Shown here piece after piece: positions 1-64,000 of a stretch of DNA of 64,000 nt. How positions within the stretch are numbered: position 1 is the first letter of the stretch; every line of letters starts with the position of its first letter. The notes beneath the pieces were generated by a model. That model saw only the letters and a program-made list of their open reading frames with translations. It was not told where the DNA came from and made no database searches. The stretch comes from Candidatus Melainabacteria bacterium (lineage in GTDB: Bacteria; Cyanobacteriota; Vampirovibrionia; 2-02-FULL-35-15): positions 17,832 through 81,831 of the forward strand of contig JAHFBG010000010.1 in assembly GCA_023250155.1 (NCBI GenBank), given 5' to 3'. The translations under genes were made by a program, and so were the position numbers.

Positions 1-2272
1 TATTTCCAACCATACCTGAAACAATTTTGTTGATTGTTGGAGTAGAAGCTAATCTAGACTTGGTTGAACGGTCAGTTCCTATATTTGAAAAATCAACGAA
101 GCTTATTATATTAATCTCTCCAATAAGCTTTAATCCGTTTGAAAGATTTAATGTTAGCTCAGCTTTACCAATAGATGTAAAATCTGGAATGTTAAGTGTA
201 ATGATTGCTTTGTTTTTAGTTTTGTTTTGAATTGCTGAATACTTTATACTTTCAACAATATGATTTTTAAAATCTTTTAAACTTACAGAAACTATATCAA
301 CATCTTTTGGAAGTTTTATTTGAAATGAAGGATTAGATCCTACATATGTAACTAGTATTGGAAGCTTATCTAAAGATAAACTATTTGTATTTTGAGGTGC
401 CGGTAATTCTAAGCTTTTAATAACTTCAAGTTTTTTGGATTGATTGAAGACCGGTGAAGGCTTAGTTTCACTTATTGGAACTGTTGATGTGTTAGAACTA
501 GTAACAGGTTCTTTAGTCGGTGAAGTTTGTGTTGTAGGAATAAGTGGTTGAGGTGTTTGAATTGGTGTTGGTGTCGGAGTTATAGTTGGAATAATAACAG
601 GCAATGATTCTACAGGTAAAGGTACTGGTAACTGTGGTGGTAAAGACAAAGGTATTTGAGGTGGAGATATTGGTATTGGTGAATAAGTCGTTATTGGAGG
701 AAGCGTTGGTACTGGAGAGACGATCGGTAATATAGCTGGGGCTGAAGTAGGAGGTGTGATTGGAATAGAAACTGGAGAAGATTGAGGCGGAGATGGGAGT
801 GGTAAACCATTACTACCTGAAGAGCTTGATGATGATGAGCTGGGTAATGTAATTGTGCTACCTGATGAGCTTGATGATGATGAACTGGGTAATATAATTG
901 TGCTACCTGATGAGCTTGATGATGATGAACTGGATAATGTAATTATGCTGCCTGAAGAGCTTGATGATGATGAACTGGATAATGTAATTGTACTACCTGA
1001 AGAGCTTGATGATGATGAGCTGGGTAATGCAATTGTGCTACCTGAAGAGCTTGATGATGAGCTTGGTAATAAAATTGTGCTACCTGAAGAACTTGATGAG
1101 CTTGATGATGATGTATTCAATATTTTCGTTGTAAGAGTTGCAACAATATTAATGTCTTTTATAGTTTGACCTCCTAAAACACTTACTATGAAGGCTTGCT
1201 CCTGACTTGAAGTTATAGGCTGATTAGAGCCAGTGTAATATCCCTTTGGAACTGGATTTTGAAAAGAGAGACTATTTGGATCGTTGGAGTATGGACCTAC
1301 ACTAGATCCGCCATAAAAAGTTTGATGTATAGGTTCAATTTCTATTCTATAATCTCCTGGTGGTACAGCAAATAAAGTAAATGAACCTGTTTTGTTTGTT
1401 AAAAAATCAGAGACGCAAGATATCGCTTCAGCTGTAGGGTTATTTATGTTTCTTGCAATAACATTTGCTCCTAAAACAGGATCTAAACCATTTTGCTTTA
1501 AAACTTTTCCTTGTATTATTCCTAAGTTATTTAATTGATCGGATTTGGGATACAGAAAAGATACTCCTGATATATCATCACGCTTAAGAGAAGACTTGTC
1601 GTTTACAGAAAATGGAAACATAAGAGGCACAGAGTCTTTTAACTCCTGACTAGCATCAGGCTTTAATGCTTCTAAGTTGATTTGTGAATGATCAAGTCCT
1701 ATAGCATGCCCAAATTCGTGTTTGATAGCAGATTTGTAAGCATTAGTACTTAGCTCTGGATTAAATACTGTATCTACTCCATCAATAAATCTTCCATTAA
1801 ACAAAGCTTGAGATTCAATTATTTTTAACTCTCCATTATCATTTGTAGCAAAGGCAGGAGCAGCAAAGCCAATGACTTGATTTCTTGAACCTAATCCTAA
1901 AAGAGCGTCGACTATTGAACCATTGTTATCAAATATAATTGGAGTAAAACCAAGCGGCTTTGGAGTAGCAATAATTGGTAAGAAAGTAATTAGATTTATA
2001 TCAAAAGGTAGTGAGCCAGGATTATCTCTGGTTAATTGTAATGTAGCCGTAGAAACGTTTTCCCATTCATCTAAAAGTGGTTCTATAAATGCAATTGCTT
2101 CCGAATTAGAAAATTTTCCAAGAGCACCAGGATCATATCTATATATTAATGGTGAATTACCATAAGTATAAAAACTGCCAGCATTGTCTAAAAACAATGG
2201 TCCACAGGCTTTCCCCTGCCATTGAGAAAGTAGAGTTGAAATCATTAGAATAATTATTGCTATACGTTTCAT
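1..2272 (-). CDS. Secreted zinc metalloprotease, matrixin/M10-like, gene runs off window start (3' end missing); C-terminal Pro/Thr- and Ser-rich low-complexity region
   Basis: Minus-strand frame opens with ATG at 2272 and MKRIAIIILMISTLLSQWQGKA signal-like N-terminus. HEFGHAIGLDHS metzincin motif read directly around 1700-1740. Frame stays open to position 1 by my manual translation. ATGA overlap with upstream gene stop. Confidence 0.7.
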   Translation of the reverse strand, partial: MKRIAIIILMISTLLSQWQGKACGPLFLDNAGSFYTYGNSPLIYRYDPGALGKFSNSEAIAFIEPLLDEWENVSTATLQLTRDNPGSLPFDINLITFLPIIATPKPLGFTPIIFDNNGSIVDALLGLGSRNQVIGFAAPAFATNDNGELKIIESQALFNGRFIDGVDTVFNPELSTNAYKSAIKHEFGHAIGLDHSQINLEALKPDASQELKDSVPLMFPFSVNDKSSLKRDDISGVSFLYPKSDQLNNLGIIQGKVLKQNGLDPVLGANVIARNINNPTAEAISCVSDFLTNKTGSFTLFAVPPGDYRIEIEPIHQTFYGGSSVGPYSNDPNSLSFQNPVPKGYYTGSNQPITSSQEQAFIVSVLGGQTIKDINIVATLTTKILNTSSSSSSSSSGSTILLPSSSSSSSGSTIALPSSSSSSSSGSTITLSSSSSSSSSGSIITLSSSSSSSSSGSTIILPSSSSSSSSGSTITLPSSSSSSSSGSNGLPLPSPPQSSPVSIPITPPTSAPAILPIVSPVPTLPPITTYSPIPISPPQIPLSLPPQLPVPLPVESLPVIIPTITPTPTPIQTPQPLIPTTQTSPTKEPVTSSNTSTVPISETKPSPVFNQSKKLEVIKSLELPAPQNTNSLSLDKLPILVTYVGSNPSFQIKLPKDVDIVSVSLKDFKNHIVESIKYSAIQNKTKNKAIITLNIPDFTSIGKAELTLNLSNGLKLIGEINIISFVDFSNIGTDRSTKSRLASTPTINKIVSGMVGN
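790..1125 (-). repeat. 45-bp (15-codon) in-frame coding tandem repeat, ~7 copies, encoding poly-Ser blocks (SSSSSSSSGSTIxLP) inside the metalloprotease gene
   Basis: Period-45 repetition of ctgggtaatgtaattgtgctacctgatgagcttgatgatgatgaa read on the plus strand. Minus-frame translation is Ser-rich. The plus-strand ORF 855..1169 is its mirror frame. Confidence 0.7.
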
Positions 2273-2946
2273 TGGTTTTTTACCAAATGTCTAACAGCGC
2301 TAACAAACTCTTTATACTTAATTGGTTTTCCTTGTTCTGAACATTCACTAATATAGTTATTAAGATAGCTATCAGTTTTTATTGATATTGTTCTTTGAGT
2401 TCTTAAGTTTCTATATAGTCCAATATTGTTTACACTGTTTTTAATATAGGTTACGCCTCTGTTGAGACCTTGCTTTTCTACTAAAAATGTACCTTGCTGA
2501 AAACCAGCTGGGCTAGTGAGTCCTAGAGTACTATCTGGATATAAAAAGACTATATATTTTTTATTTATGCTAAAACCTGCTGATTTGGTAGTTGGTTTCC
2601 ATTGCTTAAATGAAATTTGATCTTGACTTCCCACACCCTTTACACCATCTTCAATACTAAATGTATACTTAACAACTTCTAGGTGTGAAATTGGATCATC
2701 AATTATTTCTTCAATGCTTATGCAAGTTCCGGAAAATATTCTATCTGCAGAGTCTGTGACTTCTTCAAGGTTCATGGGCAATACATCAAAAACATATTTA
2801 TTTTGAAGTCTTATTATTGATGAGGGATTTCGTAGTGAGCTATTTGTTTCATCTACCTGAGCAAGGCAAGGTAACTGAAAATTAACAGAAATGATATTGA
2901 ATAAATAAAAGAGCATATATAACAATGTTTTTGTTGAAATTTGCAT
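2269..2946 (-). CDS. Hypothetical secreted protein (N-terminal hydrophobic signal-like segment)
   Basis: 225-aa ORF. Its stop overlaps the downstream metalloprotease start (ATGA). No recognisable domain. Confidence 0.5.
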   Translation of the reverse strand: MQISTKTLLYMLFYLFNIISVNFQLPCLAQVDETNSSLRNPSSIIRLQNKYVFDVLPMNLEEVTDSADRIFSGTCISIEEIIDDPISHLEVVKYTFSIEDGVKGVGSQDQISFKQWKPTTKSAGFSINKKYIVFLYPDSTLGLTSPAGFQQGTFLVEKQGLNRGVTYIKNSVNNIGLYRNLRTQRTISIKTDSYLNNYISECSEQGKPIKYKEFVSAVRHLVKNQ

Positions 2947-3029
2947 GGTTTAAATTAAAGCTTGCAAAGATTAACAAATGCTTAAATATATTACGGTTTG
3001 TTACAGGTATTATTTTCTGATAATATTCT

Positions 3030-3590
3030 TTAAAGAAGCAAAAGCTTTCTCTCATTAGCATTCAGCTCTTTCCATTTTCCTGGTGACAAATTTCTTAATT
3101 GAAATTTTCCTATAGCTACACGTATAAGACGAAGTGTTGGAAACTCTACTGCTGCTGTCATTCGTCTGACCTGCCGATTTTTACCTTCTACTAAGCTTAT
3201 TTCTATCCAGCTTGTAGGTATGGATTTACGAAAACGAATGGGAACACTGCGTGGAGGATAGTCTGGTTCATTGAGTAGAATTGCTTTACAAGGTTTTGTT
3301 TTATAGCCTTGAATACTAACACCCTTTCTTAGCTTTTCAATTGCTTGTTCTGTTGCTATACCTTCTACTTGTACATGATATGTTTTTTCATGGGTATTTA
3401 ATGGGTTGAGAAGTTTGTCATTCCATTCTTTTTCATCACTTAAAAGAAGCAATCCTTCACTGTCTAAATCAAGCCTGCCTATAGGATAAATATCTTTGGG
3501 GAATCCAAATTTAGCTAGCGTATAATGCTCTGGTTTTTCTTTTGTAAACTGTGAAAGAACATTATAAGGTTTGTGAAAAACTATAATCAT
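3030..3590 (-). CDS. RNA pseudouridine synthase, RsuA/RluE family
   Basis: GRLDLDSEGLLLLSD catalytic-Asp motif typical of the RsuA/RluB/RluE family. 186 aa, similar in size to RluE. Confidence 0.8.
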   Translation of the reverse strand: MIIVFHKPYNVLSQFTKEKPEHYTLAKFGFPKDIYPIGRLDLDSEGLLLLSDEKEWNDKLLNPLNTHEKTYHVQVEGIATEQAIEKLRKGVSIQGYKTKPCKAILLNEPDYPPRSVPIRFRKSIPTSWIEISLVEGKNRQVRRMTAAVEFPTLRLIRVAIGKFQLRNLSPGKWKELNANERKLLLL

Positions 3591-3661
3591 GTATATGATT
3601 TTATACTAGAAATGCTAAACTTGTTGTTAATTGAAACAGCTTATAAAACCAGGAGAATCAC

Positions 3662-3943
3662 ATGCCATTGAAAGTCACAAGATTAAATACCTTTACTCTA
3701 AATGATATTGTAACGGCAAGAGATACATTAAGAAGTAAACTTATTTCTAGCACCATTCAAAAAGATGAACAAGAAGACTTGCAAGTCTTAGAAGGAATCT
3801 GTGGAAGAGGAGATCTTATTACCGTCAATGAATTAGCTAAACATAGTTTAATAATTAGAGGACTACTTCAGGAATCTTTAACACCACCTGAGAAAGATGA
3901 GTTTCAAGAAATATTTCACCAATGGTGTAAGTTCGGTAGATAG
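3662..3943 (+). CDS. Hypothetical protein
   Basis: 93-aa ORF in an intergenic slot; no motif recognised. Confidence 0.35.
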   Translation: MPLKVTRLNTFTLNDIVTARDTLRSKLISSTIQKDEQEDLQVLEGICGRGDLITVNELAKHSLIIRGLLQESLTPPEKDEFQEIFHQWCKFGR

Positions 3944-3945
3944 AT

Positions 3946-4713
3946 TTACTGTTCTATATGCAGCTTTATAAATCTAAGTTGCTCTAATTCTTTAGTGAAA
4001 AAAGGAAGTGTTACTTCTTGGCTTTCAGTTAAAGGACTTTTAGTACTTACTTCTAACTTCTTTCCACCATCTAGACCTTTAAAAACTAATTCATTTAATT
4101 CAATAGATTTTTCAAGTTCTTCAGATTTTGCTGAAGATGGTGTGTCTGACAGAAGCACAGGAGAATATATTTCCCACTTGCTAAAGTCTTTATTCGGTAC
4201 ATATCGTGTATGTCCATGAACAATATATAGCAAACCATCTTTCCCTCTTGTTACTCCCCATTGTAGAGCAAGAGGCAAATTGTTATTTCCATTTTTTAAA
4301 ATCTCAGGTTGTACAAAAGTATCGTCAGAATATAAGATTGTTTTAGCTTCAATATTACTAGATCCCTGATAATACATTCCTAAAGATTCAAGATCTATTA
4401 CTGCAGGCTTATTACCAGAAATTGTTGCTGTTAAACCTAGTGTATTTAATTGAGCTAATCTAAACATAGATACTGCAAATTTATTACCACTTAGTACTTG
4501 TTGAACTGCTTCATTAGCAAATTGATTAGTTATCATATTTTCTGGTTTCTCAAATATGCTAAGTTTTTCCAACTCATCATCTTCAAACTTTACATCAGGG
4601 CTTGCTTTAAGTTTATCAATAGCTTTCCCTTTATTAACTAGTGCTTTAAATACTTGTGTTGCATTAATACCCTGAATTGGATTTAATAAATTTATTGTGG
4701 GGACCTGACTCAT
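3946..4713 (-). CDS. Hypothetical protein
   Basis: 255-aa ORF with clean boundaries; no confident motif. Confidence 0.5.
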   Translation of the reverse strand: MSQVPTINLLNPIQGINATQVFKALVNKGKAIDKLKASPDVKFEDDELEKLSIFEKPENMITNQFANEAVQQVLSGNKFAVSMFRLAQLNTLGLTATISGNKPAVIDLESLGMYYQGSSNIEAKTILYSDDTFVQPEILKNGNNNLPLALQWGVTRGKDGLLYIVHGHTRYVPNKDFSKWEIYSPVLLSDTPSSAKSEELEKSIELNELVFKGLDGGKKLEVSTKSPLTESQEVTLPFFTKELEQLRFIKLHIEQ

Positions 4714-4909
4714 ATTTATCTCCTTATATTTATAGTGGAAACTTATTATAAGAGTTTTTTCATTTATTAATCAAGTCTTGACTGTCTTTGACTATAAGTT
4801 AAAACCTTAGATCATCCTTTTGAATATCCTAACGGATGATATATTTCAGCTATAAAAGTTAGAGAATTAAGTTGTGGCTTTAACTTTAATGACTAAATAA
4901 GGTGAAACA

Positions 4910-5398
4910 ATGACAAATGAAAGTTTAGTTAAAAATGAAACAAGTATCAAGGCATATTTTGAAGAAGATCATGACAGGCTGGATGAGTTATTTAAGAACT
5001 TTCAAAAATTTAAATTGTTAGACTACCCAAAAGCTAAAGAGTATTTTAAAGAGTTTAAGCATGGATTACAAAGGCATATTATTTGGGAGGAAGATATTTT
5101 ATTTCCTGTATTTGAAAAGAAATCAAATATCCCAAATGGCCCTACACATGTTATGAGAATGGAGCATAGACAAATAAAAGAATCTCTTGAAGCCATTCAT
5201 GATAAAGTCAAGAAACAAGATCCAAACAGTAATGACGATGAAGAAAAGCTTTTATCGATTTTAAAATCCCACAATATGAAGGAAGAAGGTATTTTATATC
5301 CAGCTATTGATAGTTTAATAGATGAAACAGAAAAGAAATCGATATTTCTTTCGATGAGAAATATTCCACAAGAACGTTTTGAAAAGTGTTGTGGATAG
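4910..5398 (+). CDS. Hemerythrin-like (HHE cation-binding) domain protein
   Basis: Four repeated H-x3-E / LFP-type helices (HDRLDELF, HIIWEEDILFPVFE, HRQIKESLEAIHD, EEGILYPAID). Confidence 0.55.
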   Translation: MTNESLVKNETSIKAYFEEDHDRLDELFKNFQKFKLLDYPKAKEYFKEFKHGLQRHIIWEEDILFPVFEKKSNIPNGPTHVMRMEHRQIKESLEAIHDKVKKQDPNSNDDEEKLLSILKSHNMKEEGILYPAIDSLIDETEKKSIFLSMRNIPQERFEKCCG

Positions 5399-5420
5399 TT
5401 TAAAATAGCTTAGATAATAA

Positions 5421-6059
5421 TTGCTTGGTATAATTAAAAGCATTATGAAAGAGATCTTAGAAAACATCTGGACGTGGTCAATGTTCTCAGAAGAAAAAGG
5501 ATATAACTTTAATGGTTACTTAATTTCTGATGGGAAGAAAAATGTTTTAATTGATCCTGTTAGGCAAAATGATGAAGATTTCAATTTTATTAAAAAGAAA
5601 GCTCCTTATGAAGCTATTTATTTAACCAATAAAGATCATTTAAGAGATTCAAAAAATCTAAAGACAAAATTAAATACTTCTATATGGATTCATGAAGAAG
5701 ATAAGCAGTATTTAGAAAATGATGTGGATTGTACATTTAAAGATGGAGATAAACTTACCTGTGAAATAGAAGTAATTCATCTAAATAATCAAAAATCTCC
5801 CGGAGAATGTGCTTTTTATCTACCAAGTAGAAAGGTTTTAATTTTAGGTGATGCTTTAATTGGATTTCCATCGGGAAGTTTAAAACTACTACCAAAAGAA
5901 AAATATAAGGATATCAAGAACACAATTAAGAGCCTTGAAAGGCTTGTATCACTATCCTTTGATACATTGCTATTAGGCGATGGTGAATCTATTTTAGAAG
6001 GTGCTAAAGAGAAGACAATTCACTTTCTACAAAATTATTTGTCCGTAATTTCTAAGTAA
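5421..6059 (+). CDS. MBL-fold metallo-hydrolase-like protein (degenerate His motif)
   Basis: N-terminal pattern NGYLISDGKKNVLIDP and GDALIG resemble the MBL fold. The canonical HxHxDH is degenerate (TNKDHLRD). Confidence 0.45.
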   Translation: MLGIIKSIMKEILENIWTWSMFSEEKGYNFNGYLISDGKKNVLIDPVRQNDEDFNFIKKKAPYEAIYLTNKDHLRDSKNLKTKLNTSIWIHEEDKQYLENDVDCTFKDGDKLTCEIEVIHLNNQKSPGECAFYLPSRKVLILGDALIGFPSGSLKLLPKEKYKDIKNTIKSLERLVSLSFDTLLLGDGESILEGAKEKTIHFLQNYLSVISK

Positions 6060-6100
6060 TATCAATCTGCTGAAATAATATTATATTTTCCTGCCTTTCC

Positions 6101-6156
6101 GCAGACAAACTTTTCTGTTTGTTTCGCTAAGCTCAACAGCCCAGAAAAGTGTCTGC
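6101..6156. repeat. Imperfect 17-bp inverted repeat (gcagacaaacttttctg / cagaaaagtgtctgc), locally GC-rich, between convergent or adjacent genes
   Basis: Seen directly in the sequence. Not followed by a T-tract, so its role as terminator versus regulatory hairpin is unclear. Confidence 0.3.
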
Positions 6157-6201
6157 TGGGCGCGGAACATAGTAAGCTTTATTGCGCAGATTGGTATAAT
6201 A

Positions 6202-7458
6202 ATGGCATCTATGAAAATTGCAATTATAGGCGGTGGTGCAGCAGGGTTAATGGCAGCAGCAACATTGATTGAAGAAAATATTAATGCAGAGATTTATCTC
6301 TTTGAAAAAAATGACGTACTTGGTAAAAAGGTTTCAATTAGTGGTGGTGGAAGGTGCAATGTAACTACAGGAATTACTGATAAAAATGAATTGCTATCAA
6401 AATACATAAGAGGTAGCAAGTTTTTAACTCCAGCATTATCAGCTTTTTCTCCTAAAGATGTAATGGATTGGTTCCAAGTAAATAGAGTGCCACTCAAAAT
6501 TGAAAAAGATTTAAGAGTATTTCCAAAATCAGATATTGGCAGTGATGTGGTAAATCTTTTTTATAATATTTTAATAGAAAGTAATAAGATAAAATTTTGT
6601 CTTTCAGAAACCGTAAAAGAGGTAAAGTCTTTAAAAGAACAATTTACAGTAGTAACAAATAAGCAAGAATATGATTTTGATATTGTAGTTATTACAAGTG
6701 GTGGAAACGCTTATAAACACACAGGATCTACAGGAGATGGATATGACTTTGCTAAAGCTTGTGGACATACTATTACAAAACTTGGACCTTCTCTAAATAG
6801 CTTTGAAGTACAAGAAAATTGGATTAAAAGATTGTCAGGATTAAGCTTTCCTAATGCTAAATTAGCTTTTACATTAGATGGAGAAAAGAAGAATGAAGTT
6901 ATTGGTCCACTCTTATGTACTCATTTTGGAATCTCAGGTCCTGTTGTTTTTGCACTATCTGCTCACTTAGCTTTTGTAGAAATCTCAAAACAGGTTCCAA
7001 AAAAAATAAAACTAAATCCTTTAGCTAATTATAATTTTGATGATTATGAGAAAACGCTTGTGGCTTTAATTTCAAACAATGGTGCTAAGCTCATCCTAAA
7101 CACTCTTTCAGAATTATTACCAAAGAGCTTTGTTGACGAATTATTAATAATGGCTAATATTCCAAAGGATAAAAAATCTGCAGAAGTTTCAAAGAAAGAA
7201 AGAAATAAGATCTGTGATTTACTGTCTTCTAATATTGAACTAACTTTAATATCAAGAAGAAAAGGAGATGAGTTTGTAACTGCAGGAGGTGTTGAGCTAT
7301 CTGAGATAAACAATAAAACCATGCAATCAAAATTAAATCCTAACCTTTATCTTGCAGGTGAGGTTTTAAATGTAGATGGACTTACAGGAGGCTTTAATCT
7401 TCAGTCTGCATGGGCTACTGGCAGATTAGCAGGGATTGGTATAGCAAAAAGATTATAG
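6202..7458 (+). CDS. HI0933/YhiN-family NAD(P)/FAD-dependent flavoprotein (aminoacetone oxidase-like)
   Basis: N-terminal IAIIGGGAAGLMAA dinucleotide-binding motif and the SGGGRCNVT signature of the HI0933 family. 418 aa. Confidence 0.85.
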   Translation: MASMKIAIIGGGAAGLMAAATLIEENINAEIYLFEKNDVLGKKVSISGGGRCNVTTGITDKNELLSKYIRGSKFLTPALSAFSPKDVMDWFQVNRVPLKIEKDLRVFPKSDIGSDVVNLFYNILIESNKIKFCLSETVKEVKSLKEQFTVVTNKQEYDFDIVVITSGGNAYKHTGSTGDGYDFAKACGHTITKLGPSLNSFEVQENWIKRLSGLSFPNAKLAFTLDGEKKNEVIGPLLCTHFGISGPVVFALSAHLAFVEISKQVPKKIKLNPLANYNFDDYEKTLVALISNNGAKLILNTLSELLPKSFVDELLIMANIPKDKKSAEVSKKERNKICDLLSSNIELTLISRRKGDEFVTAGGVELSEINNKTMQSKLNPNLYLAGEVLNVDGLTGGFNLQSAWATGRLAGIGIAKRL

Positions 7459-7459
7459 A

Positions 7460-10400
7460 TTAACGTGATTTCTTCTTCTTTTTCTTAGCTCTTTGCGGAA
7501 CTTCAATTAGCTTAACAGTTCGTCCATAAGGATTTGTTATAACGAGTACAAATTCTCCTTTTATATTCTTATCTAGAATTGTGAAAAGGACATTTGCTTT
7601 TCTTCTACCTTTTCCAATGAATCGTTTTTTAAAGACTAGATTTTCACTTGGAATAATTTCAAATATTGTTTGTGCTACTTTTTTTCTAATTTTCTTGCGC
7701 TTATTTACCAGTACTCGTTTAGCTCTAAAGAAGTTGCCTCCTCTCATTTTTACTCTTAGTCTCTTCTTTTTCCTGAATACTTTTATTTGTTCAATTACTG
7801 GTTGTAAGGTATTTAATGGTTTATTTACAACGCTTATAGGAGAAGTAGAATCAATTCTTGGTTTAACTACAGAGACAACTGTTTGAGCTACAGGAGCATC
7901 ACCAACTAGTATAACCAAGTTTAAAAGAGCTGTATCAGTCAGGTCTTCTGGAACTAAATCAGTGATAAGCAGTGGAGAATCTTCTGCCCCAGGTGGTAAG
8001 TAAACAGATGCTTGTACTTTATGAATTTTTCCAGCATTATCAGTTATTTGTACAAAGATATTTTGATTTGTATTGGTAATCAAATCTTTAATGTTACCAG
8101 TTAGGTTTCTTAAAAATATTGCATTTTCTGATCCAGCTATCAATTGGCTACTATCAAAGGTGCTAACCATTGTGCCATTAACAATATTTGGTACTGATAT
8201 AGGTTCTGAAGAAACAACAGGAATATTTTCTACTACAGGTGGAGGTGGATTTGGAGCTGGTGGATTTGATATAGGATTAGTTGGTGGAGTAGGATTTACC
8301 ACTACTGTACCACTACTGCTTGAGACTCCACCTAATGTATTTAAACCTGTACCTCCTCCTGATGAAGTGGTTGAAGTATTGGTGACTGGACCAGGACTTG
8401 CTGGTGGACTTAATACTGGGAGCAATGAAACTATAAATGTACCGATACTATCTTTTAACTCTATTATTGTTGAAGGAGTCGTATTAGCACTTGGTATAAC
8501 TTCATCATCAATGGTAAACCATAAATTTCTATCTGGTCCCGAAGTAATATCATTTGGAGTACTAAATTTCTTGGGGAGATTATAAGTAGTAATATCTCCA
8601 TTGAGTGAAACCTTTCCTAAGCCATCGTTATTCTTGCCTTTAATAGTAAACCAAATATTCCCATCGGGTCCTACTGTTATACGATTTGGCAAACCAGAAT
8701 CTATAGGAAGATTAAACTCAATAACACTTCCATCAATTGCAATCTTACCTATTTTTTTAGCACCAGATTCTATAAACCAAAGATTGTTATCTGGTCCAAG
8801 AGTAAGATCGCTTGGCAAGCTTGATATTGTAGGAATATCAAATTCTGCAACTCTTCCATCTATTGCAATTTTTCCGATTTTATTTTTGCTTGATTCAGTA
8901 AACCAAATATCCCCATCAGGTCCTAGCGAAAGATAAGCAGGCACATCTGGGACATCAAACTCAGTAATTCTCCCATCTATTGCAACCGTTCCAATTTTTT
9001 TAGCAGTTTCACCAAACCAAAGATTCCCATCTGACCCTGTTGCAATATCTGTCGTAGTAGAAGAGACATCTAATTCTGTAATCATGCCATCAGAAGAAAT
9101 CTTTCCAACTTTATTTTTCAACTTTTCAGTAAACCAAATATTTCCATCAAATGCTGTTGTGATATTAAGTGGACCACTATCATTTTGTGGCAGATCATAT
9201 TCTGTGATTTGTCCATTAATAGAAGCTTGTCCAATTTTATTTTTTCCTACTTCAGTAAACCAAAGGCTGCCATCTAGTCCTTTTGTTATACCAAAGGGAT
9301 TGCTTGCAACTGTTGGAATATCATGTTTTTGTAGTATTGGACCACTCAATAAGCCTGATGACGATGATGATAAAACAACGACAACAGGTGGAACAAACTT
9401 ACAAGCAAATGAAGCTCTACCTATAACATTTGTAGAAGGTTCTGTAAACCACAAATCATTGTCAGGTCCAAAAGCAAGTGAAGATGGTTTAGTAAAGTTG
9501 GTTGTTGGTGCATATTTAAAGAAGTCCCCATCTGTAGTGAGTCTCCATATCCTGCTCTTATTTTTTTGAGTTTTCTCAGTAAACCAAAGACTACCATCAG
9601 GTCCTGTGATTATATTTGCAGGAGAGCAATCAGCAGGAATCTTATACTCAGTAATATTTCCATTATTAGAATCGATTTTTCCAATTCTGTTTCCATCTTT
9701 CTCAGTAAACCAAACATTATCATCAAGTCCAAGGGCTATACCATAAGGACTGCTGTCCTGTGTAGGAATTTTATATTCAACAACGCTACCATCTCTTGTA
9801 ATTCTTCCTATTTTGTTTGCATCAAATTCGGTAAACCATATATCCCCACTGGGTCCAGCTACTATGCCATATGGATTGCTATCTTGTGTAGGTATTTTAT
9901 ATTCTATTATGTCTGAAAAAGTAGGGGCTCCAAGAATGGGTTGCAATGATTGCTGAACAATAATCTTTCCAATCTTATTTCCATCTCTCTCTGTAAACCA
10001 AATATTTCCATCAGGTCCACTAGTTATACCTATAGGTTTACTTTTTAGTGTAGGAATTTTATACTCAGTAAAATCACCGTCTTTTGTAATTCTTCCTATT
10101 TTGTTTGCATCAAATTCAGTAAACCATATATTGTTATCAGAGCCTACTGTTAAGTTAAACGGATAACTGCCTTGTGTAGGAACTTTATATTCAGTAATAT
10201 CTCCATTGTCTGCGATTTTCCCGATTTGATTTCTTCCAGCTTCTGTAAACCACAAATTTCCATCAGAACCTAAAATAATATTTAATGGGTTACTTGCAGA
10301 TTTTAATTCAAATTTCTGAGTTTTATTTATTGGGCATTGTCCAGAAATATCTTCTTCCGGTGAACCTGAAGAGCTTGAAGATGAGCTCGAGGAACTACTT

Positions 10401-13400
10401 GAGCTTCCTGAAGAAGAAGTACTAATTACACTAACGGCAATACCACCTGATGAACTTGAAGAATTTCCTGACGAGCTTGAGCTAGATGAACTAGATGATG
10501 AGCCTGAAGATGAACTGCTACTAGAAGATGATGATGAGACTATAGGAGAAAGGGCTTTACATGAGAATGGAATCTTTCCTACCTTACTACCACTAACAAA
10601 CCAAAGACCATCAACTCCTGTAATTAAGGCATTACCACCACCACCCAAAGATTCATAAACATAAGTATTGTCTTTAAGAGTATAAAGAGAAATCGTTCCA
10701 TCCTTTGTGATTTTTCCAACTTTATTGCCAGCAGGAAACCAAACATTTCCATCCCCGCCTAGTGTTAAACTTCTAGCATAAGTACTGTCTGCAATGTTAT
10801 AAAAAGAAACTGTTCCATCTTTTGTGATCTTTCCAACTTTATTGCCAGCAGGAAACCAGACATTACTATCCCCACCCAGTATTAAACTTCTGGCATAAGT
10901 ACTGTCTTTAAGAGTATAAAGAGAAACTTCTCCATCTTTTGTAATCTTTCCAACTTTATCACCAGCAGGGAACCAAACATTGCCATCCCCACCTAGTATT
11001 AAGCTTCTAGCATAAGTACTGTCTTTAAGAGTATAAAGAGAAACTTCTCCATCTTTTGTAATCTTTCCAATTTTGTCAGTAGCAGCAAACCAGATATTAC
11101 CATCTCCACCTAACACTAAAGAGTTTCCACTCTCAAGAGAATTGGAAGAAATATAAGCATTGTCTTTAAGAGTATAAATAGTGCTCTCTCCATCTTTTGT
11201 AATTTTTCCGATTTTATTGCCAACAGGAAACCAAACATTACCATCCCCACCTAGTACTAAACTTTTGGTAGAAACATTGTCTTTGAGAGTATAAATAGTG
11301 CTCTCTCCATCTTTTGTGATTTTTCCGATTTTAGTATCAGCCGCAAACCAGACATTACCATCTCCACCTAGTACTAAAGGGGTTCCACTGTCATAGAGAA
11401 AAGAAGAAATATAAGCATTGTCTTTAAGAGTATAAAGAGTGTTTTCACCATCTTTTGTAATCTTCCCAATTTTATTCCCAGAAGGAAACCAAATACTGCC
11501 ATCCCCTCCTAGCACTAAACTTCTGGCATAAGTATTGTCTTTAAGAGTATAAAGAGAAATATTCTCTGCTTTCAATTCTTCTGATGAACAGCTTGATCCA
11601 CTTAGAGATGGTATTGTAGGAGAAAGGGCTTTACATGAGAATGGAATCTTTCCTACCTTACTACCACTAACAAACCAAAGACCATCAACTCCTGTAATTA
11701 AGGCATTACCACCACCACCCAAAGATTCATAAACATAAGTATTGTCTTTAAGAGTATAAAGAGAAATCGTTCCATCCTTTGTGATTTTTCCAACTTTATT
11801 GCCAGCAGGAAACCAAACATTTCCATCCCCGCCTAGTGTTAAACTTCTAGCATAAGTACTGTCTGCAATGTTATAAAAAGAAACTGTTCCATCTTTTGTG
11901 ATCTTTCCAACTTTATTGCCAGCAGGAAACCAGACATTACTATCCCCACCCAGTATTAAACTTCTGGCATAAGTACTGTCTTTAAGAGTATAAAGAGAAA
12001 CTTCTCCATCTTTTGTAATCTTTCCAACTTTATCACCAGCAGGGAACCAAACATTGCCATCCCCACCTAGTATTAAGCTTCTAGCATAAGTACTGTCTTT
12101 AAGAGTATAAAGAGAAACTTCTCCATCTTTTGTAATCTTTCCAATTTTGTCAGTAGCAGCAAACCAGATATTACCATCTCCACCTAACACTAAAGAGTTT
12201 CCACTCTCAAGAGAATTGGAAGAAATATAAGCATTGTCTTTAAGAGTATAAATAGTGCTCTCTCCATCTTTTGTAATTTTTCCGATTTTATTGCCAACAG
12301 GAAACCAAACATTACCATCCCCACCTAGTACTAAACTTTTGGTAGAAACATTGTCTTTGAGAGTATAAATAGTGCTCTCTCCATCTTTTGTGATTTTTCC
12401 GATTTTAGTATCAGCCGCAAACCAGACATTACCATCTCCACCTAGTACTAAAGGGGTTCCACTGTCATAGAGAAAAGAAGAAATATAAGCATTGTCTTTA
12501 AGAGTATAAAGAGTGTTTTCACCATCTTTTGTAATCTTCCCAATTTTATTCCCAGAAGGAAACCAAATACTGCCATCCCCTCCTAGCACTAAACTTCTGG
12601 CATAAGTATTGTCTTTAAGAGTATAAAGAGAAATATTCTCTGCTTTCAATTCTTCTGATGAACAGCTTGATAATCCACCTGAAGAACTTGGCGATAAGCC
12701 AGAGCTACTAGAAGATCCGCTTGAAGAGCTTGAAGATAGACCAGAGCTACTGGAAGATCCACTTGATGAAGATGCTAGCAATAAACCACCTGATGAACTT
12801 GAAGAAGAAACAACACAATCTGCAAAACCAAGACAGCTAGATGGGTTTGTAGGACAACAACCATTTATACAACAAAGGGCTCCACACTGTGTATAAGTAC
12901 ACGAAGTAGTAGATGGTGGTACTGGGATACATGTGTTATTAAGAAGTGCAGAAACTTGAGTGGCACTAAGGGCATTGTCATAGATTCTTACTTCATCAAG
13001 TCGCCCATTAAACGAACGATCATATCCTGCCATTGCGCTTTGTCTGGCACCAACAGAAACTATATGTGTATTAGTATCTAAAGCACCTTGAGCAGTACTT
13101 GCACTATTATTTTCTGTACCATTAATATATATGCGTGAAGTGATTCCATCATAAGTAGCTGCTAAATGAGTCCATGCAGTTGAAATTCCACCAGTAGCAG
13201 TAACACCATATGAAGTTCCACCTTTCCAGAAGAAAAAGCGATATTGATTACCAGTGCAGTCTAAACACCAGACCTCACCACCATTTCCATTTCCTTTACA
13301 GGCAATGGCATTGTCATTTGTTTGGGTACTACTATTTGGTTTCACCCATGCAGCAATGGTAACATTAGAAACATTAAACGATGCGTTATTTCCCACGTCT

Positions 13401-13684
13401 ACATAATCATCAGCCCCATCAAGACTCAAACTATAAGAACTACCAAAACACCTATTTGGTATGTCTGTAATTGTTGAATATGTTGGTCCATTAGTTAGTG
13501 TCCCTGTATTAGTTCCTTGAGAGTCAGTTGCTGTAGTACCACTACCTTCTTCAAATGAATAATAAGAAACTAGAGCAGCATTAGCTGACATGACTTGCTG
13601 AAAAGAAAGAAGCAAACAAAGTATAACTTTAAAAAATACTTTAAATACTTGTGGTTTTAATTTAGAAGAGATTTTTTCTAACAT
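7460..13684 (-). CDS. Giant secreted multidomain protein (2074 aa): signal peptide, LamG-like lectin domain, Cys-rich module, two identical 358-aa blocks of eight ~42-aa beta-propeller-blade repeats, Vgb/streptogramin-lyase-like (NHL-like) beta-propeller region (NIWFTE...NKIGKI blades), Pro/Thr-rich segment and a ~100-aa polybasic C-terminal tail
   Basis: Single uninterrupted ORF. LamG signature LDGADDYVDVGN...RLDEVRIYDNALS. Repeated GKITKDGxxTxYTLKDN...LVLGGDGNVWF and GPDGNIWFTExxxNKIGKI blades. Poly-Ser linkers. C-terminal KKKRLRVKMRGG...KKKKKKSR. Confidence 0.85.
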   Translation of the reverse strand: MLEKISSKLKPQVFKVFFKVILCLLLSFQQVMSANAALVSYYSFEEGSGTTATDSQGTNTGTLTNGPTYSTITDIPNRCFGSSYSLSLDGADDYVDVGNNASFNVSNVTIAAWVKPNSSTQTNDNAIACKGNGNGGEVWCLDCTGNQYRFFFWKGGTSYGVTATGGISTAWTHLAATYDGITSRIYINGTENNSASTAQGALDTNTHIVSVGARQSAMAGYDRSFNGRLDEVRIYDNALSATQVSALLNNTCIPVPPSTTSCTYTQCGALCCINGCCPTNPSSCLGFADCVVSSSSSSGGLLLASSSSGSSSSSGLSSSSSSGSSSSSGLSPSSSGGLSSCSSEELKAENISLYTLKDNTYARSLVLGGDGSIWFPSGNKIGKITKDGENTLYTLKDNAYISSFLYDSGTPLVLGGDGNVWFAADTKIGKITKDGESTIYTLKDNVSTKSLVLGGDGNVWFPVGNKIGKITKDGESTIYTLKDNAYISSNSLESGNSLVLGGDGNIWFAATDKIGKITKDGEVSLYTLKDSTYARSLILGGDGNVWFPAGDKVGKITKDGEVSLYTLKDSTYARSLILGGDSNVWFPAGNKVGKITKDGTVSFYNIADSTYARSLTLGGDGNVWFPAGNKVGKITKDGTISLYTLKDNTYVYESLGGGGNALITGVDGLWFVSGSKVGKIPFSCKALSPTIPSLSGSSCSSEELKAENISLYTLKDNTYARSLVLGGDGSIWFPSGNKIGKITKDGENTLYTLKDNAYISSFLYDSGTPLVLGGDGNVWFAADTKIGKITKDGESTIYTLKDNVSTKSLVLGGDGNVWFPVGNKIGKITKDGESTIYTLKDNAYISSNSLESGNSLVLGGDGNIWFAATDKIGKITKDGEVSLYTLKDSTYARSLILGGDGNVWFPAGDKVGKITKDGEVSLYTLKDSTYARSLILGGDSNVWFPAGNKVGKITKDGTVSFYNIADSTYARSLTLGGDGNVWFPAGNKVGKITKDGTISLYTLKDNTYVYESLGGGGNALITGVDGLWFVSGSKVGKIPFSCKALSPIVSSSSSSSSSSSGSSSSSSSSSSSGNSSSSSGGIAVSVISTSSSGSSSSSSSSSSSSSGSPEEDISGQCPINKTQKFELKSASNPLNIILGSDGNLWFTEAGRNQIGKIADNGDITEYKVPTQGSYPFNLTVGSDNNIWFTEFDANKIGRITKDGDFTEYKIPTLKSKPIGITSGPDGNIWFTERDGNKIGKIIVQQSLQPILGAPTFSDIIEYKIPTQDSNPYGIVAGPSGDIWFTEFDANKIGRITRDGSVVEYKIPTQDSSPYGIALGLDDNVWFTEKDGNRIGKIDSNNGNITEYKIPADCSPANIITGPDGSLWFTEKTQKNKSRIWRLTTDGDFFKYAPTTNFTKPSSLAFGPDNDLWFTEPSTNVIGRASFACKFVPPVVVVLSSSSSGLLSGPILQKHDIPTVASNPFGITKGLDGSLWFTEVGKNKIGQASINGQITEYDLPQNDSGPLNITTAFDGNIWFTEKLKNKVGKISSDGMITELDVSSTTTDIATGSDGNLWFGETAKKIGTVAIDGRITEFDVPDVPAYLSLGPDGDIWFTESSKNKIGKIAIDGRVAEFDIPTISSLPSDLTLGPDNNLWFIESGAKKIGKIAIDGSVIEFNLPIDSGLPNRITVGPDGNIWFTIKGKNNDGLGKVSLNGDITTYNLPKKFSTPNDITSGPDRNLWFTIDDEVIPSANTTPSTIIELKDSIGTFIVSLLPVLSPPASPGPVTNTSTTSSGGGTGLNTLGGVSSSSGTVVVNPTPPTNPISNPPAPNPPPPVVENIPVVSSEPISVPNIVNGTMVSTFDSSQLIAGSENAIFLRNLTGNIKDLITNTNQNIFVQITDNAGKIHKVQASVYLPPGAEDSPLLITDLVPEDLTDTALLNLVILVGDAPVAQTVVSVVKPRIDSTSPISVVNKPLNTLQPVIEQIKVFRKKKRLRVKMRGGNFFRAKRVLVNKRKKIRKKVAQTIFEIIPSENLVFKKRFIGKGRRKANVLFTILDKNIKGEFVLVITNPYGRTVKLIEVPQRAKKKKKKSR
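10543..12671 (-). repeat. Two tandem, nucleotide-identical 1074-bp units (358 codons each) inside the giant gene
   Basis: Segments checked at 10561/11635, 10981/12055 and at the unit ends are identical at DNA level. Unit boundaries diverge at 10542/11616 and 11598/12672. Confidence 0.85.
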
Positions 13685-13805
13685 ACTGTCAATTTGCTTT
13701 TTCGTATCTTAGTATATTAAATAAAATAATATAAGCAATTTGAAACATTTGTTATATGAGATTAGTTATAATAGCTTAATAAAGAATAAAAACTAAATAC
13801 TTGAC

Positions 13806-13994
13806 TTAATCTTCAAATATTGTAGCTTCTTCTATAAATGCAATAGCTGGAAATAAGTGTTCTTGAGTATTTGGAACCATTTCTTCTATTAATACCCAGG
13901 CTTTTTTTTGAGTGGATTCACTAGATTCATCTTTAATAACAAAAGATGGATATTTTTTAGTTGTATCTATTATAGGAATTACCTTTAGATTCAT
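13806..13994 (-). CDS. Hypothetical small protein
   Basis: 62-aa ORF only. Confidence 0.25.
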   Translation of the reverse strand: MNLKVIPIIDTTKKYPSFVIKDESSESTQKKAWVLIEEMVPNTQEHLFPAIAFIEEATIFED

Positions 13995-14053
13995 TTTTTA
14001 ATGGTTGCATATTGTCTTTTGATTGTAAATAGAATTTAAATTCTATAATTATT

Positions 14054-14353
14054 CTATTTGTCGTCTTGATTAAACAATTCATATGCCATAGATGAAAAAT
14101 TTCTAAGGATCTCACTGTAATTGTTTTTTGATAACTCCTGAAGTATTTCCAGAAGTTTTGGAATATCATCTTTTTGAAATGCCCACCTTCCACAAAGTAC
14201 TAAATCTAAAGTGTATTCAGCATAGATTAGATTGTATGCTTGTAGTCGTTCATCAATAAACTTATTAATATCTTTAACTAGGATTGGACTACCTTGCTTT
14301 TTAGGAAAGGCTCTTTGTATATATACCTGCTGATTTAGTGATTTTACTTGCAT
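14054..14353 (-). CDS. Hypothetical protein
   Basis: 99-aa ORF with non-low-complexity composition. Confidence 0.4.
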   Translation of the reverse strand: MQVKSLNQQVYIQRAFPKKQGSPILVKDINKFIDERLQAYNLIYAEYTLDLVLCGRWAFQKDDIPKLLEILQELSKNNYSEILRNFSSMAYELFNQDDK

Positions 14354-14504
14354 GGATATGATTATCCAATAGTACTTACCAAGAAAGTGAAAACTTTATT
14401 TTTGCTTTAGAATTGAATTAGTAAAGATTAGAGTTCATCTAGCTTTACAAGCTTACAAACCTAATTTTAAGTAATAAGAAGTAGTAAGATATAAAAACAA
14501 TAAA

Positions 14505-15056
14505 ATGCAAATCCCAAAACACTACCAATCACTATTTATAAGATTTATACGATTTGCTTGTGGAATGACAATTTTTGCACTACTTAGTGGAATTCTTTTT
14601 CAGGAGTCAACAAAAAAAATACCTTTTAGTGCAACCTATCCACCAGGGATTCATTTGGAGTCAACTTATCATTTAGCACTAGTTCATGGACATGCTTTTT
14701 TAATTGGAGTATTAATACCATTAGCAGTAATTGGGATGTTGTATTTTGGACTTTTATTAGGTGGAAAAACTGTCTCTAAAAACCAAACAGAATGGGGTTC
14801 ATGGCTTTATTTACCTAGTGCATTTTTATCTATAATGCTTATGATTTATAAAGGATATCATTATGTCCTTTCTGTCCGTATGGGGCAATTAGACTTTGTA
14901 CAAATAGATCATAGTTTTTTCGGGGGCTCACATTTGCTTAGGCAAATAGTTTATGGTTTATCTCATACATCAATGTCAATAGGACTAGGCATTTTAGTCA
15001 TTGCAATCTGGAGAAGCTTGTCTGGTTTAAAATTTACAGAAACCAAGACTGATTAA
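14505..15056 (+). CDS. Hypothetical integral membrane protein
   Basis: 183 aa with several hydrophobic helices. Confidence 0.5.
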   Translation: MQIPKHYQSLFIRFIRFACGMTIFALLSGILFQESTKKIPFSATYPPGIHLESTYHLALVHGHAFLIGVLIPLAVIGMLYFGLLLGGKTVSKNQTEWGSWLYLPSAFLSIMLMIYKGYHYVLSVRMGQLDFVQIDHSFFGGSHLLRQIVYGLSHTSMSIGLGILVIAIWRSLSGLKFTETKTD

Positions 15057-15108
15057 TTGTTTTTTTCTTAATTTTGTATATATTATTCTAAAAAGTTATA
15101 ATGCTTTC

Positions 15109-15849
15109 ATGTCAACACTTCGCATAATAGATGGAGCAGATCTCCAATTTCGGGACAAACGAGGACTTCCATTTTACGATAATGCAGATTACTGTGATCA
15201 GAAACAAACACAACAAAAAGACGAACTTTTTATTCAAACAGATAGAGAGTTTTCAGCATATAAATCATTCTTTTATTTGAACAAAAATAAACTTGAAGGT
15301 AAAAAGATCTTAAATGTAGGTGGTGGTATAAAAGATTTATTTGGTAGAGAAGCTGCACTATATGGTGCAGAGGTATACTCTATTTCTCCTGCATATAAAT
15401 TAAAAAAATATAGTACTCCTCTACAAAGAGGAGTACGTGGAAAACCAGAATTAAAATATACTGGCAGATGCATTGCTGCTCGTGCACAAAACCTCCCATT
15501 TCCTGATGATACTTTTGATTATGTTCTTGCATTTAACTCTATCCCTTGTTATGTGAATCTTCTTGAGGATTTATATCTTGGAATGAAGGAAATGGTAAGA
15601 GTCGTTAAACCGAATCATGAAATAATGATTGCATCAATGATGGATTATAGAAATGAACTAGGTCCTGTGATTAGAAAATGGCTTCGAGATATTGAGTGTA
15701 AAGTTTATAAAAAAGATATTGAAGTACTTGGTATTAGAAAAAAACATCCAGGAGTTTATCCACCAGGTGTTCTGCCTAAAAGTAATTCCTTAAATCTTTC
15801 TACTCATCATGAAAATACTTTTTGGACTAAACAAGGCTTTCTTGCTTAG
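15109..15849 (+). CDS. Class I SAM-dependent methyltransferase-like protein
   Basis: Motif I-like ILNVGGGIK, motif II LPFPDDTFDYVLAF, motif III LKEMVRVVKPNHEIMIA. Confidence 0.6.
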   Translation: MSTLRIIDGADLQFRDKRGLPFYDNADYCDQKQTQQKDELFIQTDREFSAYKSFFYLNKNKLEGKKILNVGGGIKDLFGREAALYGAEVYSISPAYKLKKYSTPLQRGVRGKPELKYTGRCIAARAQNLPFPDDTFDYVLAFNSIPCYVNLLEDLYLGMKEMVRVVKPNHEIMIASMMDYRNELGPVIRKWLRDIECKVYKKDIEVLGIRKKHPGVYPPGVLPKSNSLNLSTHHENTFWTKQGFLA

Positions 15850-15912
15850 TAAATTAACAAACCTCTTATTTCATTATTATAGATATAATGTTTTTATAAA
15901 CCTGGTGAATAA

Positions 15913-16455
15913 ATGGCTTTAACTTATATTGGAAAACAAATAAAAATTAGAAGACACAAACTTTCTGATGCAGATGATATTTATAGAAATATAAGTGACA
16001 AAACAATTTATAGATTTACAAGAACAATTCCATACCCATACAAGAAAAGAGATGCAATCGACTTTGTAGAAAGCACTGCCGGACTAAGAAACAAGAAATC
16101 AGCATATCAATTTGCAATAGCAGAAAAAATAACTGATAAAGTAATTGGTGGGATTGGTCTTATGAACTTTGATTGGAAGAATAAAAATGCAGAATTGGGT
16201 TATTGGATAGGCAAGAAATATCGAGGTAAAGGTTATGCACCAGAGGCAATAAACCTAATCTTAAAGTTTGGGTTTAAAGAACTGAAGCTAAATAGAATTT
16301 GGGCTGCTGCATTTGAGACAAATATTTCTTCAATTAAGGTTTTAAAGAAAACTAATTTTAAATATGAAGGCTTGATGCGAAAAACCGTTCTTAAACTTGG
16401 TAAATGGCAAAATCAAGTTATGTATTCTATGCTTAGCTCTGAGTTTAAACCATAA
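15913..16455 (+). CDS. GNAT family N-acetyltransferase (RimJ/RimL-like)
   Basis: QFAIAEK...VIGGIGL...GYWIGKKYRGKGYAPEA...WAAAFETNISSIKVLKKTNFKYEG pattern of RimJ/L-type GNATs. Confidence 0.8.
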   Translation: MALTYIGKQIKIRRHKLSDADDIYRNISDKTIYRFTRTIPYPYKKRDAIDFVESTAGLRNKKSAYQFAIAEKITDKVIGGIGLMNFDWKNKNAELGYWIGKKYRGKGYAPEAINLILKFGFKELKLNRIWAAAFETNISSIKVLKKTNFKYEGLMRKTVLKLGKWQNQVMYSMLSSEFKP

Positions 16456-16465
16456 GAGATAAGCA

Positions 16466-16666
16466 ATGACTGAAATTGTTAAATACAGACAGTTGCATGA
16501 AGATGATTTTGAAGAAATCTATAATGTTGCTTTTGAAGCATGGAGTTATACATACAAAGACATTGTTACATCTTCCTATATAAAAAATTCTATTGATAAA
16601 TTTTACTCACCTGAAGTACTTCAAAAACATAACCTATTCTACTTAGTCTTGGACTGTTTAGGTTAA
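16466..16666 (+). pseudogene. Truncated GNAT-like N-terminal fragment (66 codons)
   Basis: Short ORF. Its first ~40 codons are duplicated in degraded form at 17940-17990. Ends abruptly. Confidence 0.45.
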
Positions 16667-16715
16667 AATATCTACGTAATGTAATGTTTTCTGTAAGTCA
16701 AAAAATGAGGGATAT

Positions 16716-17801
16716 ATGAAAAAACAATTAATAGTTTCTATAGCATTAACAATACTTTTTTTTACAACCAATAAGTCTTTTAGTGAGGTTTTAGTAAACA
16801 CTGGTGGTAAAAGTAATGGTGCTTCATTAGCAGGAGAAGCTGGACCAAAAGGAATAAATCAAACTGTTACATTAAGAAAATCAGGTGGAAGTATTAAACA
16901 AGCAAAAGCAAGAGGACTGTTTTCAAAGACTAATGTAAATCTTGGAAATCAAGTGGTTTCTAGAGGTACGAAAGGTGATCCAAAATTAACTCATGTAGAT
17001 GCAAATTCTATATTTGCTGGAACAGGTACATTTATGTCAGATGATGGCAATCCAGTAGAAAACTTTACAATCGGACTCGATGTTCATGGAATATTGAAGT
17101 GTAAATCAAATGCAATGAGTACCTTTTTTTCAATTGCTCAAACTGGTGTAGAACTAATCATAGATGATGACTCAAAGTTTTCGGGTACAGCTACACAAGA
17201 TGGTACAGGACCATTCTTTGACTCTGGTGATTTAAAAGGACAGTTTCAAATGGGGGCTAACATAGCAATGATAACTAAACAATTCCCAATAAATCTCGGG
17301 ACATTGGAAGATGGACAAAAACTGCCTTTCCTTTTTATTGGTACAACACTCGTTTCTTATGGAGAAATGGTTGGGATTAAATTTTGCTCAGCAGATTTTC
17401 TTAAAACTTCTTCATTTGAACCTTTAGCTGGGCAAAAAGGGGCATTAGATCTTAAAGCTGGTAAACAAGTCATTGTCATTTATATTGACAGTGATACTTC
17501 TATTGTTAGTGGTAATGAAAAACTTTTAATTGAAAGTCAAGATTCCAACTTGATAAGTAATATTAAACCAGGCAGTATTAAAGTTATTTTTCCTACTAAT
17601 GTAACCTATGATGCCAATACGGGGACTCCAGGAGACCTTAATTCTAATGGTCTTACAGATAGTGAGCTAACTGTAGGTGGCTCATCAACTACTCTTGCAA
17701 CAACTATTTCTACAAGAGGAATTAATACATTAGTGGTTTATGGACAAACAACAACTGGTGAAACTTTCTATGGATTACTCGATGTAAGTAAATTAAAATA
17801 A
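16716..17801 (+). CDS. Hypothetical secreted protein (signal peptide)
   Basis: 361 aa. MKKQLIVSIALTILFFTT signal-like N-terminus. No domain recognised. Confidence 0.6.
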   Translation: MKKQLIVSIALTILFFTTNKSFSEVLVNTGGKSNGASLAGEAGPKGINQTVTLRKSGGSIKQAKARGLFSKTNVNLGNQVVSRGTKGDPKLTHVDANSIFAGTGTFMSDDGNPVENFTIGLDVHGILKCKSNAMSTFFSIAQTGVELIIDDDSKFSGTATQDGTGPFFDSGDLKGQFQMGANIAMITKQFPINLGTLEDGQKLPFLFIGTTLVSYGEMVGIKFCSADFLKTSSFEPLAGQKGALDLKAGKQVIVIYIDSDTSIVSGNEKLLIESQDSNLISNIKPGSIKVIFPTNVTYDANTGTPGDLNSNGLTDSELTVGGSSTTLATTISTRGINTLVVYGQTTTGETFYGLLDVSKLK

Positions 17802-17827
17802 TTAGACTTGAAAAGAAAGTGCTGGTA

Positions 17828-17999
17828 GTCTTACCCTGCACCATATCACTCCACCTTGACAAGCAATATAAAGAATTGCTAACTCTCCTTTGTTTGGTTC
17901 CATGTATTCAATGCTTAGCTCTGAGTTTAAACCATCAGAGATAAATGATGATTTTGAAGAAATCTATAATGTTGCTTTTGCAAGCATGGAATCATACAT
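17828..17999. pseudogene. Mosaic of decayed fragments: a ~70-bp degraded copy of the doxX 3' end (17828-17895) followed by a degraded copy of the GNAT stop/start junction (17901-17999, with an internal ~40-bp deletion)
   Basis: Direct comparison: 17901-17999 vs 16419-16550 and 17828-17895 vs 18001-18075, both about 80-90% identical. Confidence 0.55.
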
Positions 18000-18385
18000 T
18001 ATTCTTTCTTATCCAGACACCATGTCACTCCGCCATGACAGGCAATGCAAAGAAAAACAAAGCAATAAAGTGCTGCTAATTCTCCTTTATTAACCGCTGG
18101 AAAAAACTCAGATCCTAGTCGAAATTGCCAATGAAACTGAAAATAAGCTACAGCCATGGTACCACTTGCTAAGAAAGCGGCCCATCTGGTTTGTAAGCCT
18201 ATCATCACAAGCAAGCCACAGATTAGTTCAATAATTCCACCAAACCAATGTTGAGATCCTATAGGAGGCTGAAAGTCAGCTAGAATACCAAAAATTTTCT
18301 GAACTCCATGAAACAAGAACATAAATCCTGTTACAATTCGCATTAATGCATAAGCTTGATTACTATATTTAGCAAGCTGTTTCAT
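17999..18385 (-). CDS. DoxX family membrane protein
   Basis: MRIVTGFMFLFHGVQKIFG ... GGIIELICGLLVMIGLQTRWAA, typical DoxX. Confidence 0.75.
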   Translation of the reverse strand: MKQLAKYSNQAYALMRIVTGFMFLFHGVQKIFGILADFQPPIGSQHWFGGIIELICGLLVMIGLQTRWAAFLASGTMAVAYFQFHWQFRLGSEFFPAVNKGELAALYCFVFLCIACHGGVTWCLDKKE

Positions 18386-18576
18386 TTATTCCCTCCTTAT
18401 GTTTGATTTTTAAATTATAAGCTTTTCAAAACCAAATGATTTGAAGTTGTTATCTTTTATTTGATTGAACATTATTTAAAATGTTTCTATAGGTTCTCCC
18501 CTAATTAAAAATAATTAAAATGGGAAAAGTTATTACTAGGTTATAAATATTTATTTCAGAAAGTGAGAGGTTAATT

Positions 18577-18918
18577 ATGTCTGGGCTGAATCGATATAAA
18601 ATAAAAAAATTCTTTACCGTTAAAAATATTTTTCTACTTATTTTACTTATTGGAGCTATTGTTTTTAATAACAGCATTAAACCAAAGCCTAGCGCCATAG
18701 CAAATCAATATAAACAACCCTCAAAACCAATCAATATTGTAGCTGCTATAAAAGCTGCACCCGTTACTATTCCAGCCGCTATAAAATCTGCTCAAAAGAA
18801 TATAAGTGATATTGCACAATCTCCTGAAAAGGCTAGAAACTTTCTTGGCGATAAAGTTAAAGAAGGTAAACAAAATTTTAAAGATGCAACTTCAGCACTA
18901 CAACCAAAAAGACGTTAG
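18577..18918 (+). CDS. Hypothetical membrane-anchored protein
   Basis: 113 aa with a single N-terminal TM segment. Confidence 0.4.
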   Translation: MSGLNRYKIKKFFTVKNIFLLILLIGAIVFNNSIKPKPSAIANQYKQPSKPINIVAAIKAAPVTIPAAIKSAQKNISDIAQSPEKARNFLGDKVKEGKQNFKDATSALQPKRR

Positions 18919-19191
18919 TATTGTTGTTCTAGAATTTTTAACATCTCAGAAAAGACTAACTCTCTTTGACAAAATCCTGCTTCAAATGCTTTAGCCAATA
19001 ACTCATAGTCAGAACAAAATGTTCTAAAATGCTGCTGCTCGCTCTTCGTTTGAATCTCTCCCGCCCAAGGCTCGATTAATTCTTCATGGGTCATACGATG
19101 TATTTTTAACAACATTAATCTTCTTTTAAATTAAAAGATATATTTTAAATGTTAACAATGCAGTTAGAACAAATTCAATTAAGGAAGAAAT

Positions 19192-19632
19192 ATGGGTACA
19201 GAAATAAATGGGATTCAAAACGTTATGGCACAAGGGTTAAATCATTCACAAAATTTAGAGACTCTCAATACAGTAACATCAGAAGGAATGCTCTATGACA
19301 AATATAATAAGTTGACAGATAAGAGACTAGGTCTTCGCCCACCTGATGCAGATTTTCATGATGATCCTAAACTGATAAATGCTATTTCCCAAGAAGGAGC
19401 ATCCCTTGCAAAGTACTATAGTGAACATCAAGACATAAACACACAAAAAGAAAAAGAACTCTTTAGAAACCTGGAAATTCTAGTGGGTAGAGGAGGGATA
19501 AGGACTTCTAGTCCTGAGCAAATTAAAGCAGTTAGAGAATTTCTAAAAAGTTCTGAGGCATTTAAGCCAAATGGAGAATTTAATTTCGATGGATTAATGC
19601 AAGCTTACCAACCAGGATTTCAAATTATGTAG
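19192..19632 (+). CDS. Hypothetical protein
   Basis: 146-aa ORF. Confidence 0.45.
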   Translation: MGTEINGIQNVMAQGLNHSQNLETLNTVTSEGMLYDKYNKLTDKRLGLRPPDADFHDDPKLINAISQEGASLAKYYSEHQDINTQKEKELFRNLEILVGRGGIRTSSPEQIKAVREFLKSSEAFKPNGEFNFDGLMQAYQPGFQIM

Positions 19633-19636
19633 AATT

Positions 19637-21442
19637 TTAGGCTTTTACTGTGAATGTTTTCCCCGAAAATATATTAAAGACTGCTTTGGGTTCTTCAACA
19701 GTTCTTGTACTTGGAAACTTTTTAAGTAGATATGCCATACATAAAGCTTCCCATTTAAGTGTTTCAACTGAAAATGTTTCTCCAACACATCCTCTTATAC
19801 CTGTTCCAAATTGCCATTTGCCAACTTTATTAAGTGTTTCAAATTTAGCAGGATTAAATACTTCTTTACTATTAAGTGAGCCATCTTCTAAAAGGAGCCC
19901 ATTTCTCTTAAGTCCCTCTCTACAATAAGCTCCAAGTGGAAAAACTGCTTCTATATTTTGAGGAATATTGAATAAAGGATGAGCAAGATTATGGTTTTTA
20001 ATTAATTTTTTTAACTCACGATTCGTTAATTCAGTAATTTCTTCTTCTCGGGCTGGATTTCTAAATACAACTCTGGAATTTCTTGAAATAAACAATAGAG
20101 CTGGTTCGTATGCTAGAGCAGCCCATGCTGCAGCATGAAAAGGTCTTATTAAATTTTCGTTTTCAAGTGCCTCTTTCATCATGTCAGGAAGATTTGTAGA
20201 TTTAAATTGGTCTAATGCTTTAATTAGTTCTTGGCGAAAATCGGGATTGGTAAGAGCTATATAATCAAAATTGCTCCTTGAATTTGACCTGTTAAAATAA
20301 CCAGCACCAATCATTTCAAAAAATATTTTTGATGCTTCAAATGTAACTTCTTCTGGAGCACGATTACCTTCACTTGTTAGTTTTACGGCTCCTAGAGCAA
20401 ATGCATCAAGTAAGTCTTGTGGTTCACCACCATTTTGCTGAAGTTTTTGAATACGCTCACTCATCATATCAAGCCCAAAAAGATGTAAATCTTTAATTAT
20501 TTTTTCTTCAGATTGGTTTCTTCCACTAAAAATAGTTATTCCAGGTACAGGACTTAAGACCCTGGTTCTTATTAAATGCATAAATCCTTTATCAATACTA
20601 TTAACAACAAAATCCATTCGAGCTGGAGAGATATCCCCTACTATAGATTTAAAAAGTGTTTCTTTAATTGATTTATCCCATTCTTCTCTAAGATTAAATT
20701 CATTTCCTGATCTCAATAATTGTTCTATGTTAAGGGCATTGTCAAGAATGATTTGTACATTTTTTTCTCTTTTCTTTCCAACAGCCTCACCAAAAAAGTA
20801 CTTCTCATAATCAACAAGCTTTCTGGCAACTTGATGTCGTGGGCGATCTGGTGCACCAACTGGTCCAAGTCTTCCAAACAATTCTTGCATAACATCATAA
20901 CGTCCATCTTTTTTAGTGACCCAATACAATTTACCTTTAGTCCCATTATGCTCAACTATAAAGGGACTACCGCTCTTATCTTTTAATAGCATTCCTAATC
21001 TAGAATCACCGCTACCTAAACAGTGGTTAGTATCTGGATTAAATTGTTCAAATGGGGTTATATATAAGCCGCCACGTAAAGGAGTATATTCCACCTCTTC
21101 AATAGGAACCCTTTTAAGGAGTAGTTCTTCAAAAAGTTTATAATCTCCATTATATATTCGATATTCATCTCGTACTGTTCTAGGATTGAATATAACATGA
21201 ACTGCAAAAGAAACTAGACCTGTAAAATTTCTTCCAAGTTCACTAAGGGTTTTTTTAATTGTTGGTATTCCAGAGGAAAAATCAAGCCATAATGAGTTAT
21301 ATACTTCTTTAGCTAAAGTTTTTGTTGTTGAAGGAGAACTTTCAACAACTTTTTTTCTTTTAGAAGTAGCTGCACTTGCTACTTGTTCAAAGTGTTGTGG
21401 AAGAAGCGGGGAATTAACTTTACTTATTGCTACAGGGGACAT
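19637..21442 (-). CDS. Cytochrome P450-like protein with N-terminal extension
   Basis: FGTGIRGCVGETF heme-thiolate signature (FxxGxRxCxG) lies ~55 aa from the C-terminus, as in P450s. 601 aa. Confidence 0.55.
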   Translation of the reverse strand: MSPVAISKVNSPLLPQHFEQVASAATSKRKKVVESSPSTTKTLAKEVYNSLWLDFSSGIPTIKKTLSELGRNFTGLVSFAVHVIFNPRTVRDEYRIYNGDYKLFEELLLKRVPIEEVEYTPLRGGLYITPFEQFNPDTNHCLGSGDSRLGMLLKDKSGSPFIVEHNGTKGKLYWVTKKDGRYDVMQELFGRLGPVGAPDRPRHQVARKLVDYEKYFFGEAVGKKREKNVQIILDNALNIEQLLRSGNEFNLREEWDKSIKETLFKSIVGDISPARMDFVVNSIDKGFMHLIRTRVLSPVPGITIFSGRNQSEEKIIKDLHLFGLDMMSERIQKLQQNGGEPQDLLDAFALGAVKLTSEGNRAPEEVTFEASKIFFEMIGAGYFNRSNSRSNFDYIALTNPDFRQELIKALDQFKSTNLPDMMKEALENENLIRPFHAAAWAALAYEPALLFISRNSRVVFRNPAREEEITELTNRELKKLIKNHNLAHPLFNIPQNIEAVFPLGAYCREGLKRNGLLLEDGSLNSKEVFNPAKFETLNKVGKWQFGTGIRGCVGETFSVETLKWEALCMAYLLKKFPSTRTVEEPKAVFNIFSGKTFTVKA

Positions 21443-21672
21443 ATTTAACCTCTCAATATTATTTTTATTACTAAACCAAAACGAGCATCATTTTAACATA
21501 TAAGTTATTCACTCCATAAACAGTAAATATGTATAATTGATTCCTATCTAACTACCAAATTATTATTAGACAGCATAGATTTTGGACTTCCTTATGTCAC
21601 GTTATGAAACACCTGAGTAATTAACTTTTCACTCTTGAGCAATGTAAAATAAATAACAATTAAGGAGTTCAA

Positions 21673-22368
21673 ATGAAAATAATAAATACAAGTGTACTAA
21701 AGGTGCTTCCAATTTGTTTAATACCATTTGCACTTGATGGACATTTAAATAATACAGAGTTGAATCTAGACAATAAAGCAATTCTTAGATCTCTAGAAAA
21801 AGAAAATGTAACTCCACTGAGTTTGAAAGAGCTTCAAGAAAAAGAAAAAAAAGCAATTGCAGATGCAGAAATATTTTTAAAAACCTATACAGGAAATGGG
21901 AACTATAATTTTGGTTCAATGAATAGATTTATTGAAGGTTTAAAACTTGATTACAAAACAATACATGAAGAAGCAAAAACTTTAAAAGGGATAGATAAGC
22001 TTGCTGCAATGGCATATCCAAAAGATTATTTTCTTCTCCCGGGCTCTGCAAAATTAGTTGCAAAAGAAGTTGAAAAAAGAGGAAGGAAAAGTTTAACATT
22101 TTTTCTTGAGGAAGAAATGGGTGTTGATCCAAAGACTGGGAAAATAGAAGACAATAGTGAAATTAAAATTTATGTTACAAGACCAAAACTTGAGGAGTTT
22201 GCAAGAAATGCACATATTATAAAAAGTATGGTGAATAGAACATTGCCACCTGGAAAAGAAATGTCTTTTAAAGAAGGCATTAGCATGAAAATACTAAACT
22301 CGCTAAAAGAAGGAAAAATTCCTAAAGAAATAGAAGTTGTAAATGAAAGAACTGGGATTAAAAAATAA
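21673..22368 (+). CDS. Hypothetical secreted protein
   Basis: 231 aa with N-terminal hydrophobic segment. Confidence 0.5.
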   Translation: MKIINTSVLKVLPICLIPFALDGHLNNTELNLDNKAILRSLEKENVTPLSLKELQEKEKKAIADAEIFLKTYTGNGNYNFGSMNRFIEGLKLDYKTIHEEAKTLKGIDKLAAMAYPKDYFLLPGSAKLVAKEVEKRGRKSLTFFLEEEMGVDPKTGKIEDNSEIKIYVTRPKLEEFARNAHIIKSMVNRTLPPGKEMSFKEGISMKILNSLKEGKIPKEIEVVNERTGIKK

Positions 22369-22486
22369 AAACTCCCCGTGGCGAGTGAGTTTCGAAGGAT
22401 AATTATACTGGAAACACCTTATATTTTTAGGAAAGCTGCTTGATACTACAGCGTCACATTTTGTTTATTGAGTTCTTCTACTTAGA

Positions 22487-23011
22487 TCAGATGTGGCGGC
22501 ATGGTCGGCTAGGGTCCATAACTTTACGGGCACTCTCAGCACCAGCAATCGGCAGTCCAGTAGGATCGATCAAGCCAATTTGAGCCAGCACACCTGCCTG
22601 ATCCCAGTAAATATGCTCATGGGCTATTTTCCCTCCTTCAACTTTGACAATGACAGCTACAGCCATTTCGACTTTTTTGCCAGTGGGTGCTATGCCCGGT
22701 AGCATCCAGTCAATGACCTTTGTGTGGGTAAAACGGATAATCACTTCATCGACAATTTGATCGTCTCCAACTGTACGCGACACATTGATCATTTCAACAT
22801 CGGGTGGGAAAAATTTCCCGACTAAATGATTTGCATAAAAATCTCTGACACCTTTGTAACCAACACCGCCTGTAATCAGTGGGACATTAGTCAGATGCGG
22901 CTTATCAGTCATGGTGTCCATGGTTGCTTCAATGTCGCCGTCTAACTCGGCTTTGACGTGTCGGTCAAAAAGGTCGACCATAGCTTGTCGTTTTGGGTCT
23001 AAATTACTCAT
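22487..23011 (-). CDS. SnoaL-like / NTF2-like (ester cyclase-like) protein on a GC-rich island
   Basis: EHIYWDQAGVLAQIGL C-terminal pattern typical of SnoaL-like ester cyclases. Coding region is markedly more GC-rich than its surroundings. Confidence 0.6.
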   Translation of the reverse strand: MSNLDPKRQAMVDLFDRHVKAELDGDIEATMDTMTDKPHLTNVPLITGGVGYKGVRDFYANHLVGKFFPPDVEMINVSRTVGDDQIVDEVIIRFTHTKVIDWMLPGIAPTGKKVEMAVAVIVKVEGGKIAHEHIYWDQAGVLAQIGLIDPTGLPIAGAESARKVMDPSRPCRHI

Positions 23012-23387
23012 TTTGCAAATCCTTAAACAAATCCGAAAGTAATATTAAAGACTTGCGCTGGTTAAGAAAGTTCGGGCTTGCACATACTAAAGAAAAGCCT
23101 TATGTTTTTAGACAGCAAAATCCAATTTGTATCTAGTGAATAAATTTAGATTTACAATAATAAAAACTCTTAAAGTTAATAGCAGCAAGGGTTTTACAGA
23201 TACGAACCCCCATTGGTTGATGCTCTTAGATTTCAAGAACGAAAATGCAATTTAACTTGTAAAAAATCCATAATTAGTTCATTCAGCATAATAGCCCTAA
23301 ATTTTCTTAAGCAAATTTAATGTAATTAATTTACCGATTTGCCGATTCTTTAATATTGAACGGTGGTATTACCAGGAGGTATGTATA

Positions 23388-24224
23388 ATGTTTGTATTAC
23401 AAATAAATAGGATAGGTGACAATTCCGGAATAAATAGACAGAAAAATTCAAATCAAATTCCAGAAGATATTTTGAAAGGTTCTATTGAAAAAGCTATCAA
23501 TAGCCCAGTATATTCGGAAGATAGAGTAGGAAATGGTAATTCTATAGATCTTGCTGGAAATAGTCTAAATATAGAGGATTACTATAATAAGGACATAGTT
23601 GCATTTGAGGAAAATGTGGAATCCGTAACAAAAGGTGATGTTAATGGAGATGGGAAAGTAGATATGGGTGATTCTACTGATCTTTGGTTAAGTATTTCTC
23701 ACCTAGATATGGATCATCGCGGATGGTTGGATAAAGAAGATTATAGACTTCTAGAAGAACAACTTAAAAGATTAAGTCCTGATGATAAAAGGCCGCGTCT
23801 TGAAACTCTTGCACGTATGTTAAGTGAAGGAGATATGAATAATGATGGAAGAGTCGATCAAACCGATTTTCTCACTTTAATGGAGAAAGTAGAGATACCA
23901 CCAAACCATAAAAAGGAAGACGATCTTGAAACAATTAAACTGTTATCAAATTCTTTGTTAGATACTCCACAATATGTTATAGGTAATCGTATACCAGATA
24001 TTGCCTTTCTTGGAAAAATATTGGAGAGGTACACAAATACTGAATATGACGCTAGTAAAGCACAGAAATTGGTAGAGTTCTTTCTAGTAAATAAAAGTGA
24101 TTTAACTGGAGATGGTAAGGTTGATCCTCAGGATGTAATTACTTTCTGGCAGACTCCAAGTAATCCTCCTCAGGATGGTAGAGGTGATGTTAGTGGAGAT
24201 GGGAAAGCAGACGAATCTAAGTAA
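23388..24224 (+). CDS. Protein with four dockerin/EF-hand-like Ca-binding repeats
   Basis: DVNGDGKVDMGD, DMNNDGRVDQTD, DLTGDGKVDPQD, DVSGDGKADE loops. Confidence 0.55.
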   Translation: MFVLQINRIGDNSGINRQKNSNQIPEDILKGSIEKAINSPVYSEDRVGNGNSIDLAGNSLNIEDYYNKDIVAFEENVESVTKGDVNGDGKVDMGDSTDLWLSISHLDMDHRGWLDKEDYRLLEEQLKRLSPDDKRPRLETLARMLSEGDMNNDGRVDQTDFLTLMEKVEIPPNHKKEDDLETIKLLSNSLLDTPQYVIGNRIPDIAFLGKILERYTNTEYDASKAQKLVEFFLVNKSDLTGDGKVDPQDVITFWQTPSNPPQDGRGDVSGDGKADESK

Positions 24225-24291
24225 ATCAAATAGAGCAAATATTAGCAGGCTTAAAGCTGGTGAGCTTTTGGAGATAGCAGCTTATTTGAAC

Positions 24292-25119
24292 CTATTTGTT
24301 TTCAGTAAGTTGTAGTAAAGCTAATCTAACAAAACTTCCATGACTGGCATAAAGATTATTTATATTTCCTTCTGTTAATGGCATCCAGGCAACATCTTCT
24401 TCACCAGTACCAGCTTTTGGATTTATACGACTGGCTAGGTCATTAGGAAGATATTTGTGAAAAACGCTAGTTTCAAACCAGGCATTGTCAGTATTTCTTG
24501 GGTCATCTACATAACCTTGATATAAAAGAACGGCGTCATCCATATTTAATTCAACACCCGATTCTTCTCCCAATTCTCTTGCAGCAGTTTTAGAAATTCT
24601 TTCCCCTTCGTCTACTTTCCCACCAGGAATTGCCCATTGTCCATTATCTTTCCTTTTTATAGCAAGCATTTCAAATTGTCCGGTTTTAGTGTTTAATCTG
24701 GTAATAATAGGATCAGCTGCAAAATTTGCTCCCCATTTTTCTAAAACTCCTCTTCCACGCAAACCTGTTCGTCCTCTTGGATTCAGCGGGTAACCATTTG
24801 AATCCAATCTAATCTCAGCTGATTCATAAGTAGTAAATTTTCTTTTAACATCACGAATATTTTCAGGATCAACTACACGTTCAAAAGTACCAGCCAGGTA
24901 TTTTTGGTGCTTTTTTATAACTACATCACTTAGATAATATTGCGGATTGTATTCAGGAAAAGATTCTTCAAAAGGCACTTTATCTTCAGGAACTAAAAAT
25001 CTATCCGGGTAAGAAGAAAACTTCTCTGTTCTAGCTTTTACATGAGGTGTAGCTAAGTAACCATTACTGTTTCTCTGAATAACAATTGTTTTATCAACAG
25101 CTCTATTTACTTGAATCAT
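24292..25119 (-). CDS. NUDIX hydrolase
   Basis: Nudix box GGKVDEGERISKTAARELGEESGV. Confidence 0.85.
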   Translation of the reverse strand: MIQVNRAVDKTIVIQRNSNGYLATPHVKARTEKFSSYPDRFLVPEDKVPFEESFPEYNPQYYLSDVVIKKHQKYLAGTFERVVDPENIRDVKRKFTTYESAEIRLDSNGYPLNPRGRTGLRGRGVLEKWGANFAADPIITRLNTKTGQFEMLAIKRKDNGQWAIPGGKVDEGERISKTAARELGEESGVELNMDDAVLLYQGYVDDPRNTDNAWFETSVFHKYLPNDLASRINPKAGTGEEDVAWMPLTEGNINNLYASHGSFVRLALLQLTENK

Positions 25120-25593
25120 AATTCTATAATTTCCTTAAATAATTTAATTTACTAAACTATACAAACATGTTAGCAAATACAAAAAAAAATACATTTAAGG
25201 TTTTTAGAAAAGTGCCAAAAACCCTTTAACCAAGCACATATAAAATAACATTCATAATTATTTAACATTTAGGTTAAGAGATTAACCTAAATTACGCTGA
25301 ACTAAAGGTTTTTAAGGAGTTAATAATTCTTGGGGTTACTTACTCTTAGTGCTACTCACTATATATTACAGTTGTGAAGTTGCTTTGTTGTTACTCCTTT
25401 AAATCTAAAACCCACTCTTGTTGGATGAACCATATGAAGACTTGTTTAATTATGTCCTCTTTGGTCTTGGTAATTAGTTTCTTAATTAGTTCTTGTGTAT
25501 AGGAAATTCCATACGTTGCTTTTAGTAATCTTAATATCAAGTAATTGAAGCTTGATCTCAAATTCTTTTCTTAAGTTTATTTGTAAAATAATA

Positions 25594-25640
25594 ATAAAAA
25601 AAGCTCTTAGTTAAAAGCAAAAGCTAATATCTAAGAGCTA
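25594..25640 (-). terminator. Rho-independent terminator downstream of the tRNA (9-bp stem agctcttag/ctaagagct followed by a T-run on the minus strand)
   Basis: Inverted repeat at 25602-25640. The A7 run at 25594-25601 on the plus strand is a T-tract on the minus strand. Confidence 0.5.
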
Positions 25641-25686
25641 TTTAAAAACTCCCGGGAGAGGACTTGAACCTCCGACCAATCGGTTA

Positions 25687-26193
25687 CTATCTGACTCCAA
25701 TTACTTGGAGAGTCGGACTTTCTCTTCACCTTCAACTTTACGTTAAGGTGGTAGGTGTAAAGTCTCTGCACTCGGATAATTATTTATCCTAGCTCAGGAT
25801 TGCCCGTTATCTCTCGATACTTGGGTTTCCCTGAATTAGCCTACTTTTTCACCGTAATATTACTACTACGGGCTGCTAACTTTGAATGTAACTCTCTATG
25901 GCAATTAGCACATAACATTATGCACTTATCAAGTTCTTCTTTCACTCTGTCCCAACCTCGTGTATATCCTTTACTAGAAATACTAAAGTCTTTTTGTTTT
26001 GGATCAAGGTGATGAAATTCAAGAGCCTCAGCACAGCGAAAATAACCACAAGATTCACATTTGCTACCTTTATATTCAATAGCATTAATTCGAATCTGTT
26101 TTCTTCTCTTTCTAACAGCATTGATTAAATACTGTTTTCTATCACTGTACTTTCTGGTTTCTTTTTTAACCATAGATTCTTAACATTTATTTT
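25687..26193 (-). mobile_element. Group-I-like self-splicing intron (~507 nt) in the tRNA-Asn anticodon loop, carrying an HNH endonuclease ORF
   Basis: 5' exon ends in U and the intron ends AGAUAG (omega-G). The segment after the ORF contains UCAGGGAAACCC (P4-like), CAGAGACUUUACACC (R-like) and AAAGUCCGACUC (S-like). GACUUU/AAAGUC can form P7. Confidence 0.6.
25841..26173 (-). CDS. HNH homing endonuclease (intron-encoded)
   Basis: CESCGY...LEFHHLDPK...CANCHRELH HNH motif. Same strand as the tRNA; starts 20 nt into the intron. Confidence 0.8.
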   Translation of the reverse strand: MVKKETRKYSDRKQYLINAVRKRRKQIRINAIEYKGSKCESCGYFRCAEALEFHHLDPKQKDFSISSKGYTRGWDRVKEELDKCIMLCANCHRELHSKLAARSSNITVKK

Positions 26194-26415
26194 ACAGCCG
26201 ATCGCTCTACCACTGAGCTACCCGGGAATATCAGAGTACAAATTAATTGATAATTAAAAATTGAGAATTGAAAATTAAAGAATTTACTAATCACCAATTT
26301 TTCAGTAACCTATACTAGCGCATTTTAAAACTGCTGTCATCTGATTGTTGAGCTTATGATGTTATAAGTCTAAGGATACAAAAATATCAATTATAATTAA
26401 CCATTAGTAAGACAT

Positions 26416-26826
26416 ATGCCAATAAAGAAAAAAAGTATATTCCCAACCATAAAAATTGGTACCGATATTTGTCAAATAAACCGTGTCAAAGCTGCCTATA
26501 AACGATTGGGAAAAAGATTCTTAAAGAGAATTTTAACTGAAAGTGAAATTAAGTATGTTACCTCAAGTAAGAAAAATTTAATTTATAGACTTGCAGGGCG
26601 ATTTGCAGCGAAAGAAGCTATATCAAAGGTCTTAGGTACTGGGCTCAGAGGGGTTTACTTTAAAGAAATTGAGATTTTAAGAGAAAAGTCTGGGGCACCT
26701 AAAGTTCTCTTGCATAAGCGAGCTAAAAAAATCTCACAAGAAAAAAAACTATCTAACTTTGAAGTATCTATATCTCATGAGAAAGATTTTTCAATTGCTA
26801 TTGCTATTGCATTACATAAAAAGTAA
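26416..26826 (+). CDS. acpS: Holo-[acyl-carrier-protein] synthase (4'-phosphopantetheinyl transferase)
   Basis: GTDICQINRV ... LAGRFAAKEAISKVLGTGL ... AcpS pattern. 136 aa. Confidence 0.85.
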   Translation: MPIKKKSIFPTIKIGTDICQINRVKAAYKRLGKRFLKRILTESEIKYVTSSKKNLIYRLAGRFAAKEAISKVLGTGLRGVYFKEIEILREKSGAPKVLLHKRAKKISQEKKLSNFEVSISHEKDFSIAIAIALHKK

Positions 26827-27189
26827 TTAGTACTACTTAGAAACAGTTGGCTTTAGTTTTAAAGGCATAGCAAAGGCCAATACCTTTTTGGCTATACTTT
26901 CATTTACACAAGGGATCTTAATCTTCTTATTGTTAACCTTTTCAATAACAATGTAATAAGGATAAGAAGCTATATTTTGATTAAGAATGTTGTCTTTAGA
27001 TTGTAATAATAATGTGTCTTCCATAAATACCTTTTCTCTATCCTATAATTTATAAGAATAGAGTATCAATTTCCTAAACTAAAGGCAATTCTTGACAAAG
27101 AGGGAACTTTTTGTATCCTAGGATTAACAAGGTTCTTGCAAAGTTACAAATTGTATAATTAAATTTTCATTCAATATACTGACAGGTTC

Positions 27190-27220
27190 TTGACATATAT
27201 CTGTTATACAAGGTTACAAT
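27190..27220 (+). promoter_or_regulatory. Candidate sigma70-like promoter (TTGACA, 19 nt, TACAAT) upstream of the small ORF; the motif aggttcttgMa also occurs at 27130
   Basis: Read directly from the sequence. Spacer is slightly long. The ORF-track start at 27190 is a TTG within this element. Confidence 0.25.
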
Positions 27221-27258
27221 ATAAGCGCAAGTACGCAGAAAGGAATAGAAACACAATA

Positions 27259-27552
27259 ATGATTTTAGAAGAATTTGTAAGTTTCTACCATAAGAATAAA
27301 GGTAAAAAAAAGCAAGTCAAAGAAGTCTTAATTAATTGGCTTAAGTTAGAACTTGGATCTTTACCTAAGAAAAACTACCAAAAAGTTTTACATAATGAGC
27401 TAACTATTATTGAAGATGGCAGCATTGTACCGAAAAATAAACAAGGTGAAAATTTGCTTAGCTCACTGATTAGAATGACTAATATTCTTGAAGAAAAAGA
27501 ATTTGAGTCATGGGCAACGGGTGTTAAACCCAAGGATTTTATGCATGCCTAA
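27259..27552 (+). CDS. Hypothetical protein (ATG-start version of ORF 27190..27552)
   Basis: In-frame ATG at 27259 gives a 98-aa product; the upstream part coincides with a promoter-like element. Confidence 0.4.
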   Translation: MILEEFVSFYHKNKGKKKQVKEVLINWLKLELGSLPKKNYQKVLHNELTIIEDGSIVPKNKQGENLLSSLIRMTNILEEKEFESWATGVKPKDFMHA

Positions 27553-28513
27553 GGCTTTAGTTACTGGGTGTAGTGGATTTATTGGAAGTCATTTAACAGA
27601 GAAGTTACTAGACTTGAATTATAAAGTAATTGGGATAGATGATTTCAATGACTACTATGATCCTAAGATTAAAGAGAGAAACATAGTTGGATTTAAAAAC
27701 AATAAAAACTTTTCTCTTAACAAATTTGATATTAGAGATAATGATTCTGTAAGTGACTTGTTTAAAAGAGAAAATCCTGATGTCGTGGTACATTTAGCTG
27801 CCCGTGCTGGTGTAAGACCATCCTTGCTTCAACCTATTCTATATGAGGAAGTGAATGTAATAGGTACACTAAACCTTCTTGAAGCTGCAAGAAATAATAA
27901 TTGTCAAAGGTTTATATTTGGCTCAAGTAGCTCTGTTTATGGAGAGTGTAAAAATATCCCTTTTAAAGAAACTGAACTAGACTTAAAGCCAATATCTCCA
28001 TATGGAGTGAGCAAACTAACTGGTGAAAACTATTGCAGAACTTATAACCATTTATTTAAATTGCCTATTATTTGTCTTAGATTCTTTACTGTTTATGGAC
28101 CACGTCAAAGACCTGATCTAGCTATTCATAAATTCACAAAACTAATTGATGAGGGAAAATCAATACCTGTCTTTGGAGATGGGCAGTATAAAAGAGATTT
28201 TACATATGTTACTGAAATAGTAGATGGGATAATTTCTTCGATTAGTTATTCTAAAACAAGTTTTGAAATTTTTAATCTTGGTGAGTCACACACTACATCA
28301 GTAACTGATTTGGTTAAGATGTTAGAAAATACAATTGGCAAAAAAGTTCTTATAGACTGGCAGCCAGCACAAGCAGGTGATGTACCCCTGACCTATGCAG
28401 ATGTTAGCAAAGCACAAGAACTGTTAAAATACAGCCCAAAAACAGCACCAGAAGAAGGAATTAAAAAGTTTGTAGATTGGTATTTGAAAGATAAAAGCTC
28501 TGTACTTGTCTAG
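27545..28513 (+). CDS. NAD-dependent epimerase/dehydratase (UDP-glucuronate/UDP-glucose 4-epimerase-like)
   Basis: ALVTGCSGFIGSHL Rossmann motif, YGVSK catalytic Tyr-x3-Lys, and YGPRQRPDLAIHKF typical of UDP-GlcA 4-epimerases. Start placed at MPKALVTG. Confidence 0.85.
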   Translation: MPKALVTGCSGFIGSHLTEKLLDLNYKVIGIDDFNDYYDPKIKERNIVGFKNNKNFSLNKFDIRDNDSVSDLFKRENPDVVVHLAARAGVRPSLLQPILYEEVNVIGTLNLLEAARNNNCQRFIFGSSSSVYGECKNIPFKETELDLKPISPYGVSKLTGENYCRTYNHLFKLPIICLRFFTVYGPRQRPDLAIHKFTKLIDEGKSIPVFGDGQYKRDFTYVTEIVDGIISSISYSKTSFEIFNLGESHTTSVTDLVKMLENTIGKKVLIDWQPAQAGDVPLTYADVSKAQELLKYSPKTAPEEGIKKFVDWYLKDKSSVLV

Positions 28514-28575
28514 ACTCAGGTCTTTTAGACCTTAACCTTAATTTATTAGCTTATAATATTTTAGAGGTTTGCAAA

Positions 28576-29004
28576 ATGAAAATTCAACAAGCTACACAAG
28601 CAGATTTAAAAAACATAGTATCGTTAAACAAATTATTTCATCTTAATATACCTGGGTTTAGGTGGGATACAGAACCATGGATCTCTGATGAGATTGAACA
28701 AGGGAATTTTCATATTTTAAAACATCAGAAATCTGCTTATGGTGCTGTTTGCTTACACTTAGCTACAGAAGCATATATTGAAACAATAGCAGTAGATAAA
28801 GAAAAACAAGGTCAAGGCCATGGGAAAAAACTCATTGATTTTTGTGCAGAAGAAGCCATGAAACATGGAAAGCATAAATTGGTAGTTGAGTCCTTTTGTG
28901 AATATAAGCTAGAAGATTTTTATACAAAATGTGGTTTTGAATTAGAATCTATAAAGGGTAATTTGAATGATCATCCGTATAATGTATTTTCTAAAGAGTT
29001 TTAA
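28576..29004 (+). CDS. GNAT family N-acetyltransferase
   Basis: IAVDKEKQGQGHGKKLIDFCAEEA acetyl-CoA binding motif. Confidence 0.8.
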   Translation: MKIQQATQADLKNIVSLNKLFHLNIPGFRWDTEPWISDEIEQGNFHILKHQKSAYGAVCLHLATEAYIETIAVDKEKQGQGHGKKLIDFCAEEAMKHGKHKLVVESFCEYKLEDFYTKCGFELESIKGNLNDHPYNVFSKEF

Positions 29005-29005
29005 T

Positions 29006-31045
29006 CTACAAAACAGCCTTAGCAAGAATTTCACTTATATCCTGAATGACTGGTGCTTCTCCAGTGGTATCAAGTGTTCTTGCTGTTTCTAACATAACAG
29101 TACAGAAAGGACATGCACTAGCAGCAGTTTTTGCGCCAGATTCTTTTATCTCATTTAAACGCATTACGTTTATTTGTTTACCAGGAGCTTCATACCATAG
29201 TTGTGCACCACCACCACCACAGCATGTCCCACGCTCTTTTGAGTTTTTCATTTCAGTGTATTCTAATCCAGGGATATTGTCTAAAATGTTTCTTGGTGCA
29301 TCATACTGACCATTGTGGCGACCTAGATAGCAGGAATCATGATAAGTGATTTGTTCGCTTACATCTTTTGTCATGGTGAGCTTGCCTTGTGTAATTAAAT
29401 CCCAAAGCACTTCTGTATGATGAAATACCTCAACATCTTTTAAGCCAAACTCTGGATATTCATTCTTGAAAGTATTAAAACAATGTGGGCAATGAGTGAT
29501 TATTTTTTTTACATTTTTACTGTTAAATGTTTCAATATTTTCAATTGCCAGTTCTTGGAAAAGCCCTTCATCACCAGCACGACGAGCTGTATCACCAGTA
29601 CACTTTTCTTTCTTTCCTAAAATAGCAAACTTAACTTCTGCTTTTTGAAGCAGCTTAACCATGGTCTTTGCTACATTTTGATTTCTACTGTCATATGCCC
29701 CAGCGCATCCAACCCAGTATAAATACTCAAACTCAGGAGTGTTATCGATTTTTGGAACATCTAATCCTTCTGTCCACTTTTCTCTGTCTTCAGGTGGCTG
29801 TCCCCATGGATTACTGCGAGAGCGAATATTTTTTAAAGTGTTTAAAAGATTGCTTGGGGCTTTATTGTCAGATATTAGTGTACGCCTAAGCTCAACTATT
29901 TTTGTTAGTTGATCGATCCCTACTGGACACACTTCAACACAAGCTCTGCATGTAGTACATGACCACAAGGTTTCTTGACTTATAAAACTAGTCAAAGGCA
30001 TATCCAAATCCTGCCTCTTGCCTCCTGCCTCTTGCTTCTGTCCTTTAAATCCATGTGGGAATAACGATTTCCCATTCATCACTTGTTTTAAATCTAGAAT
30101 TAGCCACTTAGGTGATAGTGGTTTTTCTGAATTTGTAGCAGGACATAACTCTTGGCATTTGCCACAAGCTGTACAAGTATCTAAATCCATTAAATCTTTC
30201 CAGCTAAAATCATTTATCTTTGTAATACTTTGTGCAAAATCATCGGGTGGATTTTCCATGGCTAAAATATCGATCAGGTTAAATGGTGTAGTTAATGCAC
30301 CTTTTGGTTTTGAATCATAAAAAAATAAATTTACTGGGGCTAAAAACATATGACTAAATTTTGTAAATGGAATTAATGCAATAAAAGAAAACGTTTGAAA
30401 TGAATGTAACCACCACAAAAACAAATGAAGAGATTTCTGCAAACTATAAGGTAGCCAACGAAAACAATGTGCAAAATATGCTCCAACAGGTGCATATGGT
30501 TCAATCTGGCTTGTAGCAGATTGCCTAAGTCCTTCAATTAAAAATCCAACTATTACAAAAAGCTCTAGATAAATCAGTTGTAGCCAGTCGTTTTGAAAAT
30601 TGTCTAAACGAGCAGGCTTCTTAACAAATCTAATATATCCAAACATCATAAGGCCTATTAACATAAGTAATCCAGACAAATCCATAAAAAGTGAGTAAGC
30701 CTTATAGAAAGGACCTTGAAAAAAATAAATAGGGAGACGATCTTGAACAGTTAAAATATCAGTGCCAATCCACAGTATAAAAAAACCATAAAACACCCAT
30801 ATATGAGCGATCATGACGATTTTATTATGCTGCCAGCCTTTATGTAAAAAGCTTTTCTCAAACATATATTTAATACGTTTTGGTATGTCGTTAAAATTAT
30901 TTTTTGGTTTGCCTTGTGACCAGGTTTTAATCTTTAAATAAAATCCATAAATAAAAATTGCAAATGAAATATAAAACAAACTATAAAAAATTGATTTGTA
31001 GTGTGGAAAATCATGAATATTCCACCATAGTCCACGTGTTTCCAT
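29006..31045 (-). CDS. Membrane-anchored Fe-S oxidoreductase: NarI-like N-terminal domain fused to a 2x[4Fe-4S] ferredoxin and two CCG domains (HdrD/GlpC/DsrK-like)
   Basis: CTACGKCQELCP and CTTCRACVEVCP cluster motifs. C-terminal CPHCFN...CCGGGG CCG-domain cysteines. Hydrophobic N-terminal ~250 aa. Confidence 0.7.
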   Translation of the reverse strand: METRGLWWNIHDFPHYKSIFYSLFYISFAIFIYGFYLKIKTWSQGKPKNNFNDIPKRIKYMFEKSFLHKGWQHNKIVMIAHIWVFYGFFILWIGTDILTVQDRLPIYFFQGPFYKAYSLFMDLSGLLMLIGLMMFGYIRFVKKPARLDNFQNDWLQLIYLELFVIVGFLIEGLRQSATSQIEPYAPVGAYFAHCFRWLPYSLQKSLHLFLWWLHSFQTFSFIALIPFTKFSHMFLAPVNLFFYDSKPKGALTTPFNLIDILAMENPPDDFAQSITKINDFSWKDLMDLDTCTACGKCQELCPATNSEKPLSPKWLILDLKQVMNGKSLFPHGFKGQKQEAGGKRQDLDMPLTSFISQETLWSCTTCRACVEVCPVGIDQLTKIVELRRTLISDNKAPSNLLNTLKNIRSRSNPWGQPPEDREKWTEGLDVPKIDNTPEFEYLYWVGCAGAYDSRNQNVAKTMVKLLQKAEVKFAILGKKEKCTGDTARRAGDEGLFQELAIENIETFNSKNVKKIITHCPHCFNTFKNEYPEFGLKDVEVFHHTEVLWDLITQGKLTMTKDVSEQITYHDSCYLGRHNGQYDAPRNILDNIPGLEYTEMKNSKERGTCCGGGGAQLWYEAPGKQINVMRLNEIKESGAKTAASACPFCTVMLETARTLDTTGEAPVIQDISEILAKAVL

Positions 31046-31104
31046 AACTAAGATATTTTAACGTGCTTGGAGTTTAATTATAAAAAAGCTTATAGAATTG
31101 ACAC

Positions 31105-31677
31105 TCAAAATAAAGGATTTTTAAGATTAGCAAGATATTCATCATATTTTTTCTTAATCTCTGGGGGCAATTCATCAGGTTCATATTGTGTTGTTTGAGT
31201 CCATGGTAGTGAGCTTCTAATTTTAAGACTATCTGGATCATATTCTTGTTCTATGCCTTTACCTGAAGCAAACAAATTCACTAATCTGACAATTTCAGCA
31301 CTATTAGGATCAGGATTATTTTGTACTAACTCTCTGACTTGCTCTATATCAGAACCACTCAATCCATAATTGTTACTTAAATCTTTTAGCCAGTATTCTG
31401 ACCAATCTTTAAGATTGTCACCTTGTGGGAGACCATTAGAAATGATTGCAAGCATTGCTAATGCTTTTGGAGCACTGCTAAGTCCGATAGAATTTATTGC
31501 AGCTACTCTATAATTAAACTTTTCTGTGCTGTCTGTTGCTACTTCAAGCGGTCTTCTTACACCACCAACTGGTCCTGTTGTATTAATTACTTTTGCCATT
31601 AACCCCTCCTGGACTGATAAGTCATCCTGTAAGCTGATTATAAACAAGATGTTTTGTAAAAAGCAAGATAAAAGCAC
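31105..31677 (-). CDS. Hypothetical protein
   Basis: 190-aa ORF. Confidence 0.45.
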   Translation of the reverse strand: MLLSCFLQNILFIISLQDDLSVQEGLMAKVINTTGPVGGVRRPLEVATDSTEKFNYRVAAINSIGLSSAPKALAMLAIISNGLPQGDNLKDWSEYWLKDLSNNYGLSGSDIEQVRELVQNNPDPNSAEIVRLVNLFASGKGIEQEYDPDSLKIRSSLPWTQTTQYEPDELPPEIKKKYDEYLANLKNPLF

Positions 31678-31697
31678 TGATAAATATTAAATATTTC

Positions 31698-32615
31698 TTA
31701 AGCCTGTCCTTGTGGTTTTTGCTTTAATGCACGGAGTTTAGTTGCTCTTTCTAAAAAGGCTTTTGCTTTTTCTTCATCCCCAGTTTTCTTATAAACCTCA
31801 GCAATATTGTCTAATACTACTGCAATATCTGGATGCTCTTTTCCTAGTGTTTTCTCTAGTATGGAAAGTGTATTGGTAAAAAGTGGTTCAGCCTCTTTAT
31901 ATTTTCCTTCTAAGAAATATATAGCCGCAAGATCATTTAAAGACTTTGCATAAATAGGATTTGCTTTTCCTTTTGATTTTTCACGAAGTACTAATAGTTT
32001 CTTAAAAATACCTTCTGCCTCAGCATATTTAGATTGTGCTTTGTAAAGCTCACCTAAGTTACTAAGTGCTGCATCTAAATTTCCCGCTATATTTGGAGTA
32101 TCTTTTTGTGGCTGACTTTCATAAATAGTTAAGGCTTGTGCATACAATGGCTCAGCTTCAGAAAATCTTTTTTCCAGGAAATAAAGTGTAGCAAGATTGT
32201 TTAGTGATAAAGCATAATCAGGATGTGTTTTTCCTAATGCTTTTTCACGGATAGCAAGTGCTTCTTTATAAGGTTTTTCTGATTCATAAAATCTGCTTTG
32301 TATTCTATAGAGTTCAGCTAAATTGTTTAGAGAGGTAGCAACATAAGGGTGTTCTTTTCCAAAAGTTTTTTTTGCAAACTTTAATGACTCTTTAGCAAGG
32401 CTTACTGCTTCTTTTGGGTTTCCTTGTTGGTAGTATTGAATTACTCTTCTATTAAGAAGTTTCCAGGCTTCTATTGAATTTTCTCCTGGCTGACCAGGTG
32501 TTCCATTTTGTCCACATGAAGCACATTTAACACATGCTGGCTTCATAGCACAACCAGAAAACAGTAACGGTAACGACAAACAAACCATTAAACAAATTAC
32601 AAATCTTTTTAACAT
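31698..32615 (-). CDS. Tetratricopeptide-repeat lipoprotein (TPR_10/12-type repeats)
   Basis: Lipobox LLFSGCAM. Repeated LNNLAxLYxxQxxYxEAEPLYxxAL units. Confidence 0.8.
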   Translation of the reverse strand: MLKRFVICLMVCLSLPLLFSGCAMKPACVKCASCGQNGTPGQPGENSIEAWKLLNRRVIQYYQQGNPKEAVSLAKESLKFAKKTFGKEHPYVATSLNNLAELYRIQSRFYESEKPYKEALAIREKALGKTHPDYALSLNNLATLYFLEKRFSEAEPLYAQALTIYESQPQKDTPNIAGNLDAALSNLGELYKAQSKYAEAEGIFKKLLVLREKSKGKANPIYAKSLNDLAAIYFLEGKYKEAEPLFTNTLSILEKTLGKEHPDIAVVLDNIAEVYKKTGDEEKAKAFLERATKLRALKQKPQGQA

Positions 32616-32672
32616 ACTAGTTATTAACTCCTTATTGTTACTATCTAATTGTTATTTATTAATTACTAAATG

Positions 32673-32900
32673 TCAAGGATGGGATTGAAGAAACACGTCA
32701 CACAGAGCAATTGCTCTATCCTTTCCAAAAACCACATCTGGTCTAAGATTGAACTTACATCTAATACCTGGTCTATAAGGTCTTTGTGGTGAAAAGTACT
32801 GACATGTACTGCACAGGTCATAACGAGCTGTTGTTGTGGCCATTCTACGCCAAGGATCATTTGTAATTTCACTATCTATTTCTTCATTTAGCTCTGTCAT
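32673..32900 (-). CDS. Hypothetical small Cys-containing protein
   Basis: 75-aa ORF. Confidence 0.3.
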   Translation of the reverse strand: MTELNEEIDSEITNDPWRRMATTTARYDLCSTCQYFSPQRPYRPGIRCKFNLRPDVVFGKDRAIALCDVFLQSHP

Positions 32901-32958
32901 AGTACTCTTAAAAATATTTATTTGATTGTTAATCGGGCAGAATAAATTCTGCCTCTAT

Positions 32959-33426
32959 TTATTTAAGCGTTTTAGTCAATGCCATTAAACCAAGCAAATA
33001 GCTGTCTTTTCCAAATCCAGTTATTTGTCCTATTGCTACAGGTGCAATTAAAGACTTATGTCTAAACTCTTCCCTCTTATAAATATTTGACAAATGTACT
33101 TCTACCGTAGGTAGTTTAACTGCTAATAATGCATCTCTAATTGCTACACTTGTATGAGTATAAGCAGCAGGATTTATAAGAATACCACAAGTACCATTTC
33201 TAGAGGCTTCTTGAATAAAATTTACAAGTTCTCCTTCTATATTTGATTGATAAATACAAAGCTCTATATTTAATTCTTTAGCAAGTTTTTTAAGATCATT
33301 ATTTATAACTTCTAAACTTATTTTTCCATAGATATTTTTTTCCCTTTTACCAAGCATGTTTAGATTAGGGCCATGCAGAACTAAGATTTGTTTATGTTTA
33401 GCTTTAGATTTTCTTTTCTTTGGCAT
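32959..33426 (-). CDS. aroQ: Type II 3-dehydroquinate dehydratase
   Basis: [26 protein letters not shown] and [18 protein letters not shown] motifs of AroQ. Short basic N-terminal extension. Confidence 0.9.
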
Positions 33427-33482
33427 AATGATTATTATAGCGTTATGTTTTATGTTATCTTATTCAAAAGGAGGATAAATCA

Positions 33483-33696
33483 TATGTCATCAATACTAAA
33501 AAATGTTTCTAATGAAGAAAAATTAAAAGCAACAAAAGATATTGTTGTAGCTTATATAACTAGTTCTGTTAAGAAAAAAGGGGAAGATTCTGAACCCACT
33601 ATGAAACCAGAACAAGTATGTGAGCTCTTAAAAAAAGTATTTAATACCTTGGAAGAAATATTGCCTACGATAGAATCTAAAGTAGGATTACACTAA
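33483..33696 (+). CDS. Hypothetical small protein (ATG-start version of ORF 33388..33696)
   Basis: MSSILKNVSNEEK... 71 aa. Confidence 0.35.
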
Positions 33697-33706
33697 TAGC
33701 TTAAAT

Positions 33707-35014
33707 TTATAGCACAGTAGAGTTTGGTTTGTTTTTAAGCTTTGTACCTGGCTTGAATAAAACAGTTGAACCAGGACTGTTTTTTATGTAAGAAAAACTA
33801 CTATTATGAATTGTGGTTTCAGGACTGTTTTTTACAGTAATGTCTTTTCTAAGATTTCCCCATATTTGCCAATGAATTATTTTATCAAAAGCAAAATTTA
33901 TAGAACCTACGCAAGCATCAATGATTTCTGAAAATAAATTTGGGTTGTAATTCTCTCTCATATTATTTTCAATTTTTGTTTTTGGACTATCTTCTATTAG
34001 TGTTCCTCTCATATATTTGTTTGTATCACTCACTTCTGTGTTTTTACTTCTTATGACAGATACCATAGTACTGTTTGACAATTTGCTATTTGGGCTTTGA
34101 TACATAGCAATATTTTCACAGTTTTTGATTTGTGAGCATTCGTTCTCTCTAACTAGCATATATGGACTACCACTGGCATGAAGCTCTGGGCTTTTTTCTA
34201 TGTAGGAGGAATCACAGTTATTGAGTGATGCTCTTGGACTATCTACTATGCTTGTATGTGCAAAATAAATATAAAGCAAAGGAATAAAGTGTGGTAGATT
34301 TTGTGTCCGTGAAATATGTGCACCTGGACTTCTTGTGATACGAGAAAATCTGCTTGCCGATAAGCTTGCAGATAGACTATCAACAATTTCTGAAAAAGAA
34401 CTATCTTTCATATAAGCTTTTGTACTACTGCAGGCTCCTACAAACCAACTGTTATATATATTTGTATATGGGCTATCTATAAGTCCAAAAGATAAACTGT
34501 CATAAACTTTCGAATCCTCACTATCCAAAACATTTCCACGCTTACTATTGTCAACTATAGTACCAGGACTATCTTCTATATTTATCTTTTTTGAATCTTG
34601 AACAATTGTTCTATCACTATCTATTATATTAATTTTTGAGCTATCTTGAACAAAACAAGAATTACTTTCTAGCCATATACAAGAACTATTGTCTACAAGG
34701 TTGCCTTCTGAATCAGGTGCAAATATATTTTCTCCAAGCTTTTCAAGCTGGCGTACGAGTTTTTTTGACATTATGTTTCTTTGTTCATCTGTCAAAATCA
34801 ATTTGTTTTTTAAATAGTCAACTACTATTTCTTGTATATTTCCTATGTCATCCCATACATCTGTAATTAAAGTATTTAGTCTTATGTCTTCAGGCAATGC
34901 AATACCTTCACCAGAAACAGCTTTATATTTTTGACCAGTTTTCATCTGTTCTGAAAAAAGATCAATATAAGGCTTTGGATTAGGGCATAGCCTAGATGAT
35001 ATTTTGGTTAGCAT
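33707..35014 (-). CDS. Hypothetical protein with degenerate short D/S-x-x repeats
   Basis: 435-aa ORF with recurring xDSxxTxIxNS-like segments. Confidence 0.5.
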   Translation of the reverse strand: MLTKISSRLCPNPKPYIDLFSEQMKTGQKYKAVSGEGIALPEDIRLNTLITDVWDDIGNIQEIVVDYLKNKLILTDEQRNIMSKKLVRQLEKLGENIFAPDSEGNLVDNSSCIWLESNSCFVQDSSKINIIDSDRTIVQDSKKINIEDSPGTIVDNSKRGNVLDSEDSKVYDSLSFGLIDSPYTNIYNSWFVGACSSTKAYMKDSSFSEIVDSLSASLSASRFSRITRSPGAHISRTQNLPHFIPLLYIYFAHTSIVDSPRASLNNCDSSYIEKSPELHASGSPYMLVRENECSQIKNCENIAMYQSPNSKLSNSTMVSVIRSKNTEVSDTNKYMRGTLIEDSPKTKIENNMRENYNPNLFSEIIDACVGSINFAFDKIIHWQIWGNLRKDITVKNSPETTIHNSSFSYIKNSPGSTVLFKPGTKLKNKPNSTVL

Positions 35015-35229
35015 TTAAGAGTGAACTAATTATAGTTAGTTCTTATCTTATAGTCAATAACAATGGTCAGAATATTCTCTTTTATCAGTTAAGATATTCC
35101 GTCCTGTATCAATTAAAGTCCCACCTAAAACAAATAGCGTAAAGCTTTGACTATCATATTAGTATCAAATTTGTAACAACCACAAAGAACAAATTGTTAT
35201 AATATTTCTGTATTGAAAATAAGAAAACT

Positions 35230-36111
35230 ATGCCACCATTTAAAACATCATGGATTCAAGGAACATCACAAAAAGATTTTAATAAAAATCTAAAGTACTA
35301 CTCAGAGAAAATACAGTCTGCCGCAGAACATGAAGCCAAATTAATTGTGCTTCCTGAGCTTTTTTTATGGGATTATTTCCCGATTTCAGAAGATACAAAA
35401 CATTTTGACTCTGCTATTAGTATTAGTTCAGATGCTATAAAACACTTTCAACTGCTTGCAAAAGATTTAAAAATAGTTTTGACACTGCCTATTTTCGAAA
35501 AAAGAGGAGAAGGCGTTTATCACAATAGTTGTTTGATAATAGAGAACAATGGTGAGATAGTAGGACACTATAGAAAAATGCATATTCCAGATGATCCTGG
35601 ATTCTATGAGAAATACTATTTTACACCAGGTGATTTAGGATTTACTGTTACTAAAACATCTCTTGGAAATATCGGGGTATTGATTTGTTGGGATCAGTGG
35701 TTTCCAGAAGCAGCAAGAATAATGGCTTTAAAGGGTGCTGATATTTTGATTTATCCTACAGCAATAGGATGGGATGACAATGAATCTTGTGAAAATAAAT
35801 CTCGTCAAGCTTTAAATACAGAACAAGTAGAAGCCTGGACTACTATTATGCGTGGCCATGCCATTGCAAATGGTATTCATGTAATGGCTGTAAATAGAGT
35901 AGGGAAAGAAGGACATTTAAACTTTTGGGGACATTCATTTGTAGCTGATCCGTATGGATCTATTATTCATCAAGATAAAACAGATGAGTCTGTTACACAG
36001 GTAGAAATAGATTTTTCTAAAACAAAGGAATGTCGCAGAACCTGGCCATTTTTTAGAGACAGAAGAATAGATAACTACCAAACTCTTTTAAAATCATGGG
36101 ATGGGGAATGA
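35230..36111 (+). CDS. aguB: N-carbamoylputrescine amidohydrolase (carbon-nitrogen hydrolase family)
   Basis: LPELF, ICWDQWFPE (catalytic Cys) and ADILIYPTAIGW motifs. Adjacent to an agmatine deiminase gene. Confidence 0.8.
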   Translation: MPPFKTSWIQGTSQKDFNKNLKYYSEKIQSAAEHEAKLIVLPELFLWDYFPISEDTKHFDSAISISSDAIKHFQLLAKDLKIVLTLPIFEKRGEGVYHNSCLIIENNGEIVGHYRKMHIPDDPGFYEKYYFTPGDLGFTVTKTSLGNIGVLICWDQWFPEAARIMALKGADILIYPTAIGWDDNESCENKSRQALNTEQVEAWTTIMRGHAIANGIHVMAVNRVGKEGHLNFWGHSFVADPYGSIIHQDKTDESVTQVEIDFSKTKECRRTWPFFRDRRIDNYQTLLKSWDGE

Positions 36112-37136
36112 TGGAACGTCATTATCCTCCCGAATGGGGAAAGCAATCCTGTACATGGCTTTCATATCCTCATAATGAAAAAGAATGGGGAAAGAAACGA
36201 TTGCCAAGAATTAGAAAGTTTTATAAAGAATTGATTTCACTTATATTAAATTTTCAGGATGTGAATTTGATTTTGCCGAGTGAGGGTTTTCTCGCAGAGA
36301 CATGCCATGGCATGTCTCAACAAAGGTACAAACTGAAAGAAATAGTAATCCCAAACAATGATATTTGGATAAGAGATTACGGTCCATTTTTTCTTGAGAA
36401 GAAAGTTCGGGGTAAAATAAAACCATTGATTCTTGATTTTGGATTTAATGCTTGGGGAGGAAAATTTTCGCCATGGGATCTTGATGATAACGTGCCTAGA
36501 GAAATTGCTCTATACAAAGGGTGTGAAATAGAATCCTATCCCATGATACTGGAAGGTGGTTCACTTGAGTTCTCAGGCTCTGGTCTTATTCTAACCACAG
36601 AACAATGCTTATTAAACAAAAATCGAAATCCAAAACTAAACAAAAAAGACATTGAGTCATATTTAAAAACGACATTTAATATTAGTGAGATTCTATGGCT
36701 AAAGTGTGGACTAGAAGGAGATCATACAGATGGACATATTGATGATGTAGCACGTTTTATAGATCCAAAAACAATAGTCATTTGTAAAGCAAGTGATAAA
36801 AAAGATAAGAACTATGAACACTTAAATAACAGTATTGAATATTTAAAAAAATGGAAGCATCCAAAAGAAGGATATAAACTAAAGATTATAGAACTACCAT
36901 TGCCACAAAAAATGAAATTAAAAAGTGAAAGATTGCCCAACTCTTATAGCAATTTTATTTTTGTAAACAATGGATTAATAGTTCCAATGTTCAATTGTGC
37001 CACTGACAAAAAAGTACTTAGTATATTTAAAAAGTTATTTCCAAAAAGAAAAGTAGTAGGAATAGATTGTTCACTACTTATAGAAGAAGGTGGCGGGTTG
37101 CACTGTATGACTAAGCAAGAGTCACTTATTACTTAA
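36096..37136 (+). CDS. aguA: Agmatine deiminase (porphyromonas-type peptidylarginine deiminase family)
   Basis: YPPEWGKQSCTWLSYPHN N-terminus and C-terminal GGGLHCMTKQ catalytic Cys. Likely true start at ATG 36108, giving an ATGA overlap with aguB. Confidence 0.85.
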   Translation: MGWGMMERHYPPEWGKQSCTWLSYPHNEKEWGKKRLPRIRKFYKELISLILNFQDVNLILPSEGFLAETCHGMSQQRYKLKEIVIPNNDIWIRDYGPFFLEKKVRGKIKPLILDFGFNAWGGKFSPWDLDDNVPREIALYKGCEIESYPMILEGGSLEFSGSGLILTTEQCLLNKNRNPKLNKKDIESYLKTTFNISEILWLKCGLEGDHTDGHIDDVARFIDPKTIVICKASDKKDKNYEHLNNSIEYLKKWKHPKEGYKLKIIELPLPQKMKLKSERLPNSYSNFIFVNNGLIVPMFNCATDKKVLSIFKKLFPKRKVVGIDCSLLIEEGGGLHCMTKQESLIT

Positions 37137-37144
37137 AATTTTTA

Positions 37145-37474
37145 CTATTTGTCTAGTATTTTTTCTATTTGAGCTTTTAAAACCGGTAGATGTTTTGCCA
37201 GAACCATTTCTACAATACTTAGGTCAACTTTAAAGTATTCATGAACTATTACATGTCTCATACCAATAATATTCTGCCAGTTTATTTCACTATGTTGGGT
37301 TTTAAATTCTTCAGGAAGAGTTCTTGCAGCTTCTCCGATAATCTGCAAGCAGTGAACAATTCCATATACTTCAATATCATGACACTCATAAAATTTTCGT
37401 TTGTTTAGGTAGCTTTCAACATCATTAATTGTTTTTAAGATATCTTTTAATCTTTGTTGTACTATTTCATTCAT
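37145..37474 (-). CDS. HepT-like (DUF86) toxin of a HepT/MntA toxin-antitoxin pair
   Basis: GMRHVIVHEYFKVD Rx4HxY-type motif. 4-bp overlap with the upstream nucleotidyltransferase gene. Confidence 0.75.
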   Translation of the reverse strand: MNEIVQQRLKDILKTINDVESYLNKRKFYECHDIEVYGIVHCLQIIGEAARTLPEEFKTQHSEINWQNIIGMRHVIVHEYFKVDLSIVEMVLAKHLPVLKAQIEKILDK

Positions 37475-37761
37475 ATTTTAATGGCTTCATTAAGGGCATT
37501 TTCCCTAATTTTTTCTTTTAGTGTATTTGCAGTAAAAACCTCAATCTTTACTTTTAAAAGTTTGTTTAATTCTATCCATAACCCGCCTAAATCCCAGAGG
37601 CTTCTATCACCTCTTAAATCTACAAGAAAATCTATATCACTGTCTTCATTAGTTTGATTACGTGCAACAGAACCAAAAATCCTTACATTATAAGCCCCAT
37701 ATTGATCTGCAATCTTAAGTATTTCTTCTCGTTTGTGTTTTATTAATTCATATAGGCTCAT
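37471..37761 (-). CDS. MntA-like minimal nucleotidyltransferase (antitoxin)
   Basis: RIFGSVARNQTNEDSDIDFLVDL Pol-beta-type NTase motif. Confidence 0.8.
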   Translation of the reverse strand: MSLYELIKHKREEILKIADQYGAYNVRIFGSVARNQTNEDSDIDFLVDLRGDRSLWDLGGLWIELNKLLKVKIEVFTANTLKEKIRENALNEAIKI

Positions 37762-37795
37762 ATTTATTTCCTTCTATTTATTGTACACGATTTTC

Positions 37796-38974
37796 TTAAT
37801 CTAAGAAATACTTTTTTATCCCTATCTGCCAGGGGAATAATTTTACATGTTCAATTTTTTTTTGATAGGGATCATTTGAGAGGCATATGGCTTCGCACCT
37901 TCCAAAATCATTTGTAAGTTTAATAAATGAGAGTAAAGATTCTTTAGTGATTTGTTTGGAACTTTTAATCTCAATTAATAAAACTGACTTTCCAGGACGT
38001 TCTACAACCAAGTCTATCTCTGCACCATCCTTTGTCATCAAATAGCTAAACTTATACTCTGTCTTATAATATGTAGCTAATTTTATACACTCTAGTATTA
38101 TAAAGTGTTCGAATGCTTCGCCATACGCTGAAGTCCTTTCTACTAGTGGTACTGATAGTGTTCTATTTAATGCTTTTGTTATACCAGGATCAAAAAAATA
38201 AAATTTTGGTTTCGTACTTAATCTTTTTCTAAATGAGTGGTGAAAGCCTTCTAAAAAAAATCCTAATAGCGTATCTTCGAGAATTGTATAATATTTTTTT
38301 ATAGTTTTATCATCGACCCCTACGTCTCGTGAGATATTGGAAAAATTAATGACTTTAGCATTCATTTGTGCAGCAACTTCTAAAAAACGCCTAAATGGAT
38401 CTAAGTCTTGTACAAATTGCTCTGCCCATACTTCTTCTTTAAGGTAAGAATGAGCATATGCTTGTAAAAATTGAGTTTTGTATGTTTCACTCTTTAATGA
38501 ATGAATCTTAGGTAATAACCCCCATCTGAGAGCATCAGACAAGCTAAACTCTTTACCTAACTCTAATGCACTAAATGGGTGTAAATGATAAACAAAAGCT
38601 CGCCCTGCAAGCAAATTAGCAAAGCCACGCTTAAGCTTTCTGGCACTTGAACCTGTAAGAATAAACTTTTTGTCAGTAGATTCAATTAAAGAGTGAACAG
38701 GGTCCAAAAGTTTTGGAATCTTTTGAATTTCATCAATAACAACATGTTTAAATTTTTTAGGTAGAGCCTTAACGATTTCTATTAGCTCGCCTGGATTTCT
38801 TGAAAATCTATCCTCCTGTTCAGGAATCAGTAAATCTATCATAAAACTATTATTTTTAAATCTTTGAAGAATTAAGGTACTTTTTCCTGTTCCTCGTGGG
38901 CCAAATAAGAAAAAGCTATGATTAGATGGCAGACTTAAAAATCTATCTATGGATTGTTCAGATTCGGATACCAT
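37796..38974 (-). CDS. AAA-family ATPase with C-terminal DUF4143-like domain
   Basis: Walker A GPRGTGKST; Walker B VVIDEIQK. Confidence 0.8.
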   Translation of the reverse strand: MVSESEQSIDRFLSLPSNHSFFLFGPRGTGKSTLILQRFKNNSFMIDLLIPEQEDRFSRNPGELIEIVKALPKKFKHVVIDEIQKIPKLLDPVHSLIESTDKKFILTGSSARKLKRGFANLLAGRAFVYHLHPFSALELGKEFSLSDALRWGLLPKIHSLKSETYKTQFLQAYAHSYLKEEVWAEQFVQDLDPFRRFLEVAAQMNAKVINFSNISRDVGVDDKTIKKYYTILEDTLLGFFLEGFHHSFRKRLSTKPKFYFFDPGITKALNRTLSVPLVERTSAYGEAFEHFIILECIKLATYYKTEYKFSYLMTKDGAEIDLVVERPGKSVLLIEIKSSKQITKESLLSFIKLTNDFGRCEAICLSNDPYQKKIEHVKLFPWQIGIKKYFLD

Positions 38975-39172
38975 AGGATAAATTGTACGCCATTTTCGGA
39001 ATCTTGTCTACGTATGTCAAAAGGGGTATTTAAGCTGAATTTGTCTGCTGGATTGGTGAAATACTAATGCTCTGTTGAATTTGAAGTATTATTAGATTAA
39101 TTTATGAAATACTAGATACACTTTAAAGATTGAATTCTAAGTACCCATAGTGTAATTTATTTACTATATTTC

Positions 39173-42100
39173 ATGAAAATAATACCTACATTTCTTAGAA
39201 ACTTTATCGCCAATGTTTGTACCACTAAACATAGACAACTAGTTAATAGTGGTGCAAAGCCTGAACACATAAGTGTCTATAATGAAGCCAAAGATGAATA
39301 CTATAAAAATAACTGGAAAGTAAAACAATTATTTGATTTAGATAAAGAGTTAATCATAGCCAATGTATCACCAGAACAATTAAAAGCTTGTAATGAAGTT
39401 ATGATTCAATTTCATAAGAATGAAGTTGATACAAGAAATCTAACTGATGTTTTAGTTAAAACACTTTTACTTAAAGCTACACCTGATCAAATTAAATTGC
39501 TTAGTCAAGGCTTGGTCGGTACTTCTAAAGAATATAAACAAGAGTATGATGCTGGAAGGGATATAGCAGGAGGAGATTATATAACGGTAGAACAATCTGT
39601 AATAAACAAAAACCAACTTATTTTTTTTAGCTTGGTTAGCGCTAATCCCAATACTGCTCAGTGTGAACTGCTGAAATATGTACATGATATAAAATCACAC
39701 AATGTCTGGTCTGGATTGGATTGGAAAGGGTTTGTTGAAGCATACATAAAGCTCTTAAATAAAAAACCTACTAATGAACAATTTCAAAGCTTTAAAGAAT
39801 TTATTAAGGTTTATATGGAGGATTCTAAGAAGCGCGAGCATTTAGTAGAACTAACAAATCATTTTACAGATTTAATCCCAAAATTATATCTAAAAAATGA
39901 TTGGGAATCCTATGGTAAAGCATTTTCAATTTATACAAACAATAAATGGTATTTAGATGATTTTATACATAATGTAGCTGATTTAGCAGGTAGAAAAAAC
40001 TTTGATAAACAGTTAGATGTATATATCAGTGCTTTAAAACAAATTCGATATTTAGCAATAGAGAAGAGTGGCGATGGTTTCCCAAGATATGAGCATGTAG
40101 TAAAAACTTTTAATGATATTTTTTTTCCTGAAATAGCAAACAAAGATCTCCCGAGCAAATACTGGGATTTATTGTCTACAGTATTAAAAAAAGAAGCCAA
40201 TGTTGAAAATAAAGTTTTTCGTACAGACTGGGATGTAATTGAGTTTACTAAATCATTTGTAGATCTTATAAAACTTAGTCTAAATAAAGAGCATCTTGAA
40301 AACTACCATGACATTATTTCTTTTATATATAAAAATTGTAAAAACATAAGTGAAACTACTCCTATTATTAAGTTTGTTTTAGCAAAACCGAGTAAAGAGC
40401 TAATAGAAATATATAAGAAAGCATTGTCTCTTTATACTGTCACTGATCTTCTTAGCTTTCCCGTTTCTCAAGATCGCCTAAAGACCTTATTAATAGGAGA
40501 GTTCAATAGATTAGCTAAAGCTAATCCTCCTAAAAAACTACTTGAAATACTTAACGATAACATGACTACTACTAAAAGTTTTATAGGCAAGCAAATTATA
40601 AAATGTGCTGCATTGGTCGAACCATTTAATACTTATGAAGCAAACAAAGATAAACTAACTAAGCTTAGTTCTGAGATGAAACAATATTTAGAAGATGAGT
40701 GGAAAGAAGAGCTTACTGATGTTAAAAAATTAGATGAACCTAACAAGGTAGATCCCCTACTGAATGAGGTTATTATAAAAAATTTATACCCTCTGTCATT
40801 AAGTGATAAAGAATGGGATTTGTATAATCAAGCTATCTTATATGATAAGGGCTCCACCTATTTAAATTTAAAAATAAGTTTAACTAGTGATTTTGTGCGC
40901 TTAATTAAATCAAAACCAACTCAAGAAGAATGGTTATTATATGAAGATGTTTTTTCTTATTATAAAACAAACAAACTTAAGTCAGATCGAACAATCTGGA
41001 ATCTAGCTTATTTATTTGAAGCTAAACCAGAAAAAGAAAAATTAGATAAATACAAAGAGTGGATAGTTTTATTTCAAGAGAAGGATTTAAGTTTAACTGA
41101 ACTAGTTAAACTTTGTGCACAACTTGCTAAGCCAGGTAATTTCAATAAGTATTTTAATGAGTGCAATAAAGAAATAAAACTTGCTTTAGAAGATGAGGCA
41201 TTAACTAAGGATTTGGATGTATTTTGCAGGTCACTAACTCAATTAATCGATAATGATTGTCTTCCTGAACATATTAAATTGTGGGTTGAAGTATTTGACT
41301 ATCACACTAAAAATCATTGGAGTGTACCAGGTGAAATGTTTGTTAGAGCCGTACAAGATAAGGTTCCGATGCAATTACTTAGAAATTATAGAAACTCATT
41401 AGTAAATGGAATCATAAAGTCACAAGAGGAATCAAAGAAACTTTTAACTGAGTTTCGATATCACTCTGCTATTTATAGAATTCTTAGACAAGAAGGAGAT
41501 ATTGATGCTGCAAGAACTCTTCTTCAAAATGAAGCAAAAAGCGATGAATTGCCAATTAATTTATATATGTCAAGTTCAAAGCATAAGATTCTTAATCCTG
41601 AAGCTATAAAAATACAAACTGAAACGGAAAGAGTTGTTAAAAGATCTTTTGATAAGAGCTATGGTTTCAGTGCACTGACTTTTGATTCTAAAAGATCACC
41701 TACGAAAGAACCTGCTCTATTAGCTCGTTTTGGTAATGATGTAGGAGATATAGAGTATATTAATGCTAAAGACATAAGTCTCTTTCCTGGTAAAGGCTTT
41801 ACAATTTCTGATTTTGATTTAAACAAGATTCTGGTTCCCGATGAAAACAATACAGAAGATCCACATCACCTTTATAAAGAAGCATGGCCATGGGCAAAAG
41901 ATGTATTTGATGACTTTCCAAAAACTGAGTTTGTTTTTACACGAGGATTTATGGCTGTACTAAACAAGGATAAAAAATATATCTTAAATGGAATACCTTA
42001 CAGTTATTTAGTAGTAAATAACCATCACCACAATAAAGGCTGTGATACTGCATATTTAGTACCTACAAAAATATTGGAAGAAAAACTTAAAGATACTAAA

Positions 42101-42937
42101 GTACCATATAAAGACATTATTGGATTTTCTAAAAACCATAAAGATATAAATGAAAATGGTTTAAAAATAGAAGATTTAATTGGGGCTTCAGATGATAATG
42201 CGCCCATATTAAATCTAGGATGGGGAACAAACTTTGGTGGTGGCCTATGTAATGCTTATCCACTAGATTCCAAACCTTATTTTGAATGGGAGAAAGAACT
42301 AAGACCTCAAATTCATCATACAAAAGACTTTTGGGAAAGGGTCCATAAGTCACATATTACTGGTACATATGAGACCAGTATGTCAAGAGATCCAAAATTC
42401 AAAGAACTATTAAAACCTTTACGGCAAGCACATGATGATGTTTATAAGATTACGGATAACTATCAAAATCTTTATGACTTATTTAGATTATATTTTTCTA
42501 TGTGGAAAAAAGGATTTACAGTAGGTGAAAAAGAAATTACAGAAGAAGATTTATTTCAAGAACTTGAACCACAAAACTTAGAGCAAGATGATAATGATTT
42601 TGTCTATAATCCAAACTCACTTAGGATGTTAAATGAAGCCTATAAATGGCATGAAGGAAGAAGCCTTGGAATAGAAGATAAAAATTATTATCCAGTTCTT
42701 GTTATAACTGATACCCTTGATTATTGGAGTCAACCTAAGTCACCAATTATGCTGGACACCTATGACATGATGCTTTATACAAATGGTAAAAAAATCCCAT
42801 TAAATCAAGAAGGAGTGGATGATATAGAAAAAGAAATATGGTATAAATTAGTGATGCCACAAGCCAAAGACTCTATAAAAGATCTAAGGTTTTATGATAG
42901 GAGAGATCTCGACTTATTAGGAGGAAATAATCAATGA
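39173..42937 (+). CDS. Large unclassified protein, paralog 1 of 3 (1254 aa): conserved N-terminal ~110 aa, helical-repeat array, conserved His/Cys-rich C-terminal ~480-aa domain
   Basis: Shares MKIIPTF..LV.AGA..EHI...SPEQLKACNEV N-terminus. C-terminal blocks YGFSALTFD.KR.PTKE, NNHHHNKGCDTAYLVPT, NLGWG.NF.GGLCNAYPLDSKPYF and HKSHITG are shared with the other two. Confidence 0.8.
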   Translation: MKIIPTFLRNFIANVCTTKHRQLVNSGAKPEHISVYNEAKDEYYKNNWKVKQLFDLDKELIIANVSPEQLKACNEVMIQFHKNEVDTRNLTDVLVKTLLLKATPDQIKLLSQGLVGTSKEYKQEYDAGRDIAGGDYITVEQSVINKNQLIFFSLVSANPNTAQCELLKYVHDIKSHNVWSGLDWKGFVEAYIKLLNKKPTNEQFQSFKEFIKVYMEDSKKREHLVELTNHFTDLIPKLYLKNDWESYGKAFSIYTNNKWYLDDFIHNVADLAGRKNFDKQLDVYISALKQIRYLAIEKSGDGFPRYEHVVKTFNDIFFPEIANKDLPSKYWDLLSTVLKKEANVENKVFRTDWDVIEFTKSFVDLIKLSLNKEHLENYHDIISFIYKNCKNISETTPIIKFVLAKPSKELIEIYKKALSLYTVTDLLSFPVSQDRLKTLLIGEFNRLAKANPPKKLLEILNDNMTTTKSFIGKQIIKCAALVEPFNTYEANKDKLTKLSSEMKQYLEDEWKEELTDVKKLDEPNKVDPLLNEVIIKNLYPLSLSDKEWDLYNQAILYDKGSTYLNLKISLTSDFVRLIKSKPTQEEWLLYEDVFSYYKTNKLKSDRTIWNLAYLFEAKPEKEKLDKYKEWIVLFQEKDLSLTELVKLCAQLAKPGNFNKYFNECNKEIKLALEDEALTKDLDVFCRSLTQLIDNDCLPEHIKLWVEVFDYHTKNHWSVPGEMFVRAVQDKVPMQLLRNYRNSLVNGIIKSQEESKKLLTEFRYHSAIYRILRQEGDIDAARTLLQNEAKSDELPINLYMSSSKHKILNPEAIKIQTETERVVKRSFDKSYGFSALTFDSKRSPTKEPALLARFGNDVGDIEYINAKDISLFPGKGFTISDFDLNKILVPDENNTEDPHHLYKEAWPWAKDVFDDFPKTEFVFTRGFMAVLNKDKKYILNGIPYSYLVVNNHHHNKGCDTAYLVPTKILEEKLKDTKVPYKDIIGFSKNHKDINENGLKIEDLIGASDDNAPILNLGWGTNFGGGLCNAYPLDSKPYFEWEKELRPQIHHTKDFWERVHKSHITGTYETSMSRDPKFKELLKPLRQAHDDVYKITDNYQNLYDLFRLYFSMWKKGFTVGEKEITEEDLFQELEPQNLEQDDNDFVYNPNSLRMLNEAYKWHEGRSLGIEDKNYYPVLVITDTLDYWSQPKSPIMLDTYDMMLYTNGKKIPLNQEGVDDIEKEIWYKLVMPQAKDSIKDLRFYDRRDLDLLGGNNQ

Positions 42938-43167
42938 TGACTATTAGAACAGTAAGAAGTGTATTTGCAGCACCAGCGGCACCACCACAAGCTCCACCAA
43001 AACAACCAGACACAAAGCCTGATACACAACCAGCTCCATCAAAACCTGCTCCAGCACCACCAAAACCACAGCCAGTAAAACAGCCTACACCTACACCGAT
43101 TAAAGAACCTTGTCCAAAGCCCAATGGAGAACCTATTCCTGGAATTTGTCCGATCAATGATCCGTAA
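42934..43167 (+). CDS. Small proline-rich protein (77 aa), translationally coupled to paralog 1 (ATGATGA overlap), C-terminal GEPIPGICPI motif
   Basis: Start overlaps the upstream stop. Composition PAPSKPAPAPPKPQP. C-terminus is conserved with ORF 51132..51374. Confidence 0.6.
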   Translation: MMTIRTVRSVFAAPAAPPQAPPKQPDTKPDTQPAPSKPAPAPPKPQPVKQPTPTPIKEPCPKPNGEPIPGICPINDP

Positions 43168-43225
43168 TGACGTTACCCGATCATTGATTTTTTTTAATGC
43201 TTAGGTTACTTTAGACACTAATAAA

Positions 43226-46200
43226 ATGAAAATTATCCCAACATTCTTTAGGAAGTTTGTTGCTTCTTTGCCATTTACTAAAACAAGAAGTTTAGTAAAA
43301 GCAGGTGCTACCTATGAACATATAAAAGTATTTAATGAAATCTATAATCAATTTTATAAAAACAATTGGAATGCTAAAAAATTAGTTGAGGATGAAAAGA
43401 GTTTTATAGCATTAAATGTATCACCTGAACAGCTAAAAGCCTGCAATGAAGTTCTTATTCACTTTCACAAGGAAAAAATATTGACAACACACTTAGTAGA
43501 TATATTAACTGAAATGCTTTCATTAAAAGCCACACCAGAACAAATATCTTTAGCAAAAAAATACTTGACCATTGGTTCAAAAAAAAGTCTTTATATTAGT
43601 CCTGGAATCATTCCAAAAGAACAAAAAAGTTTTTTTAATTTGATAAAAGAAGGTCCATCAAAAGAGTATTGTGCATTGTTTGAATCTATACCATTAAACA
43701 ATCGTAGAACAGTTGCTTCTAATTTTAGTAGAGTATCAACTGAACTATTAAAAGAAAATTTGAGCACTGATCAATTAAAGCTATATAAGGATACAGTTGA
43801 TTATCATTTTGAAAACAAGTTTAGCGTTTACGAGTTAATGTGTTTGCTTAATAAGCTGATTAAAGAAAATAAACCACCTGAACAATGGAATGCTTGTGCT
43901 AAAGCCCTTAATATCTATAAAGAAAATAAGTGGGAAATAGATGAGTCTACTTTTATGTTGGTTGATATTTTAAAGAATCATAATGTTAATAATAAAGCGA
44001 ATTTATATATTTTAGGGATCTCTAGGTGTAAAGAACAAAAACTAGATCATGATCAGGCAGCCTTTACAAACAGTTTTAAAGAACTACTAAAAATATATCC
44101 TTCAAAAGATGATTTAGATCTATTTGAACAAGGACTACAAAACTGTTCAAATCCTATAGAGTGGACTAATTACTTTACGTATCTTTTAAAATTAAGCCCA
44201 AAAGAAAATAAATATAATGTTTATAAAAAATATTGCTCACTTCTTTTAAAAGATGGAGAAGATATTCAAGATGTAACAAGAGTATTTACAAAGTTAATCA
44301 TGAAAGGACAACCATCAAAAGAAATAGAATCCTGTTTTCAAATATACTTCAATTTAACATCTCATATAAAAACCAATTACAATAATACATTCAATGTAAA
44401 TAGTGTCATTGACATAGTTTTAGCCAATCCAGATAAAGAACTAATAGAACTATATAAAGAGACTTTGTCAGTCTATTCAAAAGCAAAAACTAAAACACCA
44501 CTTAATCCACTTGCTAAAGAGTTTTTAGAATATATAAAATCAGATCCAGAACCTATACAACAAGAGCTCTATAAACAAGGACTAGAAGCACATAAAGACA
44601 ATTATGTCTTAATGGAAAAATTTATATCTATGAGTATCGCTTTAACTAAGGCACATAAAGACTATGAACTATACAAAGACAAACTAAAATATCTTGCACC
44701 TGAAATAAAAAAAGACTTAGAAGATGAATGGATCTATGCATTTACGGATACTCATATGCTAGCTAAATATAAAGATATATCGATATCTTACTATCCACCA
44801 TTAAATAATCAAATCGTCAGATTAAGTTATAAAGATTTTAGAGAAAATAAAGATATATGGGACATCTACAATGAGCTTGCTTTAAGTCAAAGGAAAAAAA
44901 ATCTGTCTCTAGTAGACTTTACAAGAGACTTTGCTGCATTAACTCTTCTAGAACCAAGCAAAGAATATTGGGACTTATATAAAAAAGCTATTTCTTATCA
45001 CATAGAACATGATTTTCCTCTTACAGATCTAACTGGACATCTAGCGTCATTAGCATATGCAAAATCATATAGTAAGAATTTAAAGATCTATGATGAAGCC
45101 ATAAACTATTTTAAAGATCGCAAGCTTCCACTGGATAAATTAATTAGTAGTTTTGTTACATTGGCAAAATACAATGTTCAATATGACTTTTTAAAAGAAT
45201 TTTATAAGATACAAGCATACTTTCAAGAAAACAATATCGATGCTAATGACTTTAACAAACAAGCTGCTCTCTGGGCTAAAGACAATATAAGTGGAGAACA
45301 TTTAAAAATCTTCAAGGAATTATATGTAGGTTATCTAAATAAAAAATGGGACCTGAATGAGCTAAAAACAGATTTAATACTTTCTATAGAAGAAGAGTAT
45401 CCAATACAACTTTTAAGAAATATTAGAAATGAAATTCAAAATGGAAGTATTAAATCGGCAGAAGAAGCAGAACATCTGTTTCAAGACATCAGATTTCATA
45501 CAGCAATTTACAAAATACTTAGACAAGAAATAAGCAAAGATGAAGCTAAAAAGATTTTATCCATTTTTGGAGGGGCACAAGCAGACTCTCTACCTGTTCA
45601 TATATATTCAAATTCTACTAGGCACGAATTTAATCCAGAAGCAATAAAAATACAGAATGAAACTGAAAGAGTTTTTACAAGACTTTTTGATTTAAATTAT
45701 GGTTTTAGTTCTTTAACAGTAGACTGTAAAAGAACACCTACTAAAGAATCTGCTTTATTAGCTAATTTCGGCAATGATGTGGCAAATGTCAACTATATTA
45801 ATGCCAAAGATATAAGTCTTTTTCCAGGACGTGGTTTTGAGATTTCTAGTTTTGATTTAAATAAAATTTTAATTCCAGATAAAACAAATCCAACAGACCT
45901 ATACCATCTTTATAAAGAGTCGTGGCCCTGGGCTAAAGAAACACTAGATAATTTTTCGAAAACCAAGTTTATATTTACTCGTGGTTTTGTAGTTATAACT
46001 AATCCTGATAAAAAATATATATTAAATGGAACTCATTATAGTTATTTTGTAGTAAACAATCATCATCACAACAAAGGCTGTGACACTGCATATCTTGTGC
46101 CTACTGAAATACTAGAAAAAAAATTAAAAGGAACTACAATTCCATTTATGGATTATGTTGGAGTTTCAAAAAACCACAAAGATATCAATGAAGCGGGCTT

Positions 46201-47008
46201 ACAACTTGATGATTTAGTAAAAGATGCTAATGAAAAGGGATTACAAGTGCTAAATCTTGGATGGGGATCTAACTTTAGCGGTGGCTTATGCAATGCTTAT
46301 CCACTTGATTCAAAGCCTTATTTTAAATGGGAGAAAAAATTACGTGGTAAGCATACAAAAGATTTTTGGGGAAGAGTTCATAAGTCTCACATCACAGGCT
46401 CTTGGCAATCTAGAATGTTTGACGATCCAAAGCTCAAGAAATTGTTAGCCCCTTTAAGAAAAGCACATGATGAAATCTATACACTAACAAATGATTATCA
46501 AAATCATTTTGACTTGTTTAGATTGTTTTTTTCTATGTGGAAAAAAGGATTGACTGTGGGAGAAAGAGTATTAGAACCTACTAGTGATGACTTGTTCCAA
46601 GAACTTGAACCCCAGAATTTAGAACCTGGACAGTTTGATAAAAGTGCTTTTGATAATGAAATAACCAATAGAGAAGCGATTTTAGAATACTCAGAAAATC
46701 CAAACTCCCTTAGAATGCTGGTTGAAGCATACAAATGGCATGAAGCTAAAAAACAAGGGATTAGTGGTCCTAATTTTTTCCCTATCTTAGTAGTAACGAA
46801 TACACTAGACTACTGGAGTCAACCAGAATCAAAGATTATGCTTGATACTTACGATATGACTATTCATGCTGATGGTAAAACTATTCCTTTAAATGAAGAA
46901 GAGTTGACTTTTATAGAAAAAGGATTGTGGAATAAGAGCTTCTTACCTTATATGCTTGACTCTACAAAAGATTTAAGGTTTTATGACAGAAGAGATTTGA
47001 ATATGTAG
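43226..47008 (+). CDS. Large unclassified protein, paralog 2 of 3 (1260 aa); no coupled small ORF
   Basis: Same N- and C-terminal conserved blocks as paralogs 1 and 3; divergent middle. Confidence 0.8.
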   Translation: MKIIPTFFRKFVASLPFTKTRSLVKAGATYEHIKVFNEIYNQFYKNNWNAKKLVEDEKSFIALNVSPEQLKACNEVLIHFHKEKILTTHLVDILTEMLSLKATPEQISLAKKYLTIGSKKSLYISPGIIPKEQKSFFNLIKEGPSKEYCALFESIPLNNRRTVASNFSRVSTELLKENLSTDQLKLYKDTVDYHFENKFSVYELMCLLNKLIKENKPPEQWNACAKALNIYKENKWEIDESTFMLVDILKNHNVNNKANLYILGISRCKEQKLDHDQAAFTNSFKELLKIYPSKDDLDLFEQGLQNCSNPIEWTNYFTYLLKLSPKENKYNVYKKYCSLLLKDGEDIQDVTRVFTKLIMKGQPSKEIESCFQIYFNLTSHIKTNYNNTFNVNSVIDIVLANPDKELIELYKETLSVYSKAKTKTPLNPLAKEFLEYIKSDPEPIQQELYKQGLEAHKDNYVLMEKFISMSIALTKAHKDYELYKDKLKYLAPEIKKDLEDEWIYAFTDTHMLAKYKDISISYYPPLNNQIVRLSYKDFRENKDIWDIYNELALSQRKKNLSLVDFTRDFAALTLLEPSKEYWDLYKKAISYHIEHDFPLTDLTGHLASLAYAKSYSKNLKIYDEAINYFKDRKLPLDKLISSFVTLAKYNVQYDFLKEFYKIQAYFQENNIDANDFNKQAALWAKDNISGEHLKIFKELYVGYLNKKWDLNELKTDLILSIEEEYPIQLLRNIRNEIQNGSIKSAEEAEHLFQDIRFHTAIYKILRQEISKDEAKKILSIFGGAQADSLPVHIYSNSTRHEFNPEAIKIQNETERVFTRLFDLNYGFSSLTVDCKRTPTKESALLANFGNDVANVNYINAKDISLFPGRGFEISSFDLNKILIPDKTNPTDLYHLYKESWPWAKETLDNFSKTKFIFTRGFVVITNPDKKYILNGTHYSYFVVNNHHHNKGCDTAYLVPTEILEKKLKGTTIPFMDYVGVSKNHKDINEAGLQLDDLVKDANEKGLQVLNLGWGSNFSGGLCNAYPLDSKPYFKWEKKLRGKHTKDFWGRVHKSHITGSWQSRMFDDPKLKKLLAPLRKAHDEIYTLTNDYQNHFDLFRLFFSMWKKGLTVGERVLEPTSDDLFQELEPQNLEPGQFDKSAFDNEITNREAILEYSENPNSLRMLVEAYKWHEAKKQGISGPNFFPILVVTNTLDYWSQPESKIMLDTYDMTIHADGKTIPLNEEELTFIEKGLWNKSFLPYMLDSTKDLRFYDRRDLNM

Positions 47009-47169
47009 TGAGCTAAGAATATCTTTTTAATTTGTTTATTTATTTTAATCTGAATTGTCACAAGCTTAAATTTATTTAGTACTCTTAACCTTGGAAAAAT
47101 TTAATTATTCAAAACAAGAAAAACACTTGACCTTTTTTCTTATATGATCTATTCTATATAGACATATAT

Positions 47170-50100
47170 ATGGACATATTTGAATCTAAGCTTTTTACCC
47201 CTATTGCCTACCTTTTAGGATGGGCTCCATACCATAAAAGAACAAAGGATTTGGTTAAGGCTGGTGCCACTCCTGAACATCTACAAATCTATAATGAGTG
47301 TTTCCCAAAACTAAAATATAAGCACATAAATTATTATGACTCCTATAAATATAGAAAAGGGCAATGGGAGGACTTTAAGTTTCCAGAAACTTTTATAAGC
47401 TTAATCACTGCCAAGGTCTCACCAGAAACTATACAAACTTTTAGCAACATACTGGTAAAACTTTTTAACAACAGTAACAACAGTCAGGTTAATCCTGCTT
47501 TACTTGACCTAACACTTAAAGGTACAAAACCAGAGTACTTATCATTGTATGATAGGAATTTTGATCATTTAAATTACCATGAGGAGTCATTTGTACAGTT
47601 TATACAATTAAACCCTACAACTGAACAGTTTAATTTATACGAAAAATTAATTAATATAGATGATTATGAACTCCGTCAATCTATTATAAAAGAATTTCCT
47701 GAGCTTCTAAAATTAAAACCCGACAAAAGCACATGGGATCAGCTTTCTAAACTCTTGGAGGAAAATATAAAGCTTGCAAATTATAAAAAGGCTTATGATT
47801 TGCTTCATAGCTATGTTCAATTAACCAATATACAAACTTCAGAAAACGAGGCTGATAAAGATCTCTTTATAAAAGCCAACTCCTACTATGAAGAAAAAGG
47901 ACTTGTTAAAGATGAGACACTTAATGATTTTGTACAATTACTAAAGAATAATGTAAAAAACCCTTTTCTAGATGATTATAATAATCTCTACAATGCCTGT
48001 AACAATAAGAAAATCAATCGAGATCTGTTTCTTAAAGCACATATATTAATAGCAAGCTTATCTCCATCTGAAACACAGTACTCACTTTACAAGAAACAGC
48101 TTCAATCTGAATATGAGCTAAATAATATTTCCTGGTTTTCTCAAGCATATGCAGAACTTATAAAAGCTAATCCTACAGATGAACAGTTTGAAATATATCG
48201 TGATGTTTCTAATAAATTCATTCAAGATAATTTACCATTACATCGTTTAATTAAAACTTTTGTTTCTTTACTAAATGAAAAAGTACCGAATGAAATTATA
48301 GCCTCAAAGCTTGAGACATATTATAAGTTGCTCTCCTTTATAAAAGAATCACTATTCAAAACAATTCCTTCAAAAGACGATTGGGGTGATAGACAAAGCC
48401 GAGAATCTATCTTCAAGTATGGGGATTCTGCCTATGGAAATATTAGTGAGTTAACAAACTTAATTAAGCTTAATCTCTCAGATGAGCCGTTAGAAGCATA
48501 TAAAAAACTAATTTCATCACATACATTTCAAAGTGTCGATCCATTAACAAAGAATTTTATTGATTTATTAAAAACCAATCCATCAAATGAATATTTAACC
48601 ATTTATAGTAAGGCCATTTCACTTTATCCATCATCATATAATACTGAGCAGTTTTCTAAACATCTTATAGCATTGATAAATGCAAAACCATCAAATGAAC
48701 AGCTTTTAATGTATATTCTAGCTTTAGAATCATATAGAGATTTATATGATAAAGAAAAGGCAAAATCCCAAAGCCACTATACATCTATAGTTACACTTGA
48801 TGAAATTGATAAGCTAACACTAAAGCATGCTGAAACAATAAAAGCATTAAATAGTTACCCGGCTTTAAAACCATTTTTAGACAAATTAAACCCAAAAATA
48901 AAAAATCAAATTGAGCACATAGTAATAGGTAGCAAAAGTGATAACAATGATAACTGTGCAGATGTTATTAATGCATTGAAAAGCTTTATAGATACTAATC
49001 CTACTAATGAACAATGGGATTCATATAATAAGATTACTGGTTATCATCTAGAAAAAGGCTTACCAATTGTTCCGTTAACAAATTCATTTGCAGAGTTTAT
49101 TTCCAATAACCCAAGCAAGGAAAACAGGGATTTATATAATACTCTTATTGCCTACCACATGGAACATGGATTTGCTTTAGATACACTATCTCAAAGCTTA
49201 GTAAACATCTTTAAAACTCAATCTAATAAAGAACAGTTAGCAACAGTTATTCGAACCATTGAAGAAATTAAGAACAAAGAGCGACAGCTTAGTAGTTTTC
49301 TACAGTTCGTTTCAACATCAAATATATTAAACTCTTCCGACAAACTTCTTAGTGGAGTTATTGATGTAATTACTTACTTCCCTGAAGAAATTGTAAAAAA
49401 ATATGATTTGTTTGCTGAGTTACAAACCCTTATAAAAGAAGGGTGCTCTAACGAACACATTAAACTCTATAAAGAACTCTTGGATTTTTGTATAAAAAAC
49501 AAACAAGACTTTACTGGTTATTACTGCAATCATAAAAATCTTATACATGAATTTGTAAAAGAAAAATATCCAATACAACCATTAATCAATTTTAAAAATA
49601 GTTTACTCGATGGGCAGATCAAATCTCAAGAAGATATAACAAAATATCTTACTGAGATAACACATCATTCTGTAATTTATAAGATACTTAGATCAAATGG
49701 TGATAATAAAGCTTTAAAAACAAAACTAATGAACAGTGCACAAACAGATGAATTGCCTGTACCTATTTATTCTGACTCTAACCGTAGTTCTTATAATCCT
49801 GAAGCTATAAAAATGCAACAAGAAACAGAAAAAACACTTGTAAGACTTCTTGATGTTAATTATGGTTTTAGTGCTTTAACTTTTGACTGTAAGCGCCCTC
49901 CGTCAAAAGAACCACCTCTTCTAACTCGCTTTGGAAATGATGTTGGGAAGATAGAGTACATTAATGCTAAGGATATAAATGCTTTTCCAGGAAAAGGATT
50001 CTCAATATCAAAATTTAATCTAAATAAAGTATTTGTAGCTGATAAAACAAACTCAACCGATCCTTTTCATACTTATAAAAAAGCTTGGGACTGGTCAAAA

Positions 50101-58210: not shown

Positions 58211-60436
58211 ATGTCAAACACTATCTCCAAAACTAGAATAAATGCTCCCCTTCCAAGCAATGGATTAGATAAAAAAAATGAAACATTGTTAAATACACCC
58301 TCCAAGCAAACTTTATCAAACAATACTACCTGTAAAAAAAACAAAGAAAAACCTCAACGCTTTTTAAATCAAAAAAATATATTAGAAAGGTTTATTAAAG
58401 AAATTGAAGATGCAATAAAAGAAGGTAACTATAATTTAGCAATTGATTTATACACTCTAATCAAACCTTCCATACAGCAAAAAGCAACTAATAAACCTAA
58501 GATTAACAATACACAGCCTGACAAACCTCTATCTAATAGACTTCTTGATGCATATGAGCAAATTATAAATCCTAAAATAGAAAATTCGGAATCATTTACA
58601 CTAGCCTATTTAAACCTGCTTGTTGAATTGGCTATTTTCTTTAAGATGTATGGAGCACACTTCCCAAAACCTTTATATTTTGAAGGTCTTAGTGAGCAAA
58701 TTTTTCAAAAGCATCAACATAAAACTCCTAATATACTTGCTCCACGAGAAGACCTAGGTATCTGGAATAGAATTAAATACTATTTTAGAAAAACTGAGTC
58801 CTTGTTTTTTAAACCCCAACAAACTATTCTTGAAAATCTTGCTTTCAAATTAGCTGGTATTGGAATGCTTATATCATCTCCAATAAATCTAATGATTATT
58901 GAGCAAAGAATTGCGATAAATAAATTCGTAAAACAAACATATAACTTAAAGTACAGAGTAGCAGAAATAATCAATTCTTTTCATGAAAGGAATGGCTTAG
59001 TAATTGATAATAGGATTAAAAGCTTGTTTCATAGAGAGGATAAAAAGAACATTGAGATTGCAATTCTAAAAGAACCTAGTAACTTTACAAGCCTCATCTT
59101 ATTAACCAAGTTATTAAAACATGGTTTTCAAATTCCTATTATTGTACAGGAAGAAGAGGTAGTTAAGAATGGTAACAATATAGTGAACATAGCAATAAAT
59201 GGAACAATTGAGAGTGAAGATGAATTAACACTATTAAAAGCAGGTTCTTCAAGAACCAATGCTAACTTTATTTTACCGTTAACAGATTCTATAAAGTTTA
59301 TAGAACAAGGAGGAAATAAAATCGCTACTGTGTCTTCTGGATTAATGTTCAAAGAAGACAAGCCCGTATTTGTAAAATTTAACACCCCATTACCACTGCA
59401 TTATATAGTTAATTATGCTGATGACAACCTGGATAAAAGAATCAAAGAATATGGTATTCCTACTGCTCAGGCTACATTAGCAGAAGAATATATCAATGAA
59501 AAAGATATAAGTACTACTATTCTTGCTAGGAATGGAATTAATGTTCCTAAAACTATTTCTATTATTGGACATAATAGTGATCACCATTTTATTAACAAAC
59601 ACCGAACCAATAGTTCTAATTGTTATTTTGTAAATATTAATGAGCCTGAAAAATCAAGAGAAACAGTAAAGCAAATTATTGACAATTTTATAACTTCAAA
59701 CAATCTCAATACTCCATTTCAATTAATCGTTGTCAAACCAAATAATTTAAGTGGAGGAAGAGGCGTTGAATTTTTTTATTGGCCTGATATCCGTTTCATG
59801 ACAAGTTCTACAATAAGATTGTTAGAGTCAGGGAATAATGTAGTTATTCAAGAGCGTATTCTGCCACCATTAATGGCGCAAAAAAATAATTCAGAAGATT
59901 CTAGTACTGAAAAGAGAGTTCAATATGATTGGAATTTACGTGTATTTGTTTCAAATATCCCTGGAAAAGGACCTGTTGTAAGTGATATATTAGTAAGAAT
60001 TGCTAAATATGGTACCCCTGTGAATATTTGTCAGGGTGCACAATGTGACTTATTAGAATCCATTGCACTAGAAAGTAATATTTCTAATGATATGTTAATT
60101 CACTTACAAAATGACATTGCTGATATTTCAAAACGAGCTTATCTGGCAATTAAAGAATCTATGATCAAAGACAAAAACATTAAACCTAATGAAGATATAT
60201 CTGATTTTATGGGAATAGATATAATAGTCAAACAAGAGCAAGATAAATTAGTTCCTTATATAATTGAATTAAATGATTTTCATTCTGGTGGTATGTGGGA
60301 CTTTGATAATTATATTGATAGTATGGATGAAGCTGTATATAGAGAGAGAAAAGGGAAGCCTTGCAAAGACTGGATAGAAACTATGCTTACCAAAGCACAA
60401 CAATATAAGTCTACAATCCTTCAACAATCTTCATAA
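58211..60436 (+). CDS. ATP-grasp protein with tubulin-tyrosine-ligase-like (TTL-like) C-terminal domain
   Basis: LIVVKPNNLSGGRGVEFF, VVIQERILPP...WNLRVFVSN and FMGIDIIVKQ...YIIELNDFHSG match the TTL-family order of ATP-grasp motifs. Confidence 0.55.
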   Translation: MSNTISKTRINAPLPSNGLDKKNETLLNTPSKQTLSNNTTCKKNKEKPQRFLNQKNILERFIKEIEDAIKEGNYNLAIDLYTLIKPSIQQKATNKPKINNTQPDKPLSNRLLDAYEQIINPKIENSESFTLAYLNLLVELAIFFKMYGAHFPKPLYFEGLSEQIFQKHQHKTPNILAPREDLGIWNRIKYYFRKTESLFFKPQQTILENLAFKLAGIGMLISSPINLMIIEQRIAINKFVKQTYNLKYRVAEIINSFHERNGLVIDNRIKSLFHREDKKNIEIAILKEPSNFTSLILLTKLLKHGFQIPIIVQEEEVVKNGNNIVNIAINGTIESEDELTLLKAGSSRTNANFILPLTDSIKFIEQGGNKIATVSSGLMFKEDKPVFVKFNTPLPLHYIVNYADDNLDKRIKEYGIPTAQATLAEEYINEKDISTTILARNGINVPKTISIIGHNSDHHFINKHRTNSSNCYFVNINEPEKSRETVKQIIDNFITSNNLNTPFQLIVVKPNNLSGGRGVEFFYWPDIRFMTSSTIRLLESGNNVVIQERILPPLMAQKNNSEDSSTEKRVQYDWNLRVFVSNIPGKGPVVSDILVRIAKYGTPVNICQGAQCDLLESIALESNISNDMLIHLQNDIADISKRAYLAIKESMIKDKNIKPNEDISDFMGIDIIVKQEQDKLVPYIIELNDFHSGGMWDFDNYIDSMDEAVYRERKGKPCKDWIETMLTKAQQYKSTILQQSS

Positions 60437-60479
60437 ACTCATAAAAAAATATTTGTTTTATAGTGTACAATTTTAATAA

Positions 60480-61811
<1,332 letters not shown>

Positions 61812-61816
61812 AATAT

Positions 61817-64000
61817 TTAAGGCTTAAACACACAAATCCCATTGTTGCAATCATGTTGAACTGGTGGGCAATCAGCATTGGTTATACAATTTATATTCCA
61901 GCACTTACCCTGAAAACAAATTTGATCTTTTCTACAATCAATACTTCTTAAACAAACTAATGGTAGTTTAATACACTTATTATTTATTCCACACTTTTCA
62001 TTGTTATTGCAGTCATTGTCTAATTGACAAGTCTTTGCAGGTTCACATATACCTTTTTGAGAATTGCATTGCCTATCTCCACACTGAATGTTACTTGTAC
62101 ATTTTGTAAGACATTGACCATTTTCACAAGCCTGATTTATGCCACATACTATATTTGAACAAGTAATAGGAATTACAGCACAATCTCCTCGTGAGCCTTC
62201 ACATGGACTCGTGCAACGACCACCATTACAAACACTTCCTCTATTACAATCAGTATTGTTATTGCAAGTTTGAGTCCCAGTTCTTGGAATACAGATGCCC
62301 TTTTGAGTATCACAGTCCTCATCTAAGTTATCACAATCCTCATTTCTCTGACAAACCTCTGGCATGGGTTTTAAAACACAAATACCTCTTTGTGAATCAC
62401 AGCTTTGTCCCATTGTGGAATCGCAATCATCATCTCTGTCACATGTTTTAGGTTTTACACAAGTTTTTGTACTGTCATCACAGACTTCCCCTTTTGGTTT
62501 ATCACAATCATCATCTCTCTTACAAACTTTTGGTATACCTGGTTTTACTACACACTTTCCGTTCTTACATACTCCAATGCTTCCACACTCACTATTCTTT
62601 TTACAAAACTTTGGTACACAAATTTTGGTTGGATAATCCTCAGGACAGTTATCTTCAGCTGTCTTTGTACAAACTGATCCTCTTGGTGATTCTATACATA
62701 AACCACTTGCACACTCAGAATTATCTGTGCACTCCTTACAGTCAGGGTTCTTGGCATAAGTACACACTCCAGTTACAGCATCACATGTATCATTCGTACA
62801 AGAATTTCCATCATCACAAGACTTCTCAGTACCCGTACATTTGCCACTGGTACATCGATCATTAGCTGTGCAAGAATTTCCATCATCACAGCTCTCTCCA
62901 TTTATACAGCCTGATGAGCTTTGTATATTTTTACATATTCCTTTAAACAAACTACACTGACAAGTAATTGGATTAAAATAAGTCCCTGCTGGACATTTTA
63001 CTGATGGACACTCACACATGCATGTACTACTATTGAATACTTTTGGTGGATCACATATGCCGTCACAATCAGCGTCTCTTGTACCACTACCACTACTTGA
63101 ACTTGTACTACTTCCTATACTTCCAAAGACGCCAGAGAATGTTCCACCTGAACTACTACTAGTGCTACTGCTATTACTTCCTGAACTATCACATGTACAA
63201 GTAACCGTGTTGAGAATAGTTCCTACCGGACATACTAGTCCACAGTTATCATTGCTACTTCCTGAACTGCCACTTAAACTTCCAGCTACACCAGAAAATG
63301 TCCCACCTGAGCTGGCATTACCACTTGAGCTAATGCTCCCAGGGACACCTGAAAATGTCTGATTTAAGGTATTGCTAAAAACACATTTTTCTCCTGAAAT
63401 ACAATCACTGTCAGTATTGCATAAACCGTCTTCACAAATACAATTATTTCCTTGGCATCTAAGCTTTTCACAAACCCTATTTAACGGACATAAACACTCT
63501 CCATCATTATTGCAACTGCATTGAGGATCGCTTGAACACATTCCTTCTCTACAAATAGCATTTGGTTTGCAAAAACATCCTTTATAAGTACAAATACACG
63601 GATGATTAGAATCCCCAAGAAGCGCTATGCCCACTCTATTCAAACAAATGTTTGTAACCGTTGGGAGAATTCTTTGATCTAATTTGCCATCTTTAAAAAT
63701 CAAGTTAGAGTTTGCACATAATATTTGCTCTGAACACGAAGCAATAAAATCACTTAATTTATTTTGTATTTTATCTAATCGTTTTTTAGCTTGTTGTTGC
63801 TTCAATTCACTCTTATCAATCTTATTTAAATCTGGTATTTTTGATGAAGCTTCTTCTTCTGTTATGTTTAAACGCCCTATGTTCTTTAAAGAGTTTCTTT
63901 CATCCTCGCTAAGATAGACACTAAGCGGCCCCATATTACCGCTACTACTAGATGCGTTTTGATTTAGTCTTACAATTGCTTCTTGTAATCCTGCTTCTGC
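61817..64000 (-). CDS. Secreted cysteine-rich repeat protein (EGF-like / CxxDDDCD and CDDGNSCT modules, Ser-rich linkers); frame stays open upstream of the ATG at 63934 to the window end, so the 5' end may lie outside the window
   Basis: Over 100 Cys in regular spacings. The frame upstream of 63934 has no stop before the window edge. Confidence 0.6.
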   Translation of the reverse strand, partial: AEAGLQEAIVRLNQNASSSSGNMGPLSVYLSEDERNSLKNIGRLNITEEEASSKIPDLNKIDKSELKQQQAKKRLDKIQNKLSDFIASCSEQILCANSNLIFKDGKLDQRILPTVTNICLNRVGIALLGDSNHPCICTYKGCFCKPNAICREGMCSSDPQCSCNNDGECLCPLNRVCEKLRCQGNNCICEDGLCNTDSDCISGEKCVFSNTLNQTFSGVPGSISSSGNASSGGTFSGVAGSLSGSSGSSNDNCGLVCPVGTILNTVTCTCDSSGSNSSSTSSSSGGTFSGVFGSIGSSTSSSSGSGTRDADCDGICDPPKVFNSSTCMCECPSVKCPAGTYFNPITCQCSLFKGICKNIQSSSGCINGESCDDGNSCTANDRCTSGKCTGTEKSCDDGNSCTNDTCDAVTGVCTYAKNPDCKECTDNSECASGLCIESPRGSVCTKTAEDNCPEDYPTKICVPKFCKKNSECGSIGVCKNGKCVVKPGIPKVCKRDDDCDKPKGEVCDDSTKTCVKPKTCDRDDDCDSTMGQSCDSQRGICVLKPMPEVCQRNEDCDNLDEDCDTQKGICIPRTGTQTCNNNTDCNRGSVCNGGRCTSPCEGSRGDCAVIPITCSNIVCGINQACENGQCLTKCTSNIQCGDRQCNSQKGICEPAKTCQLDNDCNNNEKCGINNKCIKLPLVCLRSIDCRKDQICFQGKCWNINCITNADCPPVQHDCNNGICVFKP

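Follow-up and report, generated by a model that had tools for sequence, protein, structure and literature searches.

Group B streptococci reportedly carry proteins of the alpha C protein/Rib family whose identical tandem repeats vary in copy number, as Madoff et al. are said to have described in 1996. Beta-propellers that have been amplified recently contain near-identical blades, down to identity at the nucleotide level, and the number of their repeats may be mis-counted during assembly (Pereira and Lupas 2022, PMC9218822). A propeller is classed as highly repetitive when its median blade identity exceeds 60% (PMC9218822). RecA-mediated recombination removes tandem duplications at high rates and leaves no trace of the lost copy (PMC10954465). 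The locus described here represents a known kind of event, as giant surface proteins with variable numbers of repeats and propellers of recent amplification have both been described, and is biologically ordinary. It is distinguished by a repeat unit that is an entire propeller, by perfect identity between the copies and by the visibility of both copy-number states in one strain. It is reasonably probable that the locus is a real in-frame tandem array of a whole propeller domain, polymorphic at one versus at least two copies and changed by homologous unequal recombination.

The window, which is the whole stretch of 64,000 nt that was analysed, contains a giant gene encoding 2074 aa on the minus strand (7460..13684; all features given below lie on the same strand), as defined by the ORF list, its translation and Pfam. 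The product is composed, in order, of a signal peptide, a LamG domain, a Cys-rich knot, a Ser linker, the repeat unit, a 7-aa linker, the repeat unit again, a second Ser linker, propeller B, propeller C, a Pro/Thr/Ser stalk and a C-terminal domain. The probable Sec signal peptide (aa 1-36, ...VMSANA/A; 13577..13684) was recognized by eye in the translation, and the LamG/concanavalin-like domain (aa 89-245; 12950..13420) matches Pfam PF13385 (Laminin_G_3) with an E-value of 6.5e-30 and 105 bits. The Ser/Gly-rich linker before the first unit (about aa 293-338; 12672..12808) is built of 42-bp repeats (TRF period 42 at 12673-12770), and the translation of the Ser-rich linker after the second unit (aa 1048-1116; 10337..10542) begins with IVSSSS. 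Translation and Pfam place propeller B, which has seven WFTE-type Vgb blades and is bracketed by Cys1117 and Cys1428, at aa 1117-1428 (9401..10336), and propeller C, with seven Vgb-type blades, at aa 1445-1745 (8450..9352). No Pfam family matches the C-terminal domain with its basic tail (aa 1830-2074; 7460..8197), and the final 114 aa contain 38 Lys/Arg versus 6 Asp/Glu. This layout appears typical of giant secreted adhesin-like proteins, and the domain content suggests the function. The protein is probably secreted and located at the cell surface, where it may serve as a non-enzymatic adhesin or lectin-like protein whose length or valency would vary with copy number.

The window derives from an uncultivated Melainabacteria bacterium and has a GC content of about 32%. 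Its argG gene shares 80% identity with the counterpart in Melainabacteria RIFCSPLOWO2_02_FULL_35_15, and a genome-collection scan detected the neighbouring HI0933-like gene, at 83% identity, in a Candidatus Melainabacteria MAG contig that does not carry the giant gene. A search of 5.8 billion proteins gave no close relative of the repeat unit (best match 39% identical), and a homologue search with the whole protein gave none either (best match 32% identical over 61% of its length, with short local matches of at most 54%). Exact matches to the 2074-aa product, to its 1716-aa form described below, to a fragment of the unit and to a predicted 99-aa fragment spanning the linker between the units were absent from the gene index and the protein collection. 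Two relatives were recovered by a metagenome scan. The first, L003, contains an orthologue of the 5' end of the gene with 85% nucleotide identity and the same architecture, in which the Ser/Gly linker upstream of the first unit is 18 aa longer; its contig breaks in the second blade of the unit. The second, L004, is a family member with 49% identity that is alike in head and tail, including the C-terminal domain, and has a middle composed of two propellers and Cys-rich modules. The middle of these giant proteins is thus evolutionarily fluid, since that of L004 differs while head and tail are kept. No closer relative with a resolved locus was found, L003, whose contig ends inside the unit, being the sole close orthologue.

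A scan of the window at an offset of 1074 bp revealed one long identical run, in which positions 10543-11597 equal positions 11617-12671 over 1055 bp with 0 mismatches; just outside this run, identity is at the background level. The period of 1074 bp corresponds to 358 codons and is in frame within the 2074-aa ORF, so that aa 339-689 of the protein are identical to aa 697-1047. An exact repeat of 1055 bp is beyond the reach of chance, and 0 differing sites among 1055 limit the divergence of the copies to about 0.3% or less (95% upper bound). The feature is real and is recent or actively maintained. The unit is designated U, the 19-bp linker between the copies J, and the outer flanks X and Y, and the window contains the head-to-tail array X-U-J-U-Y. 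In the N-terminal copy 1 of U (11617..12671; aa 339-689 plus partial codons), the blades occupy 11633-12628 and the terminal cysteines are Cys341 and Cys684; in copy 2 (10543..11597; aa 697-1047), the blades occupy 10559-11554 and the corresponding cysteines are Cys699 and Cys1042. J (CCACTTAGAGATGGTATTG; 11598..11616) encodes, with the adjoining bases, T-I-P-S-L-S-G (aa 690-696). The original prediction had placed a nucleotide-perfect duplication of a 1074-bp, 358-codon unit with a junction of about 19 bp at 10543-12671. The scan reproduced its coordinates, unit size and junction, the scattered differences that were sought between the copies numbered 0 in 1055 bp, and the predicted eight blade-like repeats per unit were found, with lengths of 39-47 aa.

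Several simple origins of the array were considered. J does not occur elsewhere in the 64,000-nt window, even when 3 mismatches are allowed, and a copy from another part of the window was rejected on this ground. Between 7 and 10 of its 19 positions match the outer flanks, too few for a simple join of the flanks as they are now. The array is also not the product of a simple one-step tandem duplication, as the identity covers 1055 of the 1074 bp and J is not a flank join. A 13-bp match (GCTACTAGAAGAT) common to both Ser linkers was rejected as a mediator because it lies away from the junction. A mobile element, a non-coding repeat and an enzyme were likewise rejected, the repeat being in frame, coding and a complete propeller without catalytic histidines. 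The two copies of U, lying head-to-tail 19 bp apart with 100% identity over 1055 bp, do form a substrate for homologous recombination. Repeat finders also detected older layers of repetition within each U, at periods of 117 bp and 258 bp.

Each U certainly contains eight sequence repeats, of 39, 47, 39, 47, 39, 39, 39 and 43 aa. [quoted passage not shown] An AlphaFold model of U built from 57 sequences (pLDDT 81.5) aligned with 2Z2N in Foldseek at a TM-score of 0.82 and has 7 confident blades, the eighth repeat falling below a pLDDT of 50. In the single-sequence model (pLDDT 78.9), the eighth blade is present at a pLDDT of 56-85, and the top TM-scores of this model are to the 8-bladed designs Cake8 and Scone and to BamB. 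An eight-bladed ring is thus the likely predicted structure of U.

A pair of Cys residues brackets each U (C341/C684 in copy 1 and C699/C1042 in copy 2), and the same bracket occurs around propeller B and in the relatives L003 and L004. Because this bracket is present at both ends and recurs elsewhere, the duplicated segment is one complete structural domain with two extra residues at either end. Histidine is missing from the translation of both U and of propeller B and occurs once in propeller C. The H270A mutant of Staphylococcus aureus Vgb is catalytically inactive, as stated in PDB entry 2Z2P. The U units are therefore not lyases, since they lack histidine whereas Vgb needs H270, and binding is their most likely role.

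When the flanking genes were looked up as exact matches, the locus was found in a number of ENA MEGAHIT assemblies (contigs named k141_...) and in Logan contigs. The contig ERZ27280021:k141_396724 (40,250 bp) is 100.000% identical to positions 1-11597 and 11617-25653 of the window. The overlap of these two alignments is precisely the 1055-bp unit, so that the contig reads X-U-Y, with one U and no J, and its gene encodes 1716 aa, i.e., 2074 minus 358. Compared with the window, L084, L087 and L104, which are assemblies and not reads, show 0 mismatches, one U, no J and the 1716-aa gene. Copy number therefore differs between assemblies. ERZ27280021 yields the longest contigs of this genome, at 40 and 77 kb. 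Both part from the window where a tRNA-Asn gene has its 3' end (25649-25653) and run on into unrelated DNA. A contig of another sample stays colinear with the window sequence across this site. With no SNPs and two structural differences from the window, the genotype in ERZ27280021 looks like a distinct clone. The favoured interpretation of the one-copy contig is that it represents a true allele, and copy number very probably differs between populations as well, at one versus at least two.

Six other assemblies break at the borders of U, as tallied from four contigs of three assemblies and from truncated products in three more, with two of the stops deduced from product length. L086 terminates 141 nt within U, coming from the 3' flank; on the 5'-flank side, L088 begins 141 nt and L089 136 nt within U. 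The Logan contig L090 begins 30 nt within U. Matching truncated products of 384 aa or 347 aa were found in ERZ27296333, SRR14366772 and SRR14366783. The prefix k141_ presumably denotes MEGAHIT at k=141, and Logan is taken to use k=31. In a de Bruijn graph, a unitig ends about one k-mer inside a repeat that has a second neighbour. Because the six assemblies break about one k-mer inside U on both sides, the tandem junction is supported outside the assembly of the window; breaks of this kind would not arise at a single-copy locus, and J of the window serves as the second neighbour of U. The junction is thus not a private artefact of the window's assembly, and its presence elsewhere is suggested by the break positions; the sequence of J was not found in any of the other contigs that were retrieved. 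The two copies in the window are a lower bound, as an assembler may traverse the loop only once. The comparison of copy number that had been proposed along with the original prediction, when run on same-strain public assemblies, thus gave one U in ERZ27280021 versus two in the window. It lends support to the reading as a very recent duplication, concerted evolution or copy-number variation, and the accompanying caution about assembly is upheld as far as a mis-count of copies is possible, whereas a pure artefact is contradicted by the breaks in the six assemblies.

The observed difference could arise from assembly in either direction. That the duplication was created by the window's assembly and the true gene has a single unit everywhere is very improbable. 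A same-strain single-unit contig does exist and the exact 2074-aa product is absent from the public gene index and protein collection, which would agree with such an artefact. Against it, J is only 19 bp long, so the k-mer or read that supports it spans the end of one U, J and the start of the next; six independent assemblies at two k values stop about k or k-1 bases inside U on both sides; and the junction is in frame and falls exactly between two complete Cys-bracketed domains. The converse, in which all genomes of the strain carry an array of at least two copies and the one-copy MEGAHIT contig is a collapse that lost the J path as a tip or low-coverage edge, is unlikely. It draws on the finding that an uninterrupted one-copy path occurs in only one informative assembly, all others breaking at the borders of U, and on the length of the repeat, 1055 bp being beyond the resolution of a short-read graph, in which a low-coverage junction path can be dropped. 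MEGAHIT operates without repeat resolution, so a contiguous X-U-Y path requires J edges that were missing from the graph or removed from it. A shortage of coverage is least likely to have cost the J path in ERZ27280021, because its contigs, at 40 and 77 kb, are the longest for this genome, and its population also differs at the independent tRNA-Asn site with 0 SNPs, as a distinct clone would. These points argue for a genuine polymorphism over a collapse, and copy number is probably polymorphic.

Given a genuine polymorphism, the direction of the change has to be considered. The two-copy form might be a very recent single de novo duplication of the one-copy form with 19 nt of filler inserted, rather than an older homogenised array. 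The 0 differences in 1055 bp, the abrupt drop of identity at both edges without a gradient of divergence, and the flanks, which are identical in the one- and two-copy forms, all fit such an origin, which is nevertheless judged rather unlikely. Bacterial tandem duplications normally arise at short homologies and contain no filler, and neither the one-copy sequence nor the remainder of the window contains J, which is no flank join either. The reverse step, from one copy to two, is demanding because J must be created with exactly 19 nt to hold the frame, which adds a coincidence, whereas deleting one period by exchange between 1-kb direct repeats poses no mechanistic difficulty. Loss, from two copies to one, is thus the likelier direction, because J is not derivable from the one-copy sequence, and the array is considered ancestral to the one-copy form.

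Under the preferred reading of a real array that changes by unequal recombination, RecA-type exchange between the perfect 1055-bp repeats would remove or add exactly one 1074-bp period and leave the frame intact. The loss of one period would convert X-U-J-U-Y to X-U-Y, as seen in the one-copy contig, and repeated expansion and contraction, or conversion, would keep the copies of U identical. The sampled natural populations would then contain two or more states, among them one with three propellers in 1716 aa and one with four in 2074 aa or more. An extension of this scheme, in which the array is a functional switch of domain number, is doubtful. Reversible gain and loss of a whole 8-bladed propeller would in that case be a contingency mechanism for adjusting how far the surface adhesin reaches or its valency, clones of different copy number would be favoured from one sample to the next, and the variation of a 45-bp repeat in the gene of a neighbouring envelope protein might reflect the same strategy.

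The locus provides a natural snapshot of the duplication or loss of a whole domain, with three and four propellers in one protein of one strain. [quoted passage not shown] The locus is also a case for metagenome assembly, as the number of domains obtained for a giant protein varies with assembler and sample. The locus reveals no new mechanism, and we infer the function of the gene.

Internal duplications in related proteins were surveyed by an offset-identity scan of 173 sequences of at least 500 aa (172 homologues and the window protein). A 150-aa window with at least 99% identity at a domain-scale offset was detected in five of the 173, i.e., the window protein and four homologues, and about 15 reach at least 85%. 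The giant LamG/propeller proteins P0066, P0004, P0106 and P0050 contain internal duplications with 92-97% identity over 200-640 aa, and P0004 has a 420-bp exact DNA repeat at an offset of 744 bp in a 2.78-Mb contig. In contrast to U, none of these duplications is perfect over a whole module, and the four proteins belong to unrelated lineages with at most 37% identity to the window protein.

Among the described systems, the Vgb family (PF24684; 2Z2N, 2Z2O, 2Z2P, 2QC5) has the blade motif and the fold in common with U. Vgb is a cytoplasmic enzyme of about 300 aa with seven blades, in which H270 is essential, whereas U has eight repeats and no His and is one bead in a 2074-aa, putatively secreted multi-domain protein. 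The alpha C protein/Rib family resembles the present case in its in-frame, DNA-identical repeats within a secreted or surface protein and in its whole-repeat variants. The repeats of alpha C are about 240 bp long and Ig-like, whereas the unit here is 1074 bp and encodes a full 8-blade propeller, in one versus at least two copies, in an uncultivated, non-pathogenic Melainabacteria bacterium. The recently amplified propellers of Pereira and Lupas are similar in their high blade identity (median of 68% in U), but perfect identity is found here between whole propellers, with a period of 358 aa, and not between neighbouring blades, and a linker that is not part of a propeller lies between the copies. 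The RecA-unstable tandem duplications (PMC10954465) are comparable in their direct repeats, in the exact and scarless loss of one period and in their mixed populations. Those duplications extend from tens of kb to Mb, whereas the array described here is intragenic, with a unit of 1 kb, and would alter the number of domains in the protein while the gene dosage stays unchanged.

A tandem repeat with a unit of 45 bp was identified at window positions 768-1105, within an envelope-type gene that extends past the start of the window and encodes a product of 852 aa with a weak match to CarboxypepD_reg. In L085, a contig of the same strain from sample ERZ27276474, this repeat is shorter by four units (180 bp) and the product is 792 aa, while another contig, L086, begins within the repeat. 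The 45-bp repeat is a second difference in repeat number among the same-strain samples, besides the probable one in the propeller units of the giant gene.

A member of the giant-gene family has been located at positions 7180-12581 of L004, a contig from the OBEQ metagenome. The LamG head and the C-terminal domain are common to this gene and the giant gene, and its middle section is composed of two seven-bladed Vgb propellers, after which come approximately seven modules rich in Cys, each about 75 aa long. The reading frame is disrupted near 12084-12093, owing to a frameshift or to an error in sequencing. In the window, several plus-strand ORFs of 100-170 aa are found opposite the giant gene (8073-9916). 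These lie entirely within the giant-gene repeats and are almost certainly shadow ORFs rather than genes. Three paralogous genes encoding products of 1254, 1260 and 1321 aa are arranged in tandem on the plus strand at 39173-51135. Their DNA identity is 68-77% within the repeated stretches found, and none of the three had a match in Pfam.

The tRNA-Asn(GUU) gene, on the minus strand at 25649-26227, marks a further difference between samples. Two contigs from ERZ27280021 (L104 and L108) diverge from the window precisely at the 3' end of this gene (25649-25653) and continue into unrelated DNA of 1037 nt (L104:1-1037) and 295 nt (L108:1-295), in which a weak ParB-HTH-like ORF is present. L110, from sample ERZ27280116, is colinear with the window at this point. 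It looks as if an element has integrated at tRNA-Asn in the ERZ27280021 population.

The same tRNA gene is split by a group I intron of 507 nt (25687-26193, minus strand), which is inserted in the anticodon loop (CUGU/UAA). The Rfam model Intron_gpI scores 79.6 bits at 25694-25929, and an ORF of approximately 110 aa within the intron contains an HNH motif (...LCANCHRELHSK). ARAGORN found no tRNA in the unspliced window and returned tRNA-Asn(gtt) when run on the joined exons. For bacteria, 21 types of tRNA split by introns have been listed in a preprint.

Follow-up and report, generated by a model that had tools for sequence, protein, structure and literature searches.

A group I intron with an HNH reading frame between positions 35 and 36 of a tRNA-Asn(GUU) gene on a probably Melainabacteria-like chromosome

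Classical bacterial tRNA introns, as found in Anabaena, Azoarcus, and Synechocystis, belong to subgroup IC3 and interrupt tRNA-Leu(UAA) between positions 34 and 35, tRNA-fMet between 33 and 34, and tRNA-Arg(CCU) as well as tRNA-Ile(CAU) between 36 and 37. The number of intron-split bacterial tRNA types was raised from 4 to 21 by Williams (bioRxiv 10.1101/2020.01.27.920355), and a tRNA-Asn type was catalogued there in 2020 as ‘Asn.4Ug’, as far as that work is cited in PMC13011429. Introns at position 35/36 were found 28 times in 4,934 complete bacterial genomes, with 19 in Patescibacteria, three in Cyanobacteriota, three in Nitrospirota, and three single cases; 15 tRNA-Asn introns of this class were reported from 95 complete patescibacterial genomes (Nakagawa et al, mSystems 2026; PMC13011429). 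Subgroup covariance models placed 25 of the 28 in subgroup IA, and precise self-splicing in vitro was demonstrated for one tRNA-Asn and one tRNA-Asp intron (PMC13011429). The same survey, which covers complete genomes only, describes four HNH (PF01844) reading frames in tRNA-Asn 35/36 introns, all of them in Patescibacteria, and HEG-bearing 35/36 introns from this group only, while more such introns are predicted from draft genomes (PMC13011429). Endonucleases of other families occupy other tRNA introns, namely PD-(D/E)XK in tRNA-fMet and LAGLIDADG in tRNA-Arg(CCU) (PMC13011429), as opposed to the HNH type described here.

Here, we analyse a 64-kb stretch of DNA (hereafter the window, 64,000 nt) whose tRNA-Asn gene is split by a group I intron, as judged from the covariance-model match, the reconstituted tRNA, the fit of P1 and P10, covariation among relatives, and homology to the published introns. 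Based on this anatomy, the element is with high probability a group I intron of the mobile type, which harbors an HNH reading frame, lies between U35 and U36 of tRNA-Asn(GUU), and would splice and home as proposed below. The first-pass annotation had regarded an Asn(GUU) host combined with an HNH endonuclease as unusual. This view cannot be upheld, as the type was catalogued in 2020 and four HNH-bearing cases appear in the 2026 survey (PMC13011429).

The split tRNA-Asn(GUU) gene

The minus strand of the window harbors a tRNA-Asn(GUU) gene, the only tRNA gene of the window, in two halves separated by 507 nt (Table 1). Joined, the exons comprise 72 nt, which ARAGORN reads as tRNA-Asn(gtt) with a regular cloverleaf. 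When compared to E. coli records, the joined sequence finds its best matches in annotated tRNA-Asn, with 85–87% identity over positions 7–61 and thus across the junction. Moreover, eight junctions can be drawn within the anticodon loop, a single one of which combines a U at position −1 with a G as the last intron base, and this junction yields the loop CUGUUAA. The insertion therefore lies between tRNA positions 35 and 36, and both ARAGORN and the annotated tRNA-Asn matches identify the product as a canonical tRNA-Asn(GUU). The first-pass annotation had placed the two halves at this distance on the minus strand, with the 5′ exon ending in ...GGCUGU (U35), the intron in ...AGAUAG, and the 3′ exon resuming with UAACCGAU, and it had assigned the gene to Asn(GUU) on the basis of this junction; the positions are exact to the base, and the assignment stands.

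In its default mode, ARAGORN detects no tRNA anywhere in the 64-kb window, while with introns allowed it returns tRNA-Asn at c[25648,26228] with i(36,507), just as had been predicted for standard tRNA finders. The published patescibacterial tRNA-Asn introns are likewise missed or mis-called by such programs. A gene hidden in this way would let a genome bin of the lineage score as devoid of tRNA-Asn.

The 3′ exon does not encode CCA, and a terminator scan identified no terminator 3′ of this exon. By eye, and below the criteria of the scan, two 9-bp arms (AGCTCTTAG...CTAAGAGCT) that enclose a 20-nt loop and precede TTTTTTT are seen just after the exon, at approximately 25600–25645 of the minus strand; this inverted repeat may serve the tRNA gene as a terminator. 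Further, contig L001 (metagenome ERZ27280021) equals the window at 100% over 3,525 nt up to the tRNA discriminator base. Past window position 25648/25649 (L001:3525/3526), contig and window diverge completely (CCATTCACAACC... against TTTTTAAATAG...), and CCA is encoded in L001 only. Neither a repeat of the tRNA 3′ end nor a copy of the alternative downstream sequence of L001 was found in the window. An integration or a rearrangement at this end of the tRNA could have caused the breakpoint, as could an assembly chimera.

Ribozyme core and covariation

The intron, described as group-I-like in the first-pass annotation, is recognized by the Rfam model Intron_gpI (RF00028), the sole Rfam family matched in the 64 kb. 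The match is full-length (25929..25694 on the minus strand, model positions 1–253) and scores 79.6 bits at a gathering cut-off of 50 (E 1.4e-18). P1 and P10 lie outside the model placement and were located by hand. Two motifs noted in the first pass find their place within this fold: The ‘P4-like’ GGGAAACCC corresponds to the end of P4, J4/5, and P5, and the complementary ‘R/S-like’ elements are the two strands of P7. Folded alone by free-energy minimization (MFE), the 194-nt core recovers P2, P4–P5a, P6a, P8, and P9 with z = −4.2. Together, the U-G wobble at the 5′ splice site, the omega-G, and a P3–P9 core that includes the P3/P7 pseudoknot and contains covarying helices place the element in group I.

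Table 1. Features of the split tRNA-Asn(GUU) gene, its intron, and the HNH reading frame (window coordinates)
Feature	Coordinates	Strand	Remarks
5′ exon of tRNA-Asn(GUU), nt 1–35	26227..26194	−	TCCCGGGTAGCTCAGTGGTAGAGCGATCGGCTGT; last six bases GGCUGU (26199..26194) form the P1 5′ strand; U35 is the −1 U
Group I intron, 507 nt, between tRNA positions 35/36	26193..25687	−	Rfam RF00028; ARAGORN i(36,507)
HNH endonuclease ORF, 110 aa, in the P1 loop	26173..25841	−	between the 5′ splice site and the guide sequence
P10 5′ strand, GUUA	25880..25877	−	forms 4/4 pairs with the UAAC at the start of the 3′ exon
Internal guide sequence, GCAGCC	25876..25871	−	pairs with exon GGCUGU to form P1, 6/6, G-U wobble at the splice site
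P2 hairpin, GUAA loop, 7 conserved pairs	25852..25871	−	outermost (eighth) pair includes a C that also belongs to the guide sequence; MFE and covariation
P3 5′ strand, GUAGG	25840..25844	−	covariation
P4 (UCAGGG/UCCUGA), J4/5, P5 (CCC/GGG), P5a with GAGA loop	25794..25834	−	Rfam model, MFE, alignment
P6 and P6a hairpin	25770..25793	−	poorly aligned among relatives, 58% paired
J6/7 and P7 5′ strand (GACU 25764..25761)	25761..25769	−	invariant GCAGAGACU; alignment of relatives
P3 3′ strand, CCUAC	25751..25755	−	covariation
P8 hairpin	25727..25750	−	covariation of the outer helix; MFE
J8/7 (AAGAGAA) and P7 3′ strand (AGUC 25719..25716)	25716..25726	−	AGUCC invariant
P9 hairpin, GUAA loop	25693..25714	−	inner three pairs compensatory; MFE
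Omega-G, final intron base	25687	−	G in 65/65 mapped relatives
3′ exon of tRNA-Asn, nt 36–73	25686..25649	−	TAACCGATTGGTCGGAGGTTCAAGTCCTCTCCCGGGAG; U36 A37 A38 ... discriminator G

The structure of the window intron was counted on an alignment of 62 introns that begins at the CANCH codons and extends to the 3′ exon (alignment A2). Standard pairs occupy 75.6% of the cells, a figure that includes one mis-specified extra P7 pair scored as unpaired, compared to 63.4% for shuffled partners (0 of 500 shuffles as high) and 30–47% for slid partners. Similarly, the covariation score amounts to 0.348, versus 0.135 after shuffling and 0.06–0.14 after sliding. At the level of individual helices, P3 is paired in 100% of the cells with changes on both sides in four of its five pairs, P2 in 89% (seven of eight pairs), and the outer helix of P8 in 80% (five of six), while all three pairs of the inner P9 segment change on both sides. 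The P7 pairs are formed in 62 of 62 introns without variation; being nearly invariant, P4 and P7 speak neither for nor against the structure. P1 forms all six pairs in 59 of 65 loci, with both strands nearly invariant, and the GCAGC of the guide sequence is invariant in the 62 relatives. P10, counted in the register of the window, is paired at 47% across the family and complete (4/4) in 19 loci only.

The HNH reading frame and its relatives

The coordinates and the 110-aa length of the HNH reading frame given in the first-pass annotation are exact. Its Pfam HNH (PF01844) score of 22.3 bits passes the gathering threshold of 21.4 marginally, and the same profile matches 19 of 25 aligned family members. 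A PDB profile search returned the McrA HNH motif as the only solved relative, with a weak match. The protein contains all invariant columns of the family (C39, C42, H54, H55, C88, N90, C91, H92, and H96), which make up a CxxC...HH...CxxCH zinc and catalytic motif, and pN/pS of the reading frame is 0.20–0.28 against six relatives. The retained motif columns together with a pN/pS of about 0.2 indicate an intact gene under purifying selection. By eye, no obvious Shine-Dalgarno sequence precedes the ATG of the reading frame.

The reading frame runs into the ribozyme. Its final codons AAG UUA GCA GCC CGU (K-L-A-A-R) double as P10, guide sequence, and P2 (25841–25885, minus strand), and its UAG stop codon lies within the 5′ strand of P3. 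In relatives, the reading frame often extends through P3–P5, where ‘SGLIQGN’ corresponds to ..GGCUUAAUUCAGGGAAAC.., while a second group of relatives reads the guide GCAGCU in another frame, giving ‘LQLP’ versus ‘KLAA’. The C-terminal tail of the intron-borne proteins (columns 30–140 of A2) is encoded by ribozyme elements and thus conserved as RNA; the overlap with the guide sequence, P2, and P3 implies that translation and ribozyme folding must compete. Reading frames reaching into core sequences are already known from some group I introns (PMC3984707).

At least 1,670 homologues of the HNH protein are present in the protein database, the top ones being 65–82% identical, and the named sources among those listed comprise Melainabacteria, Omnitrophica, NPL-UPA2, and Ignavibacteriales. 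Scanning GTDB with a single genome for each species reveals a relative in at least 582 genomes. The best 80 of these are most often labeled Omnitrophota, and the remainder carry labels of ‘Planctomycetia’, Bacteroidota/Ignavibacteria, Nitrospira, Elusimicrobia, Acidobacteria, Deltaproteobacteria, Patescibacteria, Melainabacteria, Aerophobetes, Margulisbacteria, Edwardsbacteria, and others. At 78 of these 80 loci, the gene resides inside or right beside a split tRNA when ARAGORN is run with introns allowed, and all 78 read ...G[GA]CUGU / intron ...G / UAA[CU]C, i.e., tRNA-Asn(GUU) split at 35/36. The remaining two, L024 and L052, gave no split-tRNA call; both contain a tRNA-Asn-like 5′ exon, and a 3′ exon was not found. 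About 30 of the 78 related tRNA-Asn genes (loci L004–L083) are mislabeled by ARAGORN as Thr(cgt/tgt), Pro(cgg), or Tyr(gta) via a shifted intron boundary. HNH-bearing tRNA-Asn introns are thus clearly not confined to Patescibacteria, the sole group with such introns in the 2026 complete-genome survey, and the counts suggest that the element is far more widespread than a survey of complete genomes could see.

An insert of 32–73 nt between P7 and the P3 3′ strand, possibly P7.1/P7.2, is present in 33 of the 62 introns and absent in 29, the window and 28 of the 61 others (columns 367–439 of A2). Introns with and without the insert carry the same HNH family, and the window shares the insert-less form with the one Patescibacteria locus (L011).

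Three loci display a different arrangement, in which the HNH homologue is free-standing, approximately 100–200 nt up- or downstream of a tRNA-Asn gene: L048:1483-2291, deposited as an Omnitrophica MAG, L057:1399-2216, as a ‘Candidatus Elulimicrobium’ MAG, and L067:1023-1791, as a ‘Candidatus Saccharicenans’ MAG. The 35/36 introns of these tRNA genes are devoid of a reading frame and measure 312, 236, and 251 nt, respectively, and the free-standing proteins end right after CANCHRExH, without the ‘KLAA...’ tail. The same arrangement was proposed in 2014 as the step before endonuclease entry (PMC3984707). There, phage protein genes were concerned, whereas here the target is a tRNA gene in cellular chromosomes; in the window, the HNH gene is inside the intron.

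It is conceivable, although we hold this view only tentatively, that HNH gene and intron constitute a single, currently mobile element, which horizontal transfer has carried into the universally conserved tRNA-Asn anticodon arm of bacteria from at least ten phylum-level groups, and that its relatives preserve a natural series of an endonuclease gene entering an intron. If so, the free-standing HNH genes beside introns without a reading frame and the intronic reading frames in two frames would represent this series in cellular chromosomes.

Host chromosome and proposed mechanism

With argG, acpS, and genes for agmatine deiminase, a CN hydrolase, an HdrD-like protein, and several very large proteins, the window looks unlike a reduced patescibacterial genome. 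At 80% identity, the argG product (60489–61811) is closest to its counterpart in Candidatus Melainabacteria bacterium RIFCSPLOWO2_02_FULL_35_15, which is the MAG of L005. Additionally, the acpS side of the intron locus is syntenic in the window, L004, and L005, with the deposited labels ‘Gammaproteobacteria’ for L004 and Melainabacteria for L005. Judged by the argG homologues and this synteny, the host chromosome is probably non-patescibacterial and Melainabacteria-like, with conflicting MAG labels, and the intron seems to be passed on at one fixed position beside acpS.

NCBIfam names argG and a flavoprotein as the only ones among ten neighboring proteins. Three consecutive ORFs of 1254, 1260, and 1321 aa (39173–51135, plus strand) lack any Pfam match; the first two share 43% identity along their whole length and thus make up a tandem paralogue family. 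A 2074-aa ORF (7460–13684, minus strand) combines a Laminin_G_3 domain at its N terminus with eight beta-propeller repeats of the Vgb_lyase type (875 bits). The CN-hydrolase gene adjoins the agmatine deiminase (PAD_porph) gene (35230–37136, plus strand), the usual pair for the conversion of agmatine to putrescine.

From the in vitro splicing of a homologue and the constant association of HNH gene and tRNA-Asn 35/36 site (78 of the 80 best loci), we infer a pathway of splicing, HNH cutting, and homing. The tRNA-Asn gene would be transcribed as a precursor of approximately 580 nt, in which the guide GCAGCC, located 317 nt into the intron, is expected to pair with the exon end GGCUGU to form P1 and thereby to place U35 in a U-G wobble. 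The compact P3–P9 core would then bind guanosine, leading to cleavage after U35. GUUA, directly 5′ of the guide, would form P10 with the UAAC that opens the 3′ exon, and upon entry of omega-G into the G site the exons would be ligated, releasing a tRNA with the anticodon loop CUGUUAA. In parallel, the 110-aa HNH protein may cut intron-less tRNA-Asn genes near the anticodon, and repair would copy the intron into the cleaved site.

The main competitor to this scheme retains splicing and differs in the role of the protein: The HNH protein would no longer be a working homing endonuclease, and its gene would be a vertical passenger or serve another role, for example by helping splicing. Vertical inheritance fits the shared syntenic locus in the window, L004, and L005, and the lack of an obvious ribosome-binding site before the reading frame, as judged by eye, also speaks for a non-homing protein. 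However, the reading frame is intact, its HNH and zinc-ligand columns are kept at a pN/pS of about 0.2, and proteins of 60–80% identity under many phylum labels are hard to explain without recent mobility. We thus consider a non-homing HNH protein unlikely, yet still well ahead of the two readings that follow, each of which retains only a very small probability.

If the locus were a dead tRNA-Asn pseudogene, disrupted by insertion of an HNH gene and unable to splice, the blank ARAGORN default output would be readily understood. Such a pseudogene would, however, hardly preserve a complete group I core that passes the Rfam cut-off and has covarying helices, nor two perfectly conserved exons forming a complete cloverleaf; moreover, the same arrangement recurs in dozens of genomes, and a homologous intron splices in vitro (PMC13011429). 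On these grounds, we reject the pseudogene as highly improbable. Even less credible is a junction two bases upstream (33/34), which would turn the product into tRNA-Thr(UGU) or another isoacceptor. ARAGORN labels approximately 30 related loci as Thr, Pro, or Tyr, but the shifted boundary behind the Thr label is a documented artefact, which was disproved when the spliced product was sequenced (PMC13011429). In the window, the gene is called Asn, the spliced sequence matches annotated tRNA-Asn, and U(−1) and omega-G coincide at 35/36 only, where P1 and P10 also fit; the tRNA-Thr junction is therefore rejected. The mobile 35/36 intron in tRNA-Asn(GUU) remains the preferred reading.

Comparison with known introns

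With the classical IC3 tRNA introns, the window intron has in common a core of approximately 190–200 nt without large peripheral domains, a site in the anticodon loop, and P1 and P10 helices built from the anticodon arm. In contrast, it occupies another tRNA (Asn) at another site (35/36), outside the insertion positions of the IC3 class, and the published 35/36 introns are classed as IA, not IC (PMC13011429).

The closest match is to the published tRNA-Asn 35/36 introns, with which the window intron agrees in host tRNA, insertion site, and the GCAGCC guide sequence. Core motifs are likewise common to both, namely GCAGAGACU, GA(A/U)GAGA(A/U)AGUCC, and GNRA-capped P2 and P9 hairpins. The HNH-bearing intron of Paceibacteria GCA_016699425.1, taken from Table S3 of PMC13011429 via its CANCH codons, encodes a protein that is 61% identical to the window HNH (E 3e-37), and its reading frame is located in the P1 loop as in the window. 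Further, the window core aligns with that of the in vitro-spliced Saccharimonadia intron (GCA_016700035.1; alignment A3), the guide sequence, J3/4-P4, GCAGAGACU, and J8/7-P7 being shared. The Saccharimonadia intron differs by an insert of approximately 33 nt between P7 and the P3 3′ strand, which is absent from the window intron, so that splicing activity is extrapolated to a somewhat different core.

While this instance leaves the understanding of group I introns unchanged, it extends the HNH-bearing tRNA-Asn 35/36 introns beyond Patescibacteria, the only hosts found in the 2026 complete-genome survey and a group to which the host of the window probably does not belong. The window intron is a further member of the described tRNA-Asn 35/36 intron family, in another bacterial lineage.

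Follow-up and report, generated by a model that had tools for sequence, protein, structure and literature searches.

A conserved domain with enzyme-like features in tandem Melainabacteria paralogs, and the small proline-rich protein encoded beside it

Results

Tandem paralogs share a C-terminal domain

The window, a stretch of 64,000 nucleotides from Candidatus Melainabacteria contig JAHFBG010000010.1, contains three ORFs on the plus strand that are tandem paralogs (Table 1). An earlier note, made from the letters alone, had described conserved C-termini beside diverged N-termini. This pattern was confirmed by pairwise comparison of the three proteins, which are 58–64% identical over aa 721–1254 and 23–33% identical over aa 1–720 (residue numbers are those of paralog 1 throughout). 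The domain common to them comprises ∼530 residues; its conservation in all three paralogs held as described, but the start proposed at nt 41400 had to be moved slightly upstream, to near aa 721.

All three proteins carry block 1 (NNHHHNKGCDTAYLVPT), block 2 (consensus over the three paralogs LNLGWG.NF.GGLCNAYPLDS) and block 3 (VHKSHITG) in identical order and where the note had placed them. Block 1 includes the longest run identical in all three paralogs (17 aa), block 2 the second longest (11 aa) and block 3 a joint third (8 aa). The further proposal that the two G.C(D/N).AY blocks represent an internal duplication did not survive an hhalign comparison of sub-profiles from the 129-sequence alignment (probability <1%).

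Table 1 Positions of genes and sequence features at the locus (nucleotides numbered from the first letter of the window)
Feature	Nucleotides	Strand	Residues or length	Description	Source
Paralog 1	39173..42937	+	1254 aa	all-alpha repeat region (aa 1-720) and conserved domain (aa 721-1254)	ORF list, paralog alignment
Conserved C-terminal domain of paralog 1	41333-42934	+	aa 721-1254		paralog alignment, AF2 model
F-P-G-K-G loop	41783..41797	+	aa 871-875	best-conserved family motif; retained at all genome loci	
FTRGF beta-hairpin turn	41936..41950	+		contains R924; between model strands 198-203 and 206-211	
Block 1, NNHHHNKGCDTAYLVPT	42017..42067	+	aa 949-965	contains N949, D/N950, H951 and N954; C957 not conserved	
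Block 2, LNLGWGTNFGGGLCNAYPLDS	42209..42271	+	aa 1013-1033	S/T1019, G1023 and N1027 better conserved; C1026 half-conserved	
Block 3, VHKSHITG	42341..42364	+	aa 1057-1064	H1058 and K1059 conserved in some clades only	
Acidic disordered linker of variable length	42524..42598	+	aa 1118-1142	inside the domain; pLDDT 26-34, model residues 398-422	
IMLDTYDM	42746..42769	+		contains D1195 and D1198	homolog alignment
GGAGG Shine-Dalgarno site of small ORF 1	42920..42924	+		inside the last codons of paralog 1; 9 nt before ATG 42934	
Small partner gene 1	42934..43167	+	77 aa	32% Pro; ends in ...GEPIPGICPINDP; gene call present in the public contig	
Paralog 2	43226..47008	+	1260 aa	conserved domain begins at nt 45350	ORF list, paralog alignment
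Paralog 3	47170..51135	+	1321 aa	conserved domain begins at nt 49519	ORF list, paralog alignment
GGAGG Shine-Dalgarno site of small ORF 2	51118..51122	+		9 nt before ATG 51132; ATGA overlap	
Small partner gene 2	51132..51374	+	80 aa	29% Pro; ends in ...GEPLPGICPIIR	

AF2 modelled aa 721–1254 as a confident single unit (pLDDT 82, pTM 0.87), in which block 1 forms a beta-hairpin and block 2 a loop with short helices. DSSP assignment of the model gave a strand at 941–948, the loop N-D-H-x-x-N, a second strand at 960–964 and a helix at 965–972, placing D950-H951 straight after strand 1. At the position of the disordered linker, homologs carry large acidic insertions that contain Trp. Foldseek comparison of this model with PDB and BFVD returned no match with E<0.6.

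A small proline-rich gene follows the large gene

The TGA stop codon of paralog 1 overlaps the start of a small ORF as ATGA, and paralog 3 is followed in the same manner. The two products belong to a family of intrinsically disordered proteins of 55–90 aa with 25–34% Pro and a single invariant Cys near the C-terminus. No small ORF lies downstream of paralog 2, where the GG tail is also absent; one small gene may serve two large paralogs. Homologous small ORFs were located directly downstream of the large gene at approximately 24 of 27 genome loci and at 3 metagenome loci. The GGAGG sites and ATGA overlaps indicate that the large and the small gene are a translationally coupled two-gene unit. 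Both the central motif of the partner, PxPV[RK][QV]PxPxP, and its Cys are kept across phyla whereas the N-terminal arms of the large proteins are not, suggesting that the partner most likely binds the C-terminal domain.

A conserved core without invariant cysteine

The earlier note had singled out the Cys residues of the GCDTAY and GGLCNAY motifs and the neighbouring His clusters as candidate catalytic residues, and had named a homolog alignment as the check. We therefore assessed conservation in 129 full-domain homologs, one representative per 50%-identity cluster. Neither Cys withstood this comparison. C957 of GCDTAY is Cys in 16/129 homologs (12%) and otherwise N, S, G, A, L or a gap, and C1026 of GGLCNAY is Cys in 65/129 (50%) and otherwise S, V, A, E or L; the alignment contains no further conserved Cys column. 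The His clusters were upheld in part: the first His of HHH, H951, is kept in 119/129 sequences (92%) and in all genome loci, but H952 is mostly Phe (85/129), and H953 (His in 44/129) and H1061 (49/129) are not family-wide. Given how poorly C957, C1026, H952, H953 and H1061 are kept, neither a Cys-His hydrolase nor a Cys-based metal site is a property of the family.

Conservation instead centres on the F-P-G-x-G loop (P872 in 129/129 homologs, 100%; G873 and G875 in 128/129, 99% each). Together with R924 (124/129, 96%), Y943 (88%), N949 (126/129, 98%), D/E950 in part, H951, D1195 (125/129, 97%; present in all genome loci) and, less strictly, D1198 (85/129), it constitutes the family-wide core, which 30 independent loci from genomes and metagenomes preserve intact. 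The adjacent T1196 is found in 106/129 homologs. The R, N, H, D and Y positions of the core are 88–98% conserved over five lineages at an overall identity of 25–45%. G, P, F, W or L occupy most of the top-conserved positions.

Residues in blocks 2 and 3 are less widely kept: S1019 in 100/129 homologs, G1023 in 110/129, N1027 in 104/129, H1058 in 108/129 and K1059 in 97/129. S/T1019, N1027, H1058 and K1059 are clade-specific additions of the Melainabacteria/Bdellovibrionota clade; N1027 is swapped out in the Pirellula clade, and H1058 and K1059 vary in Planctomycetota loci. A Ser-His-Asp triad with S1019 as nucleophile was discarded, as several Planctomycetota loci have Ala at this position while retaining the partner gene and the remaining core. 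One divergent subgroup (P0120/P0138/P0148/P0153) has D950, H951, S1019, H1058, K1059 and D1198 all replaced together, with N1027 also replaced in three of its four members. This joint loss suggests that blocks 1, 2 and 3 probably line a single functional site. In another subgroup (P0111/P0113/P0139) H951Q occurs along with N954H. The helix that follows block 1 (positions 965–973) holds no conserved N, H or D; T965 is kept in 74% of homologs and E966 in 31%.

An orphan family in five lineages

Approximately 330 clusters of the family were found among 1.84 billion representatives. They fall into five lineages (Melainabacteria, Bdellovibrionota, Oligoflexia, Planctomycetota and one gammaproteobacterial MAG), and genomes often encode several family paralogs. 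Viral contigs yielded no relatives, and a phage origin was discarded on this ground. The window proteins matched no Pfam or NCBIfam family, with no gathering threshold reached, and a PHROGs scan of them was likewise negative. When 43 full-length relatives were compared with Pfam, nothing was found at E≤0.01 and no weak family recurred at E≤10. PDB sequence and profile searches gave no match inside the C-terminal domain; their sole matches, to designed helical repeats, were marginal and fell in the N-terminal part. The family was not described in the literature searched. We assign the C-terminal ∼530-residue domain to a previously undescribed protein family.

PADLOC did not match any of the three large and two small proteins; its sole match was a neighbouring AAA_14/DUF4143 protein, assigned to the candidate system PDC-S01. 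We set aside a defence-island context, since the flanking toxin–antitoxin and PDC-S01 genes occur in this window only and are absent from the loci of relatives. Besides the small partner, no neighbouring gene is conserved across phyla.

A hypervariable helical arm

The N-terminal repeat arm is hypervariable and spans 400–900 aa. AF2 modelled aa 1–720 as helical hairpins throughout, at low confidence (pLDDT 62, pTM 0.43). The repeats are degenerate: two to six units per protein fit a loose motif, with a spacing of 36–37 aa where units are adjacent, and no regular array is formed. Their conserved P-[ST]-x-E motif lies at the start of the long rather than the short helix. The best PDB matches of the model by Foldseek were TALE arrays (9ld1_A, E 2e-3; BurrH 4cj9_A, E 6.5e-3; dHax3, E 0.16), followed by MTERF1, with TM-scores of ∼0.16; against this low-confidence model, designed helical repeats score about as well as TALE arrays. 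N-terminal regions are mostly acidic (median pI 6.0), and a signal-peptide-like N-terminus was absent from 126/129 homologs.

Discussion

The arrangement of a large multidomain protein followed by a small partner gene resembles polymorphic toxin/immunity pairs (Rhs, CDI, LXG, and Tox-REHH with RehhI), which also share with this family the occurrence of several paralogs per genome and one fast-diverging half. The polarity is reversed, however: here it is the C-terminus that is conserved and the N-terminus that varies. Moreover, among the 43 full-length members Pfam detected no PAAR, RHS, LXG, T5SS, TPS or other trafficking domain, signal peptides are almost always lacking, and the partner is proline-rich and disordered where the immunity domain of those systems is folded. 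Membership of Tox-REHH was rejected on size and residue spacing. In AvrRxo1-Arc1 the gene for an effector or toxin is followed by a small one for a chaperone or antitoxin, and the two-gene operon, in which translation of the small partner directly follows that of the large protein, is similar; in contrast, Pfam scans found no P-loop/zeta-toxin kinase motifs or homology in our proteins. Comparison by eye of the conserved motifs with known signatures also led us to set several enzyme classes aside. The H-K pair of the family is adjacent and so differs from the HxK of the PLD HKD motif; the spacing from D to N is 4 and not the 5 of a protein-kinase catalytic loop, and there is no nearby DFG. R-S-E ADP-ribosyltransferase, GT-A DxD, HEPN Rx4-6H and HExxH metalloprotease signatures were set aside in the same way.

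Several explanations of the C-terminal domain have to be weighed. In the Cys-His hydrolase or metal-site reading, the Cys of GCDTAY and/or GGLCNAY would be the nucleophile or a ligand. In the window, all three paralogs have both Cys, next to His-rich sequence, and C1026 is retained in half of the family. A thiol hydrolase nevertheless calls for both an invariant catalytic His, which H951 supplies, and an invariant nucleophilic Cys, which neither candidate position provides; further, Pfam, NCBIfam and PDB gave no match to a papain-like, transglutaminase or any other thiol hydrolase, and Foldseek gave none to PDB with E<1. We consider this reading to be highly improbable. A domain without enzymatic function is easier to accommodate, although we still regard it as unlikely. 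The domain would then have a structural or assembly role, docking the partner or a conserved cell component, and the variable repeats would be the functional surfaces. The predominance of G, P, F, W and L among the top-conserved positions is consistent with this, as are the lack of a recognizable catalytic signature or known enzyme fold and of a universal Ser or Cys nucleophile. What argues against it are the four to five polar residues that have been maintained in such divergent lineages and the joint loss of further polar residues in one subgroup, which is typical of an active site decaying as a unit. Somewhat less probable still is an enzyme–substrate pair, in which the C-terminal domain would modify the invariant Cys of the partner and PxPV[RK]QPxPxP would provide leader-like recognition, as in RiPP and other protein-modifier systems. 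The strict co-location and coupling of the two genes fit this scheme, as does the succession in the small ORF of a conserved internal motif and a conserved C-terminal Cys ‘core’, the invariant Cys being in the partner while the large protein has none. On the other hand, the presumed precursor gene lies 3′ and not 5′ of the enzyme gene, maturation genes, such as those for a protease or transporter, are not conserved in the neighbourhood, one small gene can be common to two large paralogs, and the long repeat arm would have no obvious role.

A DNA-directed enzyme would combine a cryptic beta-beta-alpha core in block 1 (His-Me finger, HNH-like) with a TALE-like DNA-tracking array of ∼36-aa two-helix repeats. 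In the model, block 1 may resemble HNH/His-Me finger nucleases in its strand-loop-strand-helix order, with Asp-His ending the first strand and an Asn (N954) in the loop, four residues past the Asp. The N-terminal model has TALE arrays at the top of its PDB Foldseek list, and tandem two-helix hairpins of ∼35–37 residues would be common to both (AvrBs3/dHax3, BurrH). There is also a precedent in Tox-REHH, an orphan toxin fold with conserved His and Arg that hides an HNH site and enzyme ancestry (bioRxiv 10.64898/2026.09.22.753552). Yet the spacing of the Rehh residues differs, the block 1 helix carries no conserved metal ligand, and no HNH or endonuclease family was matched by the 43 members even at E≤10, nor was there any sequence-profile match. 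The array comparison suffers from marginal E-values on a low-confidence model that designed repeats fit similarly; the units are degenerate and irregular, have no repeat-variable diresidue, start the long helix with P-[ST]-x-E and show no sequence homology to TALEs, and the arm is mostly acidic. We judge a DNA-directed enzyme improbable. Its most elaborate form is more improbable again: natural modular DNA-targeting enzymes, in which a fast-evolving TALE-like array would guide a domain of new fold, either a cryptic nuclease of the His-Me finger type or one that modifies DNA in another way. The disordered partner would keep the enzyme inactive in the producer, its Cys capping the catalytic metal as a cysteine switch acting in trans. 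The analogy is to metzincin zymogens, whose prodomain carries the cysteine switch PRCGxPD; a single Cys within the proline-flanked motif P-G-x-C-P could similarly cover a metal bound to His and Asp residues of the enzyme. In our family, however, the Cys sits on a separate polypeptide, and neither HExxH nor another metalloprotease motif is present.

We tentatively prefer a C-terminal enzyme-like effector domain joined to a variable helical-repeat recognition arm and accompanied by a small, coupled proline-rich partner; this has a reasonable chance of being correct. Nucleotides 41333–42937 would encode the effector domain, and the fast-diverging array of N-terminal helical hairpins would serve as the recognition arm. 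The enzymatic payload postulated by the earlier note would then stand with other chemistry: its Cys/His mechanism falls away, and near-invariant H951, N949, R924, D1195 and Y943 next to variable N-termini would fit an enzymatic activity. These residues may cluster in three dimensions, and the putative functional site is not Cys-His. The residue set of His, Asp, Asn and Arg with a glycine loop, and with no universal Ser or Cys nucleophile, is less easily reconciled with covalent catalysis by a thiol or serine than with metal-dependent or phosphate/nucleotide-directed chemistry. The partner, bound to the conserved domain, could be an inhibitor or immunity factor, or a chaperone restraining the enzyme in the producer, and the large protein may act as an effector in biological conflict.

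Should the domain be structural, which is the ordinary reading, the finding amounts to a new DUF only. At least five bacterial lineages, among them the predatory Bdellovibrionota and the Melainabacteria, have maintained the domain. Its fixed pairing with a disordered, ∼30%-proline protein with a single invariant Cys is an arrangement that we could match to no described toxin–immunity, effector–chaperone or RiPP system. If the domain is an enzyme, it would represent a new catalytic fold with no relative in Pfam, NCBIfam or PDB. With its chemistry known, hundreds of giant proteins now listed as hypothetical would gain an annotation, and a new form of enzyme regulation by a disordered peptide could be uncovered.

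A conserved C-terminal domain beside a diverged repeat arm

In a three-way alignment of the paralogs, identity rose from 23–33% before a break near residue 720 of paralog 1 to 58–64% after it, bearing out the earlier description of a conserved C-terminus beside a diverged N-terminus. The conserved region starts at about nt 41333, slightly upstream of the previously proposed 41400. Inside blocks 1–3 lie the longest run identical across all three proteins (17 aa), the second longest (11 aa) and one that ties for third (8 aa), and the alignment confirmed the location of the blocks in the conserved half and their shared order. A proposed internal duplication relating the two G.C..AY blocks did not hold: hhalign gave a probability of <1% and their secondary structures differ in the model.

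The C-terminal domain is not a known domain. The three large proteins had no match in Pfam, NCBIfam, PADLOC or PHROGs; 43 full-length relatives had no Pfam match, nor recurrent weak ones at E≤10; and PDB sequence and profile searches returned zero matches within the domain. AlphaFold2, given a 14-sequence alignment, predicted a confident single unit (pLDDT 82, pTM 0.87) comprising a helical lead-in, two beta-rich parts, a long helix and one disordered acidic linker. Foldseek found no match for this model in PDB (best E 1.4) or BFVD (best E 0.6).

The N-terminal half is predicted to form all-alpha hairpins and carries a loose repeat of ∼36–37 aa (F..LI...P[ST].E[QE]W.LY......H). N-terminal regions are mostly acidic (median pI 6.0), and a signal peptide or transmembrane segment is absent from nearly all family members. 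The best PDB Foldseek matches of the low-confidence N-terminal model (pLDDT 62, pTM 0.43) were TALE arrays (9ld1_A, E 2e-3; BurrH, E 6.5e-3; dHax3, E 0.16). TM-scores were ∼0.16 and designed helical repeats score about as well; we treat the TALE likeness of the modelled arm as a lead only.

A word-indexed search recovered only 11 relatives among 5.8 billion proteins, and a full profile search recovered 330 among 1.84 billion cluster representatives. Members are 600–1400 aa long, always with the domain at the C-terminus. GTDB genomes place it in Melainabacteria, Bdellovibrionota, Oligoflexia, Planctomycetota (mostly Pirellula) and one gammaproteobacterial MAG, and a single genome often carries two to four copies; no member was found on viral contigs. 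In homologs P0007–P0010 the linker matching window 42524-42598 has grown to 60–100 disordered, acidic residues with repeated acidic-Trp motifs (..DPDWWKKD.., ..DDSFWRSEE..DDSWWRGEE..DDNFWRGDE..) that look like short linear interaction motifs. Bdellovibrionota MAGs also encode a shorter, divergent second member (∼670 aa), a few kb away from the main copy and on the other strand; here Ala stands in place of N1027 and His in place of K1059.

Features of the window and of related loci
Feature	Position	Strand	Details
Paralog 1 gene	39173-42937	+	1254 aa; tandem with paralogs 2 and 3
Paralog 2 gene	43226-47008	+	1260 aa
Paralog 3 gene	47170-51135	+	1321 aa
Block 1	aa 949-965		NNHHHNKGCDTAYLVPT; all three paralogs
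Block 2	aa 1013-1033		LNLGWG.NF.GGLCNAYPLDS; all three paralogs
Block 3	aa 1057-1064		VHKSHITG; all three paralogs
Small ORF 1	42934-43167	+	77 aa; directly after paralog 1
Small ORF 2	51132-51374	+	80 aa; directly after paralog 3
Elements flanking paralog cluster	37145-38974 and 51986-53054	-
Second shorter member, locus L007	∼3083-5104	-
Second shorter member, locus L008	∼1633-3645	-
Second shorter member, locus L023	9434-11449
Intron-split tRNA gene	25655-26226	-
tRNA 5' half	∼26226-26195	-	tcccgggtagctcagtggtagagcgatcggct
HNH-type ORF	26173-25841	-	110 aa; ..CESCGYF..EFHHLDP..CANCHRELH
Group I intron core	25929-25694	-	Rfam RF00028, 79.6 bits
tRNA 3' half		-	..ccgattggtcggaggttcaagtcctctcccgggag; behind intron core
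Beta-propeller protein	7460-13684	-	2074 aa
Cys-rich protein	53566-54942	+
Cys-rich protein	61817-63934	-
Unmatched ORF	58211-60436	+	741 aa
Argininosuccinate synthase-like gene	60489-61811

Conserved residues point to one probable site

Residues were counted in 129 full-domain homologs aligned to the family HMM, in paralog-1 numbering. The earlier note had suggested a possible Cys-His hydrolase or metal site from invariant His/Cys/Asp clusters. Neither the Cys of GCDTAY nor that of GGLCNAY is a conserved feature of the family: C957 is Cys in 16/129 homologs and C1026 in 65/129. Invariance of the His clusters stood for H951 (119/129), the only conserved member of the HHH run, and failed for H952 (Phe in 85/129), H953 (His in 44/129) and H1061 (49/129); in HKSHITG, H1058 (108/129) and K1059 (97/129) are moderately conserved. 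The alignment does not support the Cys-His interpretation.

The near-invariant residues are P872/G873/G875 (an F-P-G-x-G loop), R924, G925, Y943, N949, H951, P964, G1114, D1195 and W1223, a core that is whole in 30 genome and metagenome loci. In the Planctomycetota clade N1027, H1058 and K1059 are substituted and S1019 often is too, so that S1019 cannot be a nucleophile used throughout the family. One divergent subgroup (homologs P0120, P0138, P0148 and P0153) has jointly lost D950, H951, S1019, H1058, K1059 and D1198, with N1027 also lost in three of the four, and in another (P0111, P0113 and P0139) H951Q is paired with N954H. These joint losses and the pairing argue that the positions form one site. 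Blocks 1–3 probably line a functional site made of His, Asp, Asn, Arg and sometimes Lys rather than of Cys-His, and the suggestion that the domain is an enzymatic payload is plausible.

A proline-rich partner gene

Both small ORFs in the window encode 29–32% proline and end in ...GEP[IL]PGICPI... Each ATG overlaps the stop codon of the large gene as ATGA and has a perfect GGAGG 9 nt ahead of it; this site falls within the final codons of the large gene and accounts for the 'GG' in the tails of the large proteins. Paralog 2 has neither a small ORF behind it nor a GG tail. An equivalent ORF (55–90 aa, mostly 25–34% Pro), annotated by public gene callers too, follows the large gene immediately in ∼24 of the 27 genome loci, and three additional metagenome contigs show this arrangement too, with all five lineages represented overall. 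Pfam returned low-complexity similarity only. In an alignment of 19 small ORFs, one Cys close to the C-terminus is invariant and a central motif, PxPV[RK][QV]PxPxP[ILV], is conserved; the Cys lies mostly in PGxCP in Melainabacteria and Bdellovibrionota, and in LQP[FY]CP in Planctomycetota. All-against-all comparison of the ORFs of 30 loci found no further gene common to several phyla, and the two-gene cassette is therefore the conserved unit.

Genomic setting

The window comes from a metagenome contig (ENA ERZ27280021) and has a GC content of ∼32%. Upstream of the paralogs, N-carbamoylputrescine amidase (83% identity) and agmatine deiminase (69%) have syntenic counterparts in the groundwater Melainabacteria MAG JAHFBD01, which also encodes the nearest relative of the large genes (60% identity). 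The flanks of the cluster include a HepT/MNT toxin-antitoxin pair, an AAA_14/DUF4143 ATPase with a match (E 2e-60) to PDC-S01, a candidate system in PADLOC, a Nudix-like match to PDC-S07 and a MazF/PemK-like pair recognised by sequence reading. All are missing from the syntenic relative loci L001 and L030, and hence look like local insertions outside the system.

Elsewhere in the window, ARAGORN called no tRNA at the intron-split gene; the tRNA belongs to class I, its variable loop being short, and may be Asn-GUU. In the 2074-aa protein, an N-terminal LamG/concanavalin-like domain is accompanied by eight beta-propeller stretches of the Vgb_lyase type (E 9e-265). Two large Cys-rich, Ser/Gly/Thr-rich proteins carry repeated C..C motifs and no Pfam domain, the one at 53566-54942 with a signal-like N-terminus. 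No Pfam family matches the 741-aa ORF immediately 5' of the argininosuccinate synthase-like gene.

Possible function of the cassette

The cassette most likely belongs to a conflict or effector system, as typified by its combination of a conserved, probably catalytic module, a fast-diverging repeat arm, tandem and dispersed paralogs, and a tightly coupled small partner. The partner would most likely bind the conserved C-terminal domain, since its motifs, unlike the repeat arms, are kept across phyla. A metal- or phosphate-directed enzyme would fit both the residue set and the strand-loop-strand-helix topology modelled around N949-D950-H951-x-x-N954. One possible reading of the model is a cryptic His-Me finger; Tox-REHH, a recently described orphan toxin fold, conceals an HNH site (bioRxiv 10.64898/2026.09.22.753552). 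However, no profile matched, and the residue spacing differs from that of Tox-REHH. The Pro-flanked Cys of the partner could cap a metal, by analogy with a cysteine switch, or could instead be a site of modification.

This pairing of domain and partner gene could not be assigned to any known system. The real finding is an orphan C-terminal domain family together with a conserved, proline-rich, single-Cys partner gene.

Follow-up and report, generated by a model that had tools for sequence, protein, structure and literature searches.

A predicted two-gene module that pairs a large protein of no recognisable fold with a small proline-rich Cys-Pro protein

Two of three consecutive large genes on a contig of Candidatus Melainabacteria (JAHFBG010000010.1) are each followed by a short open reading frame (ORF) extremely rich in proline. 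Are these ORFs genes at all, do they belong to their large neighbours and, if so, what could such proteins do? The whole stretch of DNA that was analysed, 64,000 nucleotides long, is referred to here as the window; the genes, protein motifs and Shine-Dalgarno sequences described in it all lie on the + strand. Judged from sequence, each large gene with its small ORF is a previously undescribed two-gene module, composed of a large protein without recognisable fold and of a Pro-rich Cys-Pro protein of 63-118 aa.

The large genes of the window are W1 (39173..42937 in the ORF list, 1254 aa), W2 (43226..47008, 1260 aa) and the third paralog W3 (47170..51135, 1321 aa). W3 is 37% identical to W1 overall, the C-terminal ~520 aa being far better conserved in the alignment than the N-terminal part. 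In W1 this C-terminal domain covers residues 735-1254 (41375..42934) and displays the motifs FPGKGF, FTRG, NNHHHN, GGLCNAYP, VHKSH, LDTYDM and DLRFYDRRDL, while the divergent residues 1-734 (39173..41374) make up a repeat region that is all-helical. The family amounts to about 300 clusters at 50% identity. Over 158 representatives, conservation lies in the C-terminal domain, which has a set of conserved polar residues (R190, N215, H217, H324, D461, R505 and R509 in the numbering of the domain), and not in the N-terminal region. No cysteine is conserved family-wide in the large protein, C292 being conserved in only about 50% of the 158 representatives, and neither a metal-binding nor a catalytic signature could be recognised.

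Database searches did not connect the module with any known family. Pfam and NCBIfam gave no match for W1, W2, W3 or the two small proteins s1 and s3, nor for the homologs P0015 and P0103, and Pfam gave none for seven further family members. In the same way, PADLOC and PHROGs did not match W1, W3, s1, s3, P0015 or P0103, and a PDB sequence search with a profile of the C-terminal domain found nothing. This domain of W1 was modelled by AF2 with a pLDDT of 82.7 and a pTM of 0.88, and Foldseek searches of the model against PDB and BFVD had no match at E<=1e-3. The model of the N-terminal region was all-alpha (pLDDT 70.6) and its fold search retrieved only weak matches, to designed helical repeats. 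The small proteins were not found in a collection of 15 billion proteins, either by exact look-up or by profile search, and no relevant literature was found on their motif or on a Pro-rich coupled small protein in Bdellovibrio.

The small gene s1 (42934..43167) encodes 77 aa with 32% Pro and s3 (51132..51374) encodes 80 aa with 29% Pro, the latter protein being net acidic. These coordinates, lengths and translations agree exactly with the preliminary description, as does the location of both starts inside the stop codon of the upstream large gene: in each case the letters ATGA supply both the ATG of the small gene (s1, s3) and the TGA that ends the large one (W1 and W3, respectively). The two junctions, GGAGGAAATAATCAATGA and GGAGGTACAAACCAATGA, share a common layout in which a GGAGG Shine-Dalgarno sequence lies 9 nt 5' of the ATG (42920..42924 for s1, within the last codons of W1; 51118..51122 for s3). 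Within the window, the ATGA overlap and the internal Shine-Dalgarno sequence show that translation of s1 and s3 is physically coupled to that of the large gene.

The two small proteins resemble each other beyond their composition. They end in GEPIPGICPINDP (s1) and GEPLPGICPIIR (s3), both containing P[IL]PGICPI, encoded at 43132..43155 in s1 (PIPGICPI, which holds the conserved Cys-Pro) and at 51342..51365 in s3 (PLPGICPI); s1 has a first Cys-Pro at 43111..43116. In mid-protein they also share PQPV[KH]QPTPT, which the preliminary description did not mention (PVKQPTPT at 43072..43095, PVHQPTPT at 51282..51305), and s1 carries PDTKP at 43006..43020. Such richness in proline stands out in the window, where the 145 ORFs of at least 50 aa have a mean Pro content of 4.8% and the highest value after s1 and s3 is 17.5%. 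The GC content of the small ORFs is 0.45-0.46 versus 0.30-0.31 for the large genes. An origin from DNA repeats was considered and rejected, Tandem Repeats Finder having detected only weak and short arrays.

A further explanation is that the small ORFs are not independent genes but non-coding DNA, the shadow of an antisense Gly-rich gene, or a frameshift or readthrough extension of the large protein. Automatic gene callers did pick the antisense frame at two Pirellula-type loci, and the absence of the small proteins from the 15-billion-protein collection could be read in the same direction. Nevertheless, when the five close homologs are compared in all six frames, every frame except the sense one is interrupted by a stop in at least one of them, and pN/pS is lowest in the sense frame (0.49 vs 0.58-2.15 in the other frames). 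The antisense frame of the window (42873..43157), which had been deemed unlikely beforehand, is interrupted by stops in several homologs; the L001 region lacks antisense ORFs of 50 aa or more, and L007 has a single one of 54 aa, limited to the 5' part. An antisense gene was rejected on these grounds, and an extension of the large protein was rejected as well, since none of the 158 family proteins ends in a Pro-rich tail. Moreover, the distance of the small ORF from the large gene (-26..+103 nt) and its frame relative to that gene differ between loci, and the small ORFs have start codons of their own, usually ATG, preceded by a Shine-Dalgarno sequence in low-GC loci. The non-gene explanation is therefore largely refuted and hardly credible any longer.

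Selection and inheritance point the same way. The closest homolog of s1 is the small ORF of L001, with 69% identity, and the dN/dS of s1 was 0.21-0.29 against its four closest homologs (those of L001, L005, L007 and W3) and 0.52 against that of L008. Pairwise identities of the small proteins follow those of the large proteins (Pearson 0.82; Mantel test, 0 of 2000 permutations). In other genomes, a Pro-rich ORF on the same strand was found downstream of 30 of the 32 distinct homologous large genes with readable downstream DNA, and a called gene of 68 aa occupies the equivalent position on one further contig. The pairing that the preliminary description had proposed to look for elsewhere is thus present, and it persists at large-protein identities as low as 24-30%. 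The paired loci belong to metagenome-assembled genomes (MAGs) of 0.32 to 0.56 GC labelled Melainabacteria, Bdellovibrionota and Pirellula/Planctomycetota (Planctomycetaceae), those of Bdellovibrionota and Pirellula having come from lake samples. Neighbouring genes differ between loci, no third one being conserved beside the pair, and the module is in this sense self-contained. The small ORF usually starts 34 nt or less from the stop of the large gene, within the full range given above; ATGA overlaps at ATG starts occur four times in distant lineages (W1, W3, L011 and L010), and GGAGG or AGGAG precedes the small ORFs of the low-GC clade. Taken together, the distant pairing, the purifying selection confined to the sense frame, the Shine-Dalgarno and start context and the co-divergence show the small ORFs, by comparative criteria, to be genuine, selected and co-inherited protein-coding genes, and the earlier suggestion of real partner genes is borne out.

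What is conserved in the small protein across the family is narrower at the ends, and richer in the middle, than had been described from the window. The 30 paired proteins contain 23-34% Pro. All 30 have a cysteine in their C-terminal part, mostly 2-6 residues from the end, which is followed by Pro or Arg in 29 (Pro in 27), the exception, L032, ending in Cys; the Cys-Pro is usually preceded by I, F or Y or followed by I, M, F, A or V. The PGICPI ending is accordingly shared by s1 and s3, and only its cysteine, usually as Cys-Pro, extends to the whole family. Two CP motifs 9-12 residues apart are present in the small proteins of W1, L001, L005 and L008. The body is indeed Pro-rich but not featureless, as PxT[KE]P and, in most of the 30 proteins, a mid-protein PV[RKH]xP are conserved. 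Likewise, the hydrophobic N-terminus is real in the low-GC clade, in which a segment of ~12 aa alternates basic and hydrophobic residues with a hydrophobic stretch of less than 10 aa, but it is missing from the Pirellula clade, whose proteins begin with MTIHAPTKEP or MGTQTPTKEP.

This distribution bears on the idea that the small protein is an anchor or rigid spacer, a TonB-like polyproline rod whose hydrophobic N-terminus would keep the large protein at the membrane or envelope. Segments rich in XP dipeptides (KPDTKP, TPTPIKEPCPKP) do resemble rigid Pro-rich spacers; as in TonB spacers, long X-Pro runs with Lys, Glu and Thr would be expected to adopt an extended polyproline rod, and the low-GC clade has the basic and hydrophobic segment described above. 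On the contrary, this segment is too short for a membrane span and its absence from the Pirellula clade argues against anchoring, as does the lack of a signal peptide, a lipobox, a transmembrane anchor, the TonB C-terminal domain (Pfam) and ExbBD linkage in a protein of only 63-118 aa in total. Anchoring, one of the roles initially put forward, is consequently disfavoured and appears very improbable.

The small protein is predicted from its composition to be intrinsically disordered, because such a Pro content fits poorly with a regular alpha/beta fold. Its net charge spans -6 to +7 (n=30), so that binding would not be mainly electrostatic, and Lys, Thr, Glu and Asp outnumber Arg. It differs in this respect from proline-rich antimicrobial peptides, which are strongly cationic, rich in Arg and Pro and contain PRP, and it is longer than expected of them at 63-118 aa. 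We consider it somewhat better than an even bet that the small protein serves the C-terminal domain as a stoichiometric subunit, extended in shape and binding or regulatory in role, with the Cys-Pro as its functional group. The module would provide a large, cytoplasmic-looking protein, with a helical-repeat N-terminus that varies and a ~520-aa domain that is conserved, and then the small Pro-rich protein; the downstream position and translational coupling of the small gene suggest that both are produced in roughly 1:1 amounts. The small protein would lie on the C-terminal domain, the candidate target because it is the conserved part of the large protein, in an extended, polyproline-like form through PxT[KE]P, PV[RKH]xP and the C-terminal P-x-x-x-Cys-Pro, and the near-terminal Cys-Pro would reach the putative site formed by the conserved polar residues, as a ligand, a nucleophile or a plug. 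Such binding would make it a subunit dedicated to regulation or inhibition. The role of the cysteine as ligand or plug is speculative, given that the large protein has no family-wide cysteine and no metal-binding or catalytic signature.

Toxin-immunity systems offer a particular version of an inhibitory subunit, in which the C-terminal domain would be a toxic effector and the small protein its immunity or latency factor. The immediate downstream position of a small, coupled gene right after the C-terminal domain, the several paralogs per genome, the variable N-terminal region and the Bdellovibrionota MAGs among the hosts are all reminiscent of toxin-immunity and toxin-antitoxin pairs. However, no toxin or defence domain was recognised with PADLOC or Pfam, signal peptides and secretion-system markers are not evident in either protein, and secretion genes are not linked to the loci. 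In polymorphic toxins the N-termini are conserved and the C-terminal toxins variable, which is the reverse of the present family. In addition, W2 and L037 have no adjacent small gene, and the partner is Pro-rich, unlike disordered antitoxins that are helical or fold on binding. A toxin-immunity function is improbable in view of these differences.

Another reading makes the small protein a dedicated substrate of the C-terminal domain, that is a RiPP-like precursor, or a scaffold or carrier, modified near the Cys-Pro and possibly cleaved or released. As in RiPP precursor-maturase pairs, a short peptide gene adjoins a large uncharacterised protein without any known domain, and conservation is strongest in a short Cys-containing C-terminal 'core', the part of the peptide upstream of it varying in length. 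The self-contained nature of the module also speaks for this reading. Yet Pfam and NCBIfam searches of 12 family proteins detected none of the known maturase classes (radical SAM, YcaO, LanM/LanB, MNIO and others), and the loci do not share any protease, exporter or immunity gene nearby. Coupled synthesis from a downstream peptide gene, predicted to run at about 1:1, would not be usual for an enzyme with its substrate. The peptide is also longer and richer in Pro than is common, and conserved motifs are distributed along its entire length, which is not leader-like. A substrate role is thus rather unlikely, though less so than a toxin.

For the favoured binding subunit, two known uses of a cysteine next to proline provide points of comparison. 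Matrix metalloproteinase (MMP) propeptides carry the cysteine switch PRCGxPD; here too, one conserved cysteine lies in a Pro-flanked motif and could plug the active site of a partner and keep it latent. Unlike the MMP switch, the cysteine element is a separate gene product and not a propeptide, and the large protein shows neither HExxH nor any peptidase signature, its conserved histidines lying in NDH, HKSH and WH contexts. Heme-regulatory Cys-Pro (CP) motifs, for their part, lie in disordered regions of proteins such as HO-2, BACH1/2 and ALAS (PMC10377097, PMC2742820), and binding of Fe(III)-heme by the thiolate of the CP cysteine shifts the UV/vis spectrum to about 370 nm (PMC10377097). The small proteins similarly present Cys-Pro in a flexible segment with aliphatic or aromatic neighbours (ICPI, FCPM, FCPA, TCPF), a resemblance in sequence and not a membership. 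Known CP motifs are located within larger regulated proteins, whereas the present one belongs to a free-standing Pro-rich mini-protein, and the module has no linked heme-related genes.

A bolder proposal, which we regard as possible but doubtful, is a new two-component system, in which a large protein of unseen fold depends on a free-standing disordered polyproline mini-protein whose Cys-Pro serves as a cofactor or heme/metal ligand, or as a covalent attachment or modification site. If true, bacteria would offer a case of a dedicated micro-protein that regulates through short linear motifs, or else the enzyme-peptide chemistry (RiPP-like) would be of a new kind. To our knowledge, few bacterial examples have been described of dedicated and fully disordered Pro-rich partners that use short linear motifs. 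The present comparison adds a conserved small-protein family that is missing from the searched collection and is sometimes passed over by gene callers in favour of an antisense, Gly-rich ORF that is spurious. It also links this family to a 'dark' large-protein family devoid of domain or fold annotation, for which the strict pairing is a first functional handle, indicating co-expression and the use of the invariant cysteine as a probe.

The middle paralog remains the local exception. W2 starts 58 nt 3' of the stop of s1 and, as had been stated, has no small ORF of its own: the 161 nt of AT-rich intergenic DNA that follow it (47009..47169) contain neither a Pro-rich ORF nor a visible remnant, and include a promoter-like site ahead of W3 (47127..47155). 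W2 is one of two family members, along with L037, that do without an adjacent small gene. Of the three paralogs it most resembles the L001/L016 large gene (52% over the full length), which does carry a small partner. W2 has probably lost its small gene, and it may borrow s1, located directly upstream. The window contains three members of an undescribed gene family in tandem, and two of them keep the normal two-gene layout. Several paralogs per genome are also found elsewhere, with L016-L018 in one MAG and the pairs L021 and L034, and L020 and L037, in single MAGs. SWIB and TIC20 genes were observed among the neighbours at homologous loci.

Two small proline-rich ORFs, s1 (42934..43167, 77 aa; product MMTIRTVRSVFAAPAAPPQAPPKQPDTKPDTQPAPSKPAPAPPKPQPVKQPTPTPIKEPCPKPNGEPIPGICPINDP) and s3 (51132..51374, 80 aa; product MKTQFFSVRPVLLKTATAPPIAPPEPEVEPIVEPETEPAERPTPTQPIPQPVHQPTPTVVPEPGPTPDGEPLPGICPIIR), are present in the window at exactly the coordinates of the preliminary description. 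As it had also stated, each starts inside the stop codon of a large gene: the ATG opens an ATGA whose TGA ends W1 (39173..42937, 1254 aa) upstream of s1 and W3 (47170..51135, 1321 aa) upstream of s3. Both ATGs are preceded by GGAGG and a 9-nt spacer (GGAGGAAATAATCAATGA for s1, GGAGGTACAAACCAATGA for s3). Proline amounts to 32% of s1 and 29% of s3, against a mean of 4.8% and a next highest value of 17.5% among the 145 window ORFs that are 50 aa or longer. Owing to the CCN codons, local GC rises to 0.45-0.46 inside genes of GC 0.30-0.31. A microsatellite origin was rejected since tandem-repeat signals are just weak and short.

The preliminary description had proposed looking for the same pairing in other genomes, where it was indeed found. 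Loci were collected by a first word-based protein search with a metagenome scan (L001, L005), a second search with the alignment of the large protein's conserved C-terminal domain as query (L007-L015) and a genome scan (22 further loci in named MAGs); all homologs are from metagenome-assembled genomes, with taxonomic labels that are the depositors' own. For every large gene, the DNA beyond its 3' end was inspected. At 30 of the 32 distinct large genes with readable sequence, a same-strand Pro-rich ORF (63-118 aa, 23-34% Pro) lies 3', starting at -26 to +103 nt relative to the large-gene stop (start codons being uncertain in some high-GC loci, with TTG or ATG alternatives). The two without it are W2, the middle paralog in the window, and L037, from a divergent subfamily (1415 aa). 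One more contig, outside these 32, has a called 68-aa gene at the small-gene position and the synteny of the window: CN-hydrolase, agmatine deiminase, large gene, small gene, then opposite-strand cyclase and NUDIX genes. Host labels include Candidatus Melainabacteria (MAG nzgw190, GC 0.32, three paralogs and a small gene with each; its locus L016 shares the synteny of the window and has an agmatine deiminase of 73% identity), Bdellovibrionota/Bdellovibrionales (GC 0.47-0.56) and Pirellula/Planctomycetaceae (GC 0.49-0.53), and large proteins of the named-MAG loci share just 24-45% identity with W1.

Pairwise identities of small proteins and of the adjacent C-terminal domains are correlated (Pearson 0.82; reached by 0/2000 Mantel permutations), and the linkage is therefore ancient and was not repeatedly invented. 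No conserved third gene was found in the neighbourhoods of the compared loci. Large and small gene form a self-contained, co-inherited two-gene module, and their arrangement indicates coupled translation in many members: the ATGA overlap with an ATG start recurs in W1, W3, L011 and L010, and GGAGG or AGGAG precedes the small-ORF ATG in low-GC loci. In one Pirellula MAG (L036, 2941..4218), the large gene is frameshifted, being a pseudogene or an assembly error, and the downstream Pro-rich ORF (MMQIQSTAPVKEP...PLQPFCPVPE) is intact despite this.

When all six frames are compared in the five close homologs, only the sense frame is stop-free, and its mean pN/pS is the lowest (0.49 versus 0.58-2.15); protein-guided codon alignments tilt somewhat toward the sense frame, the stop-codon count being independent of alignment. 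NG86 dN/dS is 0.17-0.29 for the closest small-ORF pairs, with dS near saturation, and invariant columns of the DNA alignment are largely positions 1 and 2 of CCN codons. Together with the recurrent pairing, the sense-frame results bear out the earlier view that s1 and s3 are real genes, and that the small ORF is not a gene is hardly credible. The antisense Gly-rich frame, already judged unlikely, has not been preserved: over the small-ORF region, L001 lacks antisense ORFs of 50 aa or more, and the sole one of L007 (54 aa) overlaps the 5' part of the small ORF. Automatic gene calls took this frame in the Pirellula-type loci L009 (8761..8958, minus strand; Pro-rich sense ORF 8694..8972) and L010 (8597..8896, minus strand; sense ORF 8694..9050), a systematic annotation trap for the small-protein family. 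An extension of the large protein by frameshift or readthrough was excluded, since the small ORFs lie in varying frames and at varying distances from the large gene and start with codons of their own, usually ATG, with a Shine-Dalgarno sequence ahead in the low-GC loci, and 0/158 large-protein family members carry a Pro-rich C-terminal tail.

At 23-34% proline, a regular alpha/beta fold is unlikely for the small protein; its composition suggests a disordered or polyproline-II chain with three short linear motifs. Most members contain PV[RKH]xP then xPxP in mid-protein (PQPVKQPTPTP, SPVRVPAPAP), and PxT[KE]P (PDTKP) is found in the low-GC clade, to which the window's loci belong, and in some other clades. 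A conserved Cys preceded by P-x-x-(hydrophobic) lies usually 2-6 residues from the C-terminus in 30/30 members; Pro follows in 27 (CPI, CPM, CPF, CPA/V/T), Arg in two, and L032 terminates with the Cys. Some low-GC members have a second Cys-Pro 9-12 residues upstream. Both termini had been thought conserved: the C-terminal Cys motif is, PGICPI being its low-GC-clade version, but the N-terminus is not, as the Pirellula clade (MTIHAPTKEP...) lacks the N-terminal segment of approximately 12 alternately basic and hydrophobic residues of the window's proteins. This absence and a length too short for a membrane anchor speak against the small protein being an anchor or spacer, which is ranked fourth and very unlikely. 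Net charge spans -6 to +7. The small proteins were not found in a 15-billion-protein collection by exact look-up and profile search.

W1, W2 and W3 are paralogs (identity 43% for W1-W2, 37% for W1-W3). Strong divergence in the N-terminal ~730 aa of the large proteins contrasts with good conservation of the C-terminal ~520 aa (62-64% identity among close members). The large proteins gave no match in Pfam, NCBIfam, PADLOC and PHROGs, the C-terminal domain profile gave none against PDB sequences, and a Pfam scan of seven long family members returned no domains. When 1.84 billion cluster representatives were searched exhaustively with HMMER, 303 family members were retrieved at E<=1e-10, with the conserved domain at or near the C-terminal end among the matches listed. 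Among the polar positions of this domain, conservation over 158 representatives is highest at D461 (98%), R190 (97%), N215 (96%) and H217 (93%), followed by R505 (92%), R509 (90%) and H324 (85%), and the Cys of GGLCNAYP is just ~50% conserved. In L007 (2950..8613), an 870-aa member whose GTG start lies at 6001 begins immediately after the stop of a 1016-aa gene without Pfam match; a longer gene may here be split or called from a wrong start, or the N-terminal-repeat protein may be separate. Domain, fold, PDB-sequence and literature searches turned up no described family, structure or paper for either the large or the small protein. Since the module is widespread, the large-protein family comprising about 300 clusters, and conserved, we do not think that it is an artefact.

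The small protein would be made near-stoichiometrically with the large one and, as an extended peptide, may bind the C-terminal domain, the one region of the large protein that is conserved family-wide; its Cys-Pro end would be the functional group. We lean towards this partner-subunit model as a whole, with a regulatory or inhibitory subunit as the most likely, top-ranked role. That the small protein is instead a dedicated substrate or precursor peptide ranks second and is doubtful, and a toxin-immunity pair, ranked third, is improbable. For the Cys-Pro motif, two likenesses may serve as leads. MMP propeptides use a cysteine switch with a Pro-flanked Cys, which the small-protein Cys-Pro resembles, with the difference that HExxH is absent from the large protein. 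The motif also resembles heme-regulatory CP motifs, which are found in flexible stretches and often have aliphatic hydrophobic residues next to them (PMC10377097).

As described before, W2 (43226..47008) lacks a small ORF: an AT-rich 161-nt spacer without comparable ORF follows. Among W1-W3, the L001/L016 large protein is closest to W2 (52% over full length vs 41% for W1) and the L001 small protein is closest to s1 (69% vs 55% for s3). The simplest reading would be a tandem duplication of the large-plus-small unit, then faster W1 divergence and loss of W2's small gene. The end of s1 lies 58 nt upstream of W2, and s1 could serve both W1 and W2.

W1 is separated from the agmatine deiminase gene by an opposite-strand block (37145..38974, minus strand) of three genes, for a HepT-like RNase, an MNT nucleotidyltransferase antitoxin and an AAA_14/DUF4143 ATPase. 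The deiminase gene is directly upstream of the family large gene(s) in the syntenic L016, L007 (there with the additional 1016-aa gene ahead of the 870-aa member), L008 and ERZ27297570 contig, so the block looks like an insertion. Elsewhere, a tRNA-Asn(GUU) gene (25648..26228, minus strand), detected by ARAGORN with intron search on and missed by the default run, is interrupted within its anticodon loop by a group I intron of 507 nt (match to Rfam RF00028 at 25694..25929, 79.6 bits), inside which lies a 110-aa ORF (25841..26173) whose product has an HNH-like CANCH motif. tRNA-Asn is not known to host bacterial group I introns. A giant ORF of 2074 aa (7460..13684, minus strand) combines an N-terminal Laminin_G_3 with about eight Vgb_lyase-type beta-propeller repeats (Pfam E 1e-264). 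Just past the module-flanking cyclase and NUDIX genes, a MazF/PemK-like toxin gene (52417..52761, minus strand; within 52417..53054) is overlapped by an upstream 100-aa ORF (52752..53054, minus strand) with no Pfam match, which is probably its antitoxin.
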